From a virus (Duplodnaviria; Caudoviricetes), in the IMG/VR virus record IMGVR_UViG_3300037067_012588: a stretch of 64,000 bases of DNA; one strand, given 5' to 3'. The translations under genes and the position numbers were made by a program. The notes beneath the pieces were generated by a model. It was not told the origin of the DNA, searched no databases, and saw nothing but the letters and a program-made list of their open reading frames with translations. This document shows positions 1 through 64,000 of the stretch, piece after piece. The stretch's first letter is position 1, and each line of letters begins with the position of its first letter.

Positions 1-62
1 CAGGTAAAATACCCGAATCATTATCTATACGTTTTACTGAAAATAACATTTCTTCCCTCTCG

Positions 63-353
63 TCATTTAGAACTGATATTCGGAAGACTGATGTGTCGCA
101 AAACACGATATATCTTTGCCTCTTTTGTCAGAGACCTTATCGAATCGTCAGAACCCTTGACCTCTTCAGTATCTTTGAACCAATCAGCATCAACAGCATA
201 GACAGTATATTCACCCAACTGATTCGTCGCTTCGAGGTAACAGTAGGCACCCTTGTAAAAACGCCACACTGAGCCTCCTATTCCTTTCTTGGCACCTCCT
301 GGATTATCGATATACTGCTCATATCCTGCCGTCCTCCCGACCGTGAATATCAT
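63..353 (-). CDS. hypothetical phage protein
   Basis: 96-aa ORF with AAGGAG SD upstream; no recognised motif. Confidence 0.6.
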   Translation of the reverse strand: MIFTVGRTAGYEQYIDNPGGAKKGIGGSVWRFYKGAYCYLEATNQLGEYTVYAVDADWFKDTEEVKGSDDSIRSLTKEAKIYRVLRHISLPNISSK

Positions 354-1662
354 GTTTTCTCCTTAACCATCGATGCTCTATGGCAGCGGACATACACAAC
401 TCTTGAGCCTGTGCTGCAGTGACAGGAAAAAGATGCCCAAGATTATCGACAAACGTCTTTCTCTCACACTCATCCCAATCGTAAAGAATATTTTTCGCCA
501 AAAACTCAACACCTTCACGACCAATACGTTCACACTTGATAACATGATCAATACGACCTGGACGAAGGATTATACTGTCTTCACCCCTGTAATCCACCAA
601 GGCCTTATCAAGCTTCTCTGGATAATTTGTTGTGATAACCATGAAGATTCCGTTACGATGGTCAACACCATCAATGGTGTTCAAAAAAGAGTCGAAAGTC
701 ATTCCGATATTTGTTTGAGTTTTGCATCGAAACTCACGACCATCAAAAACAGCATCGAAGTCTTCTATTAGACAAATAATACCATCAGAGTCTCCATGCC
801 AAGTCTCTAAAAACAACTTATTGTCAAAGTTCTCAAGATGGAAAACTCTCACGGGTATATCGAGACGTCTCGATATATTGTAAACCATAGAGGTCTTGCC
901 TGTTCCTGGTTCTCCATATAACAACGCACCACGCTTCCATTGGATACAAGTTTTTTCATACCAATTCTTTGATTCAAGCCAAAATTCAATGTCCTTATAA
1001 AGACTTTCCTCTGCTTTCGTTTCATAATGACTCGGAGAAGAAAATCCGTTTTTCTCAACAAAACCCAAACTGTTTCGATTTTCACAGTGAATAATATTAT
1101 TTATTCCGTAATAATTTGACCGAAATCCATTTGACCAATAACTAGAACCAGTAGAAGAGCAAATAGGCTCATCTTCGTTTTTAGATTTTACTGGGCCTTC
1201 TTTGCTATAATCGTTTCCCCATCGATGACTAATATACCATCGATTTTCTTCGTTGTTTTTTTCTTCTACAGCCATACATTCTTTGAAAAAAGAATGTGGA
1301 TTAAATAACCAACGAACATATGTAAATGAAACTTTCGAATCTTGAATCGAAAGAACAACTGGACAAAGCCATCTATAAAGCCAAAATATATTCCCGTAAA
1401 TATTCTGCTCACAAACGACATTTTGTGAGGAAGACCCGTCCTTGTTTGTCCAACGACAGAGACAAAGATATTTACCTCCAAGACGAAAATATCTTTTTCC
1501 TTCCATTATTTTTTTGCACAACTTGAATACGAAATCTCCGTAATCACATTCAACAGAAGCCGTGATAACAACAAGATTTCTCAAATATGAAACCATCGAC
1601 CGCAGGTGTTCCCAACCTGCGGCGATGATTCCTCCACCAATCCCAACAGCCGCCAAATTCAT
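319..1662 (-). CDS. AAA+ ATPase (BCS1-like architecture, hydrophobic N-terminus)
   Basis: Walker A GEPGTGKTS, Walker B ICLIEDFD, sensor ITTNYPEKLDKAL, SRH RPGRID. Confidence 0.9.
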   Translation of the reverse strand: MNLAAVGIGGGIIAAGWEHLRSMVSYLRNLVVITASVECDYGDFVFKLCKKIMEGKRYFRLGGKYLCLCRWTNKDGSSSQNVVCEQNIYGNIFWLYRWLCPVVLSIQDSKVSFTYVRWLFNPHSFFKECMAVEEKNNEENRWYISHRWGNDYSKEGPVKSKNEDEPICSSTGSSYWSNGFRSNYYGINNIIHCENRNSLGFVEKNGFSSPSHYETKAEESLYKDIEFWLESKNWYEKTCIQWKRGALLYGEPGTGKTSMVYNISRRLDIPVRVFHLENFDNKLFLETWHGDSDGIICLIEDFDAVFDGREFRCKTQTNIGMTFDSFLNTIDGVDHRNGIFMVITTNYPEKLDKALVDYRGEDSIILRPGRIDHVIKCERIGREGVEFLAKNILYDWDECERKTFVDNLGHLFPVTAAQAQELCMSAAIEHRWLRRKHDIHGREDGRI

Positions 1663-1701
1663 AACACGTTCCTTTCGACGAATTCACGCCAGAATAATAA
1701 A

Positions 1702-1923
1702 TCAAAACGGCGGAAGCTCAGGGTTTTCTTGGCAAACCAAACGGTCAAGCTCACAACGCAATTTCGAAAGCGACGCAACAACACAATTCACATATCTTGA
1801 CGCCTTCGAACATGAACCGTAAGCCTTTCCAGCCTTCAATTTAAGAAGCTCATCGTGAATGTCGGCAAGTTTCTTTGAAACAACATTGTGCTCTTCAATG
1901 GAAAATCCTTTCTTTTTCTTCAT
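1702..1923 (-). CDS. hypothetical protein
   Basis: 73-aa ORF, ATGA overlap with the upstream MazG stop. Confidence 0.6.
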   Translation of the reverse strand: MKKKKGFSIEEHNVVSKKLADIHDELLKLKAGKAYGSCSKASRYVNCVVASLSKLRCELDRLVCQENPELPPF

Positions 1924-2264
1924 CGATTGTCTCCGTTCCCCTGCAATACCCCACGCTGCTGACGAGACAACAGCTTCTGGATATTCGTATCAGCAATGTC
2001 ACTCATCGACAAACCAACCTCGGCAGCAACATTCGCTACATACCAAAGAACGTCCCCGAGCTCCTTCTTGATCTCTTCCTGAAACTCAGGCGTAACAACG
2101 CCATCCTTGTCCCGAATGAGTTTTTTGAACTTCTCGGCAACCTCACCAGCCTCACCAGACAATCCAAGAACTGGGTAAACGTAATTCGACCCAATCGATG
2201 GATAAATCGCCGTGCTGCGTGCAGCAGCTTGATATTCATCCATTCCAACAATCTTCTTTTCCAT
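1920..2264 (-). CDS. MazG-like NTP pyrophosphohydrolase
   Basis: GLSGEAGEVAEKFKK and ELGDVLWYVA motifs, NIQKL..R C-terminus; start re-chosen at MEKKIV. Confidence 0.9.
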   Translation of the reverse strand: MEKKIVGMDEYQAAARSTAIYPSIGSNYVYPVLGLSGEAGEVAEKFKKLIRDKDGVVTPEFQEEIKKELGDVLWYVANVAAEVGLSMSDIADTNIQKLLSRQQRGVLQGNGDNR

Positions 2265-2311
2265 AACAATCCCTTTCAAAAAACAATCGAAAACCAAATC
2301 TACCTGACTAT

Positions 2312-2345
2312 ATTATACGATAACCTCCATACTCATCAGTATAAT
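2312..2345. promoter_or_regulatory. divergent -10-like boxes
   Basis: CGTATAAT on minus (2312-2319) and GTATAAT on plus (2339-2345) between divergent genes. Confidence 0.45.
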
Positions 2346-2373
2346 ATCATCGGATATTTTACGGAGAAAAAGA

Positions 2374-3018
2374 ATGTTTGAAGTCATTTCATGTGACAAA
2401 TCAACCTGTGATAAATGGGTAAGCACAAAACACTACAGCAGAAGACCTTCCATTTTCTGGAATGGATTCTGTTTGGTCATCGATGGGAAAATTGAAGGCG
2501 TCATTGTCTATGGCCAGCCAAGCGCACCAATACAAAAACATGCCTTCGCTGACAGAGACTTCAGGCTTTATGAACTTACAAGACTTGTTGTCCAGACCAA
2601 AGAAAAGAACGCTGCAAGCTATCTGATAAGCCACAGCCTTAAGATGCTCGAACGACCATGTGCCGTTGTGAGCTACGCCGATACAGCCCACGGACATTGT
2701 GGTATTGTTTACCAAGCAACGAACTGGATATACACTGGCGCAACAATATCACACGATAAACTGTACATGGTTGACGGAAAGCTTCTTCACCCCATGACAC
2801 TGCGAGACCGTGGAATTACATCTCCAATGAAATGGGCTAAAGAAAACAACATCGAGGTTGTGAAGCCAAAAGAAAAACACAGATATTTCTATCTCTGTGG
2901 AAGCAAGGTCCAATGCAAGTCCATGACACGAAAGCTGAAATACGGAGTTGTCGAGAAATACCCCAAGCTGGAAAAGACACTCTACGATGATGGAGAAAAC
3001 ATCTGCGATTATGTCTGA
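2374..3018 (+). CDS. Mom-family (GNAT-fold) adenine-modification protein
   Basis: HYSRR, YELTRLVV, ASYLISHSLKML, VVSYAD.AHGH.G.VYQATNWIYTG, KHRY motifs typical of Mu Mom homologues. Confidence 0.8.
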   Translation: MFEVISCDKSTCDKWVSTKHYSRRPSIFWNGFCLVIDGKIEGVIVYGQPSAPIQKHAFADRDFRLYELTRLVVQTKEKNAASYLISHSLKMLERPCAVVSYADTAHGHCGIVYQATNWIYTGATISHDKLYMVDGKLLHPMTLRDRGITSPMKWAKENNIEVVKPKEKHRYFYLCGSKVQCKSMTRKLKYGVVEKYPKLEKTLYDDGENICDYV

Positions 3019-3026
3019 TACCTATG

Positions 3027-3057
3027 AAAAAAAGAGCCGCTCAATTGAGCGGCTCTT
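3027..3057. terminator. terminator between convergent genes
   Basis: perfect 26-bp palindrome aagagccgctcaattgagcggctctt (3032-3057) followed by a T-run on the minus strand. Confidence 0.8.
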
Positions 3058-3084
3058 CTCATTTGGTCGTTTGCGAGACAAACA

Positions 3085-4188
3085 TCAAGCAGGAACTTCC
3101 CAATCCTCAACCTCGTACAGAAGCCGAGTATTCGCAACAAGCTTCCTGTTTGAGGACGTCGACTGGACAAACACATAGAAATTTTCCAAATCGACAGGAC
3201 GAAGCTTCACATCTTCACGTTCCTCGTCCTTCTTGCCTGCTTGTGGCGGCAACCCAAGCAGCGCACGAACTTCACCACCGTTGAAGATATCACCAGACAA
3301 CTTGTCAACCAAGACAATCTCTTTGTATCCCTGAATCTTCTCAGGTTTTGTGAGCTCGTAGAACCCACGACCCTTCTTGAATGACGCACCCTGCGAACGC
3401 ACGAAGTCCGCAATACCTTCTTCGTGGTCAACCATCAGCGTCTGGAAGCGCCCAGCAGGAACCGCATTCAACCCACCCGCAGCAGAAGCGATATGAACAG
3501 GCTTGCGACCAAGGAGGGTGGACATCACCGTTGACATGTGCCTCGTCATACGCCCAGAGGAAGCCAACTCTTTTTCAAACGTCTCAAGCTTCTCGGAGCT
3601 TTCCTGCTTGAAGCAACAGGCGAGAATCAAATCGGTAACAGCACCGAACTGATCAAGAGTCAGGTAGAAACCGCCCGTCTTTTTGGCAATCTCCTCATAA
3701 AACATCTTCGAGTGCCTACGGCAACCAGGCATGGCATGGACACCGTACACGTTCACACCCATCTCGCAAAGCAACTCCATCTCGTTTCGCCAATCGATTT
3801 TTTCACGATTCATCTTGTAATCAATCCCGTGCGGAACATCATCACCGATAACGATGAGAACCTTGCTACGCCCTGATTGCCAATTCAAAGCACGGGCTTT
3901 CTTGAGAACAAGCTCGTAACATTCTGGAGCATCCCCGCCGTATGTCGGCAGGACACCCTCAACGAAACTGCAGATTTTCTTCTCATCGGAACTGAAATCG
4001 AGAATTTTTGTGACATAGGGGTTGTTTTCATCGCAGTAGTCACCGTGAGCGATGATTGACATCCTCAATCCAGAAACTTCTGAAAAAAGCCTCTTTGTCA
4101 TCGATGCTACCACACGCCGCACTTGTGTCAAACACGGATACATCGAGCCAGTTGTGTCGAACGACACACATACATCCACACTTTCCAT
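3085..4188 (-). CDS. vWA-domain protein
   Basis: MIDAS-like DTTGSM, HGDY, GGDAPECYE, VIGDDVPH. Confidence 0.85.
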   Translation of the reverse strand: MESVDVCVSFDTTGSMYPCLTQVRRVVASMTKRLFSEVSGLRMSIIAHGDYCDENNPYVTKILDFSSDEKKICSFVEGVLPTYGGDAPECYELVLKKARALNWQSGRSKVLIVIGDDVPHGIDYKMNREKIDWRNEMELLCEMGVNVYGVHAMPGCRRHSKMFYEEIAKKTGGFYLTLDQFGAVTDLILACCFKQESSEKLETFEKELASSGRMTRHMSTVMSTLLGRKPVHIASAAGGLNAVPAGRFQTLMVDHEEGIADFVRSQGASFKKGRGFYELTKPEKIQGYKEIVLVDKLSGDIFNGGEVRALLGLPPQAGKKDEEREDVKLRPVDLENFYVFVQSTSSNRKLVANTRLLYEVEDWEVPA

Positions 4189-4209
4189 TTTGTTCTCCTT
4201 CGTTTTCCT

Positions 4210-4557
4210 TCATTTTTCCTTCAATGGTTTTCTTGCAGACCACAAGTCTTCATAGAATTTGAGATTCTTTTTTATTATACGCTTGTTGATACTGATTTTG
4301 AAAAAGCTTTCACGGAGCAAATGCTTCGCAACCTTGTTCGAAACCATTGTCGTTTCACTCCGGTTCGGATCATCAATATACAAAGCGCACTTGACAGGCG
4401 AACTGGTGTATTGACTCGGCTCATCTCCGAACCGCACAACAACAGACCCATCATCGCAATTCGGACACAAATAAATGTCATATTTCAGATAGCGACCGAG
4501 AAACATACACCTGTCACAATCATGAACGAATTGAGGAGTACCTTTCATCGAAAACAT
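4210..4557 (-). CDS. hypothetical protein (HDCDRC...DIYLC)
   Basis: 115-aa ORF with GGAGG SD. Confidence 0.6.
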   Translation of the reverse strand: MFSMKGTPQFVHDCDRCMFLGRYLKYDIYLCPNCDDGSVVVRFGDEPSQYTSSPVKCALYIDDPNRSETTMVSNKVAKHLLRESFFKISINKRIIKKNLKFYEDLWSARKPLKEK

Positions 4558-4652
4558 TCACTCACCTCCAGAAATCATACGCTTCAGGTTCGACCAAAAA
4601 CCTTTCAACTCGCTCTTCGGCTCAGTAAGTGCCTCGAATGATGATTTCTTGT

Positions 4653-5780
4653 TCAGACATTCTCAACACCACCCTTGTCGAATTCGTTTTGTGTTGCCCA
4701 ATACATGAACGCTACCTGACTAAGCGCCATCACAAGCATAACCACAATCACTCCCCACCAAGGTGCTTCAACAGCGATATAGTCGAATTTCGACCAGTCC
4801 TTGATTTGATAGTTGGCTCGAATCTCTGCCTCCACCTTCGGGATAATCGTGTCATCGATTTTGTTTTCAAGAAGAATCGTCTCAAGATTCCGCTTGACCA
4901 ACATGGATTCTGTCCATCCAAACACATACGCCCAAGTTGTATTGGAGCGTGAACCTCCATAACACAGCACAAGGTCGTTCTTTTTTCCACCAATCCACTT
5001 AGCTTCCTGCAAATGAGCGATTGAGGAATCCTTTTCGCCAAAACCAATTAGGAACACATTCACCTTCTTGCTGGCTCCAAGGCGAGTATTCATCTGACCC
5101 CATCGAAAACCGTTCACAGACGCCGTAGCAGCCCCAAGGCAGCGTTTGGTAGCCATATTGCCATCATCCCCCACCCAATCGAACACAGGCGTTCCTACAG
5201 GCACATCTGCGAAGGAAAACACAGTCGGGGAACACTTCACTCGGTTCTCGAAGGAATGAACACTTGTTATTGGATAAATCTCGCCTTTTGTATTGTGGCA
5301 ATAGTAATCGTTTCGATCACCGCCGTCAAATCCATGACGACTTCCACGTTTTGGAACAATTACACCGCCTAAAAACTTGGCAATTCCATTGTATTGGTCT
5401 TCTGTAATGTCCCGTTCGACTTCATCAGTCCCACCATAACTCTCGAACGAAGACCAATGAGGATGGTGAGTTTTGTGTTCGGTTGTGTAATAGGTTTCCG
5501 TGTGAGCATTTTTTCCCGAACCAATTATCCTTGTGTGGCTCTCCTGATATTCCTCAATCCACTTTGGGTAGTGAACAACGTATTCCACCTTACCAGACCA
5601 AATCTCGTGGTCAGTTGTCATACCAGACACAATCAGGACATGAACAATGGCAGTGGTCATAAAGCCAAGCGCAGACGAGGCAAGCCACTCCCACCAAACA
5701 ACATTCTTGTTATTTATCCACATCGCCGCACCAACAGCAACAGGGATACAGGCAAGCAAATAATACATCCACATGGGCAC
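4653..5780 (-). CDS. membrane protein (two N-terminal and one C-terminal hydrophobic helices)
   Basis: hydrophobic segments flanking a large soluble domain; SD GAGGAG. Confidence 0.75.
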   Translation of the reverse strand: MPMWMYYLLACIPVAVGAAMWINNKNVVWWEWLASSALGFMTTAIVHVLIVSGMTTDHEIWSGKVEYVVHYPKWIEEYQESHTRIIGSGKNAHTETYYTTEHKTHHPHWSSFESYGGTDEVERDITEDQYNGIAKFLGGVIVPKRGSRHGFDGGDRNDYYCHNTKGEIYPITSVHSFENRVKCSPTVFSFADVPVGTPVFDWVGDDGNMATKRCLGAATASVNGFRWGQMNTRLGASKKVNVFLIGFGEKDSSIAHLQEAKWIGGKKNDLVLCYGGSRSNTTWAYVFGWTESMLVKRNLETILLENKIDDTIIPKVEAEIRANYQIKDWSKFDYIAVEAPWWGVIVVMLVMALSQVAFMYWATQNEFDKGGVENV

Positions 5781-5816
5781 TTCACTCCTCTTCTAGAGAC
5801 ACAAGAACATCGTCCG

Positions 5817-6371
5817 CTAGGCGAAAAAATGGTTGCTAATCTTTTTATCTTGAGAAACAACATGTTCGATGATGAACTTACAATCATGAGGAGGCGGGTC
5901 GAATATGTCGATTTTTGTATACCAGTTTCTGGTATCTTCTCCAAGCAAACAGCAATCGACCTTTCCAATCTCCCAGTCCGACTCGAACTCTTCCTTGTCC
6001 GATTCAATTGTTATATAATCGTTTTTGTGATGGACGTTGTTTTTGATTACGAGAAACCGCCACTTGCAATTCAGACAAACATCGTGACTCAGCTTAGGGG
6101 TCTCAAGATCAATCCGAATCTTTGTCAATCGTTTTGCCAACGCCAGACCAGCCTCCGACTTGTTAACCTGAACAAGCGCACACTGAAGAATCTTCAGCTC
6201 TTGTCGGCTCTTGATTTTGAAATCAACATCGACCTCGCCTTCTGAGTTGCGAAGCACAAAACACTTTTCAGAAGACATGCGTCTGGCTATGGCGTCTGGA
6301 TTTATCTTTTCATCCCACGAACCAATACGCTTCCACTCTTCAAGCATAGCCTTGGCTTCTTCAGGTGTCAT
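5817..6371 (-). CDS. Cys-module (CxxC...PxxC.F..EH) family protein
   Basis: VCLNC...DCC...PPHDCKFIIEHV. Confidence 0.65.
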   Translation of the reverse strand: MTPEEAKAMLEEWKRIGSWDEKINPDAIARRMSSEKCFVLRNSEGEVDVDFKIKSRQELKILQCALVQVNKSEAGLALAKRLTKIRIDLETPKLSHDVCLNCKWRFLVIKNNVHHKNDYITIESDKEEFESDWEIGKVDCCLLGEDTRNWYTKIDIFDPPPHDCKFIIEHVVSQDKKISNHFFA

Positions 6372-6374
6372 CGT

Positions 6375-6620
6375 TCACTCCGGACGCATAAACGAGTCAC
6401 CAAGTCCGATACAATTGGTGGCGTTGGCAGCGTCTTCCTTTTTCATTTCTTCCGCTTCATCCGTCTTGGAAAACTCAGCAGCAAGACGAGCAATCGATTC
6501 ACCACGAGGCTCATCCATACCAAACCGCTTGGAGTATTCCATCAGAGCGTTGAAGATAATGGATTTGTCATCAGCCGTCAATCCATACACGTTATAGACG
6601 GCTGTCCTTGTAATCTTCAT
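6375..6620 (-). CDS. hypothetical protein
   Basis: start re-chosen at MKITRT to remove the overlap with 6626..7183. Confidence 0.55.
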   Translation of the reverse strand: MKITRTAVYNVYGLTADDKSIIFNALMEYSKRFGMDEPRGESIARLAAEFSKTDEAEEMKKEDAANATNCIGLGDSFMRPE

Positions 6621-6625
6621 AAGAG

Positions 6626-7183
6626 TCAATCCTTGTTGAACAGGCTTGTATCGTTGTCCTGACCCGTCTCGAAACTGCGTGCCGTCTTGGACGAGGTCAC
6701 AATGGTGATATCGATTTGCTGACGCCCGAGAATGCTGCAAATCAGGCTGGATGGGAAAACGGAAAGAAGGTTGTCGTGTTCACGCTTCAAGTCGACCAGT
6801 TCCTTCTGGCGCTGTGTCCACGAATCACGGGACGCAACGATGATGTTTTGAAGGTTCTCATACGTCTTGACATCGACATTCGGGATGGATTCCTGAACCA
6901 TCTTCATCAGACCGCCACCACCGCCATTACCCGTTCGTGCCTCAGCATGAGCTGTGTATATTTCCTTCAGCTTCGTCATCTGGGCATCCGTACATTGGGC
7001 GACTTGCTGAACCTTCTTCCACATATTGTCGAATTCGCTCGTGTTGTCCTTCTGCTTGGCGGTAATCGTGTTGCGCAGTCGGGCTTCCGTATTCATCGTG
7101 CCGACAAACATGATGCCGAGAACGATAACGAACACCACACCGACACCAAACAAACCCAGAACAATCATCAACGTCTTGCTCAT
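6626..7183 (-). CDS. LemA-like single-pass membrane protein
   Basis: N-terminal TM helix, then a helical domain ending YENLQNII..SR...FPSSLI as in LemA-like proteins. Confidence 0.6.
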   Translation of the reverse strand: MSKTLMIVLGLFGVGVVFVIVLGIMFVGTMNTEARLRNTITAKQKDNTSEFDNMWKKVQQVAQCTDAQMTKLKEIYTAHAEARTGNGGGGGLMKMVQESIPNVDVKTYENLQNIIVASRDSWTQRQKELVDLKREHDNLLSVFPSSLICSILGRQQIDITIVTSSKTARSFETGQDNDTSLFNKD

Positions 7184-7220
7184 GTAAAAATCCTCTCTTT
7201 CTGAAGTGTTACGACGAAAA

Positions 7221-7421
7221 CTACTCGATAATCAAGTCAAGGGAGACAGACCCTGTCTTATGACGTTCTGCGTGGGTACTGGAACCAGTAAACACAAACC
7301 AAGAATGAACAAGAACTCCACCGTCCGGAGATAAAATCTTTCCTGTCGCCAAACAACCTTCAATCTTCTCGACAATGGCAGTCCTACCGCACATAACCTT
7401 GTATTCTCCGACAGTAACCAT
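7221..7421 (-). CDS. hypothetical protein
   Basis: 66-aa ORF with purine-rich SD. Confidence 0.55.
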   Translation of the reverse strand: MVTVGEYKVMCGRTAIVEKIEGCLATGKILSPDGGVLVHSWFVFTGSSTHAERHKTGSVSLDLIIE

Positions 7422-7459
7422 TCCATTCCCCTTTCTTAAGCCTTCAATAGTACATCGTC

Positions 7460-7493
7460 CAAGTCTGAATTTTCTAGTAGAAAATCAGACTTG
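7460..7493. promoter_or_regulatory. near-perfect intergenic inverted repeat (operator or terminator)
   Basis: CAAGTCTGA-A-TTTTCTA-G-TAGAAAA-TCAGACTTG, one bulged base. Confidence 0.5.
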
Positions 7494-7495
7494 TT

Positions 7496-7843
7496 TTATA
7501 CATCCTCCATCACAAGCTCCAACAGATACGGGCAGTTTATCTCACGATTCGTGTACCGAGTCAAATCAACATCGGCTGGATACTCAGAGAGAAAAACCTC
7601 ACCCTTTTGACACGGCGAAAAGGAATGATGGCTTCCTGAAATAATTTCGTCTTCTCTCTTAACATAATACGCATGGTTTTCAATCCGAACATCTTTTGCC
7701 AAACACATGCGGCAAATACGGCTCTTATGCCGAACGTTGATAAAGAAGTCCCCAAAAGGAATAACAACCGCAATAGGTATTTCCTCAATAGGCTCCCTTG
7801 GTTTGCGCTTGAAAATCCCACAAAAAGATTCGAAAAGACTCAT
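7496..7843 (-). CDS. Cys-module family protein
   Basis: ICRMC...PCQKG...NCPYLLELV. Confidence 0.65.
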   Translation of the reverse strand: MSLFESFCGIFKRKPREPIEEIPIAVVIPFGDFFINVRHKSRICRMCLAKDVRIENHAYYVKREDEIISGSHHSFSPCQKGEVFLSEYPADVDLTRYTNREINCPYLLELVMEDV

Positions 7844-8100
7844 ATCTCAAGTCCTCTTTTCAAAGCAGTATAACACATCGCCCAATATTCTTCGCAAACG
7901 AGATTCTCCCAGCTTTCCGAATCAGAACACACCACTTTCTTCAGGGCATTGCGACGAATCATGGCGATAGCAGCAATAAGGTGATGGTCATCCATGTCAC
8001 CGACAAGAATAACATCACCGTTTCTCATTTTCCACTCAACAAGCTCAAACCATTCCATTCTTTGCTCCCTTCGGATATTATACCATCGTCCGACAAGCAA
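7840..8100 (-). CDS. hypothetical protein
   Basis: W.MRNG...VGDMDDHHL..AI motif; start may be MEWFEL. Confidence 0.55.
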   Translation of the reverse strand: MLVGRWYNIRREQRMEWFELVEWKMRNGDVILVGDMDDHHLIAAIAMIRRNALKKVVCSDSESWENLVCEEYWAMCYTALKRGLEI

Positions 8101-8106
8101 AAAATT

Positions 8107-8391
8107 TTACTTTTTGAGCATTTTCTCAAGCGTCTCGGCCGACATTGGCCCGACATAGCCTTCAGTAGCCTCCACATACGGACAATCAGACGGCAATGCC
8201 CGTTGACGAATAGCATCTTCTGTCGACAAGCATCCTACGCCCTTTTCAAATCGCCTTGAGTATGCCTTACAGAGATTCGTACTTACGTCCAAAAACTGAC
8301 ACGGACGCCTTGTGAAGGCTGGTCCTATATCCGTAAGCACTTTGTAATAACAACAACGACCACAACGGCGGCAAACATCTTCATTGTCCAT
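8107..8391 (-). CDS. YkgJ/YcgN-like CxxCxxCC cysteine-cluster protein
   Basis: CRRCGRCC...CQFLD...LCKAYSRR...C...LPSDCPY. Confidence 0.8.
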   Translation of the reverse strand: MDNEDVCRRCGRCCYYKVLTDIGPAFTRRPCQFLDVSTNLCKAYSRRFEKGVGCLSTEDAIRQRALPSDCPYVEATEGYVGPMSAETLEKMLKK

Positions 8392-8402
8392 TCATTTACC
8401 CT

Positions 8403-9020
8403 TCAATAGAACGTAATATTTTCGCCATCTTTCGATGCGATTTTTCTCATCTTTGGAGAATCAACGATGCTACTCGGATAAATATTGATTGGCTCCACGC
8501 CCCAAAATGACCCAGAACGACTCGTCATCGTGTTTGCATATTCACATCCAGCAGCATACAGCTCTGAACAAACCCACTCAGAAGGTGATCCGTCCTTTGT
8601 TGGAACGGTTATTGAGAGTCCAAATTTCTTATTCAACCACTGTAGCGCAATCCGATACGCAATCGGAATGTATTCCAGATATCCATACTCTTCTTCAAGA
8701 TGTTGAACCATGAATGCTGCAATCAATTCTTGGTCCTCAACAACCCAACTATATGGTCGCATCACAACAAAATCTGCTTGAACTGAAGAAAGAGGAATCA
8801 AACGAACCTTTGAGAAAACACCAGCAAAAACTGGACCTGCTCCAACAAGAATAGATTTCCCAAACAACTCTCCTGCATAACATTCGACATGGGTATACGG
8901 CGAACCCGTAAAAAAGCGAATAGCAGCAGTTGGAAATCCTGCACTCTTCGTTACCAAGGCATCGCCTGGACGAAGGGTATCCATGAGCTTGTTAATATCA
9001 TCTGCTTTCACTTCTTTCAT
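8403..9020 (-). CDS. permuted papain-like (YaeF/YiiX, NlpC/P60) amidase
   Basis: LRPGDAL, SPYTHV (catalytic His) preceding VCSEL (catalytic Cys). Confidence 0.8.
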   Translation of the reverse strand: MKEVKADDINKLMDTLRPGDALVTKSAGFPTAAIRFFTGSPYTHVECYAGELFGKSILVGAGPVFAGVFSKVRLIPLSSVQADFVVMRPYSWVVEDQELIAAFMVQHLEEEYGYLEYIPIAYRIALQWLNKKFGLSITVPTKDGSPSEWVCSELYAAGCEYANTMTSRSGSFWGVEPINIYPSSIVDSPKMRKIASKDGENITFY

Positions 9021-9205
9021 TCGTCATCTTCCTCATCGTCATCAATCTCAAATGCTGGACTATCAACCAGCGCCTCAAGTTCATCTGCAGATTCTCGCAA
9101 CTCAAAAATCACCTCTTCAACCTCATCCGCCGAGACAGGACCATACTGTGGAAAGCTCTCCAGAATATTCATGATTCTTCTACGAAGCGTTTGGTATGTC
9201 ATCAC
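9017..9205 (-). CDS. small acidic hypothetical protein
   Basis: 62 aa, D/E-rich tail, ATGA coupling. Confidence 0.55.
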   Translation of the reverse strand: MMTYQTLRRRIMNILESFPQYGPVSADEVEEVIFELRESADELEALVDSPAFEIDDDEEDDE

Positions 9206-9261
9206 AAATCCCCCCTAAAAGTTCTTATACCATTAGAGGATTATCAAAAAAATGTTTCTTG

Positions 9262-9801
9262 TTATAACTCCTTGTCCGACATGAACTTTCCAACTTCTGA
9301 CAAAAGAAGGCTTGCAGATTCGTTGTCCTTGTTGAGAAGAGGAACAGACCTCTGCAAGAGAATACATGAACGCCGAAGAAGACTTGACAGAATGGTTATT
9401 CTTTTTTGAAGATTCTTGACAGCATTTTCAGCCTCTATGCTGACTTGCCGAATCTGTTGGGACTCTAACTGAAGAATCTCCAGTTGCTGAAAAGCTTTTT
9501 GAATGCTTGGAAATAAAGAAGCAAAAGGACTCTCGATTTCTTCTACAGCTTTTGGCATTGAACACTTACATGTCTTCCAAACAGGAGAAACTATTTCATC
9601 CTTTGCCATTCCTTCTGGATATGCAATAATCTTTCCACGACCACCACATATCTGACAATCACTGGCTCGAAACTGTCGCCCAATAATGACCTCACCAACA
9701 ATCTGGTCAACTTCATCATTCGACAAACTACTATTCGTTTTCCAAATCAGGTCCGCAAGAACTTTCGCTTGTTCTTTCATCACCATCTCTATCTTTCCCA
9801 T
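9262..9801 (-). CDS. hypothetical protein with CxxCxGxG zinc finger and coiled coil
   Basis: CQICGGRG...CKC; start re-chosen at MGKIEM after AGGAGG. Confidence 0.6.
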   Translation of the reverse strand: MGKIEMVMKEQAKVLADLIWKTNSSLSNDEVDQIVGEVIIGRQFRASDCQICGGRGKIIAYPEGMAKDEIVSPVWKTCKCSMPKAVEEIESPFASLFPSIQKAFQQLEILQLESQQIRQVSIEAENAVKNLQKRITILSSLLRRSCILLQRSVPLLNKDNESASLLLSEVGKFMSDKEL

Positions 9802-10168
9802 CTTGAACAACCTCCTGCATAAGATATCGCTTTTTGTTTGTCTGGCGTTCAGCAATGCGTTCTGCACATCGAACAATTTGAATCAGAACTTGCGAATATG
9901 GAATATGAAATCTTAATGAAATTTTTCGTGCAACAGAGACAACATCCATTCCGTCTCTCAACATCTCTCTGGCAATTTTTATCGGCAAAAAACATTGGCT
10001 ATCAAAACCAACCTCATTCCAATCGTCTGGCGGAATAGCTTTCGCCTTAGAATGCGCACGCAATTGAGACTCATCAGATATCCCACGCCCACCCTCACCC
10101 AAAGCCTTCTTTCTTCCACGAGGACATCTAGTTTGTGTTCTTGGAAGCTTTTTATACGTCCGTCCCAT
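9731..10168 (-). CDS. basic hypothetical protein
   Basis: AGGAGA SD, MGRTYKK start. Confidence 0.6.
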   Translation of the reverse strand: MGRTYKKLPRTQTRCPRGRKKALGEGGRGISDESQLRAHSKAKAIPPDDWNEVGFDSQCFLPIKIAREMLRDGMDVVSVARKISLRFHIPYSQVLIQIVRCAERIAERQTNKKRYLMQEVVQDGKDRDGDERTSESSCGPDLENE

Positions 10169-10209
10169 TTTTATCTCCTATACATAATCCGTATTATCTA
10201 AAAAAACAT

Positions 10210-10232
10210 AACACCGTGAAAATCACGGTGTT
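10210..10232 (-). terminator. rho-independent terminator-like hairpin
   Basis: aacaccgtga-aaa-tcacggtgtt followed by a T-rich tract on minus. Confidence 0.6.
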
Positions 10233-10262
10233 TCTTTATATTTCAATCTTGGTAATATTGCT

Positions 10263-10526
10263 TTACGTCTTTTGAGTTTTATGTTCTTCTTTGTGTTCAC
10301 AATGCTCAGGAGGACCATCTTTGAATCGAAAAGCCCTTGAACGACTTTCAGCAAATGGGCAATAAACTATTTTGTCTTCCCAAAAAGATGCATCAAAGAC
10401 AGTATGGTTCCATCGCCATTCTGGACGATTATTCACTACAGCCCAAGCATCGATACATTTCTGACAGACAATCAACTTCATCTTCTTCACCGGGAAATCC
10501 CAGACGGAGAATGTGTTGCAATCCAT
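10263..10526 (-). CDS. Cys-module family protein
   Basis: VCQKC...W...W..KIVYCP...PPEHCEHKEEH. Confidence 0.6.
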   Translation of the reverse strand: MDCNTFSVWDFPVKKMKLIVCQKCIDAWAVVNNRPEWRWNHTVFDASFWEDKIVYCPFAESRSRAFRFKDGPPEHCEHKEEHKTQKT

Positions 10527-10798
10527 TCCGCCTCATTCACAGCAAGAAGAAACTTCTGAGCAGTGACCCTTACAACATCTGGACATTGTTCATATTGAAT
10601 CTGAGTTCCATATTCACAAACAACATCAACGCCATCCTCTCGGATGCTTTCTGGCTCATATTCGAACTGTCCTTCATCAGAATCTTCACCATTTGTTGAA
10701 AACCCACTGTTGTTTGGAAATACCAAAACAAAATGCGAGTTTGCTTGTGTTGCTATGCCCTTGTCCCAACAACGTATATTTGAGATTGCGAAAGCCAT
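10487..10798 (-). CDS. hypothetical protein
   Basis: GGAGG SD, 103 aa. Confidence 0.6.
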   Translation of the reverse strand: MAFAISNIRCWDKGIATQANSHFVLVFPNNSGFSTNGEDSDEGQFEYEPESIREDGVDVVCEYGTQIQYEQCPDVVRVTAQKFLLAVNEAEWIATHSPSGISR

Positions 10799-10906
10799 GA
10801 TTGAATCCTCCCGAAAAGAAGATACCTACCTCATGGCTAATTATCAGTTTTTTGTGACTATGCCCAAAGATTTATTCTTGTACTTCTAAGGAAAGACGGT
10901 TGTTTG

Positions 10907-11335
10907 TCAAATGTTTTTTTGTAAAACCTGCTCCACAACAAAGGGACAATCATTGGGAACCTTACCGCCAGACAAATAAAACAGAAGACCACCACTTGTC
11001 TGTCCACTCATGATACCATCTCCAAGAATAACACGATTGGCTTCACAACGCTTTTTGCATAAACGACATATAGCTTCGGAAGCATGAATCAGAGAATCTT
11101 GGCGAGGACTCATTTTCATCTCTACGACAAATTGACAAATCTCTGCCCATATGGAAAGTTTGGTGATTGGAATCTTTTCTGAATTATTCTCCCATCTCGA
11201 TATTGTGCTTGCAGATACAAGCATCCGCTCAGCTAAAGACTTTTGAGAGAATCCAGCATTTTTTCGTCCATGTTTCAGTTTGAAAGATAGGTCTTTGAAA
11301 AAATCATTTTCCATACCATCATCCCAAAGTGACAA
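10907..11335 (-). CDS. XRE-family HTH protein fused to the Cys-module
   Basis: LKHGRKNAGFSQKSLAERMLVSASTISRWE HTH; ICRLC...VPNDCPFVVEQ. Confidence 0.8.
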   Translation of the reverse strand: MSLWDDGMENDFFKDLSFKLKHGRKNAGFSQKSLAERMLVSASTISRWENNSEKIPITKLSIWAEICQFVVEMKMSPRQDSLIHASEAICRLCKKRCEANRVILGDGIMSGQTSGGLLFYLSGGKVPNDCPFVVEQVLQKNI

Positions 11336-11807
11336 GAATAACCGAATCAGGGAAATCAGCTTCTTCTGTCATTTCTATACACTCTCGAACTGGTAATCCA
11401 CCACAACCAGCTCCAAATAACGGAAGCTTGACGACATCATCTGTATGCGAACCAACCCAATTCTTCAGTTGAACAAACGAATTACGAATCGTTGCCCGAT
11501 CTGATTTACCCTTCCATGATGCCCAGGGTTGACTCCTTACCAAAGCCTTCGATGGTGCGCAGATAATTTTGTTGTCACTGTCGACGTAAATTTCATCCTC
11601 ATATGTCTGACACCATCGACCATAATCCAACGGAAGCGACCGATACCGTGCTGATGCTAACTTTGCAAGTCCAGCACCCATTACGTTCCGACCATCTTCA
11701 CGCCATCCAACATTTGTTGGAATTACAATCCATCCATCTTTTGGCTCAACAACAAAAATATCACCAATCGCTCGTAACATATCAATCTCCATGTCTTTAC
11801 CACCCAT
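11319..11807 (-). CDS. macrodomain (ADP-ribose-processing) protein
   Basis: GDIF, VIPTN, VMGAGLAK, LPLFGAGCGGL motifs. Confidence 0.8.
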   Translation of the reverse strand: MGGKDMEIDMLRAIGDIFVVEPKDGWIVIPTNVGWREDGRNVMGAGLAKLASARYRSLPLDYGRWCQTYEDEIYVDSDNKIICAPSKALVRSQPWASWKGKSDRATIRNSFVQLKNWVGSHTDDVVKLPLFGAGCGGLPVRECIEMTEEADFPDSVILVTLG

Positions 11808-11827
11808 GAAGATTATACGTTTGGCGA

Positions 11828-12823
11828 CTAAATAAACGACTGGAAATTCTCCAATACTTCCTTAATAACATCACCATGACACATCTTTGGCGCACACCAA
11901 CACTGTAAACGAAGCTCGCCTGTTGCTTCGGCAATTCCCTTAAGTCTTTCCAACTCAACCAACACAGGCTCGTCCTTTTCCTTTATCTTCTCAATGAGCC
12001 ATGCTCGATACTTCGCAATCACAGCAGGACGATCCGATTCACACTCCAATTGAAATGGACTCCCAAGAGGAGATGGGCGTCCTATGTATTCCCCCTTGCC
12101 GCCAAGCTTTTTGTTTACAACCTTGACCTCAAACAAGGGCAAAGGTTCTAACCCAACAAGATATCGATAGGGCATACCAGCCTTACCAAAAACAATTCTG
12201 AATAATCCTTCACGTCCTTCTCGTAAGACCTTTGATATCCACCGTTGGTCTCGCAAATATACGCCTTGCTTGCTCAATAACTGTGCTCCAAACTCAGACT
12301 TTCTTTTGTAGAAATTCAACCAAAGTGTTTTTACTTTCTCATCTGCAAAACAACGATTCTTCGATTCGTTTCTGCTAATCTTCAAATCAGAATATAAATC
12401 CCAGTTGAACGAGCGAAGAAACTCATCAACAAGATCAAAAAAATGGATCTTGTGCCCAAAAAAACAATTTTCAATCGTAATCGGTTCGCCTGTTTCACGA
12501 CAACGAATAGCGTGAACCTCTCCAAGATCATCATCACAAAACGAATGCTGAATGAAGAATGTTCTACGAAATTCTATAGCTTCCCATGCAGCCACACGAA
12601 TGTTGTTGATATGTTGAACCCATCTCTTTGCCTCTAATTTTTCGACTGGCATTTTCTTGTGTTTATCTGCGTGCAAGCAATCTTGTGGAATCGCTTTTGT
12701 GGAAATCTTTCTTCGAATGTTTGGACAATTCAATTCTCCCATTGTCCACATTGTCTCTCGTGAACAGGACCATGTCGATGCAAAATCACCGACACATTCT
12801 CGGCAAACATCCTTAGATAGCAC
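11828..12823 (-). CDS. DUF4326-domain protein with N-terminal Cys-module
   Basis: C-terminal YIGRPSPLGSPF...LQCWCAPKMCHGDVI; N-terminal VCREC...NCP...IPQDCLH. Confidence 0.75.
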   Translation of the reverse strand: MLSKDVCRECVGDFASTWSCSRETMWTMGELNCPNIRRKISTKAIPQDCLHADKHKKMPVEKLEAKRWVQHINNIRVAAWEAIEFRRTFFIQHSFCDDDLGEVHAIRCRETGEPITIENCFFGHKIHFFDLVDEFLRSFNWDLYSDLKISRNESKNRCFADEKVKTLWLNFYKRKSEFGAQLLSKQGVYLRDQRWISKVLREGREGLFRIVFGKAGMPYRYLVGLEPLPLFEVKVVNKKLGGKGEYIGRPSPLGSPFQLECESDRPAVIAKYRAWLIEKIKEKDEPVLVELERLKGIAEATGELRLQCWCAPKMCHGDVIKEVLENFQSFI

Positions 12824-12835
12824 AAGAACCCTCCA

Positions 12836-13156
12836 TTACTCTTCTAGAAGAACAATATGCTCGACTGAATATGGACACCAAGATGGTATGTTTTTCGTAA
12901 TCTTTTCCATCTGATCAATACTTGCTTGTCCATTTCCTGTTGACAGTGAACAACGCTTGGCAATAAGACAACGTTTACAAGCAACATCCATAGGGTCATG
13001 TGCGCCAAAACAAACACCAGCAGGTTCGGCATCTCTCAGTTTTTCTGGACAAATCTTTGTGATGTCGCCTTTATTCCAAAGCTTATCAAGCGCCGACGTC
13101 CAACGCTCAACGCAATGCTGACAAATTATCTTCTGAAGACCATCACAAGCCACCAT
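12836..13156 (-). CDS. Cys-module family protein
   Basis: ICQHC...W..G...ICP...IPSWCPYSVEH. Confidence 0.7.
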   Translation of the reverse strand: MVACDGLQKIICQHCVERWTSALDKLWNKGDITKICPEKLRDAEPAGVCFGAHDPMDVACKRCLIAKRCSLSTGNGQASIDQMEKITKNIPSWCPYSVEHIVLLEE

Positions 13157-13242
13157 CGTCCCCTTTTATAACAACCATTCCATACTATACGATTAAGACA
13201 TGATTTCAAAACCATTTTATTGGAGAACGTAAACGGAACAAA

Positions 13243-13271
13243 ACGGGCTTACGCTTATTGGCGAAGCCCGT
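13243..13271 (-). terminator. hairpin, possible terminator
   Basis: acgggcttacgc-ttattg-gcgaagcccgt followed by TTTTGTT on minus. Confidence 0.5.
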
Positions 13272-13334
13272 GAAATTGACACATTGTTCCGACAACCCAT
13301 CTGGAAGTCTCAAGCCGTTTGCGCTTTTCTTTCC

Positions 13335-14051
13335 TCACTCGTTCTTTCCAGATTCTGCAACGGCATTATCAAAATTCAACCCAAGACGGAACGCCGTAAA
13401 CCGAACATCAACCAAGAGACCCTGAAGAGCTTCCTGATCCGTGCATTTCTCACGAGCAGCAATGCCGTGAATCAACAAGTCAATCGCATCAGAAAGCCTC
13501 GGTTTGGATGTCCGAACAACATCAGCCTTCATCTTCTTTTCAGGAACCTTCGAAACAGGCTTGTCGGTGGCGAACGTGATATTTGCCTCGACTTCCTTCC
13601 GCATCTTTGTGAAGTCATACTCAAACGAATCCAAGACGTCTTCCGACAACGGAGGCTTTTCGTTACCATATGCCTTGAATGTATCATGATTGAAGAGATT
13701 GCCACATTCAGGAATATATCCACAGAGACGCTTGCCGTTCCAATAGACAATGAAATACACAGGAACCTCGTGGTCACCTCCAGCATGAAGAACCAACACA
13801 GGAAGCATACCACCCAACAAGAGCCTTGGTCCACACCAGTCATCAGCAGTAGACGGTGTTGCTGAAACGTTCTTCCACTTGAAATCGACCCCTTTCAGGT
13901 CGGCAACAACTTCAGGGAAGATTTTGTCGAAATACTCAATCGCCTTGACAACGCCATCCTTGTATTGGCTAGAACGAATCCACTCAACAATCCTCTTGTT
14001 GAAGTAAGCCATCAAATCTGCCTCGCCAATGATCTGTGAAAACGTACCCAT
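13335..14051 (-). CDS. hypothetical phage protein
   Basis: AGGDHE.PVYFIVYW.G..L.GYIP..GN..N motif; start re-chosen at MGTFSQ. Confidence 0.65.
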   Translation of the reverse strand: MGTFSQIIGEADLMAYFNKRIVEWIRSSQYKDGVVKAIEYFDKIFPEVVADLKGVDFKWKNVSATPSTADDWCGPRLLLGGMLPVLVLHAGGDHEVPVYFIVYWNGKRLCGYIPECGNLFNHDTFKAYGNEKPPLSEDVLDSFEYDFTKMRKEVEANITFATDKPVSKVPEKKMKADVVRTSKPRLSDAIDLLIHGIAAREKCTDQEALQGLLVDVRFTAFRLGLNFDNAVAESGKNE

Positions 14052-14055
14052 GTTC

Positions 14056-14334
14056 TTATCCTTTCTTTCTGATAATCTTGCCATAACCCCATTCGATAAG
14101 AGAAACAACTGTCACAGTACCCCACTTGATCATGCTATCAAGCGATGATTTGTCCATCATATGCTGAACTCCGAAACCAGAAATCTCCTGCCTTCCACAA
14201 AGAGGACACTCAAACAAATCCGCATTTCTGACTGTATAGTTGCCGCCACCATAATGGTCGACAACAATAACGCCAGTCTCTTTTGTTTTCATTTCCCTCA
14301 CAGTGTTCTCGCCACAAATACAAACAGGACTCAT
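14056..14334 (-). CDS. zinc-ribbon hypothetical protein
   Basis: PVCICG...ADLFECPLCG..EISGFG; GGAGG SD. Confidence 0.65.
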   Translation of the reverse strand: MSPVCICGENTVREMKTKETGVIVVDHYGGGNYTVRNADLFECPLCGRQEISGFGVQHMMDKSSLDSMIKWGTVTVVSLIEWGYGKIIRKKG

Positions 14335-14355
14335 GATTTTCCTCCCACGACGAAT

Positions 14356-14868
14356 TCAATCATCGTTCTCGCTTGCATTACGAAAGCGAATCACTTCCTT
14401 GACGATTTCAAAAACACGATGATTCTTGATCTCGTCAACGTCTTCCCAAAGATTGTCAATCTGCTCGGCAGTCAACGAATAAAACCAATCATGTTCATTG
14501 ACCATCGAAGGAGCCAACTCAAGAATCAACCCACGAAGCTCATGGGTCTTGTTCTCAATTTCCTCCTTGAGGTGCTTGAACCGACGCTTCTTGACACCAA
14601 TCTCAATGCCCTTGTCGATTGCAGCCTTGGCTGGGTCAACAGCACGAGCAACAACGAAGAAGCCATTCAGTGATTCTTGAAGAAACTTGTCGATGTTCCA
14701 GAAGCCGTTCTTCGTTCTGTATTCCTTCCCGCCCTTCGAACAAGCAACGACATCATAGTGCGGCTTTTCGCACGAGATATACGCCTTCGTGATTTTCCAA
14801 TAGGAAATCCGAACTCCGTTTCGCACACCAAAAACAGTGCCTACTTGGAACTTGCAAACATTACTCAT
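14356..14868 (-). CDS. hypothetical protein
   Basis: start re-chosen at MSNVCK after GAGG. Confidence 0.6.
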   Translation of the reverse strand: MSNVCKFQVGTVFGVRNGVRISYWKITKAYISCEKPHYDVVACSKGGKEYRTKNGFWNIDKFLQESLNGFFVVARAVDPAKAAIDKGIEIGVKKRRFKHLKEEIENKTHELRGLILELAPSMVNEHDWFYSLTAEQIDNLWEDVDEIKNHRVFEIVKEVIRFRNASENDD

Positions 14869-15223
14869 TTTTTGACCTCTTTTCAATAAGAAGTTGTTCA
14901 AAACGCAACGCCGCAGTCCACGCACCATCAAAATGGGCATCACAGTCTTGAGTTGATCCACGAATAAGAGAGCCAATGTAAATCTCACGAGCCATTTTCT
15001 CTACCGAAACAATCGAAGGATTTTCTCCCCTCAAAGACAAGCCATTTTCTGCAAGCCTTTCTTGAATGTTTCGCAATGTGCCAACCCCAAGATTACGTAT
15101 TGAGCAAAGCGACGCAACAGACATAGAAACAAGTTCTTCAATCGTCTTTACTTTTGCATGATACAGTGCAGTCTTGGCTCTTGTTGAAATGTTCAAAAAA
15201 TCAACAGATAAAGACATATCCAT
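14861..15223 (-). CDS. stand-alone RNA polymerase alpha-CTD-like protein
   Basis: LNISTRAKTAL..AKVKTIEELV......L.SIRNLG..TL..I...L.E.GLSL matches the RpoA C-terminal domain; GGAGG SD. Confidence 0.85.
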   Translation of the reverse strand: MDMSLSVDFLNISTRAKTALYHAKVKTIEELVSMSVASLCSIRNLGVGTLRNIQERLAENGLSLRGENPSIVSVEKMAREIYIGSLIRGSTQDCDAHFDGAWTAALRFEQLLIEKRSKNE

Positions 15224-15236
15224 ACGAGCTACCTCC

Positions 15237-16127
15237 TCAATGGATTCCGTTACGAGACAAAACATCCCTGATTTCCATCAGTGTCTTCCTGTCCACATCG
15301 ACAGACGAAACCATGCTGCTCAGCGAGCCATAATGCTGCTCAAGAACATTCAACAGCAGACCTTTGATTTTCTCCTCATCAGGTCCATACGGCAACTTGC
15401 TTTCGTTGTACAGAACATCAAGCGACTTCTCCTTCTCCGAGAAATACTCCTTGATGCGTTCCTCCGTCCACTCGCCACGACGGATTGACTTCAAAATCTC
15501 ACTATTCCTGTCAAGCTCAAGGTCGCCCTCGGAAAGAATCTGCTCGCACTCAAGCATCAAACGAACAACGTGGTAGGCAAACTTCACGTCAAATCCGAAC
15601 TCCTGAACGTTGGCATGACGCTTGGAGCCTTCCTTCGGCTGCTTGATACTCATTTTGTGAATTTGTTGGTATGCGTACCCTCGGAATTTATGGAAACATC
15701 CCTTGTGGAGAAACAGTTTCCGATTCTCACGGAAAATCTCCGACAGACTCGTCGAATGAATAACGCAACGAGTCGGCACAAACAGAGAATCCAGCATGTT
15801 CGGGTTATTCTGCATCACAAGGTCAACAAACCGTGCGACACCGTAGACGGCGAAATCATACTGCTTGTCATGCTGCTTGTCGTCAACATGATGCTGCTGC
15901 CAGCAAGTGAAGTCTTGCGGCTCACGCCCGAACCCACGGATATGCCCAGCGAGATGCGGGAACAGATATTCCTTCGGCGGGATGCACCATCCGTACAGGT
16001 CCATATCCGAGCTTCCACCCGAACAGCCATAGGCAACACTACCCATTTGCACAAGGTAGTGCGTATTGGTCGGTAGGAACGATGGAGGGGAAATCAATCC
16101 CCGCTCTTTCAGATCAACAATCAGCAT
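15237..16127 (-). CDS. DNA pol beta superfamily nucleotidyltransferase (YcgL/RlaP-like)
   Basis: GSVAYG....SDMD, NNPNMLD.L, FRGYA..Q, FDVKFAYHVVRL, IRRG. Confidence 0.85.
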   Translation of the reverse strand: MLIVDLKERGLISPPSFLPTNTHYLVQMGSVAYGCSGGSSDMDLYGWCIPPKEYLFPHLAGHIRGFGREPQDFTCWQQHHVDDKQHDKQYDFAVYGVARFVDLVMQNNPNMLDSLFVPTRCVIHSTSLSEIFRENRKLFLHKGCFHKFRGYAYQQIHKMSIKQPKEGSKRHANVQEFGFDVKFAYHVVRLMLECEQILSEGDLELDRNSEILKSIRRGEWTEERIKEYFSEKEKSLDVLYNESKLPYGPDEEKIKGLLLNVLEQHYGSLSSMVSSVDVDRKTLMEIRDVLSRNGIH

Positions 16128-16194
16128 TTACTACTCCTTCAATAAGCCTTCGGTAGAACATCGTCTATTATGGAGATTTTTGGAATAATTTCCA

Positions 16195-16377
16195 CTATTC
16201 TTCTGAAATAGTTATCTCCACCTCGTATGGGCAGCGTGAAAGGTCGATATCCTTGAACTCCGAATACGAAGTCCCAATTGGACACATAACCTTTCCATCC
16301 TCCCACATGATGTTGTCTAGAGCATACCACTTGAACCCACGGTCAAAACAACACCTTTGGCATATTTCTTTTCGCAA
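16195..16377 (-). CDS. Cys-module family protein
   Basis: TTG start after AAGGAG; ICQRC...W..G.VMCP...CPYEVE. Confidence 0.65.
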   Translation of the reverse strand: MRKEICQRCCFDRGFKWYALDNIMWEDGKVMCPIGTSYSEFKDIDLSRCPYEVEITISEE

Positions 16378-16440
16378 ACTTATCTCCTTGGAATCACCTT
16401 GAAACTTATACAGCTCAAGTGAACATCCAAGGAATACAAA

Positions 16441-16740
16441 TTACGCCTTTAGTGAAATAAAGTGTTCAATCGAAAAAGGACAGTGTTCTGGTGGTTGTTT
16501 ATATGTCAACGCCAACATCGTCAGAGCATCTGACTCGCTCTGAGGAAGGCACCAAACACTGCCGTGCCTCCACTGATAGTCTTCTTCGATACCCCACTTC
16601 GGACGGCAGTAGTAAGCCCGCCATTTTTCATGACACCTTTTACAAATGAGCTTGACGAGAATCGGCTTACGCTTCTCGGTTGCGAACATACCCTTCTTAC
16701 GAAGTCCCTTGATTTTCCTTTTCTTCATTGTTTGTTTCAT
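16441..16740 (-). CDS. Cys-module family protein
   Basis: ICKRC...W..GSVWC...PPEHCPFSIEH. Confidence 0.7.
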   Translation of the reverse strand: MKQTMKKRKIKGLRKKGMFATEKRKPILVKLICKRCHEKWRAYYCRPKWGIEEDYQWRHGSVWCLPQSESDALTMLALTYKQPPEHCPFSIEHFISLKA

Positions 16741-16780
16741 ATACCAGTGGACTTTCGTCCACAGAAACCTTTACAAAAAG

Positions 16781-17002
16781 TCACTTGATGTTCTCCTGAT
16801 TGACCTCAGAACTCTCCGATAAAACATGCTCAACCAAGAAAGGGCAATCACTCGGAACTGTATCAGCGATGTCGGGAAACTCACTCTCCATCAACATAGA
16901 GGTGCATATCAGCCGTTCGTTTCCACAAGCTATAGATTCGGTCGCCAGAAAACAACAATCAGCATCCTCACAAATCCATCGGCTTATCTTTATCGCACTC
17001 AT
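16781..17002 (-). CDS. Cys-module family protein
   Basis: ICEDADC...IC...VPSDCPFLVEH. Confidence 0.7.
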   Translation of the reverse strand: MSAIKISRWICEDADCCFLATESIACGNERLICTSMLMESEFPDIADTVPSDCPFLVEHVLSESSEVNQENIK

Positions 17003-17189
17003 TCTCGCCCCCCGAGATAATGTGCTCCATCAGAAACGGACAACCTTGTGGAACACCGCCATCGTATTCCCCAAGAAATCTTAAATCTTCCACAAGAGTG
17101 CAAATGGTCGGACTACAAAACTCATTCGCCTCAAAGAGGCTATGGCATTTTCCTCTCTTGCAAATACCATAGTTGATTTCAGAAGTCAA
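16968..17189 (-). CDS. Cys-module family protein
   Basis: ICKRGKC...IC...VPQGCPFLMEH. Confidence 0.7.
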   Translation of the reverse strand: MTSEINYGICKRGKCHSLFEANEFCSPTICTLVEDLRFLGEYDGGVPQGCPFLMEHIISGGENECDKDKPMDL

Positions 17190-17958
17190 AACTTTGCCCT
17201 GCCTCTACAAATCCACAAAAACCATTGTCCTTGGCTGCCTGACGTACTGTCCCTGGCTGATAGTGATACAACCACATCTTCGAGCGGATATCATCACTGA
17301 GGGTTGTAAGGTCTGCAAAATTGGCATGAACACCACTCTTGAAAGGCGATGTTTCGCAGTCTTGGAAAATCACGTCACAGCTTCGATAAAAATCCATGAT
17401 TTGATTCGGAGCAAACTGCGTATCGCTCGTGAAAAACACTTTCGGCTTTTCAGATGAAACACCAATCTCCTGAATAATCAATCCATAGCTATACTTGATG
17501 TGATAGCCAGCCATAACGTGAACCGTCTGAACAGGAATAAACGTAATTCCCTCCCACACGAAGAACGAACTGTTCTCGACAGGGTGACAATCAAAATACT
17601 CAGTTAACGTCACAACCTTCCCCTGAATTGATTCCAGTCCTCCACGGAGAGCCTGCTCCCAAAGCTCGTGCATGAGTTGGGTATTGCAAAACAACCTCGG
17701 GCGTTCAGCGTTCGGATTGAAGTAAGTGCAAAACGCAAGCTCCTCAAGACCACCAACATGGTCAGCATGGAGGTGCGAGACATACACGGCATCAATGTCA
17801 GTGTATTTCAGCCCAAGACCAAGCTTGTCCGCTGTAGTCCAGCAAGTGCTTCCACAGTCAATCAATAACTTCTTGCCAGATGCCGCCGTGATAACAGCAT
17901 TGCTTTGACCATCAAGCTTGTTGAATGCCGACCCAGCTCCGATAAATTGAATCTTCAC
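17179..17958 (-). CDS. MBL-fold metallo-hydrolase, Apyc1 (anti-Pycsar)-like
   Basis: GAGSAF, LLIDCG, HLHADHVGGLEELAF, FTSDT, QDC, VHA, LYHY. Confidence 0.8.
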   Translation of the reverse strand: MKIQFIGAGSAFNKLDGQSNAVITAASGKKLLIDCGSTCWTTADKLGLGLKYTDIDAVYVSHLHADHVGGLEELAFCTYFNPNAERPRLFCNTQLMHELWEQALRGGLESIQGKVVTLTEYFDCHPVENSSFFVWEGITFIPVQTVHVMAGYHIKYSYGLIIQEIGVSSEKPKVFFTSDTQFAPNQIMDFYRSCDVIFQDCETSPFKSGVHANFADLTTLSDDIRSKMWLYHYQPGTVRQAAKDNGFCGFVEAGQSFDF

Positions 17959-18236
17959 TTGTTTTCTCCCGGCTTGACATTGGAAAGAATCTTCGAAATC
18001 TCTTCGTATGTCCGACAGGTGATGATGATAGCGTGCTCACGAGAAAAACCACGAGCCTCAAGGGAAAGAATAGCATCCGCACGCATGTTGACGCTCGAAA
18101 CGAAAATAGCATTAAGCATCTCTTTCAGGTCGGGTCCAAACTCTTTGGCGACAGTCTTGATTCCGTCAACAACAGGACGGAACTCGGAAGCCATACTCAT
18201 TATTTCAGCAATAGCCTTCAGTGAAGAAGTATCCAT
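17955..18236 (-). CDS. hypothetical protein
   Basis: 93 aa, GFSREHA motif, coupled to the downstream gene. Confidence 0.6.
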   Translation of the reverse strand: MDTSSLKAIAEIMSMASEFRPVVDGIKTVAKEFGPDLKEMLNAIFVSSVNMRADAILSLEARGFSREHAIIITCRTYEEISKILSNVKPGENK

Positions 18237-18260
18237 TCAAAACCCCTTTCTTGAAATTCT

Positions 18261-18944
18261 TTATTTCCTCAACCTCACAAACGGATGGAGCGGACGAACC
18301 GACTCCATAATCTCTTCAAGGTCTTCATCAGAATACTGAAACGTTCCAGCCTTTTCAGCGGAAAGCAAAGGAATATCAGCGATATACTGCTGCAATATCC
18401 AAGACCCATCTCCATCCAACTGTTTGGCCATCTCAACAATGTTTTCCTTCGAGATAGTTGCTGGACAAAGCGTTGTTCTGTATTCTCGCTCAATACCGCT
18501 TCGCTTGACAATATCAAACGTCCTCGGAATAGACTTAGCATCCAAGCCAAACGCACCAACTGAATCAAGTTGCGAGTGAAGCGTCTTGTAGTCTACACAG
18601 ATGCAATCGAGAAGGCTATTGTTAAGCAATGAAAGAACAACATCTGGTCTTGTCCCATTGGTAGACAGTTTGATGTGATGTCCGAAGTTTCTCAAAACCC
18701 TTATGAAATCTTCCAGCCCATCCTGAAGTGTTGCCTCGCCACCACTCAAAACAACACCATTAACTCCAGACAGTTTTCCAATCGCCGCAACAACACTCAA
18801 GGAATCCAACCGCTCCTCTTTCTCAAGTCCAGAGTTGTGGCAATATGGACACAGCAAATTACACCCGCCAAAAAACACAATGGATGAAATGTGCCCCGGC
18901 CACTCATTCAATGAGTTTGGAATGAACCCACGAATGTCAATCAT
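18261..18944 (-). CDS. nrdG: anaerobic ribonucleotide reductase activating radical-SAM protein
   Basis: SLNEWPG, FFGGCNLLCPYCHN (CxxxCxxC), LSGGEATL, STNGTRP, EYRTT. Confidence 0.9.
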   Translation of the reverse strand: MIDIRGFIPNSLNEWPGHISSIVFFGGCNLLCPYCHNSGLEKEERLDSLSVVAAIGKLSGVNGVVLSGGEATLQDGLEDFIRVLRNFGHHIKLSTNGTRPDVVLSLLNNSLLDCICVDYKTLHSQLDSVGAFGLDAKSIPRTFDIVKRSGIEREYRTTLCPATISKENIVEMAKQLDGDGSWILQQYIADIPLLSAEKAGTFQYSDEDLEEIMESVRPLHPFVRLRK

Positions 18945-19246
18945 GCCGTCTCCACATCACTTTCCCTTCCAGAGTAATCCGTAAACGCCATGAGAACCGA
19001 TTCGTCTTCATCATACACCTCAACCGAAGAATTCTCTTCGTAATAAAAACAGAATTTTGTTCCAATATCTTCGCTGTTTATCTTCTCGACAATGATGCTA
19101 TGGTTTTGACGAGAAGCATCAATCACCCGAACAAAAATAACATCTCTCTCGGAAAGATCATACTTGCTTTTACCATCACAGGCAACAGCAATAGCGATAT
19201 ACTTTCCGACCTCTTTTTCGAGATCATCTGCACTTATGTTTTTCAC
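18941..19246 (-). CDS. hypothetical protein
   Basis: GTG start after AAGGAG; coupled on both sides. Confidence 0.6.
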   Translation of the reverse strand: MKNISADDLEKEVGKYIAIAVACDGKSKYDLSERDVIFVRVIDASRQNHSIIVEKINSEDIGTKFCFYYEENSSVEVYDEDESVLMAFTDYSGRESDVETA

Positions 19247-20049
19247 TGTTCAATCTCCTTATGTTGGAGTGAAAACCCTCCATCGAAAACATCCTGAAGA
19301 TTCTTCGCTCTTCCTTCAAGCCAAGAATCCAAAACAAAACCCATCGGTCCAATTGGCCAGGCATCCCAGAACCAATTGTTTGTAGGGCGCTCTACGACCC
19401 TCGGCATACAAAATGCTTGGGATAGGGCATATGGCATCGTCGAAGTGCCAACATAAGCCCTACAGCCCCTCAAAAACACCATCAAATCAAGCATTGTTGG
19501 GAAAACACCAAAGTCCAACCTGACAACATCGAATCCTTTCAGAAACTCAGCATAGAACTCGTCAGAATACCGACGCCCAAGATGATTCGTCAGCGCACAA
19601 GCAACCTTGTCGTTTCCAATAATGGGTATATTCTCAACAGGACACTCACAGGCGTCCACCTTCACTCCAAGCATGTAAGCATATCGGTTAATCCAATGAA
19701 ATGCCTCATGAGTTTGGTTTGTCTGGCAGCCCCAAGCCTTACACAGCTCACGTTTTGCTCCCCAATACCAAGCGTTATCCAGAATCAACCAATCTGGATG
19801 CTTTGGGTCTTGACGACAAAACAGCTTCTCACCAACATTGTTGTGGAAAGCCTCGTCAAGATAGACGTTCTCAAAGCCACGAATATATGACTGCCTTTCC
19901 AGAAAAGAACGACAGAACTCTGTATACTCTGGCTTCCACAACGAACCAGGCGAACAATTGAAATAGAGATACGCATCCCCGACTTTGCGAATCGTCCATA
20001 GAGCGAGAATCAAGTCGCCAAGCTTTCCGCCGTGCATGAACTTATTCAT
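19243..20049 (-). CDS. putative glycosyltransferase (GT9-like)
   Basis: HGGKLGDLILAL N-terminal motif and a late YVGTSTMP..L..A segment resembling the GT9 G-x-D-S-G-P region. Confidence 0.5.
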   Translation of the reverse strand: MNKFMHGGKLGDLILALWTIRKVGDAYLYFNCSPGSLWKPEYTEFCRSFLERQSYIRGFENVYLDEAFHNNVGEKLFCRQDPKHPDWLILDNAWYWGAKRELCKAWGCQTNQTHEAFHWINRYAYMLGVKVDACECPVENIPIIGNDKVACALTNHLGRRYSDEFYAEFLKGFDVVRLDFGVFPTMLDLMVFLRGCRAYVGTSTMPYALSQAFCMPRVVERPTNNWFWDAWPIGPMGFVLDSWLEGRAKNLQDVFDGGFSLQHKEIEQ

Positions 20050-20276
20050 TCTGGACTCTCAGAAACAAAATGTTCAAGAACCATCGGGCACTCATCTGGA
20101 ACAGGCATTCGCTTTACTTCTTGAAATGCTCCTGAAATCTCATACTCGTTCGATGTTCCAGCCATCACCTTAAACAAAGACACTTTAATTATTGGTTTAC
20201 CCTCAATCTTGCAGATGTTCCCATTCCTTTGGAAATGATGGCAGCAAAGGCATATTGTCTTACTTACTTCAGTCAT
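20046..20276 (-). CDS. Cys-module family protein
   Basis: start MTEVSK after GGAGG; ICLCC...ICK...VPDECPMVLEH. Confidence 0.7.
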   Translation of the reverse strand: MTEVSKTICLCCHHFQRNGNICKIEGKPIIKVSLFKVMAGTSNEYEISGAFQEVKRMPVPDECPMVLEHFVSESPE

Positions 20277-20505
20277 GCTTGCCTCCAAAAGGAATAGACG
20301 GGTCTCGGATAATAGGAACCTCATAAAAAAGATGCTCAACAGCGTAAGGACAACCCTCTGGAACGATTCCCTCAGTGCTAAGATCGCTTTGTATGTGACA
20401 GCGAACAAAAGTATCATAGTAGTCAATAAATGTCGCAAGCCTTGGATTAAATCCACGGTTTTTATAACACAGACGACAAAGGTCAAGATTCAGTTTGTTT
20501 TTCAT
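20269..20505 (-). CDS. Cys-module family protein
   Basis: start MKNKLN; LCRLC...VRC...VPEGCPYAVEH. Confidence 0.7.
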   Translation of the reverse strand: MKNKLNLDLCRLCYKNRGFNPRLATFIDYYDTFVRCHIQSDLSTEGIVPEGCPYAVEHLFYEVPIIRDPSIPFGGKHD

Positions 20506-20743
20506 CTTCTGGCCCCCAAAAACTTCCATTGGCATTCTGCCCACTAAGAGCAATTGTATGTTCGACAACGAAAGGACACCACTTCGGAGGCTCTTCCCTG
20601 AAAAAACGTACAACAATGTCGCTCAAGCCTTCATTCAAACAGGTCACACTTGGAAACACTACTATATTACTGTCTGAATCGTACTCCGGGTCAGATATTT
20701 CATAAACAAACTGACACTTCCTGCAAATCTGTTGGCAAATCAT
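20483..20743 (-). CDS. Cys-module family protein
   Basis: start MICQQ; ICRKC...VTC...PPKWCPFVVEH. Confidence 0.7.
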   Translation of the reverse strand: MICQQICRKCQFVYEISDPEYDSDSNIVVFPSVTCLNEGLSDIVVRFFREEPPKWCPFVVEHTIALSGQNANGSFWGPEDEKQTES

Positions 20744-20781
20744 AGCAATATCCCAAAAAAACCACAAAGTTATCCACAAAC

Positions 20782-21069
20782 TCAAAAATCATCCCTCATA
20801 GTATCATCGTACATGAGGAGATTTTCTGGGAACTTCTTCACATCAATTTTCTCATCGCAACCAGCAATCTCCTGCTCTAGTTGAAAACCACACCATTCAG
20901 GGGCAAAATTTCGTTCTCTTGTGATAGTCACAAAGTTTGAACGCTTCAAGAACTTATGCTTCGGAATGACTCCACTTGGCGTATAATAAACTTCTTTCGC
21001 ACAAAGCCAATGGTCTTCAGAACAAGATTCAGAAAAACGAGAGCAGCCTTCACAAATGCAACGATTCAT
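20782..21069 (-). CDS. Cys-module family protein
   Basis: start MNRCI; ICEGC...WLC...APEWCGFQLEQ. Confidence 0.65.
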   Translation of the reverse strand: MNRCICEGCSRFSESCSEDHWLCAKEVYYTPSGVIPKHKFLKRSNFVTITRERNFAPEWCGFQLEQEIAGCDEKIDVKKFPENLLMYDDTMRDDF

Positions 21070-21079
21070 TTCACAATCC

Positions 21080-21253
21080 TTAATCTTCGTCCTTTTGGTC
21101 GCCAATAATATGCTCAATCGCTAAAGGGCATTCCTCTGGTGGGTGTCCTCCGTACAAAACACGACCACAAATGGTTGCATTCCATTTCTTGCAGTTTCGG
21201 CAAAACTTGGCGTGTAAAGCTAAACGTTCTGTCTCTGTCATGAATTCGTTCAC
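21080..21253 (-). CDS. Cys-module family protein (57 aa, absent from the ORF track)
   Basis: hand translation: MNEFMTETERLALHAKFCRNCKKWNATICGRVLYGGHPPEECPLAIEHIIGDQKDED*; GTG overlaps the upstream TGA. Confidence 0.75.
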   Translation of the reverse strand: MNEFMTETERLALHAKFCRNCKKWNATICGRVLYGGHPPEECPLAIEHIIGDQKDED

Positions 21254-21636
21254 TTCTGTCCCTTCGGTTTAGCCTTGTTCAGTTGCGCTGCAACCATTGA
21301 GCGCAAATACTGCTGAGCCATCTGGTTGATTGATCCATCTGGATAAATCAACCGCAAACCCTTCATCCTCGTCAAGATAGGCTTGATATCTTGTCCCTTC
21401 AATCCAGCAACGATACCAAAAGTAATCGAGTCAAACTCGACCTTGGACCACAGCCATTCCCACTTGGAAACTTCATCCTGTTGTTCAGAGCAATCCCCAA
21501 TGTTCTCCACAAACGTAATCCTGACAGACGGCCATGCCACAAGAGCCTGCCGAAGCAAGACATCCTCCATCAAAGGAACTATCGCCTCTGGATGCTCACT
21601 CTTCTTAAAATACCCAAGAGTCTCGCCAAAAGTCAT
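21250..21636 (-). CDS. hypothetical protein
   Basis: start re-chosen at MTFGET (TAATG overlap). Confidence 0.65.
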   Translation of the reverse strand: MTFGETLGYFKKSEHPEAIVPLMEDVLLRQALVAWPSVRITFVENIGDCSEQQDEVSKWEWLWSKVEFDSITFGIVAGLKGQDIKPILTRMKGLRLIYPDGSINQMAQQYLRSMVAAQLNKAKPKGQK

Positions 21637-21860
21637 TATTTTTTCCTCAAATTGTTCCAAAACCTCGTAATTTTTTGCAAAATGTTCTCTTTTACAGTGT
21701 AATGCTTCTTGATGTTTGGACAATACGATGGTGCTTCATCTGAGATAAAAATGCGCCTTGGTGAACCGTCCCCAGAACAAACAAATCGACTATCCCATGT
21801 CCAAAGAACATTGTAAACATAAACGCAATGCTTGCACTTACGACAAATCCAGATGTTCAT
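21636..21860 (-). CDS. Cys-module family protein
   Basis: ICRKC...FVC...APSYCPNIKKH. Confidence 0.6.
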   Translation of the reverse strand: MNIWICRKCKHCVYVYNVLWTWDSRFVCSGDGSPRRIFISDEAPSYCPNIKKHYTVKENILQKITRFWNNLRKK

Positions 21861-21861
21861 T

Positions 21862-23190
21862 TCAGTTTTCTAAAGGCTTGAAAAAAGGACTGGCTATGCC
21901 AGGACTCATCACTGGAACAGTTATCTGAGTCTCTTTGAACACTTCGTCAATCATTTTCGTATCGCCTTTGTAAAACACCAAAATGTTTTGATGCGACTTT
22001 CCAAGACGCCTATATGTTCCAAACTGGCGACGAATACGCATCGGCAACGAACCACCTGCCGTCACAAGCACTGACTCATTATACAGGCGAGCGCCGTATT
22101 CCGAAAAAGCATCTATCGTTTCAGTAACGAGATTCCTATAAAACCCTGAATCATCTCGAACATCTCCAACAACAAAACATGCAAACCTGTTTTCCTTCAA
22201 CCTATCCAAACCCTTCCTGATTACCTCACGATAGGCATTTTTAAAGGAATCCCACCCCATGTTTGTCACATCTTCCTCAAGCGTACTGTAAATCTCCAAG
22301 TCGAAATATGGAGGACATGTGAAGAAGAAATCTGCATCAACATCCTTGGCAATAATATCGAGATCAACACTGTCCCCAATAACCCACTTCGGTTTTGGAT
22401 TACATTCCAATTTATCACCCTGACAAATGTTTGTGGTAATCTGCTCAGGTCGGATATCAATTCCAAAATAACCCCGATTGAGAGCACAGGCAACAATACC
22501 ACGAACAGAGCTCCCACAGAATGGGTCAAGAACAAGACCACCTTCTGGACAATATAGTCTATAAAGCGTCTCACAAAGAACAGGATCAAAAGAACTTCCG
22601 ACCTTTCCTCCACGGATGTTGACATCTTTGTCTTTTGATGTTGAACCCATTCCAAATCCGCCGTCAACGCCGCTCGAAATCCACGCATCCTTTCGACGCT
22701 TCCACTCTGGAAGTCTCGCATCAAACAAAGACGAACCATGATATATTGCTGGCTCCTCAAGAACGCTTTTCTCAGATTTCCCTCGCAAAACTGACTGCTC
22801 AACAACCTGTTGAAGATCATCAAACAAAAGCATATTCGTCAAATCGCTATCAACAGCACGAACATGTTCCATCAAATCGATAACCTCTTCAGTCCAAGCT
22901 CCTTCAATTTTTGGATTATTCAACGCAACATTGAGAGTCTTCTCCATCGAGTCATCAAGGTCAACCTCAATGACATCAAGCTCTTTCTTTCCAGCCGCTT
23001 GCATGACTTTTAGTCGTTGATGTCCTCCAACGACATTCCCAGTTCTCTTATTCCAAATGATAGGTTCAACTAATCCAAATCGAGAAATAGAAGCCTCAAG
23101 ACCAGCAAGGGCTCGCTCAGATATTTTCCTCGGATTATAACCTGCAGGATTCAACGCCTCAATCGGAACCCGAACCATCTTGACAAACAT
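21862..23190 (-). CDS. ParB-N + amino-DNA methyltransferase (motif I before motif IV)
   Basis: YNPR...FGLVEPIIWN...GGHQR; VLDPFCGS; TCPPYFDLE; start MFVKMV. Confidence 0.85.
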   Translation of the reverse strand: MFVKMVRVPIEALNPAGYNPRKISERALAGLEASISRFGLVEPIIWNKRTGNVVGGHQRLKVMQAAGKKELDVIEVDLDDSMEKTLNVALNNPKIEGAWTEEVIDLMEHVRAVDSDLTNMLLFDDLQQVVEQSVLRGKSEKSVLEEPAIYHGSSLFDARLPEWKRRKDAWISSGVDGGFGMGSTSKDKDVNIRGGKVGSSFDPVLCETLYRLYCPEGGLVLDPFCGSSVRGIVACALNRGYFGIDIRPEQITTNICQGDKLECNPKPKWVIGDSVDLDIIAKDVDADFFFTCPPYFDLEIYSTLEEDVTNMGWDSFKNAYREVIRKGLDRLKENRFACFVVGDVRDDSGFYRNLVTETIDAFSEYGARLYNESVLVTAGGSLPMRIRRQFGTYRRLGKSHQNILVFYKGDTKMIDEVFKETQITVPVMSPGIASPFFKPLEN

Positions 23191-23200
23191 AACGCCCTCA

Positions 23201-25210
23201 CTATTCCAATTCAACCAACTCCAAAGTCTCTGTCGGGTCAGCAACAAGTGTCTGCTCCAAACCAGAAAGGTCCATCGCACCAAACTCTGACTTTATTGTT
23301 TTCGGTTCGCCCTTGAAAAAAACCAAAAGACTCTTGTGAACACAAATTCCTTTTCTTCCAAGTTTTCCCTTTATCCATGGCTTATCTTGCAAGAAAATAG
23401 CCTCATTGTAAAGCCTCATACCTTGACTCTCAAATGCCTTGATTATCTTTCCAGAAAGACAAGACGAGAAGCCATCCTCATTCTCTACATCCTCAAAAAG
23501 AACACAAGCCATTCTCCCATCTTTGAGGTTTTTTACAGCAGCTTCTATCTTTCCGTAAATCTCTTCCGTGAATACGTTTACCTTCGGGACAACCATGACA
23601 ACCATATCTGACGCTTCCTCTGGAATCTCTGTCTTCCATAGAGGGGTCTGCGTTTCTTTTTCATTACGAACAACAACTTCTTCATTTCGGAGCCCAACAA
23701 CCCAAAGCAAATCACCGTAATCAAGATATGGCAAACACTTCGCCTCATACGACGAATCTAAAAGAATGTCCCCAATCATATTGCACTCTGCTTTGTCAGC
23801 AGAACATTTTACCAACGTCACCATCTCACGCCATCCAGCAGGCGCATACTGGTTTAACCTCTCATCAGGGTCAACCCCAACAACAACTCCCAAAACAGGA
23901 ATTTCTCTCCCGCTGTCTTTTAACCCATGAAGAATACCAGCCAAAGACATACCAGAACCAACAGGCACAACAATACGACTAACATCAGGAATATTTATTA
24001 CTTGCTCTGCCATCTGTCGTATAAATACATCACTCTCAAGATTAGCAGGAATTTCTGTCCATCCTCTTGCCGCAGCATCCTCTTTGGCTTTCGCAATAGC
24101 ATCAGTAATGAAATCTGTCTGGTGTTGAATGATTTCTGCCCCATGGTTCTTTGCATCCAAAAGCTCAGACGTCATATCACCCTTGTTGGTGTGAACACGA
24201 CAAGGAACTCCCAGACGACCAGCAATACGTGCGACAATGCCACTCAGGGGCGATGTAAGCCCCACAGCAGCGACGACACCACAAGAACCACTGCAAAGCT
24301 CTACACAGGCTCTAGCCTTCGCTCCACGGGCATTTGCTACGCAATACAAGTCATCTCGCTTCACAATGAACTCATCAACCATCTGAATCGGAGTAATGTC
24401 TTCTGTGTTGTCACTCAAATACCGTTTTGTCTTGACAGAAGCAAACACATCGATATTTCTCTTCGACTGTTTCTCGCTTGTCGTTATTCCAATATATTTT
24501 CCACCAGAAATTCCCGTCGCTATACCCCAAGACGGATCATCACCATACAAGTCAAGAACCGTTCCACCAGAAGGACAAAACCACTCAAGCAACAAAGAAG
24601 GAAGAACTGGATCATTGTCTCCACAAATACCATTCCGAACCATTTCTGCACGACGTTCTCTCCAATATGGCTTCCTCTGGTCAAGAGTTGTAAGTGGAGG
24701 AACTGAAAGTAATTCGTTTTCCGTGTCGGGATGAGTCTCTTCTTCTTCATTTTCTTCTGGCGGCGTATCTCCATCTCCACCTTCTTCACTCGCATCTTTC
24801 TTTTTCTCTTCTCCTCCGAGGGATTTCAAGAGATCATCAATACGAACAGCCTGAAACATCTCCGGCAATTCATCACCAATCTCCTGCAAAAGACTTCGAG
24901 TCGAATCATCCCAATCACCCCTTACGGCAGGACTATTCAACGTTATATTGAGAGCAATCTCATGAGTCTCGTCCATATCAACCTCAACAACATCTGTTTC
25001 AACAACACCCATCTCATTAAGAACTTTACATCTCTGATGCCCACCAACAACATTTCCAGTCCTCTTATTCCATACAATAGGCTCAACGAAACCGAACTTC
25101 GTAATTGACTCACGAAGTCCTGCAAAAGAGTTTGCATCGATTGTTCTTGGATTATAGTCGGAAGGCAAAAGGTCTTTGACAAACTTCCTAACCAAAACAA
25201 TATCTTTCAT
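23201..25210 (-). CDS. ParB-N + degenerate MTase with inserted fold-type-II PLP-enzyme domain
   Basis: ParB-N motifs; IVKRDDL...GAKAR, PVGSGMSLAG, LDSSYEAK PLP motifs; MTase-like flanks lacking FxGxG and PPY. Confidence 0.75.
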   Translation of the reverse strand: MKDIVLVRKFVKDLLPSDYNPRTIDANSFAGLRESITKFGFVEPIVWNKRTGNVVGGHQRCKVLNEMGVVETDVVEVDMDETHEIALNITLNSPAVRGDWDDSTRSLLQEIGDELPEMFQAVRIDDLLKSLGGEEKKKDASEEGGDGDTPPEENEEEETHPDTENELLSVPPLTTLDQRKPYWRERRAEMVRNGICGDNDPVLPSLLLEWFCPSGGTVLDLYGDDPSWGIATGISGGKYIGITTSEKQSKRNIDVFASVKTKRYLSDNTEDITPIQMVDEFIVKRDDLYCVANARGAKARACVELCSGSCGVVAAVGLTSPLSGIVARIAGRLGVPCRVHTNKGDMTSELLDAKNHGAEIIQHQTDFITDAIAKAKEDAAARGWTEIPANLESDVFIRQMAEQVINIPDVSRIVVPVGSGMSLAGILHGLKDSGREIPVLGVVVGVDPDERLNQYAPAGWREMVTLVKCSADKAECNMIGDILLDSSYEAKCLPYLDYGDLLWVVGLRNEEVVVRNEKETQTPLWKTEIPEEASDMVVMVVPKVNVFTEEIYGKIEAAVKNLKDGRMACVLFEDVENEDGFSSCLSGKIIKAFESQGMRLYNEAIFLQDKPWIKGKLGRKGICVHKSLLVFFKGEPKTIKSEFGAMDLSGLEQTLVADPTETLELVELE

Positions 25211-25302
25211 TCCGTTGCTCCAACAATCGGAGTCAACTGCTGCCAGTCGCACCCCTCACCATGAACATACTCAGCCCAACGTTTTCGAATCACATCACAA
25301 TA
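25197..25302. repeat. 106-bp direct repeat, copy A (MTase 3' end plus next start)
   Basis: matches 26531..26636 with 5 mismatches by hand alignment. Confidence 0.9.
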
Positions 25303-26544
25303 CTTCGTACTCAACTCCATTCCTCTGCCAAGTCGACCAGTAATCTCTGCGGCCATAATCGTTGTTCCCGACCCACAAAAACTATCAAATACAACATCAC
25401 CCTCATTTGAACTATTCTTCATTTGCTGTGTGAATAATTCTACGGGTTTTGTTGTAGGGTGATCTGCACTTCTTGCTGGTTTTTTGTAATCAAAAACGGT
25501 GGTCATTTTTCGTCCACCATTCCAACAATGTGCAGCCCCTTCTTTCCAACCATAAAGACAAGGATCATATTCAGGTTCATATCCTTTCTTCGACTTGTCT
25601 TGCTCTGGAACTTGTGACTCATCAGCAACCTTGTCTCCGTTCCATGTCACTTCTCCACCAAGCTTATGACCATATAAGCAAGGCTCATGTTTCTGTTGAT
25701 AATTCGACCAACCCAGAACCATAGTGTTTTTATTCCAAATTAATACCTGTCTGTTGTCCCAACCACAAGACTTCATAGCTAAAAAGAAATTCAAAGTCTC
25801 TGAATCACTATACCAAATATAATACACAGCACCAGGCTTCATGACACTGTCCGCAGCTTTATATGCCGAAGTAAGGAACTGCAAAAAATCATCATCGCTC
25901 ATTTTATCATTGGCAATCTTCAGGGCATCCTTTGTTTTTCCGACATAGGCAACATTGTACGGAGGGTCGGTCAACCAAAGACTAACGAGTTCTCCATTCA
26001 TAAGCTTTTTGACATCATCTTCCTTTGTCGATGAACCACACATTAACCTGTGATCCCCTAAACGATAAACTTCGCCCTCTTTGCTCTCTGGAGTCTTTGG
26101 AACTACTGGTATTGCGTCTGGATCAGTATGTCCCTTCTTGTCCTCACCAGGAAACATCTTCCCCAAATCATTCAACATAACCGACTTGTAAAGTTCTGGA
26201 AGCTCTCCTTCTACTCTCTCAAGTAAGTCGCCAATATTATCTGTCCAGTCTCCTTGAATAGCTGGGTTGTTTAACGTGACATTCAAAGCAATCTCTTCAT
26301 TCTCAGGCATGTCAACAACAACAACCGTTGTCTCTTCGACACCCTGCGCTGTTAAGACCTTGAACCTCTGATGCCCACCAACAATGTTTCCTGTCTGTTT
26401 GTTCCAGACAATAGGCTCAACTAAACCGAACCTCGTAATCGAAGAGGTCAAACCTGCAAGAGCTTCCTTTGATATAGACCTCGGGTTATAAGAAGCTGGC
26501 GTGATATCCGCCAGCTTCTTTGTTTCCCATACAATATCTTTCAT
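25207..26544 (-). CDS. ParB-N + beta-class N6A/N4C DNA methyltransferase
   Basis: TDPPYN, HPTTKP, VFDSFCGSGTT; start MKDIVW by ATGA overlap. Confidence 0.9.
   Translation of the reverse strand: MKDIVWETKKLADITPASYNPRSISKEALAGLTSSITRFGLVEPIVWNKQTGNIVGGHQRFKVLTAQGVEETTVVVVDMPENEEIALNVTLNNPAIQGDWTDNIGDLLERVEGELPELYKSVMLNDLGKMFPGEDKKGHTDPDAIPVVPKTPESKEGEVYRLGDHRLMCGSSTKEDDVKKLMNGELVSLWLTDPPYNVAYVGKTKDALKIANDKMSDDDFLQFLTSAYKAADSVMKPGAVYYIWYSDSETLNFFLAMKSCGWDNRQVLIWNKNTMVLGWSNYQQKHEPCLYGHKLGGEVTWNGDKVADESQVPEQDKSKKGYEPEYDPCLYGWKEGAAHCWNGGRKMTTVFDYKKPARSADHPTTKPVELFTQQMKNSSNEGDVVFDSFCGSGTTIMAAEITGRLGRGMELSTKYCDVIRKRWAEYVHGEGCDWQQLTPIVGATE
26401..26529. repeat. 129-bp direct repeat, copy A (ParB 5' region)
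   Basis: matches 27561..27689 with 5 mismatches by hand alignment. Confidence 0.9.
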
Positions 26545-26636
26545 TCTGTTGCTCCAATAATCGGGGTCAACTGCTGCCAGTCGCACCCCTCACCATGAAC
26601 ATATTCAGCCCAACGTTTTCGAATCACATCGCAATA
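26531..26636. repeat. 106-bp direct repeat, copy B
   Basis: matches 25197..25302. Confidence 0.9.
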
Positions 26637-27719
26637 GGATGTATTTAGCTCTATAGCACAACATTTTCTTTCAAGTTTTTCACAAGCTATCAATGTAGAA
26701 CCAGAACCGCAAAATGGTTCGAATACCAAACCACTTGTCCAGCCAACAACTTCTTCCATTAGCGATACTGGTTTCTCTGTAGGATGGAGATTGTTTCCAC
26801 TCCTATCATGTAGCACCAAGTCCGAAGGACGCTTACCCGTCCAAAAATGATTCTTACCCAAATAGAACAGACATACTTCAGTCTGCCTTCCATGTTCATG
26901 CTCCAAGTCACCCATAGACCAATTATTTTTTGCCCATGTAATGAGACTTTTAGGCATTGGCACATCTACCAAGTTATTCCAACGACACCACAGATATTTG
27001 GAATGTTCAGCTTCCAATCCTGTTGCCCAAACCAAAAGCTTGGCGTCTTCATCCCCTGCAATCTTTTCATGTTTCGCTGTTCCCTTACGATGTCCACTCT
27101 GGAACGCCATCCCATAAGGAGGGTCTGATACAACTGACCCTATAACTTGCCCGTCCAAAACTCTCTTCATATTTTCAGGACTTGAGCAATCACCACACAA
27201 AAGACGATGATCACCCAATTGGTACATTTCACCAACCTGACTTATCACGTCTTTTTGTGGCTCAGGTATGTCATCCTCGTTTTTCTTAGATTTTCTTGCG
27301 CTCGTATGCCCAAGAGCCTTCTCAAGGTCATCCAGTTTTACAGAATTGAAAAGGTCTGGAAGTTCCTCATTAATCATTTTTAGAAGATCACCAGTTCCTT
27401 CTGTCCAATCTCCCTGAATAGCTGGATTGTTTAACGTGATGTTGAGGGCAATTTCTTCGTTCTCAGGCATGTCAATTACGACAACCGTTGTCTCATCAAT
27501 ACCTTGTTCTGACAACACCTTGAATCGTTGATGTCCACCGACGATATTACCAGTTCTCTTGTTCCAGACAATAGGCTCAACTAAGCCAAACCTCGTAATC
27601 GAAGAGGTCAAACCTGCAAGGGCTTCCTTTGATATAGACCTTGGGTTATAAGAAGCTGGCGTGATATCTGCCAGCTTCTTTGTTTCCCACACCAAATCAC
27701 CAATAGTTTTTTTCGACAC
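26541..27719 (-). CDS. ParB-N + beta-class N6A/N4C DNA methyltransferase
   Basis: SDPPYG, HPTEKP, VFEPFCGSGST; AGGAG SD. Confidence 0.9.
   Translation of the reverse strand: MSKKTIGDLVWETKKLADITPASYNPRSISKEALAGLTSSITRFGLVEPIVWNKRTGNIVGGHQRFKVLSEQGIDETTVVVIDMPENEEIALNITLNNPAIQGDWTEGTGDLLKMINEELPDLFNSVKLDDLEKALGHTSARKSKKNEDDIPEPQKDVISQVGEMYQLGDHRLLCGDCSSPENMKRVLDGQVIGSVVSDPPYGMAFQSGHRKGTAKHEKIAGDEDAKLLVWATGLEAEHSKYLWCRWNNLVDVPMPKSLITWAKNNWSMGDLEHEHGRQTEVCLFYLGKNHFWTGKRPSDLVLHDRSGNNLHPTEKPVSLMEEVVGWTSGLVFEPFCGSGSTLIACEKLERKCCAIELNTSYCDVIRKRWAEYVHGEGCDWQQLTPIIGATE
27561..27689. repeat. 129-bp direct repeat, copy B
   Basis: matches 26401..26529. Confidence 0.9.
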
Positions 27720-27732
27720 AAAACATCTCCTC

Positions 27733-27960
27733 TTACTTCAGCGATGAAACATCAAAAGGTCCACCGTCAACAAACACCAACGGCGTAGCGTAATTCTGAG
27801 CAGCAAGATGCTTCAAAGCCGCAGGATTGAACTCATCACCGTTTGTCAATCCTGCCGCAGGACGCTCCTCAATTTCAAAACCATTGGAAATAAGAGTCTT
27901 CTTCACATCTTCACACTTCGGGCATTTATCACCAGCCCACATAATCGCAACCTTACCCAC
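27733..27960 (-). CDS. glutaredoxin/NrdH-like protein
   Basis: CPKC, TPLVFVDG; directly downstream of nrdD. Confidence 0.8.
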   Translation of the reverse strand: MGKVAIMWAGDKCPKCEDVKKTLISNGFEIEERPAAGLTNGDEFNPAALKHLAAQNYATPLVFVDGGPFDVSSLK

Positions 27961-27971
27961 GACTCACCTCC

Positions 27972-30182
27972 TCAAATTGTATACTGTCCACTATGACGAT
28001 CCTGACCTTCACGCTTCTTGCTGACGTTCCAATTGTCTACCTTCGAGTAATACCCAACGACACGGGTAATACGGTCAACATCTTTGTTGCCACACTTCGG
28101 ACAAGTCTCTTTCAACCCAGGAAACCGTCCGCACTTTTGGCAAACCGTAAACTCTGGAGATACAACCAATTGAGCGCAATTCGTTTCGTGAAAGACTTTC
28201 TCAAGCAAAGTGAAAAGCGATGAAGGCTCAGGCATATTCTCTCCACAAAACATATGAACGATAGCCCCCGATTCAATCATGTTGTGGAATTCAGACTGCT
28301 TGAAGACACGCTCGACAAAAGGAATGTCGGCATCTGGACGGAAGTGAATCGAATTGGTATAGTAGACATTGTCATCTTCAAGCGAACCGTTGACAAACTT
28401 CTTAGCAATCTCATATTTACCAACATCACAACGAGCGAGACGCCGAGCCGTACTCTCAGCAGGACTCTCTTCCAATGTGAACTTCAACCCAGTTTCCTTC
28501 TTGAACTTACCAAGAACAGCAAGCATATACGCAACAACATCCTTGCCCTTCTCAAACGCACCATCAGAATCGTGCATCTCCTGACCGACCATGAACTTCA
28601 AGGCTTCATTCAGCCCAATCATGCCAATGATATAGGTACAAGACGGAAGATGAACATACGGCTTTCCATCGAAATATGGAGCGCCACAGAGGTCATACAT
28701 CGGGTCGCCAGGATTCTGGCTGATTGACTCGATGAACTTCTTCTTCTGAAGATGAGCCTTCTTCGCCAGCTCCATTGCTGTCATCACTTCCTTCTCAAAC
28801 GCCTTCCAGTCACCATTGCTGCGATAGGCACACTGAGGCAGATTGATGGTCACGTTCATGAACCCACAGAAACGCAAACGCTCTGGCTCTTCGAGAATCT
28901 TCGGGTCCTCAATCTTCGTGCGCAACCTGCAACACGCCGCAACGGTAATACTATCGTGGTCAAAAATGAAATACGGAGAACCATTTTCACCAGCAATCTC
29001 GCAAGCCTGCATCACGATGTCTTTGTTCTCGGTAAAGTCCTTCTCAGAGAGGTGGAAATCCATCTTCGGAAAAGCAAACGGAGCTCCGTTCGAATCTCCA
29101 GCCCGCCAAACCTCCATCATCGACTTCAAGAACTTCTTCGATACCTCTTCATAATCAGCATAAGTCTTCTTGACAACAACCAAGCCATTACGACCTTCCT
29201 TAGCGGCAAGCTCGATATCTTCCCACGTATCCATATCGTCAAAGAACTTGTTGAAGTTTTCTCTGGTAATCTCAACATCGCCTTTGACAATCTTCGTCAG
29301 CATCTTCCCACCAGGACCAACAGCCTGAACCTTCTTAAGCCAATCAGGAATACTGATGTGGACATTGAAATCCGTGAAGAGAACCTGCCCACCACGACTG
29401 AACGCAGATTGGCTGAGCGAGAAAATCAGATACTGGGCAACCTGTTTCATCTCTTGAGCCGACATCTTCTCGACATACGGAGCAAAATAGATGTTCACAA
29501 AATCAAGCCCAAGAGCACCAGCATAATACGTCGCAGCACTGCAAAGGAATGTATTGATATGCCCGACAAGAACCTGAGCGTGTTTGGCCGGAGAAGAACG
29601 AACATCAAATTTCAGGAACTGCCCCAACCCGTGCATTGCAATAGCACGAACAGAATGAGCACTGCAATAAACTTTCGTGATACACCCCATGTCATGGAGG
29701 TGGATAAGACCTTCAAGGTGAGCACGCTCAACATCACCAGCAAAGACTTTCTTCAATGCGTACTTCTTAAACGTATTCTCGGCAACAATGAGAGCAATAG
29801 CTTCTGGATTGTTTCTTGAGATATTGCTGTTCTCTGAGGACTTCTCACGAATAAGATTGTCAAGGTCGTACAGTGACATACCGACCGAAACCTGACCAGA
29901 CAGCTTTGCACCATTGAATCCGTTTTTCAGCAAGTGGTAATTGACAATCATCTTGAGCGTCTGAATGTCAATTTCTGTTTTTCCCATCGCAACAAGCTCT
30001 TCGTAAACCGTATTCGCAATCTTTTCAGCATCGCCCTTCGTCAACTTACACTCTTCACGAAGAGCAGCAACAACCTTTGCGGAATCCCACTCATGGATAT
30101 CATAATTGGACAACGACTTTACCTGCAAATGAACGTCAGTCGAATTATCGTGACGCTCTTTCAACACCTTTACCTTTGTCAT
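27972..30182 (-). CDS. nrdD: class III anaerobic ribonucleoside-triphosphate reductase with ATP cone
   Basis: IHLHD, YCSAH, AACCRL, VTINLP, EESPAES, YYTNS, CxxC zinc ribbon, RVVGYY glycyl-radical loop. Confidence 0.95.
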   Translation of the reverse strand: MTKVKVLKERHDNSTDVHLQVKSLSNYDIHEWDSAKVVAALREECKLTKGDAEKIANTVYEELVAMGKTEIDIQTLKMIVNYHLLKNGFNGAKLSGQVSVGMSLYDLDNLIREKSSENSNISRNNPEAIALIVAENTFKKYALKKVFAGDVERAHLEGLIHLHDMGCITKVYCSAHSVRAIAMHGLGQFLKFDVRSSPAKHAQVLVGHINTFLCSAATYYAGALGLDFVNIYFAPYVEKMSAQEMKQVAQYLIFSLSQSAFSRGGQVLFTDFNVHISIPDWLKKVQAVGPGGKMLTKIVKGDVEITRENFNKFFDDMDTWEDIELAAKEGRNGLVVVKKTYADYEEVSKKFLKSMMEVWRAGDSNGAPFAFPKMDFHLSEKDFTENKDIVMQACEIAGENGSPYFIFDHDSITVAACCRLRTKIEDPKILEEPERLRFCGFMNVTINLPQCAYRSNGDWKAFEKEVMTAMELAKKAHLQKKKFIESISQNPGDPMYDLCGAPYFDGKPYVHLPSCTYIIGMIGLNEALKFMVGQEMHDSDGAFEKGKDVVAYMLAVLGKFKKETGLKFTLEESPAESTARRLARCDVGKYEIAKKFVNGSLEDDNVYYTNSIHFRPDADIPFVERVFKQSEFHNMIESGAIVHMFCGENMPEPSSLFTLLEKVFHETNCAQLVVSPEFTVCQKCGRFPGLKETCPKCGNKDVDRITRVVGYYSKVDNWNVSKKREGQDRHSGQYTI

Positions 30183-30262
30183 TTGAATCTCCTATTTCTC
30201 TGACCGACAAACAGCCCGACGCTACACAGCGGCAGCAAACCACAAGCTATAAGGTTTTTATA

Positions 30263-31750
30263 TTATCTCGCCAATCGCCGATTAGGGTCTGCCCAAGGCG
30301 AAACCGAATTGGGAACAAAAACCTCCCGATTTTTATTCTTAAGCCTTAGATTCCGAACGTCGCAAATCATACAATCATCAATCGTAACAGACCCACCATG
30401 TTTTCCAGCACCACACTCATACGTTGTCACCGTCTTCACTTTCCCACCGCAACAAATTTTTTCTTCAACCGAAATCACATTTCCTCGATATTCACATCCC
30501 TCCAAAACGTAAGGACACATGAAATTTTCTTGCAGTCCCCACCGAGCAGAAACCTGTCCACGAAATGAAACTCCAGCAGAATCTTCCGAACGGCACGAAG
30601 CACAAAATTGCCCCGACCTGCACACCTCCGACTCAAAGAATGGGTTCTCTATAAAAGAAATTGTTGTCGGTGGCGTAACTCCCCTATCAACAACATTTTG
30701 GACAGACCTCTTTCCAACCAGATTGTCGACCTTCACCGCTGCAATCTTATGCGCAGAATTTACAGCATCAATATCACCACGCACTGGAGCAGCAGAATCA
30801 AACCATTTACACGACAAACATGCAGCAGCATCTATCTCTTTTTGGAGCTTTGTACAATACCAACGACTCCGCATTTTCCAATGGCATCTCTGCTCAAGAC
30901 CCGCTGGCTTCTCATGAAAAGTCTGACTATCAACCTTAACTCTATCACCATTATCTGCAACACAAATGGGTGATCGTGTTCCTTCCATCGGGTTAATCAC
31001 AAACTCATCCGACCATTCAAGATATCGATCATCCATATCGCTTCCATTACGAATCGCATATGCTATCAAGCGACTATCGTAAACACATGGCTTATAAACA
31101 CTCTCTCCCTCAACCTCAACAACCCCCAAAAGCTTCCGAACCTTCAGATCATATGCTATCGTAATGATGTCACGTTTGTCATCAGACATCTGTCCGCAAA
31201 TATAAAGCTTGGAATCGTCCATCGGATCAGTTGAAACTCTATAGACCCAGACGAAAGGATTCTGTATTGCAAATACTTGTCCAGTTTCAAAAGCGAGGAC
31301 ATGAACCTCTCCAGAAGACGAAAGATTCGAATCCAATGTTCCACCTACAACTCGATAAGAACTATTCTCGCAAAACGTCCAAGGACGCAACCCAAGAGGA
31401 TTGATTCTCTCAGGTGTCGTCAAGTAACGAACAGAAGGACCAATCGCCTGATAAAGATGATATCTGTCTTCCTCCCGCCCAGAAACAAACGACAAAACGA
31501 GATTACCATCCTCCCGTTTATATATAGATGGATTGCATTTGTTGTGATTGATGGGCAACTCCAACTGAAGAACTTCTGCCTTATCAACATCAACGCCAGA
31601 TTCAAAATCGAACGGCGAAAATACCATCTCCCAAACAGACGGCTCAATAATGTTTTTCCTTGAGAAAAACAAATAGAGTCCCTCTCCAAAATCGAAGAGA
31701 AACGGCATATGTGTTCGCCATGTTGATTGAACTTTATGAACAGCCATCAT
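30263..31750 (-). CDS. hypothetical protein, propeller-like N-terminus and Cys-rich C-terminus
   Basis: 495 aa; C-terminal Cys module shared with 33735..34244. Confidence 0.7.
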   Translation of the reverse strand: MMAVHKVQSTWRTHMPFLFDFGEGLYLFFSRKNIIEPSVWEMVFSPFDFESGVDVDKAEVLQLELPINHNKCNPSIYKREDGNLVLSFVSGREEDRYHLYQAIGPSVRYLTTPERINPLGLRPWTFCENSSYRVVGGTLDSNLSSSGEVHVLAFETGQVFAIQNPFVWVYRVSTDPMDDSKLYICGQMSDDKRDIITIAYDLKVRKLLGVVEVEGESVYKPCVYDSRLIAYAIRNGSDMDDRYLEWSDEFVINPMEGTRSPICVADNGDRVKVDSQTFHEKPAGLEQRCHWKMRSRWYCTKLQKEIDAAACLSCKWFDSAAPVRGDIDAVNSAHKIAAVKVDNLVGKRSVQNVVDRGVTPPTTISFIENPFFESEVCRSGQFCASCRSEDSAGVSFRGQVSARWGLQENFMCPYVLEGCEYRGNVISVEEKICCGGKVKTVTTYECGAGKHGGSVTIDDCMICDVRNLRLKNKNREVFVPNSVSPWADPNRRLAR

Positions 31751-32256
31751 TTCTTCTTTGACGTGACAGAAATGGAATCTTTCTGATGCTTTTCAGCTTT
31801 CTCTTTTTCTTTCTGCTTCTTAATTTCAGCAATACGTTGCGGACGACGAGCCCACGCATCCTCAAGCCATTTCTTTTGTTTGGCTCTGGACTTCTCTGCG
31901 TTCTTTCCCGCCGTTTCCTGCATCTCATCCTTGATTTGCGAACCACGACGAACGATATCATCATACACCGACTCAAACGTTGTTGGCCCCTGAGAAGTTG
32001 GAATTAATGCAACTTCTTCCACCCCATATCTCTCTTTGAGGTCACACTTTAAATCACCTTGCCTTAAAGACTTTTCACTGTTTTTATTTTGGACCAACGT
32101 CTTTCCGAAATGAAACGCACACGCAGACATCACCCTTGAAGCAGGCTTTCCACAATCCTCGCAAGGACGAATCACTTGTCCTTCGGATACTGGCAATAGC
32201 TGCTCAAATCTTGCTCCACAACTTGAACATTCAAACTCATACATCGGCATTTCCAT
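31747..32256 (-). CDS. FmdB-family zinc-ribbon protein
   Basis: MPMYEFECSSCG.RFE...CEDCG...RVMS. Confidence 0.85.
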   Translation of the reverse strand: MEMPMYEFECSSCGARFEQLLPVSEGQVIRPCEDCGKPASRVMSACAFHFGKTLVQNKNSEKSLRQGDLKCDLKERYGVEEVALIPTSQGPTTFESVYDDIVRRGSQIKDEMQETAGKNAEKSRAKQKKWLEDAWARRPQRIAEIKKQKEKEKAEKHQKDSISVTSKKK

Positions 32257-32294
32257 ACCCCTCTTTATATTGTCCCGCACAGCGGGGAACTAAC

Positions 32295-33401
32295 TCAAAG
32301 ACTTGACATGGCAATACGATCAATCATCGCTTGACGATTCTTTCTTGAACGAATCTCCTCAACCATGGCATGTGGACGAAGATATTCACCAGATGTAATA
32401 GAATCCTTGATGCTTTCAGCACTAAGAACATAGCTGGCAAGAATCTTTCTTGCTGTCGACATTGCAACTCTCTCGACAACCATATTGAAATCTTCTGACG
32501 AACAAACAACCTTTTTCTGGTCATTCGTCATCAGAACATCGTTATCGGAAAACAACTTTGTGAAGAACGAACAAACATGAGGGCGCATCTTATCCCACAC
32601 GGCACGCCAGAACTCTTCATTTCCCTGATTCGGAGCTTCACGAGGCAAATCCATCAGGATGCCATTGAATTTCTTCTTTCCTTCTGCGGAAAAATAATCA
32701 TTATCGATGATGGCTTCGAGAAGCCAACCAAAAAGCTTGCGCTCTTCAGGGTTCTTTGCTTTCTGAAGAATTGTACGCTTAAGCCCACTAAGTTCTTCCT
32801 CAAAACTAAGCTCTTCAATAGGCTGATGATTATCATGCAAACCACTGTAGCTTTCTTCATCATTAACGAAATTCCTTTTTTGATGAATAAACTCGTTATC
32901 GGAAATACCATCTTTATATTTTTTTCGACCACTTCCAGTTGCCCGACGAATAACAAGAACAACAAGACCCCTTGAGAAATTAAACCAATATTTCTGAATA
33001 TCTATCCACGAAATCATGAGGTCTGGATTCTGCTTCAACACTGCGTTTGGAAGCAACTCTACGGCAGGACCTCTTCCCTCTCCAACAAGAAGAGCTATAT
33101 TGAAATCCGAAAGAATCTCTTCGAAGTCATAAGAAGAAAATTGTTTCGCATATCCAAGAATCGGCTCAACCCAAGAAAATGTCTTGAGCTTTGACTCAAT
33201 ACCATCTGCCAGCAAACTCAACTTATCTGCTTCAGGGGTGTTCCCAAGAGAAATCACCTTTTCCCTTTGTGGAATAACTATCTTTTTCATTATCGCTTTC
33301 GTAAAAGCTTTCTTCGCCTCGATATCATACTCACGAATCATTTGCCGAACATCTCCATAGTCTGCAATCAGAAAACGAAGAGTTGCAAAAACGTTTTTCA
33401 T
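32295..33401 (-). CDS. hypothetical protein
   Basis: 368 aa, AGGAG SD; RVAMS and RIAMS near the C-terminus. Confidence 0.7.
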   Translation of the reverse strand: MKNVFATLRFLIADYGDVRQMIREYDIEAKKAFTKAIMKKIVIPQREKVISLGNTPEADKLSLLADGIESKLKTFSWVEPILGYAKQFSSYDFEEILSDFNIALLVGEGRGPAVELLPNAVLKQNPDLMISWIDIQKYWFNFSRGLVVLVIRRATGSGRKKYKDGISDNEFIHQKRNFVNDEESYSGLHDNHQPIEELSFEEELSGLKRTILQKAKNPEERKLFGWLLEAIIDNDYFSAEGKKKFNGILMDLPREAPNQGNEEFWRAVWDKMRPHVCSFFTKLFSDNDVLMTNDQKKVVCSSEDFNMVVERVAMSTARKILASYVLSAESIKDSITSGEYLRPHAMVEEIRSRKNRQAMIDRIAMSSL

Positions 33402-33456
33402 TTCTCATTCTCCTAAAAATGTGGTCATATCCTATTAACACTCAATCATAAAAAAA

Positions 33457-33738
33457 CTATACCTTAAGCATTCCTGCCCTTCCAAGGTGAGCCAAAATGT
33501 GCTCGACAGCATCAACTATAAACCCTTCTGCTGTCAACAATACTGGCGTAAAATGACCCTGCAGCTCATACTTGTCCAGCAAGTCCCGACAGGCTGTGTT
33601 GGAGAACGTATGATATACCAAGAGTTGTCTTCCATCTTGTCCACGAAAATCATCCGAGAAAATCGCATCTGGATTCAACAGAGACTTAATCTCTGCACAT
33701 TCTGGACAATTCCACATGATGAAAAGCCTATCCATCAT
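33457..33738 (-). CDS. thioredoxin/glutaredoxin-fold protein
   Basis: NCPEC and FTPVL; ATGA coupling. Confidence 0.7.
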   Translation of the reverse strand: MMDRLFIMWNCPECAEIKSLLNPDAIFSDDFRGQDGRQLLVYHTFSNTACRDLLDKYELQGHFTPVLLTAEGFIVDAVEHILAHLGRAGMLKV

Positions 33739-34244
33739 TGCTCCTTCGCTCGATAAAACCCACAAGAGTTGCACACTTCCCGTGATACTTTTCCACCCTG
33801 AACACCAACAGCACAGTGAAAAACTTCAATCAATCGTACACGCCCACCACAACACTTCTTTTCCTCCGTTCCAAGAGAATCTCCCATACTCTCACAAGGA
33901 AGACCTCGATAGTTGACCATTCCAGACTGCTCATGAACGGTACTGATTGCTTCAACAGACAATGGCGGAGGTTGTGGAGGTATAAATTCTTTTGATTCCT
34001 GTTTTGGCATCTCGATTTCTTGAACAACAATCTTTTGTTGAACGATAACCTCACGAGGTCTTTCTTTGACCTCTGGAATGTAACCCCAATCAAAACCAAA
34101 AGGACACTCGAAGTTTTCTCCTCCTGATACCTCCCAAACCTTCGAGGTGCGCTCACGCCACACAATGCCAATTTGAGACAGTGAACGACATGTTCGACAA
34201 TGAGTTCTGCTCGTGCAAGCAAAAGAATCATAAAATGAATGCAT
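33735..34244 (-). CDS. Cys-rich protein
   Basis: C.S..HC..CRS...ENF.CP and EEK.CCGG.V...C.....GG.V....C..C. Confidence 0.7.
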   Translation of the reverse strand: MHSFYDSFACTSRTHCRTCRSLSQIGIVWRERTSKVWEVSGGENFECPFGFDWGYIPEVKERPREVIVQQKIVVQEIEMPKQESKEFIPPQPPPLSVEAISTVHEQSGMVNYRGLPCESMGDSLGTEEKKCCGGRVRLIEVFHCAVGVQGGKVSREVCNSCGFYRAKEQ

Positions 34245-34256
34245 GTTCGTCCCCCA

Positions 34257-34322
34257 TCATATGCAACGATTATCAGAATCACACCAAACCCAAACCTCTA
34301 AGTAAAAAGTGTACCCCTTCAT
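34257..34322. repeat. 66-bp direct repeat (duplicated 3' end of gene 35039..35407)
   Basis: 65/66 identical to 35039..35104. Confidence 0.95.
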
Positions 34323-34975
34323 GGCTTGGCGTTCTTAAGATACTGATCTACCATCTGTCCAAGATTTTCACCATGCCCACCAGAAACATATTTCTCTACT
34401 ATGCCAACCATGCGATTGCAAAGGTCGTGAACAATTCCACGGATTTTATTGGTAACGTGGTCATGGTCAACTGGTGGCCATTTGTTATCACCACCACCCT
34501 CTACCAAAGGCAAACCACAAACAGCACACAACCCATGTTGTTGCTCCCAAAGACACTCGTAACCTGATATTGTCAATCCATACTTTGTTTTCAAATTCCA
34601 TTCCCGAACAGACTTTAAGCGTTTTTCCCTGTGTTTTCGATAATCCAAACGCCTCTGTTCGTTTTTCTTTGCAGGCTTGTCAACATAATGCTCCTTCACC
34701 CTCTTTGCCTCACAAGCCTTGCATGTATACGTTCTTCCGTACTTACAAGAAGGACCTCTCTTGAAATCAAGCAACGGTTTTGTCTCTCCACAAACTTTGC
34801 ACACTCGAACCATATCAGTGGTTATCAACTCGGCAGGACGATTCTTCCTCATTTCGTTATAACACAGCGTACATTGAGACTTCTTTCCATACAGACCACC
34901 AGTTTGATCGTAAAACTCACTCAAGTCCTTATCAACACCACAAACACTGCATGTTTTTTTTCTAACCTCTTCCAT
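34319..34975 (-). mobile_element. free-standing endonuclease VII-type (His-Me) homing endonuclease gene
   Basis: two CxxCG..K.L..F...G....CxxC zinc fingers; KYGLT, CAVCG, VDHDH..NKIRG....CN; AAAGGAGG SD; flanked by 66-bp repeats. Confidence 0.85.
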
Positions 34976-35038
34976 AACACACCTCCTTTTAATAAAAGAT
35001 GTATTATAAAAGATTTATACACTTTTATCATAAGTCCT

Positions 35039-35104
35039 TCATATACAACGATTATCAGAATCACACCAAACCCAAACCTCTAAGTAAAAAGTGTACCCCT
35101 TCAT
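35039..35104. repeat. 66-bp direct repeat, second copy
   Basis: see 34257..34322. Confidence 0.95.
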
Positions 35105-35407
35105 CGAGGTATGGAAATTTGGGTAAGGAGTAGTACAATCATTCTCATAATATTGACTTCCAATGAGTTTTCCTTGTGCCCACAAGTGATTGTGATAATT
35201 TGGCTCATAAATTGCCCAATCTGAACAACCATATGGAGTAATTCCAGACAAAGAATTCAAAACCAAAGCTGGAGAATCATCCTTCATCACAAAAGAATAA
35301 ATCATTGTCGGATTCTCGCAATCTGCGCATCCACATTTGCACGAAGTTATCCTTATAAAATCGACAACCTCTTGGTCGAAACAATCTGTCAAAATATTGT
35401 TGGACAT
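35039..35407 (-). CDS. Cys-rich hypothetical protein at the end of the tail operon
   Basis: 122 aa, GAGG SD. Confidence 0.7.
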   Translation of the reverse strand: MSNNILTDCFDQEVVDFIRITSCKCGCADCENPTMIYSFVMKDDSPALVLNSLSGITPYGCSDWAIYEPNYHNHLWAQGKLIGSQYYENDCTTPYPNFHTSMKGYTFYLEVWVWCDSDNRCI

Positions 35408-35424
35408 TACTCATCCTCAGACAT

Positions 35425-38400
35425 TCAAGCGAGACAATTGCTTTTGATTGTATTCATTAGCGTATTGTATAGGTCAATCTTAGCCTCAGCTTCAGCCTTA
35501 CAATCGCAAGTCAGAATGGCTGGAAGTTGTTTTGCCTGACAAACAAAAGACCTATCAGCACACATAGCCGCACACGAAATCACCATCGACCTCAATGCGT
35601 TAAATTTTGTGAAACATTCATGAAGCAAAAGATGCTGACCTCTAGTCACCGAAACAGAAGCACTCGAAACCGTTGTCCCAATCGTTCTTGAAAACTTACC
35701 ACTCTCACCAGATACCTGAACAACAGATAAGCCACCACTTGTTGCCCACGCATAGTCTCCCTCGTCAGCACCACAACAAGGATACCAAACACTCCCCTCG
35801 TTATACCCCGTAACTTCAAAATTTATATATTCCCCCAACCTTGACATATTTGGTCCATAAATGCTGATGTATTGAGTGTTGTGTGATTCTTCAATGTAAT
35901 ACGAATCACAAGCTCTCCAACTCGACACACCGCTGCTACTCCATGAAGACGTCCAAAGACTTGAAGAATACTGATAGGGGTAATAAATAGTCCAAGATGA
36001 AGAATACATTGAAGATTTAGACGACCAAGAGCACGAAGAGTCTCCTGTGTCAGAATCTTCTGAGCATGAAGATGATGACGTCCATGTTGCCCACGATGAT
36101 GAGAACACCGATGACGAGGACGACATCCAACATGCTGGAACAGATGTCGACCCAACAGCCACCCAAGACGATGACCCTGTACCTCCCCGCAAATATTCTC
36201 GCATATAAGACTGCGAAACAAACTCAACTCTAACATTCCAAGACGATGATTTTTTTGTAGACCTCCCGATGGCAGTTATTACAGCCGATCCACAAACATG
36301 CCCAGTAACAACTCCAGTTGAAGATACGGTAGCCCGACAATGGTCTGATGAATACCAATCATAAATCTCCGTCGTGCAATAAGACGATACAAGAAACTGC
36401 TTCGATTCACCTTCTGTAATGTTCGACCATCCAGTAATCGTAATATAACTGTCGTATACCGTAATACTCACAACCGACCGCATATTCGAAGTCACACCCT
36501 GTACGGTAATGCTACAAGTTCCTGCGTTACCAGCGGTAACAACACCTGACGAATCAACCGTCGCTACCCATTCATTTGATGATGCCCAAACATATGTCTC
36601 GGTAATCGGAATAAGAGACTGCACAGAAAATGTGTAAGTGTTCGGCTGAACCATCTTGTTTTGATACGAGACACAAAGAGGCGTGTTGTAAGATGGGACA
36701 TAAATAGTCACCGACCGAGTCATTGTTGGATCGAAAAGATTCTCATATGTGATTGTCGCAAACCCGCCAATATCTCCTGGTGTCACATCACACAAATTAT
36801 CATTACCTGATACTGTTGCAGCCAAATCGTTAGAGGTTGACCAAATACCAAATGATAGCCCAGGAGGGTTCTCGTTGAAAATCGAACAAGAGAATGTCTC
36901 AGTTTGACCCGGTATCAAAACAGACCTATACGAAATAATCGGAACATTCTCTGTCGATGGATCAATAACCTCGATGTTAATGGTTTTTTCCATCAACGTT
37001 GTAGCGCCAACAATTCGAATCGTTCCTGTCCCTGCTGCAAGCGCCGAAACAGTCATTCCTGTAACACCAAGAATCGTTGGCGAATCAGAAGAAATCGTAA
37101 ACGATGCCTCTGGAAAGTTCTTTCCTTGAGCTATATTCAGATTAATCGTATCGCCAATAACCATATGACTGACAGCATTAGTCACACAGAAAAAGTATTC
37201 CTGAATTTCAACTGGAATACCTGAGAACGTTTTCGTCTTTATTGAATCTCCAACAATCTCTGCAACTCGAATCTCTGTCGACCCAGATGCCAAAGCATGA
37301 ATATACCCAGTGCTTCCATAATACTCAGGGTCTTCCTTTGTGTAATCCTCTTGTAGCGTCACCAAATCTCCCGTAGAACCCCAGAAGTATTCACCAACAG
37401 TATCCCCACACGGCAACACAGCTTCAAATATACATTTCTCATTAACGCCAAGAATTGTCTTCCCGCTCAGAAACAAATTCGGAGATGGCATACCAACAAC
37501 ACCAACAGCAACACTTGCCGCAGGACATGTTCCAGAACGTCCAATATGTTCGTCTCCAAATACAGACTCCCTAAACACTATCTTAATCACAGCCGTTGCA
37601 GAAGCACCAGTATCGTTTCCAACAGCTTTGATTGTGACAGTACCTTCCCTTGTAGGATAAAACACTCCATCTCTGAATTGCCCAACAGGGTCTGTCTCAA
37701 GAACAGACCATGTATATGAAGCATCCGTTCCGTTGATGGTTGTAGCAACAAATGTCACGGGAGTCAGGTCAAAAATCACACTGTCAGACTCAATCGATAC
37801 AAACACGCCCTGTTTGGGATAAACAAGGAAAGGCTGAACAATCTTCTCGGCATCAAAATTGTGTGCCCGAATGTCAACCCCACCTGTTCCTTCTTTCACA
37901 GGATGAACCGTGTTTGTTTCGATAATAGCAGATTCATCAACAGTGGCAACTTTGCGATTAATAGATCGCCATTCATATTCTGGAACAACATCATCTTCAT
38001 TTGATTTGCACATAATTTCTGTCGATATGGCAGTATCTGTCTGCAACTCAAATGCACTTTGTCCAAGATATTGAAGCATGGATTTTTCTTCGGACGGCGG
38101 TGTCACGGTAATCGTGAATACTTCAGTTACCCCATTCGCATAGGCAACGAGAGAACATGTACCAACTGCAAGACCAACAACAACGCCAGAATATCGACCA
38201 ACAGAAGCAATTAATGGGCTTGAAGAGGTCCACACTGTAAAAGATGCCGAAAAGTTACGATATGTCGCCTGATATGTTTCTGAGTTTCCAACACCAATGC
38301 TCGATGGACCACCGATGGAAATGAACTGATCTCCATAAGCCCGAACATTTGTTGTAAATGTTGATTGCTGACTAGAAAGATCACTTGTCGCAGTAACCGT

Positions 38401-39375
38401 ACCAGAACCAACTGATGCTCCAGTATATGTTCCATCTGCTCCAACAAGCGAACCAGAACTCAACGCCCATGACCATGTTGTTGCCTTATTACAAGTTTCT
38501 TTTGGAACATAGGTTATGTTCTCACCAACTTCGATGGAAGACAATCCTCTTAGCGTCACTCTCGGATCAACAACTCCAACAATTTGCATATCGAAAGAAC
38601 CAGATGCTAAAGACGTTTGACCCTGAGCACTGATTTTAACAGAGCCTTTCTTCACAGCAGTTACAATACCAGTCAGCAAACCAACTGTAGCAACCGAAGT
38701 GTCCGAGCTATACCATTTATAGGTCTCTGTGACAGATTTTGTTGTTGCAGTAAGTGTTGTAGTTCCTCCCCATGGAAGTCTTGCCTGACCTGTAATGTAA
38801 ATATATTGAGGCATTTCATCTGGGTCGTAAACGTTTATCGTCCATGTGGCAATACGAAGAGAAACGGTATCCCGCCACTCAGGAACAGGCTCGGAAGGTT
38901 CACATCCATCTGGGTAATACTGTGTGGATGAAATCCATTGTGCGCAAGAAACTCCAGATGAACTTCCAGAACTCCACGAAGCAGAAGAAAGACAACTCCA
39001 ACTCGAATTTACAGATGAAGAAGAGCAACCATTGCATCCGCAGTTTCTATCACAATACCAATGGGAATATCCCTGACAAGTAACAACAGCAGAACCGTGT
39101 TTTATTGCCGTAACAAGTGTCGTATCGTTCGGCCCTTCTTCAACTGTCAATACAGTTGGGTCTGATGAATACCATTTCCTTCTGTTGATGGTGCAACCAT
39201 CAGCATCCGTATCAATATCATTACAACAATTCGCCCCTTCGGAACCACAGGTACAATTGTTCTTGAGAACGTCTTTTCCGTCCATCATTGCATTCGTTAG
39301 TGTCTGTGTCGTTCCAATTTGCATGGACGATTGTCCATGAATAAAAAGAACTCTCTGGCAATCACTCATTAGCAA
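35425..39375 (-). CDS. multi-Ig (Big_2-like) virion surface or tail-fibre protein
   Basis: repeated W.SS...VATV...G.VT....G...I.. units; Ser/Trp-rich tracts near both ends. Confidence 0.85.
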   Translation of the reverse strand: MLMSDCQRVLFIHGQSSMQIGTTQTLTNAMMDGKDVLKNNCTCGSEGANCCNDIDTDADGCTINRRKWYSSDPTVLTVEEGPNDTTLVTAIKHGSAVVTCQGYSHWYCDRNCGCNGCSSSSVNSSWSCLSSASWSSGSSSGVSCAQWISSTQYYPDGCEPSEPVPEWRDTVSLRIATWTINVYDPDEMPQYIYITGQARLPWGGTTTLTATTKSVTETYKWYSSDTSVATVGLLTGIVTAVKKGSVKISAQGQTSLASGSFDMQIVGVVDPRVTLRGLSSIEVGENITYVPKETCNKATTWSWALSSGSLVGADGTYTGASVGSGTVTATSDLSSQQSTFTTNVRAYGDQFISIGGPSSIGVGNSETYQATYRNFSASFTVWTSSSPLIASVGRYSGVVVGLAVGTCSLVAYANGVTEVFTITVTPPSEEKSMLQYLGQSAFELQTDTAISTEIMCKSNEDDVVPEYEWRSINRKVATVDESAIIETNTVHPVKEGTGGVDIRAHNFDAEKIVQPFLVYPKQGVFVSIESDSVIFDLTPVTFVATTINGTDASYTWSVLETDPVGQFRDGVFYPTREGTVTIKAVGNDTGASATAVIKIVFRESVFGDEHIGRSGTCPAASVAVGVVGMPSPNLFLSGKTILGVNEKCIFEAVLPCGDTVGEYFWGSTGDLVTLQEDYTKEDPEYYGSTGYIHALASGSTEIRVAEIVGDSIKTKTFSGIPVEIQEYFFCVTNAVSHMVIGDTINLNIAQGKNFPEASFTISSDSPTILGVTGMTVSALAAGTGTIRIVGATTLMEKTINIEVIDPSTENVPIISYRSVLIPGQTETFSCSIFNENPPGLSFGIWSTSNDLAATVSGNDNLCDVTPGDIGGFATITYENLFDPTMTRSVTIYVPSYNTPLCVSYQNKMVQPNTYTFSVQSLIPITETYVWASSNEWVATVDSSGVVTAGNAGTCSITVQGVTSNMRSVVSITVYDSYITITGWSNITEGESKQFLVSSYCTTEIYDWYSSDHCRATVSSTGVVTGHVCGSAVITAIGRSTKKSSSWNVRVEFVSQSYMREYLRGGTGSSSWVAVGSTSVPACWMSSSSSVFSSSWATWTSSSSCSEDSDTGDSSCSWSSKSSMYSSSWTIYYPYQYSSSLWTSSWSSSGVSSWRACDSYYIEESHNTQYISIYGPNMSRLGEYINFEVTGYNEGSVWYPCCGADEGDYAWATSGGLSVVQVSGESGKFSRTIGTTVSSASVSVTRGQHLLLHECFTKFNALRSMVISCAAMCADRSFVCQAKQLPAILTCDCKAEAEAKIDLYNTLMNTIKSNCLA

Positions 39376-40505
39376 TCCTTCGGACGGTCAATTTCAGCCT
39401 CACGCTCTTCACTGATCTTCACGAGCATTCCACACGAATCATATGTGAAATCCTGAACCCACATCTTCAATGCACCCGCTGGATTATAAGACAACCCAAC
39501 ACAAACTGTCACAATAACTCCTTCAAAATTAGGTGGAGCATCTGCCGAATTTGTTCTGTCCCATGTTGCCAAGGTTCCTCTTGTTGTATCTGTATGAACT
39601 CCTGGATATGTCAGGTCTTTCGGCGTTTCATAAGCCCCAACACAACCTCCACCTCCGCCACCACCTGCCCCACGAATGAAATCAAGAATTGGCACTCTTC
39701 CATTGTTGTAAAGATTTCCATCCTGATCCAAATCTGCTTGCCAAATTGGCCAACATCCAATCGCTGTCGGACGATTAAAAAGCGGAAACATGTCGGAATT
39801 TCGAAGTCGAACAGACGAACCCGAAGAATCCATTGGCGGACGAAGACTTTCAGCAAAATATGTCAACTGCTCTGCATATCCACCTTCACTATCCATATGA
39901 TGAACTCGACCAAAAGCACAACACAACGTCCGATAACAAGTCTTGTATACATCACTCGTTAGAGTAAAATCGTCTTCGTTGATTTTAACAATCTTTGTCG
40001 GGTCAAGAACTGTCCCAGGAGCAATATATTCCTTGTAATTTGTCCAATATAAAAGAGTTAGCGAATTCGATTTTGAGTCATATGTGATTTTTGGACTAAT
40101 CACTTCTCGGAGAAGTGCAAGATTCACTACCCCTCCACCAGTCACATCTGGGCTATCCGAATTGATGTAATAAACGAATCTTGGATTGCTCTTCAGTTCT
40201 CCCTGCTGAGAAAGCCGATACCACATCAAAACACGCTCTCCACGCTTCGGATACTCTGTTTCGTCTGGGCAAATATAAGCCCAATCAGGGTCGTCATAGC
40301 GCCATGATAGCCCCAGAAGCTCATCATCAAGCAAAGTCCTATCTCCACCGCACCCAGAAGAATCATTGGCAGAAGTGCTTGATGTGGCATAAGAATAACA
40401 ACCAACAGTATCAGGAACAAAGACAAGAATATCTCTGTCCGAAAGACAAACAATTTCAGGAGACCTTCCAATATGAATTACAGGAGGCAACGCATCTGAA
40501 GACAT
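39369..40505 (-). CDS. putative tail-tip protein
   Basis: position in the tail operon; poly-Gly linker. Confidence 0.55.
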   Translation of the reverse strand: MSSDALPPVIHIGRSPEIVCLSDRDILVFVPDTVGCYSYATSSTSANDSSGCGGDRTLLDDELLGLSWRYDDPDWAYICPDETEYPKRGERVLMWYRLSQQGELKSNPRFVYYINSDSPDVTGGGVVNLALLREVISPKITYDSKSNSLTLLYWTNYKEYIAPGTVLDPTKIVKINEDDFTLTSDVYKTCYRTLCCAFGRVHHMDSEGGYAEQLTYFAESLRPPMDSSGSSVRLRNSDMFPLFNRPTAIGCWPIWQADLDQDGNLYNNGRVPILDFIRGAGGGGGGGCVGAYETPKDLTYPGVHTDTTRGTLATWDRTNSADAPPNFEGVIVTVCVGLSYNPAGALKMWVQDFTYDSCGMLVKISEEREAEIDRPKDC

Positions 40506-40508
40506 TTT

Positions 40509-41531
40509 TCACCTATACAAAACGGTGGCACGAAAGCGCCCCCCGATTCCGCCAGTATTATATACTCGAAAAGTATCAGCCCTTGGGACATCTACATCTT
40601 GCTGAAAATACCCAACACAAACATCGCCAACACCACTATCAGGTATACCACCCTTCTCTGCCATCACAAAAACAGAGTCGATCTCCAAAGCCCCTACAAC
40701 CTCCACGGTAATCCCCGTCACCCCTGCAAACACAGCCGACACAGCCTTGATCTTGTTTCTATCACAAAGCTCATTGATTGCACCAACGAGTGATGTTTCT
40801 TCTGTTTTCAGCTCTGGATTGTTGATATCCGAAAGAGCAACGCTCATACGAACATCCTTCAATACCATCTCACCTTTTGTCTCAATCGAAGGCTCAGACC
40901 CTCCTCTCGTATCATCAATCTGGATAGCCCCACCCTTGACATTCACATCAGAAACAACAGCACGAAGCTGCTTGCGAACAACCAACTCATCCTGAGTCAA
41001 AACAGGCGAGTGAGGATTCGTTGTATCGTTGATATGTGAAGTAAAATCCTTTGCGTAAAGTTTTCCATCAGGGTTTGAATCGATAACAGGAACCTCTCCT
41101 GTCAAATCTAGCGTCGCCAAAAGAAGATTGGTTTCAAGCTGTGCTTGTTTTGACGTATAAGATGTAACAGCAAATGATTCCTCGTTTGTGAACTGAGTAT
41201 TCGTCCACTCCGCATAAAGATAATAGAAAAAACCTTCATTAAGATTTGCCCATTTTACCGTCGAAAACGTTTGAGCAAGTCCACGATTGATAACACCGAG
41301 CAATGCTGGCTTCCCACCATAAGACGAACAGCGGACGACATAAAACCCATCAGAACCCTTCAGTGCCGTATATTCACCGTCTTCGTAAACACAACAATAC
41401 GCACCACGAGAAGCAGCTATCAACTGGTTCTCTATCAGGTTCGCCTTATCCATCTCTGTCTCAGAGTTGATTCTGTCACCAGAACCAGGAACAGGAATAC
41501 CAAAAAATGATGTTCTTCTTTTGTAAGGCAT
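40509..41531 (-). CDS. putative tail/fibre-attachment protein
   Basis: start re-chosen at MPYKRR; HINDTTNPH and L.T...SLVGAINEL motifs typical of fibre proteins. Confidence 0.65.
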   Translation of the reverse strand: MPYKRRTSFFGIPVPGSGDRINSETEMDKANLIENQLIAASRGAYCCVYEDGEYTALKGSDGFYVVRCSSYGGKPALLGVINRGLAQTFSTVKWANLNEGFFYYLYAEWTNTQFTNEESFAVTSYTSKQAQLETNLLLATLDLTGEVPVIDSNPDGKLYAKDFTSHINDTTNPHSPVLTQDELVVRKQLRAVVSDVNVKGGAIQIDDTRGGSEPSIETKGEMVLKDVRMSVALSDINNPELKTEETSLVGAINELCDRNKIKAVSAVFAGVTGITVEVVGALEIDSVFVMAEKGGIPDSGVGDVCVGYFQQDVDVPRADTFRVYNTGGIGGRFRATVLYR

Positions 41532-41535
41532 GAGT

Positions 41536-41745
41536 TCACTCCACAACACAATCGCCGTCAACATCCGACGAGCCACATATGAAAAACTTCCTACCTTCCT
41601 TGTCCTGACCTTTCGATACACCAGCCATGCCATTCGCAGGCGTTGTAAACGCAACAACATTGGCTCCATACACAGCAGGATTCGATGCAGCAGCTATAGC
41701 CCGTTGCAAGAAAAAAGAACCAGGTGTGTTTCCGTTCGCAGCCAT
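41536..41745 (-). CDS. small virion-associated protein
   Basis: AGGAGG SD, 69 aa. Confidence 0.6.
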   Translation of the reverse strand: MAANGNTPGSFFLQRAIAAASNPAVYGANVVAFTTPANGMAGVSKGQDKEGRKFFICGSSDVDGDCVVE

Positions 41746-41757
41746 AATATCCTCCTA

Positions 41758-44481
41758 TCAATGTCCAGACTTTGAAAATTCCAAGTCGGTCGTCCATGTC
41801 TTAGATGCAAAATCAATATTATGTGAAACCGATGAAACAACAACACCTGTTCCCCATTGGGAATATGGCCATATTCTTGCGTCTCCCGTAATCTGCGTTC
41901 GACCAATAACTTCATACTTTGAAGATGAAGCCTTCAAACGATTGATAGCAATCGTCAATTCATCGTCCGACAAAATACCCTGAAATGGCTTAAACATCAT
42001 TCTCGACCAAGGAATCTGTGGCGTTATATCTCTGTTCGAAACAGGACGCAAAAATGGCATTACTGGCGCAGAGTCTGGCAACATCCCTGTTGATGATTCA
42101 ATTTGTCGCAGAGCCGACACCACAATCTCATTACGCAAATCTTCAAAATCTGGAGTCTCCTCCAACGTTGTAATCGAAGCATACGGATAATCTGCCGAAT
42201 AATCATCGTGAGGAACTTTTGGTAAACCCGTTGTCTCGTCCAGTGAATACAAATACATCTTTCCATCGGGCTGACAAACCCATGTTACCAAAGAATCATT
42301 CATCGTTGAGTTCAGAGCATCAAGAATCGATGTTCCTGCTGAAAAATTATACTTCGGAGCATCTGGACGTGAAGAGCCCCCAAGATTGACATTGTGCTGA
42401 TCTGGAGAACCAAAATTGTCAAACTTCCTATATACTCCTCCATATCGACACAAAAATTTCGTGCAATCATTCACAGTCATACCGTCAAAAAACGGAGGAA
42501 GAACGAGAATGATTTCCGATAATTTCTTCTCAAGCCCATAGCACTGAATAGTCCAAGTATTACTGTCTGGGCTATTCGAAGACCCGACACCATAAGCCAA
42601 TCCAGAAAACACCCTGCCTCCTCTTCCAGAGAACGGACCACCACTCATGTCGATAGTAATAGCTCCAATCTTCTGAACAGCAGTTGCATCCCAACCAGCA
42701 CAACCATATTTGTCCACCACAATACTTGCCGATGATCCGTCCAATCCTTGTGAAATGCTGATACTCTGAATATAGTCTTGCCAAGAACCCGTATAATCTG
42801 GGTCGCCATGCGTTCCTCCAGTCCATGTCACATTGAACGGGTCACCAGGAACAGAGTTTGGATTGTCTATTTTTCCTGTATCATCAGTTTGAGTATATCG
42901 TACATAAAAACCAAGAAGCTCAGGAGCATATCGGCTATATGTGTTTGCAGTATCCTCGCCCATATCTATCTCAACAGTGAGACACCTATACTCCATCGAT
43001 TCGCCAGAGTCGGGATATTCTATAGGACCACCAAGAGATGCAGGGAGAGGTTTTGCAATCCAATCTGTAGGGTCTGTTGATCCATTTATCTTCAAAATAG
43101 CATCACCATTCCCACCCTTCGTCCAGATAGGATAGAACCTCTGAACATACTGTATCTCTCCAACATCCCCAGTCTTGTTTCCAACAAAAATCAAATCGAA
43201 CTTCACCGTCTTTGAAAAGAAACACGGGTCATATAACCAATCCAATCTACAATTTTTCGTCTCAAGTAGAATATCTGTTCCAAGATTTACAATGACTTCT
43301 GGTTGTCCTGAGTATTTTATCTCGACAATATCAACGGGATTCTGAGGATCGAACGCAGGATCGACATACGGGGGCTTCATCGAATAAGCTCCCTGTGTTT
43401 TTGGACAAAAAGTTGCCCCTGTTTGTGAAATTCCCTTTCCACCATCCCCATCCATGACGCCACTCGATACAACTATCCCGTTCCAAACAGGATAGATAGT
43501 GACCATATACGGAGTCCCATCCGAAGGTGAAACGTTTTGCGGAGGACGATCTGCTCCAGCAACATTAACCAATTGGACTTTTGTCGTTGTTGGATTCGAT
43601 GTTCCAATCGTCACCATTAAAGCCCCACTCTCAACAAGTGTCATTGAGACTTCTCCAAAGGTGATTTTCACTTCGGACTTTGCTTTCTCCATTTGCTCTG
43701 GCCTATTCCTTGAGAAACGAATTGGAATTGGCTTAAGCAACAAACTAAAAGCTCCACCAAGAACAAGCTCACGAGGTTTCCATCTTGTCGCCCCATCAAG
43801 GATAGGGTTTGGTCCATTTGTCCCCAACTGATTCAACCTCAAAAATGTCTGAGATAATGCGGGAGTAACTGTCGTCCCTTCAGGATAAGGGTCGTTTTTG
43901 TCTTTCGTAGAAGGAAACCTCATTCCTGGACTTCCTGTCCATTCCAATGACTTACTCACAGCAATGGGGTCTGTTATCTCTGGATGAAGTCCAGCAATAT
44001 CATTCTCTAGAAGCTTCCAATTGAACAACTTACTAACAGCAGAACCATCTTTCGTTATGGCATTCCAATTCTGAACAGCAAAAACTCCATTATCGGTCAT
44101 GTAATTCGTTGCTGGAAACAATTTCGGCATAATACTATTGTTGCCAGAAACCATTCCGCACTGAACATTTCGATAATATCCCTTACTTATTTCTGAACCC
44201 CACAGCCCAGAAGAAATAAATATTGGACAATCTGTAACAGCAGTTCCTGCTATATCCTCAAATCGATAAAAATAGATTGCCCTTCTTCCTTCTGGATAAT
44301 CATTTGTCGATGTAGAAAACGGAGGCGTTGTTGGCTGCCCTGCATTATAACACCTATTCGTCTCATTGGCCAACAAGACCAACTCCCAACGATGATTCTC
44401 TGCAACATCTAACTCAATGCTTGGAATGTCAAATCCAAGAGTTGCAACAGGATTCGGAATCGTTGCTGGATCAATCGCCAT
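41758..44481 (-). CDS. baseplate hub / tail-tip protein
   Basis: directly after the tape measure; hub-like C-terminus (IQSISIS, CQPDG.M, V.SVSHNID...WTT.LE). Confidence 0.65.
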   Translation of the reverse strand: MAIDPATIPNPVATLGFDIPSIELDVAENHRWELVLLANETNRCYNAGQPTTPPFSTSTNDYPEGRRAIYFYRFEDIAGTAVTDCPIFISSGLWGSEISKGYYRNVQCGMVSGNNSIMPKLFPATNYMTDNGVFAVQNWNAITKDGSAVSKLFNWKLLENDIAGLHPEITDPIAVSKSLEWTGSPGMRFPSTKDKNDPYPEGTTVTPALSQTFLRLNQLGTNGPNPILDGATRWKPRELVLGGAFSLLLKPIPIRFSRNRPEQMEKAKSEVKITFGEVSMTLVESGALMVTIGTSNPTTTKVQLVNVAGADRPPQNVSPSDGTPYMVTIYPVWNGIVVSSGVMDGDGGKGISQTGATFCPKTQGAYSMKPPYVDPAFDPQNPVDIVEIKYSGQPEVIVNLGTDILLETKNCRLDWLYDPCFFSKTVKFDLIFVGNKTGDVGEIQYVQRFYPIWTKGGNGDAILKINGSTDPTDWIAKPLPASLGGPIEYPDSGESMEYRCLTVEIDMGEDTANTYSRYAPELLGFYVRYTQTDDTGKIDNPNSVPGDPFNVTWTGGTHGDPDYTGSWQDYIQSISISQGLDGSSASIVVDKYGCAGWDATAVQKIGAITIDMSGGPFSGRGGRVFSGLAYGVGSSNSPDSNTWTIQCYGLEKKLSEIILVLPPFFDGMTVNDCTKFLCRYGGVYRKFDNFGSPDQHNVNLGGSSRPDAPKYNFSAGTSILDALNSTMNDSLVTWVCQPDGKMYLYSLDETTGLPKVPHDDYSADYPYASITTLEETPDFEDLRNEIVVSALRQIESSTGMLPDSAPVMPFLRPVSNRDITPQIPWSRMMFKPFQGILSDDELTIAINRLKASSSKYEVIGRTQITGDARIWPYSQWGTGVVVSSVSHNIDFASKTWTTDLEFSKSGH

Positions 44482-47400
44482 TTATTGCCCCTTCGCAGGA
44501 TATCGCTGATCAAATGCAGTCGTCAATGCACCTGTTTGACCAAGCTCTCTCGAAACAATATCAACAACAGCCGACTTAAACATGTTGTTGTTGAACTCAA
44601 TCGTGACTCTACCATCAACAGCAACATCCATTCTTTGCGGCGTCAAAGCACTTTCAGACAACTTCGCAAGAATAGCTGCATAGTTCTCGCTCGGATACTG
44701 AGGACCCTGTGTTGCTTCATTACCAGTCTTAGACCTCGCAAAATCAATTCCATCCTTCAATTCCCTAAACAATGAATCCATTGTATTCCCAAGGTCCAAC
44801 TTGGCAGCTACAAAATCAAGCCCATCACGAAGGTCCTTTATGGCAATACCAACCTTATCCGTGATTGTGTTCGACATTTCTTCAAGAGCAGATTTGAAAT
44901 CACTTCCACTTTCTGGTTTTTCCGATGGAGAAACTCTTGTTACTGTCTCAGCAGATGCAAGGTCTATACCGCTGATTAAATCCCTCACAAGACCCTCAAC
45001 AGCATCCAATGGAGAAGTGATTTCTGTCACAGGTTTTTCTTTTCCAGACAACTTTGAATCGAACAACTCAATACCATCTTTCAATTCCTTGATTGAAATA
45101 GCGACTTCCTTCAGTCCAGCGTCAATCTTCGACTCCTTCATCGTCGTATTGAAAATCTCAATACCAGCCCTCAAATCACGGATAGACTCAACGATTCCAG
45201 CTTGATTCACTACAGCATCAGAACTTGTTGTCTCTGGTGCTGCTTTTTCAACAGGATTGATTCCTGTTGTCGAAGACATTAACCCAACCATCTTTGCCTG
45301 CGAACTTGCAATACTCCCAAGAGAACCAGCAGCACGACGCTGAACGTCCAGCAATGACCCTATGCCGTCAGCCATAGGTTTCATTCCTTCCTTGACGTCA
45401 TTACCCGTTTGACGTGTGCCTTCAGTCAACGCAGGAGTAACAGCAGACATACCTTGTTTTGTCCCATTGGCAATATCTATCGCCGTCTGATTTTTGTTCC
45501 CATTAAGTGCTGCATTGACAACATTCACGGAAAGCTCACGAGAAGCAACCTCTTGTCCAGTTTTTCTTGGAGCCTCCATCGCAAGCTTCTGTCCAATCTC
45601 AAGCTTTTGAGCCTCAAGAGTCTTCGCTTTGCCCTGCAAGTAAAGTCCACCCGATGTTTGAACCTTTCCTCGTCCAACAAATCGTGCCTCCTGATCCATC
45701 AGTTTTCTTGCACCACGAGATGAACGGATAGCTCCGAAAGCCATACCAACCATCTTCTCGTAAGCATCACGCTGTGCTGTCATGGAATCTTTCTGGAGTT
45801 TGTTCTGAGCTTTCTGGAGGTCAACACGAGCCTGCATAAGGTCCATCTCGACATTCACACCCTGAGCCTTCAAAGCCTCTATACGGGCAACATTCTCCTG
45901 TTCACTCTTTACCCTTTGAGATTGAAGAGCAATCTCTTTCGACTTCAGGGCAAAGATTTCCTCATAGCTCCCTCCGATATCCTCAAGGAATGAAACCTGA
46001 TCCTGAATGGATTCAGAAGCAATCTCGACACTCTTATTTTGAGCCTCTACAACCTGTCTTGAAGCAGCAACAGTATCACGGAGACCCTTAAGCTTAATGC
46101 TTTCTTCTTGAGCTGTAATATCGGCCATTGTCTTGATATATTGAAGTCGAGTTGCCTCAAGAGCAACAGCCGCCTCAGGACCACCATCCTTCTTGATTTT
46201 ATCCCTCTTTGCTGAAAAATCTTTCTCTGCATTATCACGAGCATCTTTCAGATTCTTCAACATATCCTCAACACCTGCAGTAATAGCCATAGAAGCCGCT
46301 GTAAAGGCTTCTCCTGCCTTCGCTCCGTCTCCATAGGCAATAGCCAGCTCAATCTGCGCAGAAGCGGCTTCTTGGGCAGCCTTGGCGGTTCTCTGCATCT
46401 CCGTGCTTCCAAGACTAGATATAAAATCATCCCACTTATGTCCGATTTCCTGTAGTTCTTTTGTAAACTTGTTCTTTGACGTCAACAGTTGAGTCTTGGC
46501 CTTTTCAACCCCACCGGCCAAACCAATCGTAACAGTTTGAACACTATCAAATTGTGCTTCGATAGCAGATGTGTCCATTTCTTTACCTGTGTTCTTTTTG
46601 TATATCGCTTTCATGGCGTTCAGTGTTTCATTGAAAGCAGAACGCTTCGCTCTGATTTCTTCAGCAGCAGCTTTTTGCTGATCTTTGTTTCCATCCTTCG
46701 ATGCCGCTCGGAGCTTCGAATAGGACTCCTTCATTCCATCGATTTGTGAGTCAAGAGCATCTGAAAAACTAACCTCTTCCTCCACCATCTTCCCAGAATT
46801 ATCGGTTCTCTTTATCTTTGTTTTTGTAAGCCCAACCTTAGACTCATCGTTTCCAGACATAAATATTTCATGAAGTGATTTTTTTGCTGTCTCATATGTC
46901 CCGCCTATATTTTCGAGGGCTTTGTTCATCGTATCGCCACCCTTCGAAACTTCATCAAGAAGCGCAATACTCCTATCCGCAATAGAAATCTGCTTGCGAA
47001 TTGTATCCGTTTCGCTTTGAAGTCCAGCAGCAAATTCTGCCGCACCTTTTCCATTCAACATGGCAAGTTCAGATTTCTGCTTCAAGAGTTCTGTTTCTCT
47101 CTTCATATAAACAATTGTCGGATCATTCTCAACACCAGCAACCAGACTATCAAGAGAAGCCAGGACCGACTTTATAGAACTCACCATAGACTCGACGCTC
47201 TTTTTCTCAAGCATCAATAAGTCATTCTGTGCTTTTTGAAGCGCAGAAGCTTTTTCTGCAGAATCTTTTATAGACTTCAAAGCTTCAATACGTCTTTGGA
47301 TGGCAACACGTTCTTTCGATACGCTTCCCAAATGACGTTTTGACAAGTTAACGATTCTTGTCTCTATCTTATCAATCTCTTCCTTTTTTGCATTCGATTT

Positions 47401-50400
47401 TTTTGCATTCTTCAAATCGTTCTCTGCCAACTCGATTTCTTTTTTTGCTGATGAACTGCTGCTTTTTGCCAAGCTAACCATTGATTCAAAAAGATTAACC
47501 CTTTCTTTAGCTAACCTTTCTTCCTCTACAGCAACATTTGCAAGCTCGTTCTGGGCAGTAATGGCCTCTGAGTTTCGTTTGTTAATGTTTGTTCCAATAG
47601 ATGATTTTGAAGCAATCGCTTCATCAATCTTCTTTTTACGTTCAAAGTTTGGATTTGCAAATTTTGACGTATCCCCTGCAGCTTGGAATTCTGCCTCATT
47701 TAAAGCATCAGCGGCATCTCGTGATTTTTCAGAAGCCTGTTCTTTGCTTTGTTTAGCAATTTCCCATTCTTTTGATACTTTCGAGAACGATGTGACAAGT
47801 TCGTCAGGAGAGATATCTCCAATACTCTTCTGAAGCTTATCGATTTTTGACTGAGCTTTTGATGCAATTTCTGCACCAATCCCTTCTTTACCTTCTTTAA
47901 ACTTAACCTCTCCAAGATCAATCGACAAGGAGTCTGTCAAAGAAGCAGCCAAAGAAGCTTCATCTGGTGTTGCTTTTTTCAATATGTTTGTTGCATCCTT
48001 TATTGCGGCAGCCATTTCCTCTGCTTTTTCAGGAGAACTCTTTTGAGCTTCAAGAATAGCGCTCTGAGCACGAGCCAAATCTGGACCAATTTGTGATGAA
48101 ATATCTGCTGCCGCTGCAAATGACGATTGGACATTTGCAATATTCCTCTCGAAAGCAGAACCATCAAACAAATCAGAACCAACCTCTGTCTCAAGTCCAG
48201 ACATGGAATTCCGTATTCCTGCTTTAAGTTCAGCTTGCGCAACAGACGGTATATCCTTGAAGTTTCCCGTCATTTTCAACATGCCATCCATGAATGTCGC
48301 AGCAGCCTCCATTTCAGCCTTGTGAAGCTTCGCCAACGCAGCAGCACGCATTTCAGGCTGCATGTCTGCGTCTTTTATTATCATATCTCGGGCACGCTTC
48401 AGTGCCCGCATTTGTTGTCCGTATCCAGCAGTAACTGCATCGGCCCCACTCTGAACAGCCTGTGCAAAATCAGTTGCTGTTCCACCAATAATTGAAAGAT
48501 TCTCAAGCTTCAGATTAGCAACATCAGCATTCATTTTCGCAAGCTGTGTAGAGGCTGAGTTCGCAGCAGAATCAATCAGCTTAAGAGCCTTTTCCATATG
48601 AAGGGCAGATTGTTGTGTCTTTCTCAAAGACACCATAAGATCACGTTCTGCCAAAGCAGCATCAAGAGTCGCTTGTGCTTTTTCACTTTCAGCTTTTAGG
48701 GTAGAATTTGACGTAACGAAATCAGAAAGTTTCGAGGTCATCTTCGACCAAACACCAGACCAAGCCTTACCAGCTTGCGATAGTTGATTTCCCCAAAACT
48801 TTAAATAACCAGATGCGTTGAACAATCCTAACGAAAACACCCGAACTGTTCCATTTATAACATTCCCAATCGATGAGTCATTGATATATTTAGCGGTATC
48901 TTTTAAAGATTCTCCAACAGTCTCTCCATATTTCCCAACAAGGACAAATGGCGAAATAGCAGCCGTCGCAACACCAGCAACAGCCCCGAGACCAACAGCA
49001 GCAGGTCCAACAACTCTCGTTAGAGCTCCAAAACCTTTAACAAGAGAACCTGTAACTCCTCCCAATCCAGCACCAACTTCAGAAATTGAACCACCTGCGG
49101 ATTTGACACCGCTCATCGTTGCCCGAACAAAACCTGATCCAGCTTCTTTTGACTTTCCATATCCCCCTAAAAATGAACGAGAAGCTGTCGATTTTATCAA
49201 CGAAGCTTTGTCACGAATACTTACACCAGTTCCTTTTGTTTTTCCACCAACAGGACCTATTCCACTTTTACTTGCAATCTCTTCATTGACCTTAAGAATC
49301 TGTTGCAAAAGCTTTATTTGCGCTTTTGCCGCAATCCACACTCCAAAAACTCCACCGCCAACCTTCAATGTAGACCCAGCTATCTGTCCGAGCTTGAGAA
49401 CAGTCGGAGGAAATGACGAAGCAATTGCGTTTTGAATATCTGTCTCAATACGCTGAGCTTCGTCAAGTTTCTTCAGAATTTCCTTGTCACCTTCTGGTAT
49501 CCCTTCTTTTCCCTCTTTCTTTTCACCTCCAAGAAGTCCAGCCATCTGAAGCTCTATAGCCTGAGAAACCTTACCCTTTTCTGCCAATGCAAACCATGCT
49601 GCTGTTTGATCGTCCAACGAAGCTGTTATAGAAATATCCGTATCGAGAGTCGGAATCTCTTTGAGAAGGTCTATGAAATTCTGAAGGTTTCTGGTCGGAT
49701 CATCACCAAAAGCCTCACGCAATGATTCGCCAGCCTCAACCAAATCATCAAAAGAAGCAAGTCCGTTCGATACTCCTTCCTTGACAACATTGAAGAAATC
49801 AACACCCTCATTTTTTGTCAGTGCAAGTTCATTGCGAAGCTCTTCAAGCTCTTCGTAATCTCCGACAAGAGAAGTGTTGGACAAATTTCTCGTCGCAATG
49901 TCAAATTTGGCAAACTCCTTCGCCGTCTCTGCGACTCGCTCCGACAACTCATTAATCTTCGATGCAGCAAACACAACGGCAATACCAGCAGCCAATGCTC
50001 CTGTTGCTGTCCCGCCAAGACCAGCAGCAAAGTTCTTCGCCTCAGAAGATGCCTCATGGTTGGCGTGTCCAAAAAATGTTGTGTTCTTTTCTGCCTCTTC
50101 AATCTCCTTTGAATAACTCTCAAGAGAATCAACAACCTCATCAATTGTCTTGACCGTGACCTGATAACTCTCAATTGTATCATTAAGAGTATCATTGTAA
50201 GCCTTCTGCTTAGCCTCTTCTATTTTTATCGAACTTACAGCTTTTCCGCTGGCAGTAGCAGAAGCCATTAATTTCATAGCCACATCATTTGCAGCATTTT
50301 GTGCCCGAGTTAAATCTTCAACCGTAATCAACTGATTTTTCAGAACATTGAGATATTCCTCTTCAGCTTTTTTCTTTCCAAGCCCTTCAGCATTCGCCTT

Positions 50401-50559
50401 AGCCCTTGCAGCTTGAGCATCGGATGTCGCCTTGAGAACCTTAGCATATGTCTCTTCAACTTGAATAGCCGACAAAACCCCTTTCATCTGCTTTGAAATT
50501 GCAGACGAAGCTTCATTAACATTTTTGATTTTCAGTTGGTCGTTAATGTCAAGCGGCAT
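44482..50559 (-). CDS. tail tape measure protein
   Basis: 2025 aa, Ala/Lys/Glu-rich helical, Gly-rich hydrophobic segments, follows the chaperone-like genes. Confidence 0.85.
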   Translation of the reverse strand: MPLDINDQLKIKNVNEASSAISKQMKGVLSAIQVEETYAKVLKATSDAQAARAKANAEGLGKKKAEEEYLNVLKNQLITVEDLTRAQNAANDVAMKLMASATASGKAVSSIKIEEAKQKAYNDTLNDTIESYQVTVKTIDEVVDSLESYSKEIEEAEKNTTFFGHANHEASSEAKNFAAGLGGTATGALAAGIAVVFAASKINELSERVAETAKEFAKFDIATRNLSNTSLVGDYEELEELRNELALTKNEGVDFFNVVKEGVSNGLASFDDLVEAGESLREAFGDDPTRNLQNFIDLLKEIPTLDTDISITASLDDQTAAWFALAEKGKVSQAIELQMAGLLGGEKKEGKEGIPEGDKEILKKLDEAQRIETDIQNAIASSFPPTVLKLGQIAGSTLKVGGGVFGVWIAAKAQIKLLQQILKVNEEIASKSGIGPVGGKTKGTGVSIRDKASLIKSTASRSFLGGYGKSKEAGSGFVRATMSGVKSAGGSISEVGAGLGGVTGSLVKGFGALTRVVGPAAVGLGAVAGVATAAISPFVLVGKYGETVGESLKDTAKYINDSSIGNVINGTVRVFSLGLFNASGYLKFWGNQLSQAGKAWSGVWSKMTSKLSDFVTSNSTLKAESEKAQATLDAALAERDLMVSLRKTQQSALHMEKALKLIDSAANSASTQLAKMNADVANLKLENLSIIGGTATDFAQAVQSGADAVTAGYGQQMRALKRARDMIIKDADMQPEMRAAALAKLHKAEMEAAATFMDGMLKMTGNFKDIPSVAQAELKAGIRNSMSGLETEVGSDLFDGSAFERNIANVQSSFAAAADISSQIGPDLARAQSAILEAQKSSPEKAEEMAAAIKDATNILKKATPDEASLAASLTDSLSIDLGEVKFKEGKEGIGAEIASKAQSKIDKLQKSIGDISPDELVTSFSKVSKEWEIAKQSKEQASEKSRDAADALNEAEFQAAGDTSKFANPNFERKKKIDEAIASKSSIGTNINKRNSEAITAQNELANVAVEEERLAKERVNLFESMVSLAKSSSSSAKKEIELAENDLKNAKKSNAKKEEIDKIETRIVNLSKRHLGSVSKERVAIQRRIEALKSIKDSAEKASALQKAQNDLLMLEKKSVESMVSSIKSVLASLDSLVAGVENDPTIVYMKRETELLKQKSELAMLNGKGAAEFAAGLQSETDTIRKQISIADRSIALLDEVSKGGDTMNKALENIGGTYETAKKSLHEIFMSGNDESKVGLTKTKIKRTDNSGKMVEEEVSFSDALDSQIDGMKESYSKLRAASKDGNKDQQKAAAEEIRAKRSAFNETLNAMKAIYKKNTGKEMDTSAIEAQFDSVQTVTIGLAGGVEKAKTQLLTSKNKFTKELQEIGHKWDDFISSLGSTEMQRTAKAAQEAASAQIELAIAYGDGAKAGEAFTAASMAITAGVEDMLKNLKDARDNAEKDFSAKRDKIKKDGGPEAAVALEATRLQYIKTMADITAQEESIKLKGLRDTVAASRQVVEAQNKSVEIASESIQDQVSFLEDIGGSYEEIFALKSKEIALQSQRVKSEQENVARIEALKAQGVNVEMDLMQARVDLQKAQNKLQKDSMTAQRDAYEKMVGMAFGAIRSSRGARKLMDQEARFVGRGKVQTSGGLYLQGKAKTLEAQKLEIGQKLAMEAPRKTGQEVASRELSVNVVNAALNGNKNQTAIDIANGTKQGMSAVTPALTEGTRQTGNDVKEGMKPMADGIGSLLDVQRRAAGSLGSIASSQAKMVGLMSSTTGINPVEKAAPETTSSDAVVNQAGIVESIRDLRAGIEIFNTTMKESKIDAGLKEVAISIKELKDGIELFDSKLSGKEKPVTEITSPLDAVEGLVRDLISGIDLASAETVTRVSPSEKPESGSDFKSALEEMSNTITDKVGIAIKDLRDGLDFVAAKLDLGNTMDSLFRELKDGIDFARSKTGNEATQGPQYPSENYAAILAKLSESALTPQRMDVAVDGRVTIEFNNNMFKSAVVDIVSRELGQTGALTTAFDQRYPAKGQ

Positions 50560-50577
50560 AATTCAGGTCCCCCAATG

Positions 50578-51171
50578 TTACTGCAAAAGAATCTCTGTCT
50601 CAAACCTTGAGAGGACAATATCCAAAATCGTCGGATGCAACTTGTCGATGAACTTAACAGACTCATCATCAAGAGCTCCACGATCATTGAATTCCAAAAC
50701 AATCGGCTGTCCATCATCTCCACGAACACTCCATCTCTTCAAATGGAAGATTATAAGGAAATTACGCATCCTTACAGGGTCGACCAACATACGACCAAGA
50801 TTCTTGTCGAAAATCATCGACTTCTGACGATACGATGAAATTTCGTCATACGAAGGACGACTAAACTCAAACCATTCTTCTGTTCCACTAAGAAATGCCA
50901 ACTTAGACAAATCGATATTGAATTCCTTCAGAGCGATATTGACAATCTCCCCTGAACGCTTATTGAACAAAACAACAATCTCAACCTTGACTCGATCATC
51001 AGACTTGATGAAAAACTTCGGACGAGCAATAACATCAGGAACTCCCTGATCCTCTTCTTCTTTCTTAGATTCAACAACAGCAATCACATTCTGAGCACTC
51101 ACCTTATTCCCAGACATACGCTCCTGCGTTGTGTTCTGATTCTCAACAACTTCTTTATCTTCAGACATCAT
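50578..51171 (-). CDS. tail assembly chaperone-like protein (paralog C)
   Basis: WFEFSRPSYDE...FHLKRWSV...LHP.I; immediately before the TMP. Confidence 0.65.
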   Translation of the reverse strand: MMSEDKEVVENQNTTQERMSGNKVSAQNVIAVVESKKEEEDQGVPDVIARPKFFIKSDDRVKVEIVVLFNKRSGEIVNIALKEFNIDLSKLAFLSGTEEWFEFSRPSYDEISSYRQKSMIFDKNLGRMLVDPVRMRNFLIIFHLKRWSVRGDDGQPIVLEFNDRGALDDESVKFIDKLHPTILDIVLSRFETEILLQ

Positions 51172-51179
51172 AACTCTCC

Positions 51180-52010
51180 TCAAGCAAAAGTAATAATATC
51201 ACCAACCGACCCACCAGAGGGTGGCAGTGCAGACACAAAAGTATGAGTATATGTCGCCAACTCAGTTGGCGATGTGCTAAACCCATTAGAACCAGTTGTT
51301 CCAGATGTAATCGTTGCAGTCGCAGTCTTAATTGCAACAACCTCCAATTTTTGAATAGCAAGATATGTCGAGACTGTCAATGAAACATCCATCGTTCCAA
51401 TTCTCATATACAACGGTAGAAGTCCAGAAACATTTCCATACATGGGCGTTACTGTTTGGTTTATACTCAATGACCAATCCTTCAAATCATTGATCGAAGC
51501 CGAACCAGTATACCAATACGCCATTGGTGGTTCATAAGTTGCTGAAGATGGGTCTCCATGAGTTGGAGTAAACCCTGCACCATCAACCCAATCATTCTTC
51601 GAATTAAACGACAACGAACCACTCACAAGACCACCTGTTGAACCAGCAAGTGAAGCTGTCGTCATATAACAGTCTCGCATCAACAGCCCACCCTCTCCAG
51701 CATCTATACGAACTTCAAAACGAACACCTCGTTTTGAAAATATGGCAATCATGGCATCCAAAGCACTATCAGTACAATCGAAAGAGAATGAACCAGAAGA
51801 AGAAAGGATTCCGTCCGCATAGGCAAATTTCGACCGAACAGCAGCACCAGAACCACTTGTTGGCGGAGGCATGTCAATACCGACAAGTGTTGGGGTTGTC
51901 TTATCCACTTGAAAAGAAGCACTTGTTGCCAAAATCTGCACAGGAGTGCCATCATTGACAACAATCTGTACCGCACCTTCATATCCAAGTTTTTTGACAT
52001 CAGCCGACAT
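51180..52010 (-). CDS. tail tube-like protein (paralog 3)
   Basis: LGYEG N-terminus, SLAGSTGGLVSGSL, P.AYW.T, DWSLSINQ. Confidence 0.6.
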   Translation of the reverse strand: MSADVKKLGYEGAVQIVVNDGTPVQILATSASFQVDKTTPTLVGIDMPPPTSGSGAAVRSKFAYADGILSSSGSFSFDCTDSALDAMIAIFSKRGVRFEVRIDAGEGGLLMRDCYMTTASLAGSTGGLVSGSLSFNSKNDWVDGAGFTPTHGDPSSATYEPPMAYWYTGSASINDLKDWSLSINQTVTPMYGNVSGLLPLYMRIGTMDVSLTVSTYLAIQKLEVVAIKTATATITSGTTGSNGFSTSPTELATYTHTFVSALPPSGGSVGDIITFA

Positions 52011-52011
52011 A

Positions 52012-52701
52012 TTACTTTCCCTTGCTCTTCTTCTTCGCAGACCGCATCTTTGCCGACATCACGGAGTTCTCTCGATGTACCATCATCCTCAATCTCAAAA
52101 ACTCCCTATACGGAAGCTCTCGCAAATCTTTCCTGTTCAATCCAAACTTGTCCCAAAAATTTGACGAAACACAATACAAAGCTATCGTCTCGCAAGGTTC
52201 TGCCACACCGCTTGAATGTTCCGAGAACAACATCGCACACTGCTTCTCAATTTCAAGTTGATCGCCCTCGTCTGGAAAAATATCTGTCTCGTATTTCGCA
52301 GCCAAACTCATCATCAGCGGACCAGACAATGAACATACTTCTTCAAAACATTCATCCGTCAACCAACCAGTTTCATTATCAAAAGAAAGCACAACATCCA
52401 AATTCCAAGAGCGAAGAAATCGCCTCACAAACTGTCTTCTTAACTCATATATATCAACATACGAAGTTACGTCCCTCCCGCCGCCCAGCTCCACTCGAAT
52501 AGTAAGTTCACTCTCCAATCCCCAATATTCCTCACATGATGCCCTCGAAAACTTAGCCTGAACGGTTCCAAGCCCTTCAGGACAAGGAAGACAGACCCCA
52601 TTATGGAATACGGCAGGGATAGATATACAGACACTCTTGGGAGCCATTAGCGCCCGCCATTCACGCCCTATAGCTTCACTCACCACATTCGAGGACTGCA
52701 T
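52012..52701 (-). CDS. tail assembly chaperone-like protein (paralog B)
   Basis: AKFSRASCEE...FLRSWNL; C-terminal LRELPY.EF; start uncertain. Confidence 0.6.
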   Translation of the reverse strand: MQSSNVVSEAIGREWRALMAPKSVCISIPAVFHNGVCLPCPEGLGTVQAKFSRASCEEYWGLESELTIRVELGGGRDVTSYVDIYELRRQFVRRFLRSWNLDVVLSFDNETGWLTDECFEEVCSLSGPLMMSLAAKYETDIFPDEGDQLEIEKQCAMLFSEHSSGVAEPCETIALYCVSSNFWDKFGLNRKDLRELPYREFLRLRMMVHRENSVMSAKMRSAKKKSKGK

Positions 52702-53167
52702 TCATAGACTCCAAGACAAACCGAATAATACTCGGAAACAAACTCGTAAACGCTTTCCACCCTTCGTCAGCAAGGACACCATTCACATGAAGAAGCTTCA
52801 ACTTGTCGTTCGCTTTGTCAAATGACCAACTCAACATCAACCGCTGTACCTTCAACCGATTCAGATAGTCATTGTCAACAATATGAATCTTCTTGAGCGG
52901 GTCGAAAATCGTCGCCATCTTCCGAAGCTCAACCTCCTCGTTGAATGTCCAAATCCTGAACTCAACCCAGTGGTCTTCTCCTCCAGACTCAGGCTTAATC
53001 ACAACCCATCGCCCTTCTCGCTCCACGAGTCCGAAGCGAACCTTGAATGTCTTGTCCTTTGTTACAACATATTTTCCAGGACCTTGAAGCTTCTCGTCCA
53101 GACGCTCTCCAACAACATTGAACTTTTCACCTTTTTCTTCTGGCTTCTTTGACGACTCAATTTTCAT
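52676..53167 (-). CDS. tail assembly chaperone-like protein (paralog A)
   Basis: WVEFRIWTFNEE...LMLSWSF...LFPSI. Confidence 0.6.
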   Translation of the reverse strand: MKIESSKKPEEKGEKFNVVGERLDEKLQGPGKYVVTKDKTFKVRFGLVEREGRWVVIKPESGGEDHWVEFRIWTFNEEVELRKMATIFDPLKKIHIVDNDYLNRLKVQRLMLSWSFDKANDKLKLLHVNGVLADEGWKAFTSLFPSIIRFVLESMNAVLECGE

Positions 53168-53287
53168 ATCTTACCCCCAAATGAAACAGCACAGCACCCA
53201 TATGGAAAATGGGCAACGCTGTGCCGAGAATAGGTTCATCAGATTTTATTTTATATTGCCGCATTTCTGCGAACCACAAGGCACAAC

Positions 53288-54106
53288 TCAAGCAGTCGTA
53301 AATCCATACAACTGGAACTGCATTGGGAAACTCAAAATGTCGCTTGACGATTTCAATGGCTGATTGGTATTGTTCAACTCAGCATCTGGGAACGTCATAA
53401 CTGTTCCACCAATTGTCACAGCGGGCGACATCATATCATCTGGCGTTGCAACATTCAAAAGACTCTCCACAGACAAATCACCAGTCAGCGGACCAACAGC
53501 AATATACTTTGGAGCAGCAGCCTCTATTGTACTTCCGCTTCCCTGACATGTGAAAACCTTTACAACATCTTGATTGAAGTTTATCGACCAGTTGATACAG
53601 TCTCCAAGAGATACTGTTGTCTTCCAATACGGCAACGGCTTCAACTCAAAAACAACTGGTGTCACCACGCCACCTGCAGACGGAGGAGTCGGATAAACTA
53701 CACCGTTTACAATCGTCGCTGTCAAACCTGTCGCAGATAGTGAACCAGTCACTAACGAACCAACGGAACCAGACAAACTTATCGATGACCAATATGCATG
53801 GGAAAATATACCCGATGCTCCCGTACTGGGATAAACAGCGAATGGAAGAGAGGTATTACGTCCAGTAATCCAACCCAAAAGAATCCCAAGAAGTGTTCCA
53901 CTTTCATCCAGCTCAAAATCCAAGGAACCCTCATAGTTTGGATAGTCATACTGATGAGGAACACCCATACCAACAGAACCACCAGAGGCTGTTTGACCAC
54001 CAAACGAAGCCCCCGAGTCCATCCGGTTGCGGGTCTTTGTGACCCCGCCTCCGGTGAACAAGAAGGTTGTCGTCCCAATCGTTGCGTGTCCAAGATATCC
54101 GAGCAT
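53288..54106 (-). CDS. tail tube-like protein (paralog 2)
   Basis: LGYLG, YEGSL.FE, SLSGSVGSLVTGSL, PLPYWKT, NWSINFNQ. Confidence 0.65.
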   Translation of the reverse strand: MLGYLGHATIGTTTFLFTGGGVTKTRNRMDSGASFGGQTASGGSVGMGVPHQYDYPNYEGSLDFELDESGTLLGILLGWITGRNTSLPFAVYPSTGASGIFSHAYWSSISLSGSVGSLVTGSLSATGLTATIVNGVVYPTPPSAGGVVTPVVFELKPLPYWKTTVSLGDCINWSINFNQDVVKVFTCQGSGSTIEAAAPKYIAVGPLTGDLSVESLLNVATPDDMMSPAVTIGGTVMTFPDAELNNTNQPLKSSSDILSFPMQFQLYGFTTA

Positions 54107-54124
54107 GGATATTTGCCCCTTTTC

Positions 54125-55520
54125 TTATGCGTACACAATGTCCGGGTCACTCATGATGTGCGGCGGCATCAACGTGCCAGTCGAAGTCGTACAACGACCA
54201 CCGAGACCCTTGATTGTAAACGCACGGGTCGTCGGTTCGCTCTGACCCTTCAAACCGAAATCTTCCGACTCAACAACAACAGCAGGCAGCTCAACATAAT
54301 ACATGTTCGGCGTCACACCGTCCGCACGAACGCCCTGAATCGCAACACGGAACACAGTGTTCTGCGCATACAGGAAAGGATTGTCAGGTGTTCCAGTGCC
54401 AGGAGGATTCGGACCAATGATCGGGTCAAGAACACCTGTCGGGTTGAACAGCGTTACGTTACCAGAAGCACTGATAGCACCCATCAGAACAGCTTTTGCC
54501 TCACGAGAACCACCACAAGTATACATGATGTTGTGATTGTTATTACGTTCAACACTCCAATCCATAACAGAAAGGTCACTTTGAATCGTTGTCCCACCAA
54601 TAAACGGCTCATACGTTGACGTGAAACCCGTCAAAAGCTGTGCATTGGTACGCCAGAACGGAATCGGGTCAGTGTTACGACCCGAAGGATTCAACGGGAA
54701 CGTCTCAGCCAACTCAGCACATGTCGTCACACCCGTAATCTGTTCGATATATGGCTTTCCAGCAGAAACGTCTTCTTCACGAGTCAATGCAACCACCCCA
54801 ATATCACCCGTCACCAAACTACCTGGCGAGGTCGACATCGAGACACTTGTACAGAATGCACCACGGTTGTCAAAAGCTTGCGGCGAGCCACCTGTCGCCC
54901 AATAGTGATAGACTCTGTTACCATCAACAGAAATATCACAAGAACGAGCATAAGCACGGTTGTATACGCCCCACTGACGAATCGTTTCCCAAAGATTCGC
55001 ATTACCCTGCCACTCAACACTCACAGAACCTTCGTACCGAATAGCTCCATCAGCATAGTGAGCGGCTTCTGGTGCATTGAACCAACCAGCACCCCAGACT
55101 GCGCTGGAATACAGCGGTTCAAGCGTCAAATTCACGCTACCTCCTGTTGCCAGCAACAAAACAGGGTCACTCGGAGGAACGGGGGTTCCTGCGAACGGCG
55201 TTCCAAGTGTCCGGAACACTTTTATGAAGCCCATGTCACTCTGTTACTTCAGCCTTTCGGCTTACTAACCACCTTTCGATGGCGGAGAGAACACTTCGAT
55301 TCTCTCTCTCCCCTTTATAAAAACAGGTATGGGGGAGTTCAGACTGTCGCATACACCAACTCAGATACTTGACTCGTCTAAGCCTTTTCCCTGAGTTGTG
55401 CCTCCGGCACTCAGTCGTTCACGCTGCACGGTTTCCCTGCTTGCGCCCTGTCGCCCGCTGTTCGGGCTTCCAAGTCAATCAGCCGAAGTTGAGATGGGCC
55501 ATCATCTAGCCCATAGACAT
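54125..55520 (-). CDS. major tail tube-like protein, spliced: join(55508..55520, 54125..55236), 374 aa
   Basis: AGGAGG SD before ATG at 55520; spliced start MSMGYMGFIK restores the GYxG motif of the paralogs; YEGSVSVE, SMSTSPGSLVT, PIPFWRT, DWSVE. Confidence 0.8.
55237..55507 (-). ncRNA. ORF-less group I intron (271 nt)
   Basis: P1 AUGGGCU/GGCCCAU with U.G at the 5' splice site; P3 CUUCGGC/GCCGGAG; P7 GACUG/CAGUC; P8 CAACUCAG/CUGAGUUG; two GAAA-tetraloop P9 hairpins; terminal G. Confidence 0.9.
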
Positions 55521-55534
55521 AATAAAATATCCTC

Positions 55535-56324
55535 CTATTTCATCATCCGAAAGTATTCGTCGAAAACATTTTTCTTTCTTCGGAGGCAAATTCCTCCCAC
55601 ACCATACGCAATGTTATAAAACTTTTTTGTACTCTCGATACTCGAACACTCAATGTTTCCGCAAGTGTTCCGAACCTTGAACGCACTCCAACCAAAATAC
55701 ATCCCAAATTTCTCCCAGAACGTGTTTTGAATTTGTCCAAGAGGGTCGATATGCCCAGTTATTCTAACTCGTAAACGTCCATTGTGAATGTCAACACACC
55801 CATCACCGTCAAAAAAACCACGAATGAAATGGCAATATGTGTTCTCTCCCATCAATGGTATCCTGAATCCATCTCTTCCTTTTCTGCGACAAAGCCCACA
55901 GGATTCGAACTTCTTCTTGATTCTTGCTGGAATTGTTATACGGAGATTATCTCCTATGTTTCCCAACAGAGATACCACAAATTCCTGCTATTTCACAAAC
56001 AAGGTCTCCATCTTTAAGTTCCAACAACAGATTTCCACCAAGACTTCCATCAGCACAACAAAGACCAAAAAGATAAGACTCAAAATCAGACAAACCTATA
56101 GAGCTGTTATTATCAACAACACAATTAGCCCTTAAAAACGTCTTTTTTCGACAACGAGTTTGAGCTATCTTTTTTGCACCATCAATTTGGCATGACGAAT
56201 AATAACGATACCTACCAATAACCTTCTGAGGAACAAAAATTCCTTTCAAATGCCAATATCGAACAACCGTTGTTGTTACTCCAACTGAAGATGCAAAATC
56301 TCCAATCTTCAATTCTGCATTCAT
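55535..56324 (-). pseudogene. MerR-type HTH + two-motif LAGLIDADG homing endonuclease, frameshifted near 55950-55975
   Basis: IGDFA...GVT...VRYW HTH; YLFGLCCADG in one frame and FIRGFFDGDG in the +1 frame; LRRK C-terminus. Confidence 0.8.
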
Positions 56325-56325
56325 A

Positions 56326-56856
56326 TTAGCCCTCAAGAAGCTTCGCAATACGAACAAGCTCTTTCGCAACTTTGCTGTTCACGAAAATCCGTCCTGGCGC
56401 ACGCTTCACAATCGACGGGTCTTGACCAAGCTGCTCCTCACGATTGTATTCACCCCTATCATGAACAAGATTTTCCATTTCTGGTGTCAATTTGAACCCA
56501 GCCCTTGTAATCGGGTTCGAAAGCTCTGTCTCCAGCTTGTCCTTGACCTTTTGATTCGTCCTCTTGAAGAGCTGAATCGCATACTTTGGAAGCAACTTCT
56601 TCAACGTTCCCTTATCCGTGTTGCTCATCACACCAAGCAAATAACGAACAATAATATCCGCAACAGCTCTCGCATCTGGCTTGTTGAACCCACTCATGTT
56701 TTTGTAAATCGTTGTGCGGATAGACTTTTCATCATTCGTCTGTCTTTCGTAAAGCATTCGCATTGCGATTTCGAGCCAATAATCATCATGCTCAAGTTTA
56801 TGACGCATGAATTCGACAAGAACTTTGTCTTTTCCGCTAAAAGCAACGATATTCAT
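56326..56856 (-). CDS. hypothetical protein with C-terminal AKELVRIAKLL motif
   Basis: LYERQTNDE...N.SGF...DA...KYAIQL core. Confidence 0.7.
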   Translation of the reverse strand: MNIVAFSGKDKVLVEFMRHKLEHDDYWLEIAMRMLYERQTNDEKSIRTTIYKNMSGFNKPDARAVADIIVRYLLGVMSNTDKGTLKKLLPKYAIQLFKRTNQKVKDKLETELSNPITRAGFKLTPEMENLVHDRGEYNREEQLGQDPSIVKRAPGRIFVNSKVAKELVRIAKLLEG

Positions 56857-57638
56857 AGCGCCACAATCCTTTCCTTGATATTATGAACCTCAACCTTATC
56901 ACCAGTCGTCCCAGTGAATCCAGAAGAGGCAAATCCAATCCCTATCACGTCCATAAACCTATCAGTGCTTGCCCCAATAGGAATAGCTGTCCCAGCAATA
57001 GTCCCAGCAGGAATGTTGACTTCTCGAACAACAGGGTCGCCTGCCCAATTTTTCATAGTAACAGCAATGTCAAGGCTTTCAGAACCTATCGTTGTTACCG
57101 CCCTGACCTCCAATTGAGCTGCAGCAAAGTTTCCACCATCAGCTCGCAGATTCGGATTCATGCCCGGCCCAAAATCAGCACCGTCCGTGAAATCGATAGC
57201 CGGTCCGTCTGCAACTTCGGCTGTTCCCATTACCAAATCATCTTCACAAAAAACGTTTGTCGCCAACAAAGGCGTGCTTTTTGTGATTTTGTAGACCTGA
57301 TTGAAGTAATCACTGACTCTACATGCCTGAGTCGAAAGATAACCATCCCATCCACCTACAGAGCCAACTGCATTGAAATGAACCTCCATGCCTGAGATAA
57401 CCGTTGGAAGGTTCCCAGCCAATTGAATCCATCGCTTCGCAATGAATCCTTGATCTACCGTGTAATATGGTCGAAGCAAAGCAATCTGAACATCAACATC
57501 GCCAGTCGCATTGACACGCTCGTAATACAAACCACCGCCTGTTTGGTTCACAACAACAAAAGCGTCAGATATGACTTTGTATTGTGCCGCAACACGGTCT
57601 GAAATACCAAGAAGAGCGGAAGAGGAAATTAGAGGCAT
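56853..57638 (-). CDS. putative virion structural protein
   Basis: 261 aa, beta-rich and Gly/Ala-rich, in the neck-tail operon. Confidence 0.6.
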   Translation of the reverse strand: MPLISSSALLGISDRVAAQYKVISDAFVVVNQTGGGLYYERVNATGDVDVQIALLRPYYTVDQGFIAKRWIQLAGNLPTVISGMEVHFNAVGSVGGWDGYLSTQACRVSDYFNQVYKITKSTPLLATNVFCEDDLVMGTAEVADGPAIDFTDGADFGPGMNPNLRADGGNFAAAQLEVRAVTTIGSESLDIAVTMKNWAGDPVVREVNIPAGTIAGTAIPIGASTDRFMDVIGIGFASSGFTGTTGDKVEVHNIKERIVAL

Positions 57639-57886
57639 TTTACTTTAGCCCTTTTCTTGAAATCAACCAACTTGGAACGCATTCCCAAAACCAAATCGAG
57701 AATATATCCTGCACGAACTTCAATAGCTTTAGCATGCTCAGAAAACTTTTCTTCAGTTTTCGAAGAACGCAACGCATTAAGATGTAAACGCAGATAGGCA
57801 TATTGCTGTGCTGACAACTTGAGGTCAGACAGCAACTGAAGATTCATATAATCAGGACATTTTTTAGCGACAAGACCTCGCCGCAT
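57629..57886 (-). CDS. hypothetical protein
   Basis: GGAGG SD. Confidence 0.5.
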   Translation of the reverse strand: MRRGLVAKKCPDYMNLQLLSDLKLSAQQYAYLRLHLNALRSSKTEEKFSEHAKAIEVRAGYILDLVLGMRSKLVDFKKRAKVKCL

Positions 57887-58076
57887 CTCGAACCCTCCGA
57901 ATTTTATTTGCCCACATCTCCAAGTTGTAAATCATTTCATCGACAGTATCTAGGCCTTCCGATGCGTCTTCAGAAAATGTAAAAGACAACCTTGCATCTT
58001 TGTTTTCATCATAAACAGATTCCGCTGAACGAATAGAGTCTGTTATAGCTTTCGAAATATCATCAACACAAGACAT
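57864..58076 (-). CDS. hypothetical protein
   Basis: AGGAGG SD. Confidence 0.6.
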   Translation of the reverse strand: MSCVDDISKAITDSIRSAESVYDENKDARLSFTFSEDASEGLDTVDEMIYNLEMWANKIRRVRDAARSCR

Positions 58077-58123
58077 ACGTTCCTCCTCTCGTCATTGGAA
58101 CGATATAAAAAAATAATACCATA

Positions 58124-58717
58124 TTACGGAATCGGAACAAAAGGTCGCACAATTACAGGCTGAGTCAGGCTGCCTGAAATATCAACCTCACCTCCTCCAT
58201 AGGCAAACTTACTATCTGGAAACGGCTCATGAATCAAGGCAAACCAATCAAATTCTGCCGTTCGAACTGTCCCTTCCTTGTTTGCGTTATAGGTAACACT
58301 TTCAACAAAGCTATCCATGATATATGTTGCAACCAAACCACTATTTGGGTCCCATTTTGATTCGTTCAACACACGCATCTGAAGGTTTTGCGGGTCAGTC
58401 ATCAACTCTGTCAGAATCGAAACGATAGTTGTAATATATTCCACACCAAAAGACTCGTTGTCGTTCCGCACTGTTAACGTACACTGAAAACTGTAACGAG
58501 GACGTTGTGCCCTCGTTACAGCCCATTCATTTGCACCTGTCGTTGGTTCAATTTCAAAACAGGGAAAGGCATCCACAGGAAGAGTCCTGCGCATGCCTTC
58601 GAGAACTGTTAATCCCTTACCTGGTTCATATACCTGAATCACACGATTGATAGAATCCGCATTAGACTCAAGCATACGAATCAACGTAAAAATTATGTTA
58701 TGCGGATTTGTGTACAT
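58124..58717 (-). CDS. putative tail terminator/completion protein
   Basis: size, position and DAFPCFEIEP motif typical of tail terminators. Confidence 0.55.
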   Translation of the reverse strand: MYTNPHNIIFTLIRMLESNADSINRVIQVYEPGKGLTVLEGMRRTLPVDAFPCFEIEPTTGANEWAVTRAQRPRYSFQCTLTVRNDNESFGVEYITTIVSILTELMTDPQNLQMRVLNESKWDPNSGLVATYIMDSFVESVTYNANKEGTVRTAEFDWFALIHEPFPDSKFAYGGGEVDISGSLTQPVIVRPFVPIP

Positions 58718-58728
58718 CGAATCTCCGA

Positions 58729-59760
58729 TTACTTCGCCAAACTCTTGAACTTCGCACGTTCTCCAGAATAATCGAGAGAACCTTCTTTCTCGAATTTGAG
58801 CCCAAGTGGGTTCTTTCCACGCTCAAGAATCTTCCACCCAGAACTACTTTTTGCAGAATACACGTCTTGAGAATGGTCGTCGTATTCAACAAGACAATAA
58901 TCCCAATCGTCAGCAGCACTGCTTTTTGGGTCAGACTTAAACAACTCACTCGTTTCCATCCGACTCGGAAAGAAGATAAAATACTGAGCCTTGACGACTT
59001 TCTTGTCTTCTTTCTCAGCCTTCTTCACCGATGCCTTCACCTCTTTGTAAGCATCAGCCTGTGTCGTCTTCTTCTTGATATACGCATCCACAAGCTTCTT
59101 GGCTTCCTTCTCACCAGCCGCCCCATTCCCAACCACACCCCAATTCTGATAGAGCTTCGGCTGGTTGTTGTCACCAAGACGACCACCAGCAACACCTACC
59201 CCAAACTTTCCATCCTTGTCGCTGAATGCAAAGACACAAAGATGCTTGTTGCTATTACGCTTGCAGTCCTCCCCTGAGCACTCTTTGTGTTCCTGATAGA
59301 CCATGAAACGCTGGAACTCAAGCTTCTCGCCCTTCATTCCTTCTTTCTTCAATCCTTCCAAAACAACCTTCTTCGCCTTGTCAATATCACCAGCAGACGG
59401 CGGGACAATCTTCAAATCCCAAAAAGAAACCAACAGCTTGGCAATGCGAAGCAACTCCGAGGCAATCACCTGACGGTTCATCGAACTCCTCCTTGAAAAA
59501 CAATTACCAACACACTTTCCCGAATCAACGGATACAATCTCGACCATTCCACAATTTTTACACCACACTGGAACACGGTCGGCTTTCAGAGCCATCTCCA
59601 GCATCTTTTTTTTGTCCTTGGTTCGGAAGAACTTTTCAAGGGCTTCCTCGTACTCATCAGGGAGAACACCCATGCCATACTTCTCAAGCTCCTGATCAAA
59701 ATTGACCCGATGCCCACAGCAATCGACATTCGTCATCCAAGGAATAGCCGTTCGATTCAT
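58729..59760 (-). CDS. leader-motif protein with WGR-like region; internal start at 59481
   Basis: AGGAGG-ATG at 59481 gives MNRQVIASELLRIAKLLVS; SNKH...GGRLG...EKEAKKLV..YIKK resembles WGR. Confidence 0.65.
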   Translation of the reverse strand: MNRTAIPWMTNVDCCGHRVNFDQELEKYGMGVLPDEYEEALEKFFRTKDKKKMLEMALKADRVPVWCKNCGMVEIVSVDSGKCVGNCFSRRSSMNRQVIASELLRIAKLLVSFWDLKIVPPSAGDIDKAKKVVLEGLKKEGMKGEKLEFQRFMVYQEHKECSGEDCKRNSNKHLCVFAFSDKDGKFGVGVAGGRLGDNNQPKLYQNWGVVGNGAAGEKEAKKLVDAYIKKKTTQADAYKEVKASVKKAEKEDKKVVKAQYFIFFPSRMETSELFKSDPKSSAADDWDYCLVEYDDHSQDVYSAKSSSGWKILERGKNPLGLKFEKEGSLDYSGERAKFKSLAK

Positions 59761-59783
59761 CGCTCAGCTCCAGAAAACCACTC

Positions 59784-60188
59784 TCAACCGAAGACGGAAA
59801 CAACTATGTCAACAACCTTCCCCAGTGGGAAAAAATTATCAAATTTCTCGTAAAGCCTATCGCTTCTTCCATAAGGGCTTGTATCCGCTATGGACACTGC
59901 ATGGTAGTCTCCCGAAAAATCAAGAATCACATCACACTTGGCAGCTATATCAGAACGGCTATATCCTTCAGCCGTTATAATAAAAAAGTGCCGAGTCCCT
60001 CGGTTTGTGAACCGAACATCAACACTCTCAACGCCATGAATCTTTTTCAACCTCTGCTCGACGATACTCACAACCTTCTTGTGTGCAACCAAGTACAAGT
60101 CAAGCAGGTTAACAATCTCAGAAGACACCTTAGAGGACCCCGTCAACTCATGAGCCATCCCTATTAGTTCTCTGGCGACACGCCTCAT
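59784..60188 (-). CDS. leader-motif protein
   Basis: AAGGAG SD; MRRVARELIGMAHELTG. Confidence 0.7.
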   Translation of the reverse strand: MRRVARELIGMAHELTGSSKVSSEIVNLLDLYLVAHKKVVSIVEQRLKKIHGVESVDVRFTNRGTRHFFIITAEGYSRSDIAAKCDVILDFSGDYHAVSIADTSPYGRSDRLYEKFDNFFPLGKVVDIVVSVFG

Positions 60189-60222
60189 TTTATGTCTCCT
60201 TCTTGGACAAAACTGAACCCAC

Positions 60223-60984
60223 TCAATACGTATTCTGGTTGAAAATACGATAGACGACAGTATCAATAGGGGCATCGAAAAGATTCCGAACTGCCTTGTA
60301 ATCCTCAATGTCGATATTGTATTTCTTGGAAATCTCTTCTTCGATTTTCTTCCGTACCGCCTGACTCATTTCCCTTTGAGTGTCCACGTATTTTACCTGC
60401 GGCAACTCGTTGTTCACGTTTGAATACTCATACAAGTCCCGCATCCCATCGAAGTGGCCAGACTGATAATCCTTGGCTACATCGTCCACATCCTTAGTCG
60501 TTGGACCATCAACCCACCTCACATTAACAGCATTGCCTCCAGCGAAAGACTCAGAACGAACTGAAAATTTGATGGACGGGAACTTCTTCTTCAGAACTGC
60601 CCTGACAGCCTTTGCCGCATCCGCATGGCGAGAAGCAGCCGTCATTGATTTTGCAATACGAGCCACTCTTTCCTCAATGTCTTCAGGTGTCTCTGAGTTA
60701 TCCATATCATCGTTTGCTTCTTGAATGCCTTCAAGAAAAAGTTCATCCTCATCGCCAGTCAAATAGTTCAACACGGCATGAAGTTCTCCAACATGAACAC
60801 GCTCCTCATCAGCAATACTGTGAAGAACGGTCTGAACCTTTGAGTCATCTGTTGACTCAGCAATTGTCTCATAGAGGCTTGTAGCCTCTTCCTCTGCAGC
60901 CAACGCCTGACGAATGGCACGAATAACAGCACCATGCGACATACGTGTTGGAAGAACAGCTTTTGGGTCAACAAATTGAGCCAT
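60223..60984 (-). CDS. ferritin-like domain fused to an LPD29-like domain
   Basis: AEEEA..LY...IADEERVH.GEL diiron motifs; AKAVR..LKKKFP..KFSVRS...V.W.DGP...FDGM.D.Y. Confidence 0.75.
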   Translation of the reverse strand: MAQFVDPKAVLPTRMSHGAVIRAIRQALAAEEEATSLYETIAESTDDSKVQTVLHSIADEERVHVGELHAVLNYLTGDEDELFLEGIQEANDDMDNSETPEDIEERVARIAKSMTAASRHADAAKAVRAVLKKKFPSIKFSVRSESFAGGNAVNVRWVDGPTTKDVDDVAKDYQSGHFDGMRDLYEYSNVNNELPQVKYVDTQREMSQAVRKKIEEEISKKYNIDIEDYKAVRNLFDAPIDTVVYRIFNQNTY

Positions 60985-60997
60985 GACAAACTCTCCT

Positions 60998-61441
60998 TTA
61001 TTTCTTCTTATTCGCAGCCCAAGCTGCCTCAAAACCGCCAGCACCAAAATGCTTGTCGAAAGCTTTTTTGAAAATCAACTTCATGGAAATCTTTCTCGAT
61101 GCAATGTTGTTAAAACGAACACTTATCGAAGGATAAGTCTTTCCAAGATATTTCTTTGAAATCTCTTCTCCGATGTTGTAATCCAAAGACCCAAGAAAAA
61201 TTGCCCTTGGATCTTGATTCTTGCCTCGCTTCAAATAATCAACAATATACTCGACATAATCTGCCTCGAAATCTCTCCTCAACAAATCAACCGCTTTGAC
61301 AATATCATGAATCTGTTCAGGATTGCGAGTATCCACAGACAAATACTGTTCACTCAACGCAGCAAACTGCTTGAACGCAGAATCACCAGCGATCAACTCC
61401 TTAGATATTCTCATCAACTCATCGGCAACACGCTTCATCAT
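60998..61441 (-). CDS. leader-motif protein
   Basis: AAGGAG SD; MMKRVADELMRISKELIAG. Confidence 0.7.
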   Translation of the reverse strand: MMKRVADELMRISKELIAGDSAFKQFAALSEQYLSVDTRNPEQIHDIVKAVDLLRRDFEADYVEYIVDYLKRGKNQDPRAIFLGSLDYNIGEEISKKYLGKTYPSISVRFNNIASRKISMKLIFKKAFDKHFGAGGFEAAWAANKKK

Positions 61442-61449
61442 AATCTCCT

Positions 61450-61938
61450 TTACCAATCCTGTTCTGGAGCAACAGGAGGCATCATCGTAGGAGGCATAGT
61501 ATGACCCATATGACCCGACTTCATACGTTGTCCTGGAAGACGATGTTGCATCCGTCGCATCTTGAAAACTTCCTTGCGACTATCCTCAATAAACGAAGCA
61601 GCCGACTCATTCGTATTCGGGTCAACACCTTGAAACTGAACCTGCAACATCAGTCCAGCCGTCCAATATCTCGCCAAACGTGTCAAAGCTCCAGGAAAAA
61701 TGGACTTCGTTGTTCCATCTGGTTGATATTGGTTAATTTGAACAAGAGGAACCCAATACATATCCTCAAGCATACCGTCGATTTCTCTATCGACCATTTC
61801 TTGGAATCGATTCACGGTCTGCTGATTGATAGAAGCAATCTTACCCTCGCCGATGTTCAAAACACGACATAGGTCACGGATGTCGCTCCATGATCCTGAA
61901 TAATATGGTTTTCCGGTAACAACTGAGATGTCAGGCAC
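61450..61938 (-). CDS. head-tail adaptor (Mu gp36/DUF1320-like)
   Basis: VDREIDGML...Y.VPL...L..LA.Y..A pattern. Confidence 0.65.
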   Translation of the reverse strand: MPDISVVTGKPYYSGSWSDIRDLCRVLNIGEGKIASINQQTVNRFQEMVDREIDGMLEDMYWVPLVQINQYQPDGTTKSIFPGALTRLARYWTAGLMLQVQFQGVDPNTNESAASFIEDSRKEVFKMRRMQHRLPGQRMKSGHMGHTMPPTMMPPVAPEQDW

Positions 61939-61940
61939 TG

Positions 61941-62324
61941 TTATCTCCTAGAGACAAACGCCCACTTCGGTGTAATCTTGGTATATTCTGGGAGACGCTT
62001 TCCATAACCAGCCTCAATCACATCAACAGCCCTAGACTCCATTTCATTCCAGTTAACGCCAAGCTTTTCCATCTCGGCAACAACCTTCTTGGCATCAAAT
62101 GAATCCATCTTGATTGTACGGATTCGCTTTTCACTTGTGGTCATCTCAGCAGCAATGGCATCGTTCTTTGCGGCAGCGTCTTCAATAACCTTCTTCTGCT
62201 GTTCCTGAAGCGAAGCAATCTTGCCAACAAGATCAATCATCTCAGCGGTGTTGTCATTTGACGCTGAGACAAGACTATTGGAAATACGAATCAATTCTTT
62301 TGCAATGGCTTTCTTGTTCATCAC
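61941..62324 (-). CDS. leader-motif protein
   Basis: MNKKAIAKELIRISNSLVSA; AGGAG SD. Confidence 0.7.
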   Translation of the reverse strand: MMNKKAIAKELIRISNSLVSASNDNTAEMIDLVGKIASLQEQQKKVIEDAAAKNDAIAAEMTTSEKRIRTIKMDSFDAKKVVAEMEKLGVNWNEMESRAVDVIEAGYGKRLPEYTKITPKWAFVSRR

Positions 62325-62334
62325 AATCTCCTAT

Positions 62335-62817
62335 TCAACGAAGTCTTGATTCAATGTGGTTTCGTGTATCTTCATCAAGGTCTTCCCATTTAATTTGTTT
62401 CCCGAGATGTTTACCCTCTTTCCCACTGGTAAACTGGGAAACACCACGCCCGCCCTCACTCAACGCCAACATTGGAACTTGTCCACTACTTACAGAATCT
62501 TTCCAATCATCTCCATCAATAACGACAGAATACCTGTCGATGGAGTCTCCGCCATTATCGTAAACACGAACCGATGTATCGTTGTCAATTTTGTGCGTGT
62601 TTTTCTTCATAGTAGACGGATTCGGCGCAGTCTGCTTTGGAGCTGTTTCTTTCGGCGCAGTCTGCTTCGGCCCGTTCTTTTTCAACGTCAACCTCGTGCC
62701 TGGCTTGACATTGTGATTCTTCTTGTAATCATCAAGCTCCTTCTTGGTATCGAACTCCATACCAACAAGAAGACTTGCAATATAAACCAGTTCCTTTGCA
62801 ACCGTTCGATGACTCAT
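62335..62817 (-). CDS. leader-motif protein
   Basis: MSHRTVAKELVYIASLLVGMEFD; PKQTAPKETAPKQTAP repeats; VYDNGG...DRYSV domain. Confidence 0.75.
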   Translation of the reverse strand: MSHRTVAKELVYIASLLVGMEFDTKKELDDYKKNHNVKPGTRLTLKKNGPKQTAPKETAPKQTAPNPSTMKKNTHKIDNDTSVRVYDNGGDSIDRYSVVIDGDDWKDSVSSGQVPMLALSEGGRGVSQFTSGKEGKHLGKQIKWEDLDEDTRNHIESRLR

Positions 62818-63527
62818 GACTTTCCTCCCTTGAGAATACCTTCCATCAACTTCTTCGCTTTCGAAAGTTGAGCAATGTCAGATTTCTTCCATTCATCACG
62901 AGGATTGGCGATGTAACCCTTGACCTTACTAAGAGCCTTCTCCATAACATCACGGTCTACCTCATGGCCGCCACCAGAACTCGATGAAACCTGATAGATA
63001 GGGTCACTACCCGAGTCGTGCCACTGACCAAGAAGCTCAGCCAAATCCTTATGCGTTTTCACCTTTTTCGGGGCAGTTTCTTCTTTCTGTTCTTCTTTTT
63101 TCTGTCCACCAATATGTTCTTCAAGAAGCTTTTTTGCCTTAGAGAGTTTATCCAACTCATCCTTTGGCCATTCTGGTGCCGGGTTTTTCAGATAACCATC
63201 AATCACACCAACAGCCTCTTTCATGCGCTCACGCCCAAGAGCAAAGCCACTCTTTGAGTAATTCGAAACATCGGAAATCGAATCAAATCCTCCACTGGTC
63301 CACTTCCTCAGAAGCTTGCCAAGCTCTTCATGCGGAACAACCTTTCCATCATCCTTCTTTTCTGGAGAACTCTTCTCACCATCTTTCTTTTTGACCGTAT
63401 GGTTGCTCTTTTCTGCTCCAGGATGGTCTTTAAGATATTTCTTCAGTGCAGCATCAGAGTCAAACTCCATGCCCAACAAATCTTTAGCACAAAGAAGCAA
63501 TTCAGAAGCAATAGCTTTCTTATTCAT
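62814..63527 (-). CDS. leader-motif protein with an internal tandem domain duplication
   Basis: MNKKAIASELLLCAKDLLGMEFD; two copies of H..L..LL..W..G.D.I..VS...EW.K.....LSKAKKL. Confidence 0.75.
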   Translation of the reverse strand: MNKKAIASELLLCAKDLLGMEFDSDAALKKYLKDHPGAEKSNHTVKKKDGEKSSPEKKDDGKVVPHEELGKLLRKWTSGGFDSISDVSNYSKSGFALGRERMKEAVGVIDGYLKNPAPEWPKDELDKLSKAKKLLEEHIGGQKKEEQKEETAPKKVKTHKDLAELLGQWHDSGSDPIYQVSSSSGGGHEVDRDVMEKALSKVKGYIANPRDEWKKSDIAQLSKAKKLMEGILKGGKS

Positions 63528-63528
63528 C

Positions 63529-63852
63529 TCAAACTCTCCTCGATCCACGTCTAGAACCTTTAACACCAAGAACCCCATCCAAACCAATTCGAGAAACTTC
63601 TGAATCTGGTAAGGCTGCCTGAATTCGACGTGAAAGATTTGAAATATCGTTCTCCGTCTTTCCAGAAGCAATCACAACAACATCATATCCAGAACCACCA
63701 GCAACACGAGACTGGGCATGTTCTCCATCCATTACCATCGCCTTGGAGTCTTTGAATGCCAAGCGAACTTCACGACGAACGGACTCCATAACAAAAGCGG
63801 AGCCAATCAGTCGACGAATTTCTTTGAGTTCTGCTCCAAGGTCTATCTTCAC
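63529..63852 (-). CDS. hypothetical protein with a divergent leader motif
   Basis: MKIDLGAELKEIRRLIG. Confidence 0.6.
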   Translation of the reverse strand: MKIDLGAELKEIRRLIGSAFVMESVRREVRLAFKDSKAMVMDGEHAQSRVAGGSGYDVVVIASGKTENDISNLSRRIQAALPDSEVSRIGLDGVLGVKGSRRGSRRV

Positions 63853-63854
63853 GT

Positions 63855-64000
63855 TTATTCCTCATCGTCATTGACAGCAGCAAGCACTTTACCAAAATCT
63901 GACACAGGCATATCTTGAATACGTTTCTTTGCACGATTGAACTCTTCAGGAGAATCGTAATTTCCAGGCTTCATGTTTTTCAAAAAAGCAGCTTTCAATT
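63855..64000 (-). CDS. partial CDS (3' end, runs off the window)
   Basis: hand translation ...LKAAFLKNMKPGNYDSPEEFNRAKKRIQDMPVSDFGKVLAAVNDDEE*. Confidence 0.55.
   Translation of the reverse strand, partial: LKAAFLKNMKPGNYDSPEEFNRAKKRIQDMPVSDFGKVLAAVNDDEE

What the first reader, a model, noticed from the sequence alone, without database searches (positions are those of the whole stretch)
56326..63852. Shared A-x-E-L-x-x-I-A-x-x-L-x-[GAS] tag on unrelated proteins in the head/neck region: candidate capsid-packaging or processing signal
Seen as N-terminal leaders: MNKKAIASELLLCAKDLLG (63527), MSHRTVAKELVYIASLLVG (62817), MNKKAIAKELIRISNSLVSA (62324), MMKRVADELMRISKELIAG (61441), MRRVARELIGMAHELTG (60188), MNRQVIASELLRIAKLLVS (59481), and the weaker LGAELKEIRRLIG (63852). 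It also occurs at a C-terminus, NSKVAKELVRIAKLLEG* (56326), with a partial internal copy, EERVARIAKSMTA, between the two domains of 60223..60984. Downstream domains are mostly unrelated. Established: T4 internal proteins use a short capsid-targeting sequence removed by the prohead protease. Inference: a portable amphipathic helix that loads diverse cargo into the head for injection, possibly cleaved after the small residue.
Basis: partly seen in the sequence, partly recalled or inferred. Interest (0 to 1): 0.85.

Follow-up and report, generated by a model that had tools for sequence, protein, structure and literature searches.

The report
Scaffold-mimic capsid tag on phage proteins
A giant uncultured phage puts the same 17-residue helix on many unrelated small proteins, and related phages have that helix at the end of a small scaffold-like head protein, so it is probably an address label that loads cargo into the capsid; no experiment has tested this.

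Summary
Seven copies of the helix [KR]-x-[VI]-A-x-E-L-[LVI]-x-[IVL]-A-[KR]-x-L-x-[GSA] lie at 56.3-63.5 kb on the minus strand. They score 26-32 bits against noise below 5, and there are none elsewhere in the 64 kb.

Conservation is at the protein level. The proteins are unrelated once the tag is removed. Six copies are N-terminal leaders, each with its own ribosome-binding site. One ends a protein.

The window is a jumbo phage whose capsid protein is related to that of Bacillus phage G. A 253-kb relative carries about 26 tagged genes, half of them in the head and neck modules (P = 4e-8). Its tagged proteins include a topoisomerase IB and a CCA-adding enzyme.

The key result concerns a small acidic helical protein encoded between the head protease and the capsid gene in relatives. 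It ends in this same helix (profile-profile E = 3.5e-7; controls negative). Natural fusions join tagged cargo directly to that protein.

Most likely the tag copies a scaffold's capsid-docking helix and co-assembles cargo into proheads. This would be a new variant of the T4, P1 and encapsulin targeting principle. Packaging, cleavage and injection are untested.

The scan's earlier AI notes describe similar tags in other phages and elsewhere in this genome.

The parts
62814..63527 (-). Tagged protein, 237 aa. N-terminal tag at 63521-63465, then a short 'MEFD..KYLKxHP' module and two internal repeats.
   Evidence: (20.2 bits). No Pfam or PHROG family.
62335..62817 (-). Tagged protein, 160 aa. N-terminal tag at 62811-62755, then the 'MEFD' module. 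In a relative its body is the C-terminal module of a 380-aa tagged protein.
   Evidence: 22.9 bits; L058 3015-4154, E 6.5e-35.
61941..62321 (-). Tagged protein, 126 aa. N-terminal tag at 62315-62259. Body of unknown function.
   Evidence: 22.4 bits. Only a weak Lsr2-like PHROG hit, E 0.007.
60998..61441 (-). Tagged protein, 147 aa. N-terminal tag at 61438-61382. Body unknown.
   Evidence: 22.3 bits; no informative match.
59784..60188 (-). Tagged protein, 134 aa. The tag starts at residue 1 (60188-60132). Body unknown.
   Evidence: 23.8 bits.
58729..59760 (-). One open frame holding a zinc-ribbon domain (59760-59482), the tag (59475-59419) and a 230-aa body. An internal ribosome-binding site and ATG sit at 59481. 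In the relative these are two genes, each with its own tag.
   Evidence: (26.3 bits).
56326..56856 (-). 176-aa protein (phrog_21015 domain) that ends in the tag (56379-56329). Together with the homing endonuclease gene it is part of a 1.3-kb insertion absent from the relative.
   Evidence: 23.7 bits. A low-confidence fold gives a helical domain, a linker and a terminal helix at residues 161-175.
60223..60984 (-). Rubrerythrin/ferritin-like domain fused to LPD29 (a polyvalent-protein domain). It carries NO tag here. In relatives both halves occur as separately tagged proteins.
   Evidence: LPD29 2.2e-21; Rubrerythrin 3.4e-6; 1.7 bits.
61450..61938 (-). Conserved untagged structural gene among the tagged ones. 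It has a weak match to phage Mu gp36 (head-tail joining) and is 83% identical in the relative.
63529..63852 (-). Conserved untagged 107-aa protein.
   Evidence: no hit; conserved in four relatives.
55535..56321 (-). Free-standing homing endonuclease gene directly behind the C-terminal tag. It has a MerR-like helix-turn-helix and two LAGLIDADG motifs, split over two frames.
   Evidence: LAGLIDADG_3, 6.5e-5.

Best explanation
The tag is a portable copy of the C-terminal helix of a small acidic, all-helical head-assembly protein (scaffold-like) of this phage lineage.

Proposed mechanism (inferred):
- The scaffold-like protein uses this helix to dock on the inner face of the assembling capsid, or on the scaffold core.
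- Any protein carrying the same helix at its start, at its end or in a linker is co-assembled into the prohead.
- Once the scaffold is removed, that protein stays in the head with the DNA and is available for delivery into the next host.

The tagged genes are variable cassettes, co-oriented and tightly packed among late head, neck and tail genes. Recombination inside the tag shuffles modules and makes multi-module chains.

Shown here: the shared helix; its identity with the C-terminus of the scaffold-like protein; natural fusions of cargo to that protein; and enrichment in the head and neck modules.

Inferred, not shown: that the small acidic protein really is a scaffold; which partner the helix binds; encapsidation; any cleavage (possibly at the cargo-specific A-x-E); and injection.
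For: 1. The tag is real and selected at the protein level. There are seven copies in the window against noise below 5 bits, and synonymous codons differ between copies.

2. Its position in the protein is free. Among 79 distinct tagged proteins from 1.69 Mb of related head loci, 59 tags are N-terminal, 12 internal and 8 C-terminal, on 60 unrelated bodies. This fits a docking peptide, not an N-terminal signal.

3. The opposite strand serves as a control. In 860 kb there are 103 hits of at least 10 bits on the coding strand and 2 on the other strand.

4. The lineage and its head module are identified. The relative G001 (253 kb) is collinear with the window. Its head module holds the large terminase subunit, the portal, the head protease and a capsid protein matching phage G gp27, PDB 6WKK, at E 1.7e-60.

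5. The scaffold-like protein ends in the tag.
- A 95-130 aa acidic protein lies directly after the protease and before the capsid gene in 33 loci. It ends '...QNxKAxxNWP... VAxxLVxLAKxLL'.
- A tag profile trained only on cargo puts its best hit within 8 residues of the C-terminus in 21 of 26 distinct C-terminal sequences among the matching frames.
- hhalign of the cargo leaders against this family gives 93% probability and E 3.5e-7, aligning leader residues 3-20 with residues 82-99 of 100.
- The same test against the capsid protein and two other acidic head proteins gives 0.3%, 3% and 0.9%.
- AlphaFold2 models the protein as all-helical, and the terminal helix is its most confident part, pLDDT 87.

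6. Some orthologues of this protein carry two to five copies of the helix.

7. Natural fusions link cargo to the scaffold-like protein. A 638-aa frame (L099) and database proteins P0124, P0126, P0149 and P0189 are chains of tag and body that end in the scaffold-like protein.

8. Tagged genes are enriched in head and neck modules. In G001, 13 of 26 tagged genes lie in those modules, which hold 40 of 415 frames (P 3.7e-8).

9. The cargo resembles known virion-borne or encapsulated proteins. It includes topoisomerase IB encoded directly after the terminase gene, a CCA-adding enzyme, a rubrerythrin/EncFtn-like protein, a 2H phosphoesterase and LPD29. LPD domains are predicted to be capsid-packaged (PMC5512222).

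10. [quoted passage not shown]
Against: - No virion proteome exists for any member. The nearest cultured relatives (Tunturi_5 and phage G) lack this motif near their capsid genes.
- 'Scaffold' is inferred only from gene position, composition and predicted helices.
- Half of the tagged genes of G001 lie outside the recognised structural modules, next to a CCA-adding enzyme gene and what look, by eye only, like a cysteine desulfurase and a Ro60-like gene. A CCA-adding enzyme is not an obvious injected protein.
- The head protease of this clade ends in a different motif, not the tag.
- The window's own head module could not be read, so the scaffold link rests on relatives whose capsid proteins are 86-93% identical to G001's.
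Confidence: 0.6

Rival explanations
1. The helix is a general hetero-oligomerisation handle. It tethers many phage proteins to the small acidic multi-helix protein, or to each other, in the cytoplasm, forming a hub or condensate for RNA and DNA repair or host takeover. The proteins never enter the capsid.
For: - The acidic protein can carry two to five copies of the helix, as a multivalent hub would.
- Half of the tagged genes in G001 lie outside the structural modules, next to a CCA-adding enzyme gene and genes that look, by eye only, like a Ro60-like protein and a cysteine desulfurase.
- The a/d-type hydrophobic stripe fits helix-helix pairing.
Against: - The acidic protein sits between the protease and the capsid gene in 33 loci.
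- Tagged genes are strongly enriched in the head and neck modules.
- In the window they are packed among neck genes, with no excess of promoter- or terminator-like sites over shuffled sequence.
Confidence: 0.15
2. The tag is mainly a recognition and cleavage element for the prohead protease (A-x-E, then Leu). It marks proteins and polyproteins for processing, and targeting is done by something else.
For: - Ala at tag position 5 and Glu at position 7 are nearly invariant in cargo leaders (60 and 53 of 61). The scaffold copies have K, R or S instead of Glu.
- From my own knowledge, A-x-E resembles the S/A/G-x-E and L/I-x-E sites of phiKZ-type and T4-type head proteases.
- The tags sit at module joints in polyprotein-like frames.
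Against: - Conservation extends ten residues beyond the Glu, with helical periodicity, and the tag occurs at extreme C-termini where cleavage would release nothing useful.
- The specificity of this protease family (phrog_18299) is unknown.
- This reading is compatible with the best explanation and does not exclude it.
Confidence: 0.1
3. The shared N-terminus is only a relic of common descent and recombination. It would be a duplicated gene family whose bodies diverged or were swapped, and the tag would have no targeting role.
For: - The genes occur in tandem clusters.
- Recombination at the tag is evident. The zinc-ribbon frame and the next gene are separate in G001 but fused in the window.
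Against: - The bodies belong to unrelated folds: topoisomerase IB, a nucleotidyltransferase, rubrerythrin and zinc ribbons.
- The tag keeps the same residues on 60 unrelated body clusters, and synonymous sites vary. This indicates purifying selection on the peptide.
- The tag also occurs at C-termini and in the scaffold-like protein.
Confidence: 0.06
4. The tag is an amphipathic membrane-binding helix that brings proteins to the cell membrane.
For: It is a four-turn amphipathic helix with flanking basic residues.
Against: - It is present in a very acidic soluble-looking protein of the head module and in DNA and RNA enzymes.
- The hydrophobic face is Ala-rich and short.
- There is no link to lysis or membrane genes.
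Confidence: 0.04

Closest known systems
Capsid targeting sequence (CTS) of phage T4 internal proteins IPI-III and Alt (PMC3012670; Mullaney and Black, as cited in PMC9024508)
   Same: A short leader is shared by otherwise unrelated, fast-evolving proteins encoded among late genes. In T4 it directs them into the scaffolding core of the prohead and can carry foreign proteins.
   Different: - The T4 CTS is about 10 residues long, strictly N-terminal, and removed by the gp21 protease.
- Here the tag is a 17-residue amphipathic helix found at N-termini, at C-termini and in linkers.
- Here it matches the C-terminus of a scaffold-like protein, sits on about 26 proteins per genome, and occurs in a phage-G-type lineage that is not T4-like.
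- Cleavage is unknown here.
N-terminal packaging signal of phage P1 DarB (PMC9024508)
   Same: In P1 the N-terminal 30 residues are enough to load a reporter protein into the capsid, and the cargo is an anti-defence protein.
   Different: In P1 no consensus is shared among the Dar proteins. Here one consensus is shared by dozens of proteins.
C-terminal coat-binding helices of phage scaffolding proteins (P22 gp8, staphylococcal 80alpha gp46/CpmB) and engineered cargo fusions to the P22 scaffold (PMC9962691)
   Same: A terminal helix of a small helical scaffold docks on the coat protein. Fusing cargo to that element loads capsids, and natural cargo-scaffold fusions exist here.
   Different: - Those natural scaffolds are not copied onto other proteins of the phage.
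- Binding to the capsid protein has not been shown here.
Encapsulin cargo-loading peptides, with ferritin-like cargo such as EncFtn
   Same: An HK97-fold shell is loaded through a short terminal peptide on varied cargo. A tagged rubrerythrin/EncFtn-like protein occurs in relatives.
   Different: - From my own knowledge, encapsulin peptides are mostly C-terminal and Gly/Ser/Leu-rich, not this helix.
- Encapsulins hold no DNA and deliver nothing.
Polyvalent proteins and MuF-anchored effectors of phages (PMC5512222)
   Same: Varied effector domains, including LPD29, which is present at 60223-60984, are predicted to be packaged in heads and injected. Multi-domain chains occur.
   Different: There the domains are joined in one giant chain or anchored by a MuF domain. 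Here mostly single domains each carry a small docking helix.

Membership tests
T4-type capsid targeting sequence | A short leader shared by unrelated proteins encoded among late or structural genes | tested here: met
T4-type capsid targeting sequence | The leader is sufficient and necessary for encapsidation | not testable with these tools
   Needs a packaging assay or virion proteomics.
T4-type capsid targeting sequence | Removed by the prohead protease at a consensus site at the end of the leader | tested here: inconclusive
   Nothing is conserved after the helix. A cargo-specific A-x-E lies inside the tag. Protease specificity is unknown.
T4-type capsid targeting sequence | Strictly N-terminal position | tested here: not met
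   Of 79 tagged proteins, 8 have C-terminal and 12 have internal copies. The window copy at 56329-56379 is C-terminal.
Scaffold C-terminal coat-docking helix | The helix lies at the extreme C-terminus of a small helical protein encoded between the protease and the capsid gene | tested here: met
Scaffold C-terminal coat-docking helix | The helix binds the major capsid protein or the scaffold core | not testable with these tools
   Needs binding assays or a procapsid structure.
Scaffold C-terminal coat-docking helix | The carrier protein is required for head assembly and absent from mature heads | not testable with these tools
   No cultured member of the clade.
Encapsulin cargo-loading peptide | HK97-fold shell protein | tested here: met
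   The capsid protein matches phage G gp27, PDB 6WKK, at 1.7e-60.
Encapsulin cargo-loading peptide | The encapsulin consensus peptide, and a shell without portal or DNA | tested here: not met
   Portal, terminase and tail genes are present. The tag consensus is a helix. That it differs from the encapsulin motif rests on my own knowledge.
Polyvalent protein / LPD domains | Presence of a curated LPD domain | tested here: met
   LPD29 at 60223-60984, 2.2e-21. That protein itself carries no tag in the window.

The most novel reading that the evidence does not exclude
Phage-G-type jumbo phages would run a natural, programmable cargo-loading system comparable to that of encapsulins.

- One scaffold-derived helix addresses dozens of swappable proteins to the capsid interior for delivery with the DNA. 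The cargo includes topoisomerase IB, a CCA-adding enzyme, an EncFtn-like rubrerythrin, a 2H phosphoesterase, zinc ribbons and many unknown proteins.
- The same helix serves as an in-frame recombination joint. This builds polyproteins and cargo-scaffold fusions, which the head protease would resolve at the cargo-specific A-x-E.
Probability: 0.35. Interest if true: 0.8.

Novelty: new variant of a known kind. Interest (0 to 1): 0.6.

Why it matters
If the reading is right, four things follow.

- **A readable cargo list.** The tag gives a sequence-only way to list the injected or encapsidated proteome of a large group of uncultured giant phages. These proteins act first in an infection and are likely to include anti-defence and repair functions.
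- **How cargo sets evolve.** New cargo arises by adding a 17-residue helix or by recombining at it.
- **A link between shell-loading systems.** It connects scaffold-mediated assembly, the T4 and P1 targeting signals, and encapsulin cargo loading under one principle.
- **A possible tool.** A short natural tag, with a defined partner family, could be used to load proteins into HK97-fold shells.

Tried and rejected
- **Complex prediction.** I predicted a complex of the G001 capsid protein with the cargo leader, using alignments A3 and A4. The verdict was 'no answer' (score 0.00), so it counts neither for nor against binding.
- The scan of metagenome contigs returned only a 2.9-kb piece carrying the capsid gene 100% identical to P0002. 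So the window's own head module could not be read.
- **No whole genome.** None is held for the window, and an exact 44-mer from the window is not in IMG/VR.
- **Family searches in G001.** Pfam Peptidase_S77, Peptidase_S78 and Phage_capsid found nothing in G001. The head genes came from PHROGs and the PDB sequence search instead.
- **DNA or RNA element rejected.** Synonymous sites vary between copies, and Rfam finds nothing in the window.
- **A second tag class rejected.** A profile of protease C-termini finds only the protease itself in G001.
- **The larger acidic head proteins.** Similarity of the tag to an internal helix of the larger acidic head protein (A8) is weak, at E 0.015 and probability 3%. 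There is none for the other acidic protein (A9).
- **Cultured relatives.** Phage G and Tunturi_5, and the uncultured 485-kb record LR745208, have no copy of this motif near their capsid genes.
- **LR745208's own leader.** LR745208 has a different leader of its own. Its likeness to that phage's protease C-terminus is visible only by eye and is not detected by a profile.
- **Function of the window's cargo bodies.** PHROGs, Pfam and the ESM Atlas gave no usable function.
- **Single-sequence fold.** The fold of the protein at 56326-56856 was of low confidence, mean pLDDT 42.

Full report
**1. The observation**

All genes in the window lie on the minus strand. A pattern search over all six frames finds A-x-E-L-x-x-[ILMC]-[AS]-x-x-L-x-[GAS] exactly seven times. 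All seven are in real minus-strand frames between 56,329 and 63,521.

A profile built from the seven scores them 26-32 bits. The best of the other 1,441 stop-to-stop frames scores below 5 bits.

At the DNA level the copies use different synonymous codons. The six N-terminal copies each follow a Shine-Dalgarno-like sequence and an ATG. The conserved object is therefore a peptide, not a DNA or RNA element. Rfam finds nothing in the window.

Once the tag is cut off, the seven proteins show no significant pairwise similarity; the best E-value is 0.083.

**2. What the window is**

- Three paralogues with weak tail-tube matches lie at 51180-55234.
- Giant proteins follow (2,025, 907 and 1,316 aa), the last with tail and Ig-domain matches.
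- There is also an anaerobic ribonucleotide reductase.
- Four ParB-methyltransferase genes complete the picture, which is that of a large tailed phage.
- No cultured phage is similar at the DNA level.

The tube-like protein led to a 253,102-bp IMG/VR contig, G001, with 90% protein identity. The window is collinear with G001 positions 210-253 kb.

The capsid protein of G001 matches gp27 of Bacillus phage G (PDB 6WKK) at E 1.7e-60. Other relatives by capsid protein are the uncultured 485-kb record LR745208, Tunturiibacter phage Tunturi_5 and cluster C mycobacteriophages.

A capsid protein 94% identical to G001's lies on a 344,634-bp contig. This fits the 345-kb genome size given in an earlier scan note, but I could not read that contig.

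**3. Distribution of the tag**

I fetched G001 whole. With a profile trained on 31 copies, about 26 of 415 crude open frames carry the tag.
- About 17 carry it at the N-terminus, usually starting two to three residues after the Met.
- Four carry it at the C-terminus.
- The rest carry it in linkers.

Thirteen of the 26 lie in the head module (83-106 kb) or the neck module (209.6-217 kb). Those modules hold 40 of the 415 frames (P = 3.7e-8). The remainder cluster at 59.7-67.6 kb and 188.7-191.5 kb.

Enzymes among the tagged proteins:
- A topoisomerase IB encoded directly after the large terminase subunit, with the tag at residues 84-100.
- A CCA-adding/poly(A)-polymerase-HD enzyme, with the tag at residues 67-84.

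In 860 kb of head-module loci from 80 relatives, hits of at least 10 bits number 103 on the coding strand and 2 on the opposite strand.

Over 1.69 Mb there are 79 distinct tagged proteins in 60 unrelated body clusters. Pfam recognises only a few: DUF7007, DUF7717, a 2H phosphoesterase, zinc ribbons and a rubrerythrin/EncFtn-like protein.

The consensus over 61 N-terminal leaders is M-[DN]-x-K-[KR]-[IV]-A-x-E-L-[LVI]-[RK]-[IVL]-A-[KR]-x-L-[VT]-[AGS]. Nothing is conserved after it.

**4. The link to head assembly**

Earlier AI notes of this scan, on other phages, suggested looking at the ends of proteases and scaffolds. I tested that suggestion here.

The G001 head module reads, in order:
- large terminase subunit
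- tagged topoisomerase IB
- portal
- a 654-aa protein
- three tagged genes
- head maturation protease (phrog_18299, 1.3e-9)
- three acidic proteins
- a decoration-like protein
- capsid protein
- after a 662-aa protein (G001 101524-103512), four more tagged genes

The protease of this clade ends in its own motif, not the tag.

The first acidic protein after the protease does carry the tag. It was found in 33 loci; the orthologues printed in full are mostly 77-131 aa. It begins with a basic stretch and a helix, continues with an acidic linker, and ends '...QNxKAxxNWP...VAxxLVxLAKxLL'.

- The tag profile contained no scaffold sequences. It still places its best hit within 8 residues of the C-terminus in 21 of 26 distinct C-terminal sequences among the matching frames.
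- Profile-profile comparison of the cargo leaders (A4) with this family (A7) gives 93% probability and E 3.5e-7. It aligns leader residues 3-20 with residues 82-99 of 100.
- The same comparison gives 0.3% for the capsid protein and 3% and 0.9% for the two other acidic head proteins.
- AlphaFold2 models the family as all-helical, with the terminal helix the most confident part.
- Some orthologues carry two (G001), four or five copies of the helix.

In 1.84 billion representative proteins the family has only 93 members at E up to 0.001. In most of them the match runs to the last residue.

**5. Fusions**

- One relative (L099) has a 638-aa frame directly after the protease. It reads tag-body-tag-body-tag-body and ends in the scaffold-like protein.
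- Database members P0124, P0126, P0149 and P0189 are further chains in which tagged modules are fused to the scaffold-like protein. P0143, P0167 and P0187 fuse another domain to it.
- In the window, the zinc-ribbon frame and the following tagged gene are separate genes in G001, each with a tag. Here they form a single frame joined at one tag.
- The body of 62335-62817 reappears as the last module of a 380-aa tagged protein in another relative.

The tag is therefore a joint at which modules are exchanged. Covalent fusion to the scaffold-like protein is an alternative to carrying the tag.

**6. Interpretation**

The simplest reading is that the helix is the docking element of a small scaffold-like head protein, and that proteins carrying a copy are co-assembled into proheads.

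This matches the logic of several known systems:
- the T4 capsid targeting sequence (PMC3012670)
- the P1 DarB signal (PMC9024508)
- engineered cargo fusions to the P22 scaffold (PMC9962691)
- encapsulin cargo peptides

It also agrees with the prediction that LPD-type domains are head-packaged (PMC5512222). LPD29 is present at 60223-60984, and LPD29 and rubrerythrin proteins carry the tag in relatives.

In the window the tagged genes are packed head to tail among conserved neck genes. Promoter- and terminator-like sites are no more frequent than in shuffled sequence. This fits late co-expression with the structural genes.

What remains inferred:
- that the acidic protein is a scaffold
- the binding partner of the helix
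- encapsidation
- cleavage
- injection

The Glu of A-x-E is conserved in cargo (53 of 61) but replaced in the scaffold copies. It could be a protease site. That is speculation.

**7. Weak points**

- There is no proteome for any clade member.
- Half of the tagged genes in G001 lie outside the recognised structural modules.
- A CCA-adding enzyme is an unexpected head protein.
- The window's own head module could not be read.
- The structure-based binding test gave no answer.

**8. Novelty**

Term searches of the library, including a find-in-text pass through the jumbo-phage review PMC7824862, turned up no description of this tag.

The principle is known. What is new here:
- the form: a scaffold-derived helix that works at any position in the protein
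- the scale: dozens of cargo proteins per genome
- the lineage: phage-G-type jumbo phages
- the natural cargo-scaffold fusions

I class it as a new variant of a known kind. The scan's earlier AI notes report comparable tags in other phage lineages and further copies in this same genome.

Noticed in passing
window 55535-56862: A 1.3-kb insertion relative to G001 holds the C-terminally tagged gene (56326-56856) and a free-standing homing endonuclease gene. The endonuclease has a MerR-like helix-turn-helix and two LAGLIDADG motifs, split over two frames (55947-56321 and 55535-55978). It sits between a conserved 261-aa protein and the tube-like gene.
   Followed up: partly
window 62335-62817 and 62814-63527; also G001 210398-210826, L099, P0124, P0126: A second small module, '[MI]EF[DP]..(6-8)..KYLKxHPxADKSxHxVKK', follows the tag directly in at least seven proteins. 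Its function is unknown.
   Followed up: partly
window 58729-59760 versus L001 6796-8000: A zinc-ribbon protein and the next tagged gene are separate in the relative. There the first ends in a tag plus a Gly-rich tail. In the window they are fused in frame at a single tag, which points to recombination within the tag.
   Followed up: yes
L033 (LR745208.1, 485 kb): A sister lineage has its own, different 30-residue N-terminal leader, MTTLRSKLIRLAHENPALRPQLLPLLKEAG, on 11 proteins spread over the genome. Its protease ends in ...ARTLIRLASLLSAH, which looks similar by eye only.
   Followed up: partly
G001 84808-85785 and 64933-66615: A topoisomerase IB and a CCA-adding/HD enzyme each have the layout N-terminal domain, tag, enzyme. 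The topoisomerase gene directly follows the large terminase gene.
   Followed up: partly
L037 16843-17223; window 60223-60984: A rubrerythrin/EncFtn-like protein carries the tag in a relative. This recalls the encapsulated ferritins of encapsulins. The window's version is fused to LPD29 and is untagged.
   Followed up: partly
window 32295-33401 (C-terminus): The end of this 368-aa protein of unknown function gives the best match outside the protease to the protease C-terminal motif (8.9 bits). Its G001 orthologue scores 3.8 bits. This is probably not significant.
   Followed up: no
window 21862-27719: There are four consecutive ParB-domain DNA methyltransferase paralogues. One (23201-25252) has extra inserted domains.
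   Followed up: no
window 51180-52010, 53288-54106, 54125-55234: Three paralogous proteins give weak Phage_tube_2 matches, an unusual multiplicity of tube-like genes.
   Followed up: no
L001 2-1504 (G001 205141-207375): A glycosyltransferase-like gene appears to be interrupted by an intein with LAGLIDADG motifs. Several head proteases in relatives are 700-1,487 aa long, which suggests inserted elements there too.
   Followed up: no
L114 1422-1688: On a 2.9-kb contig whose capsid gene is 100% identical to P0002 (the capsid protein found on the 344,634-bp contig, probably the window's own phage), a gene with an N-terminal tag directly follows the capsid gene.
   Followed up: partly
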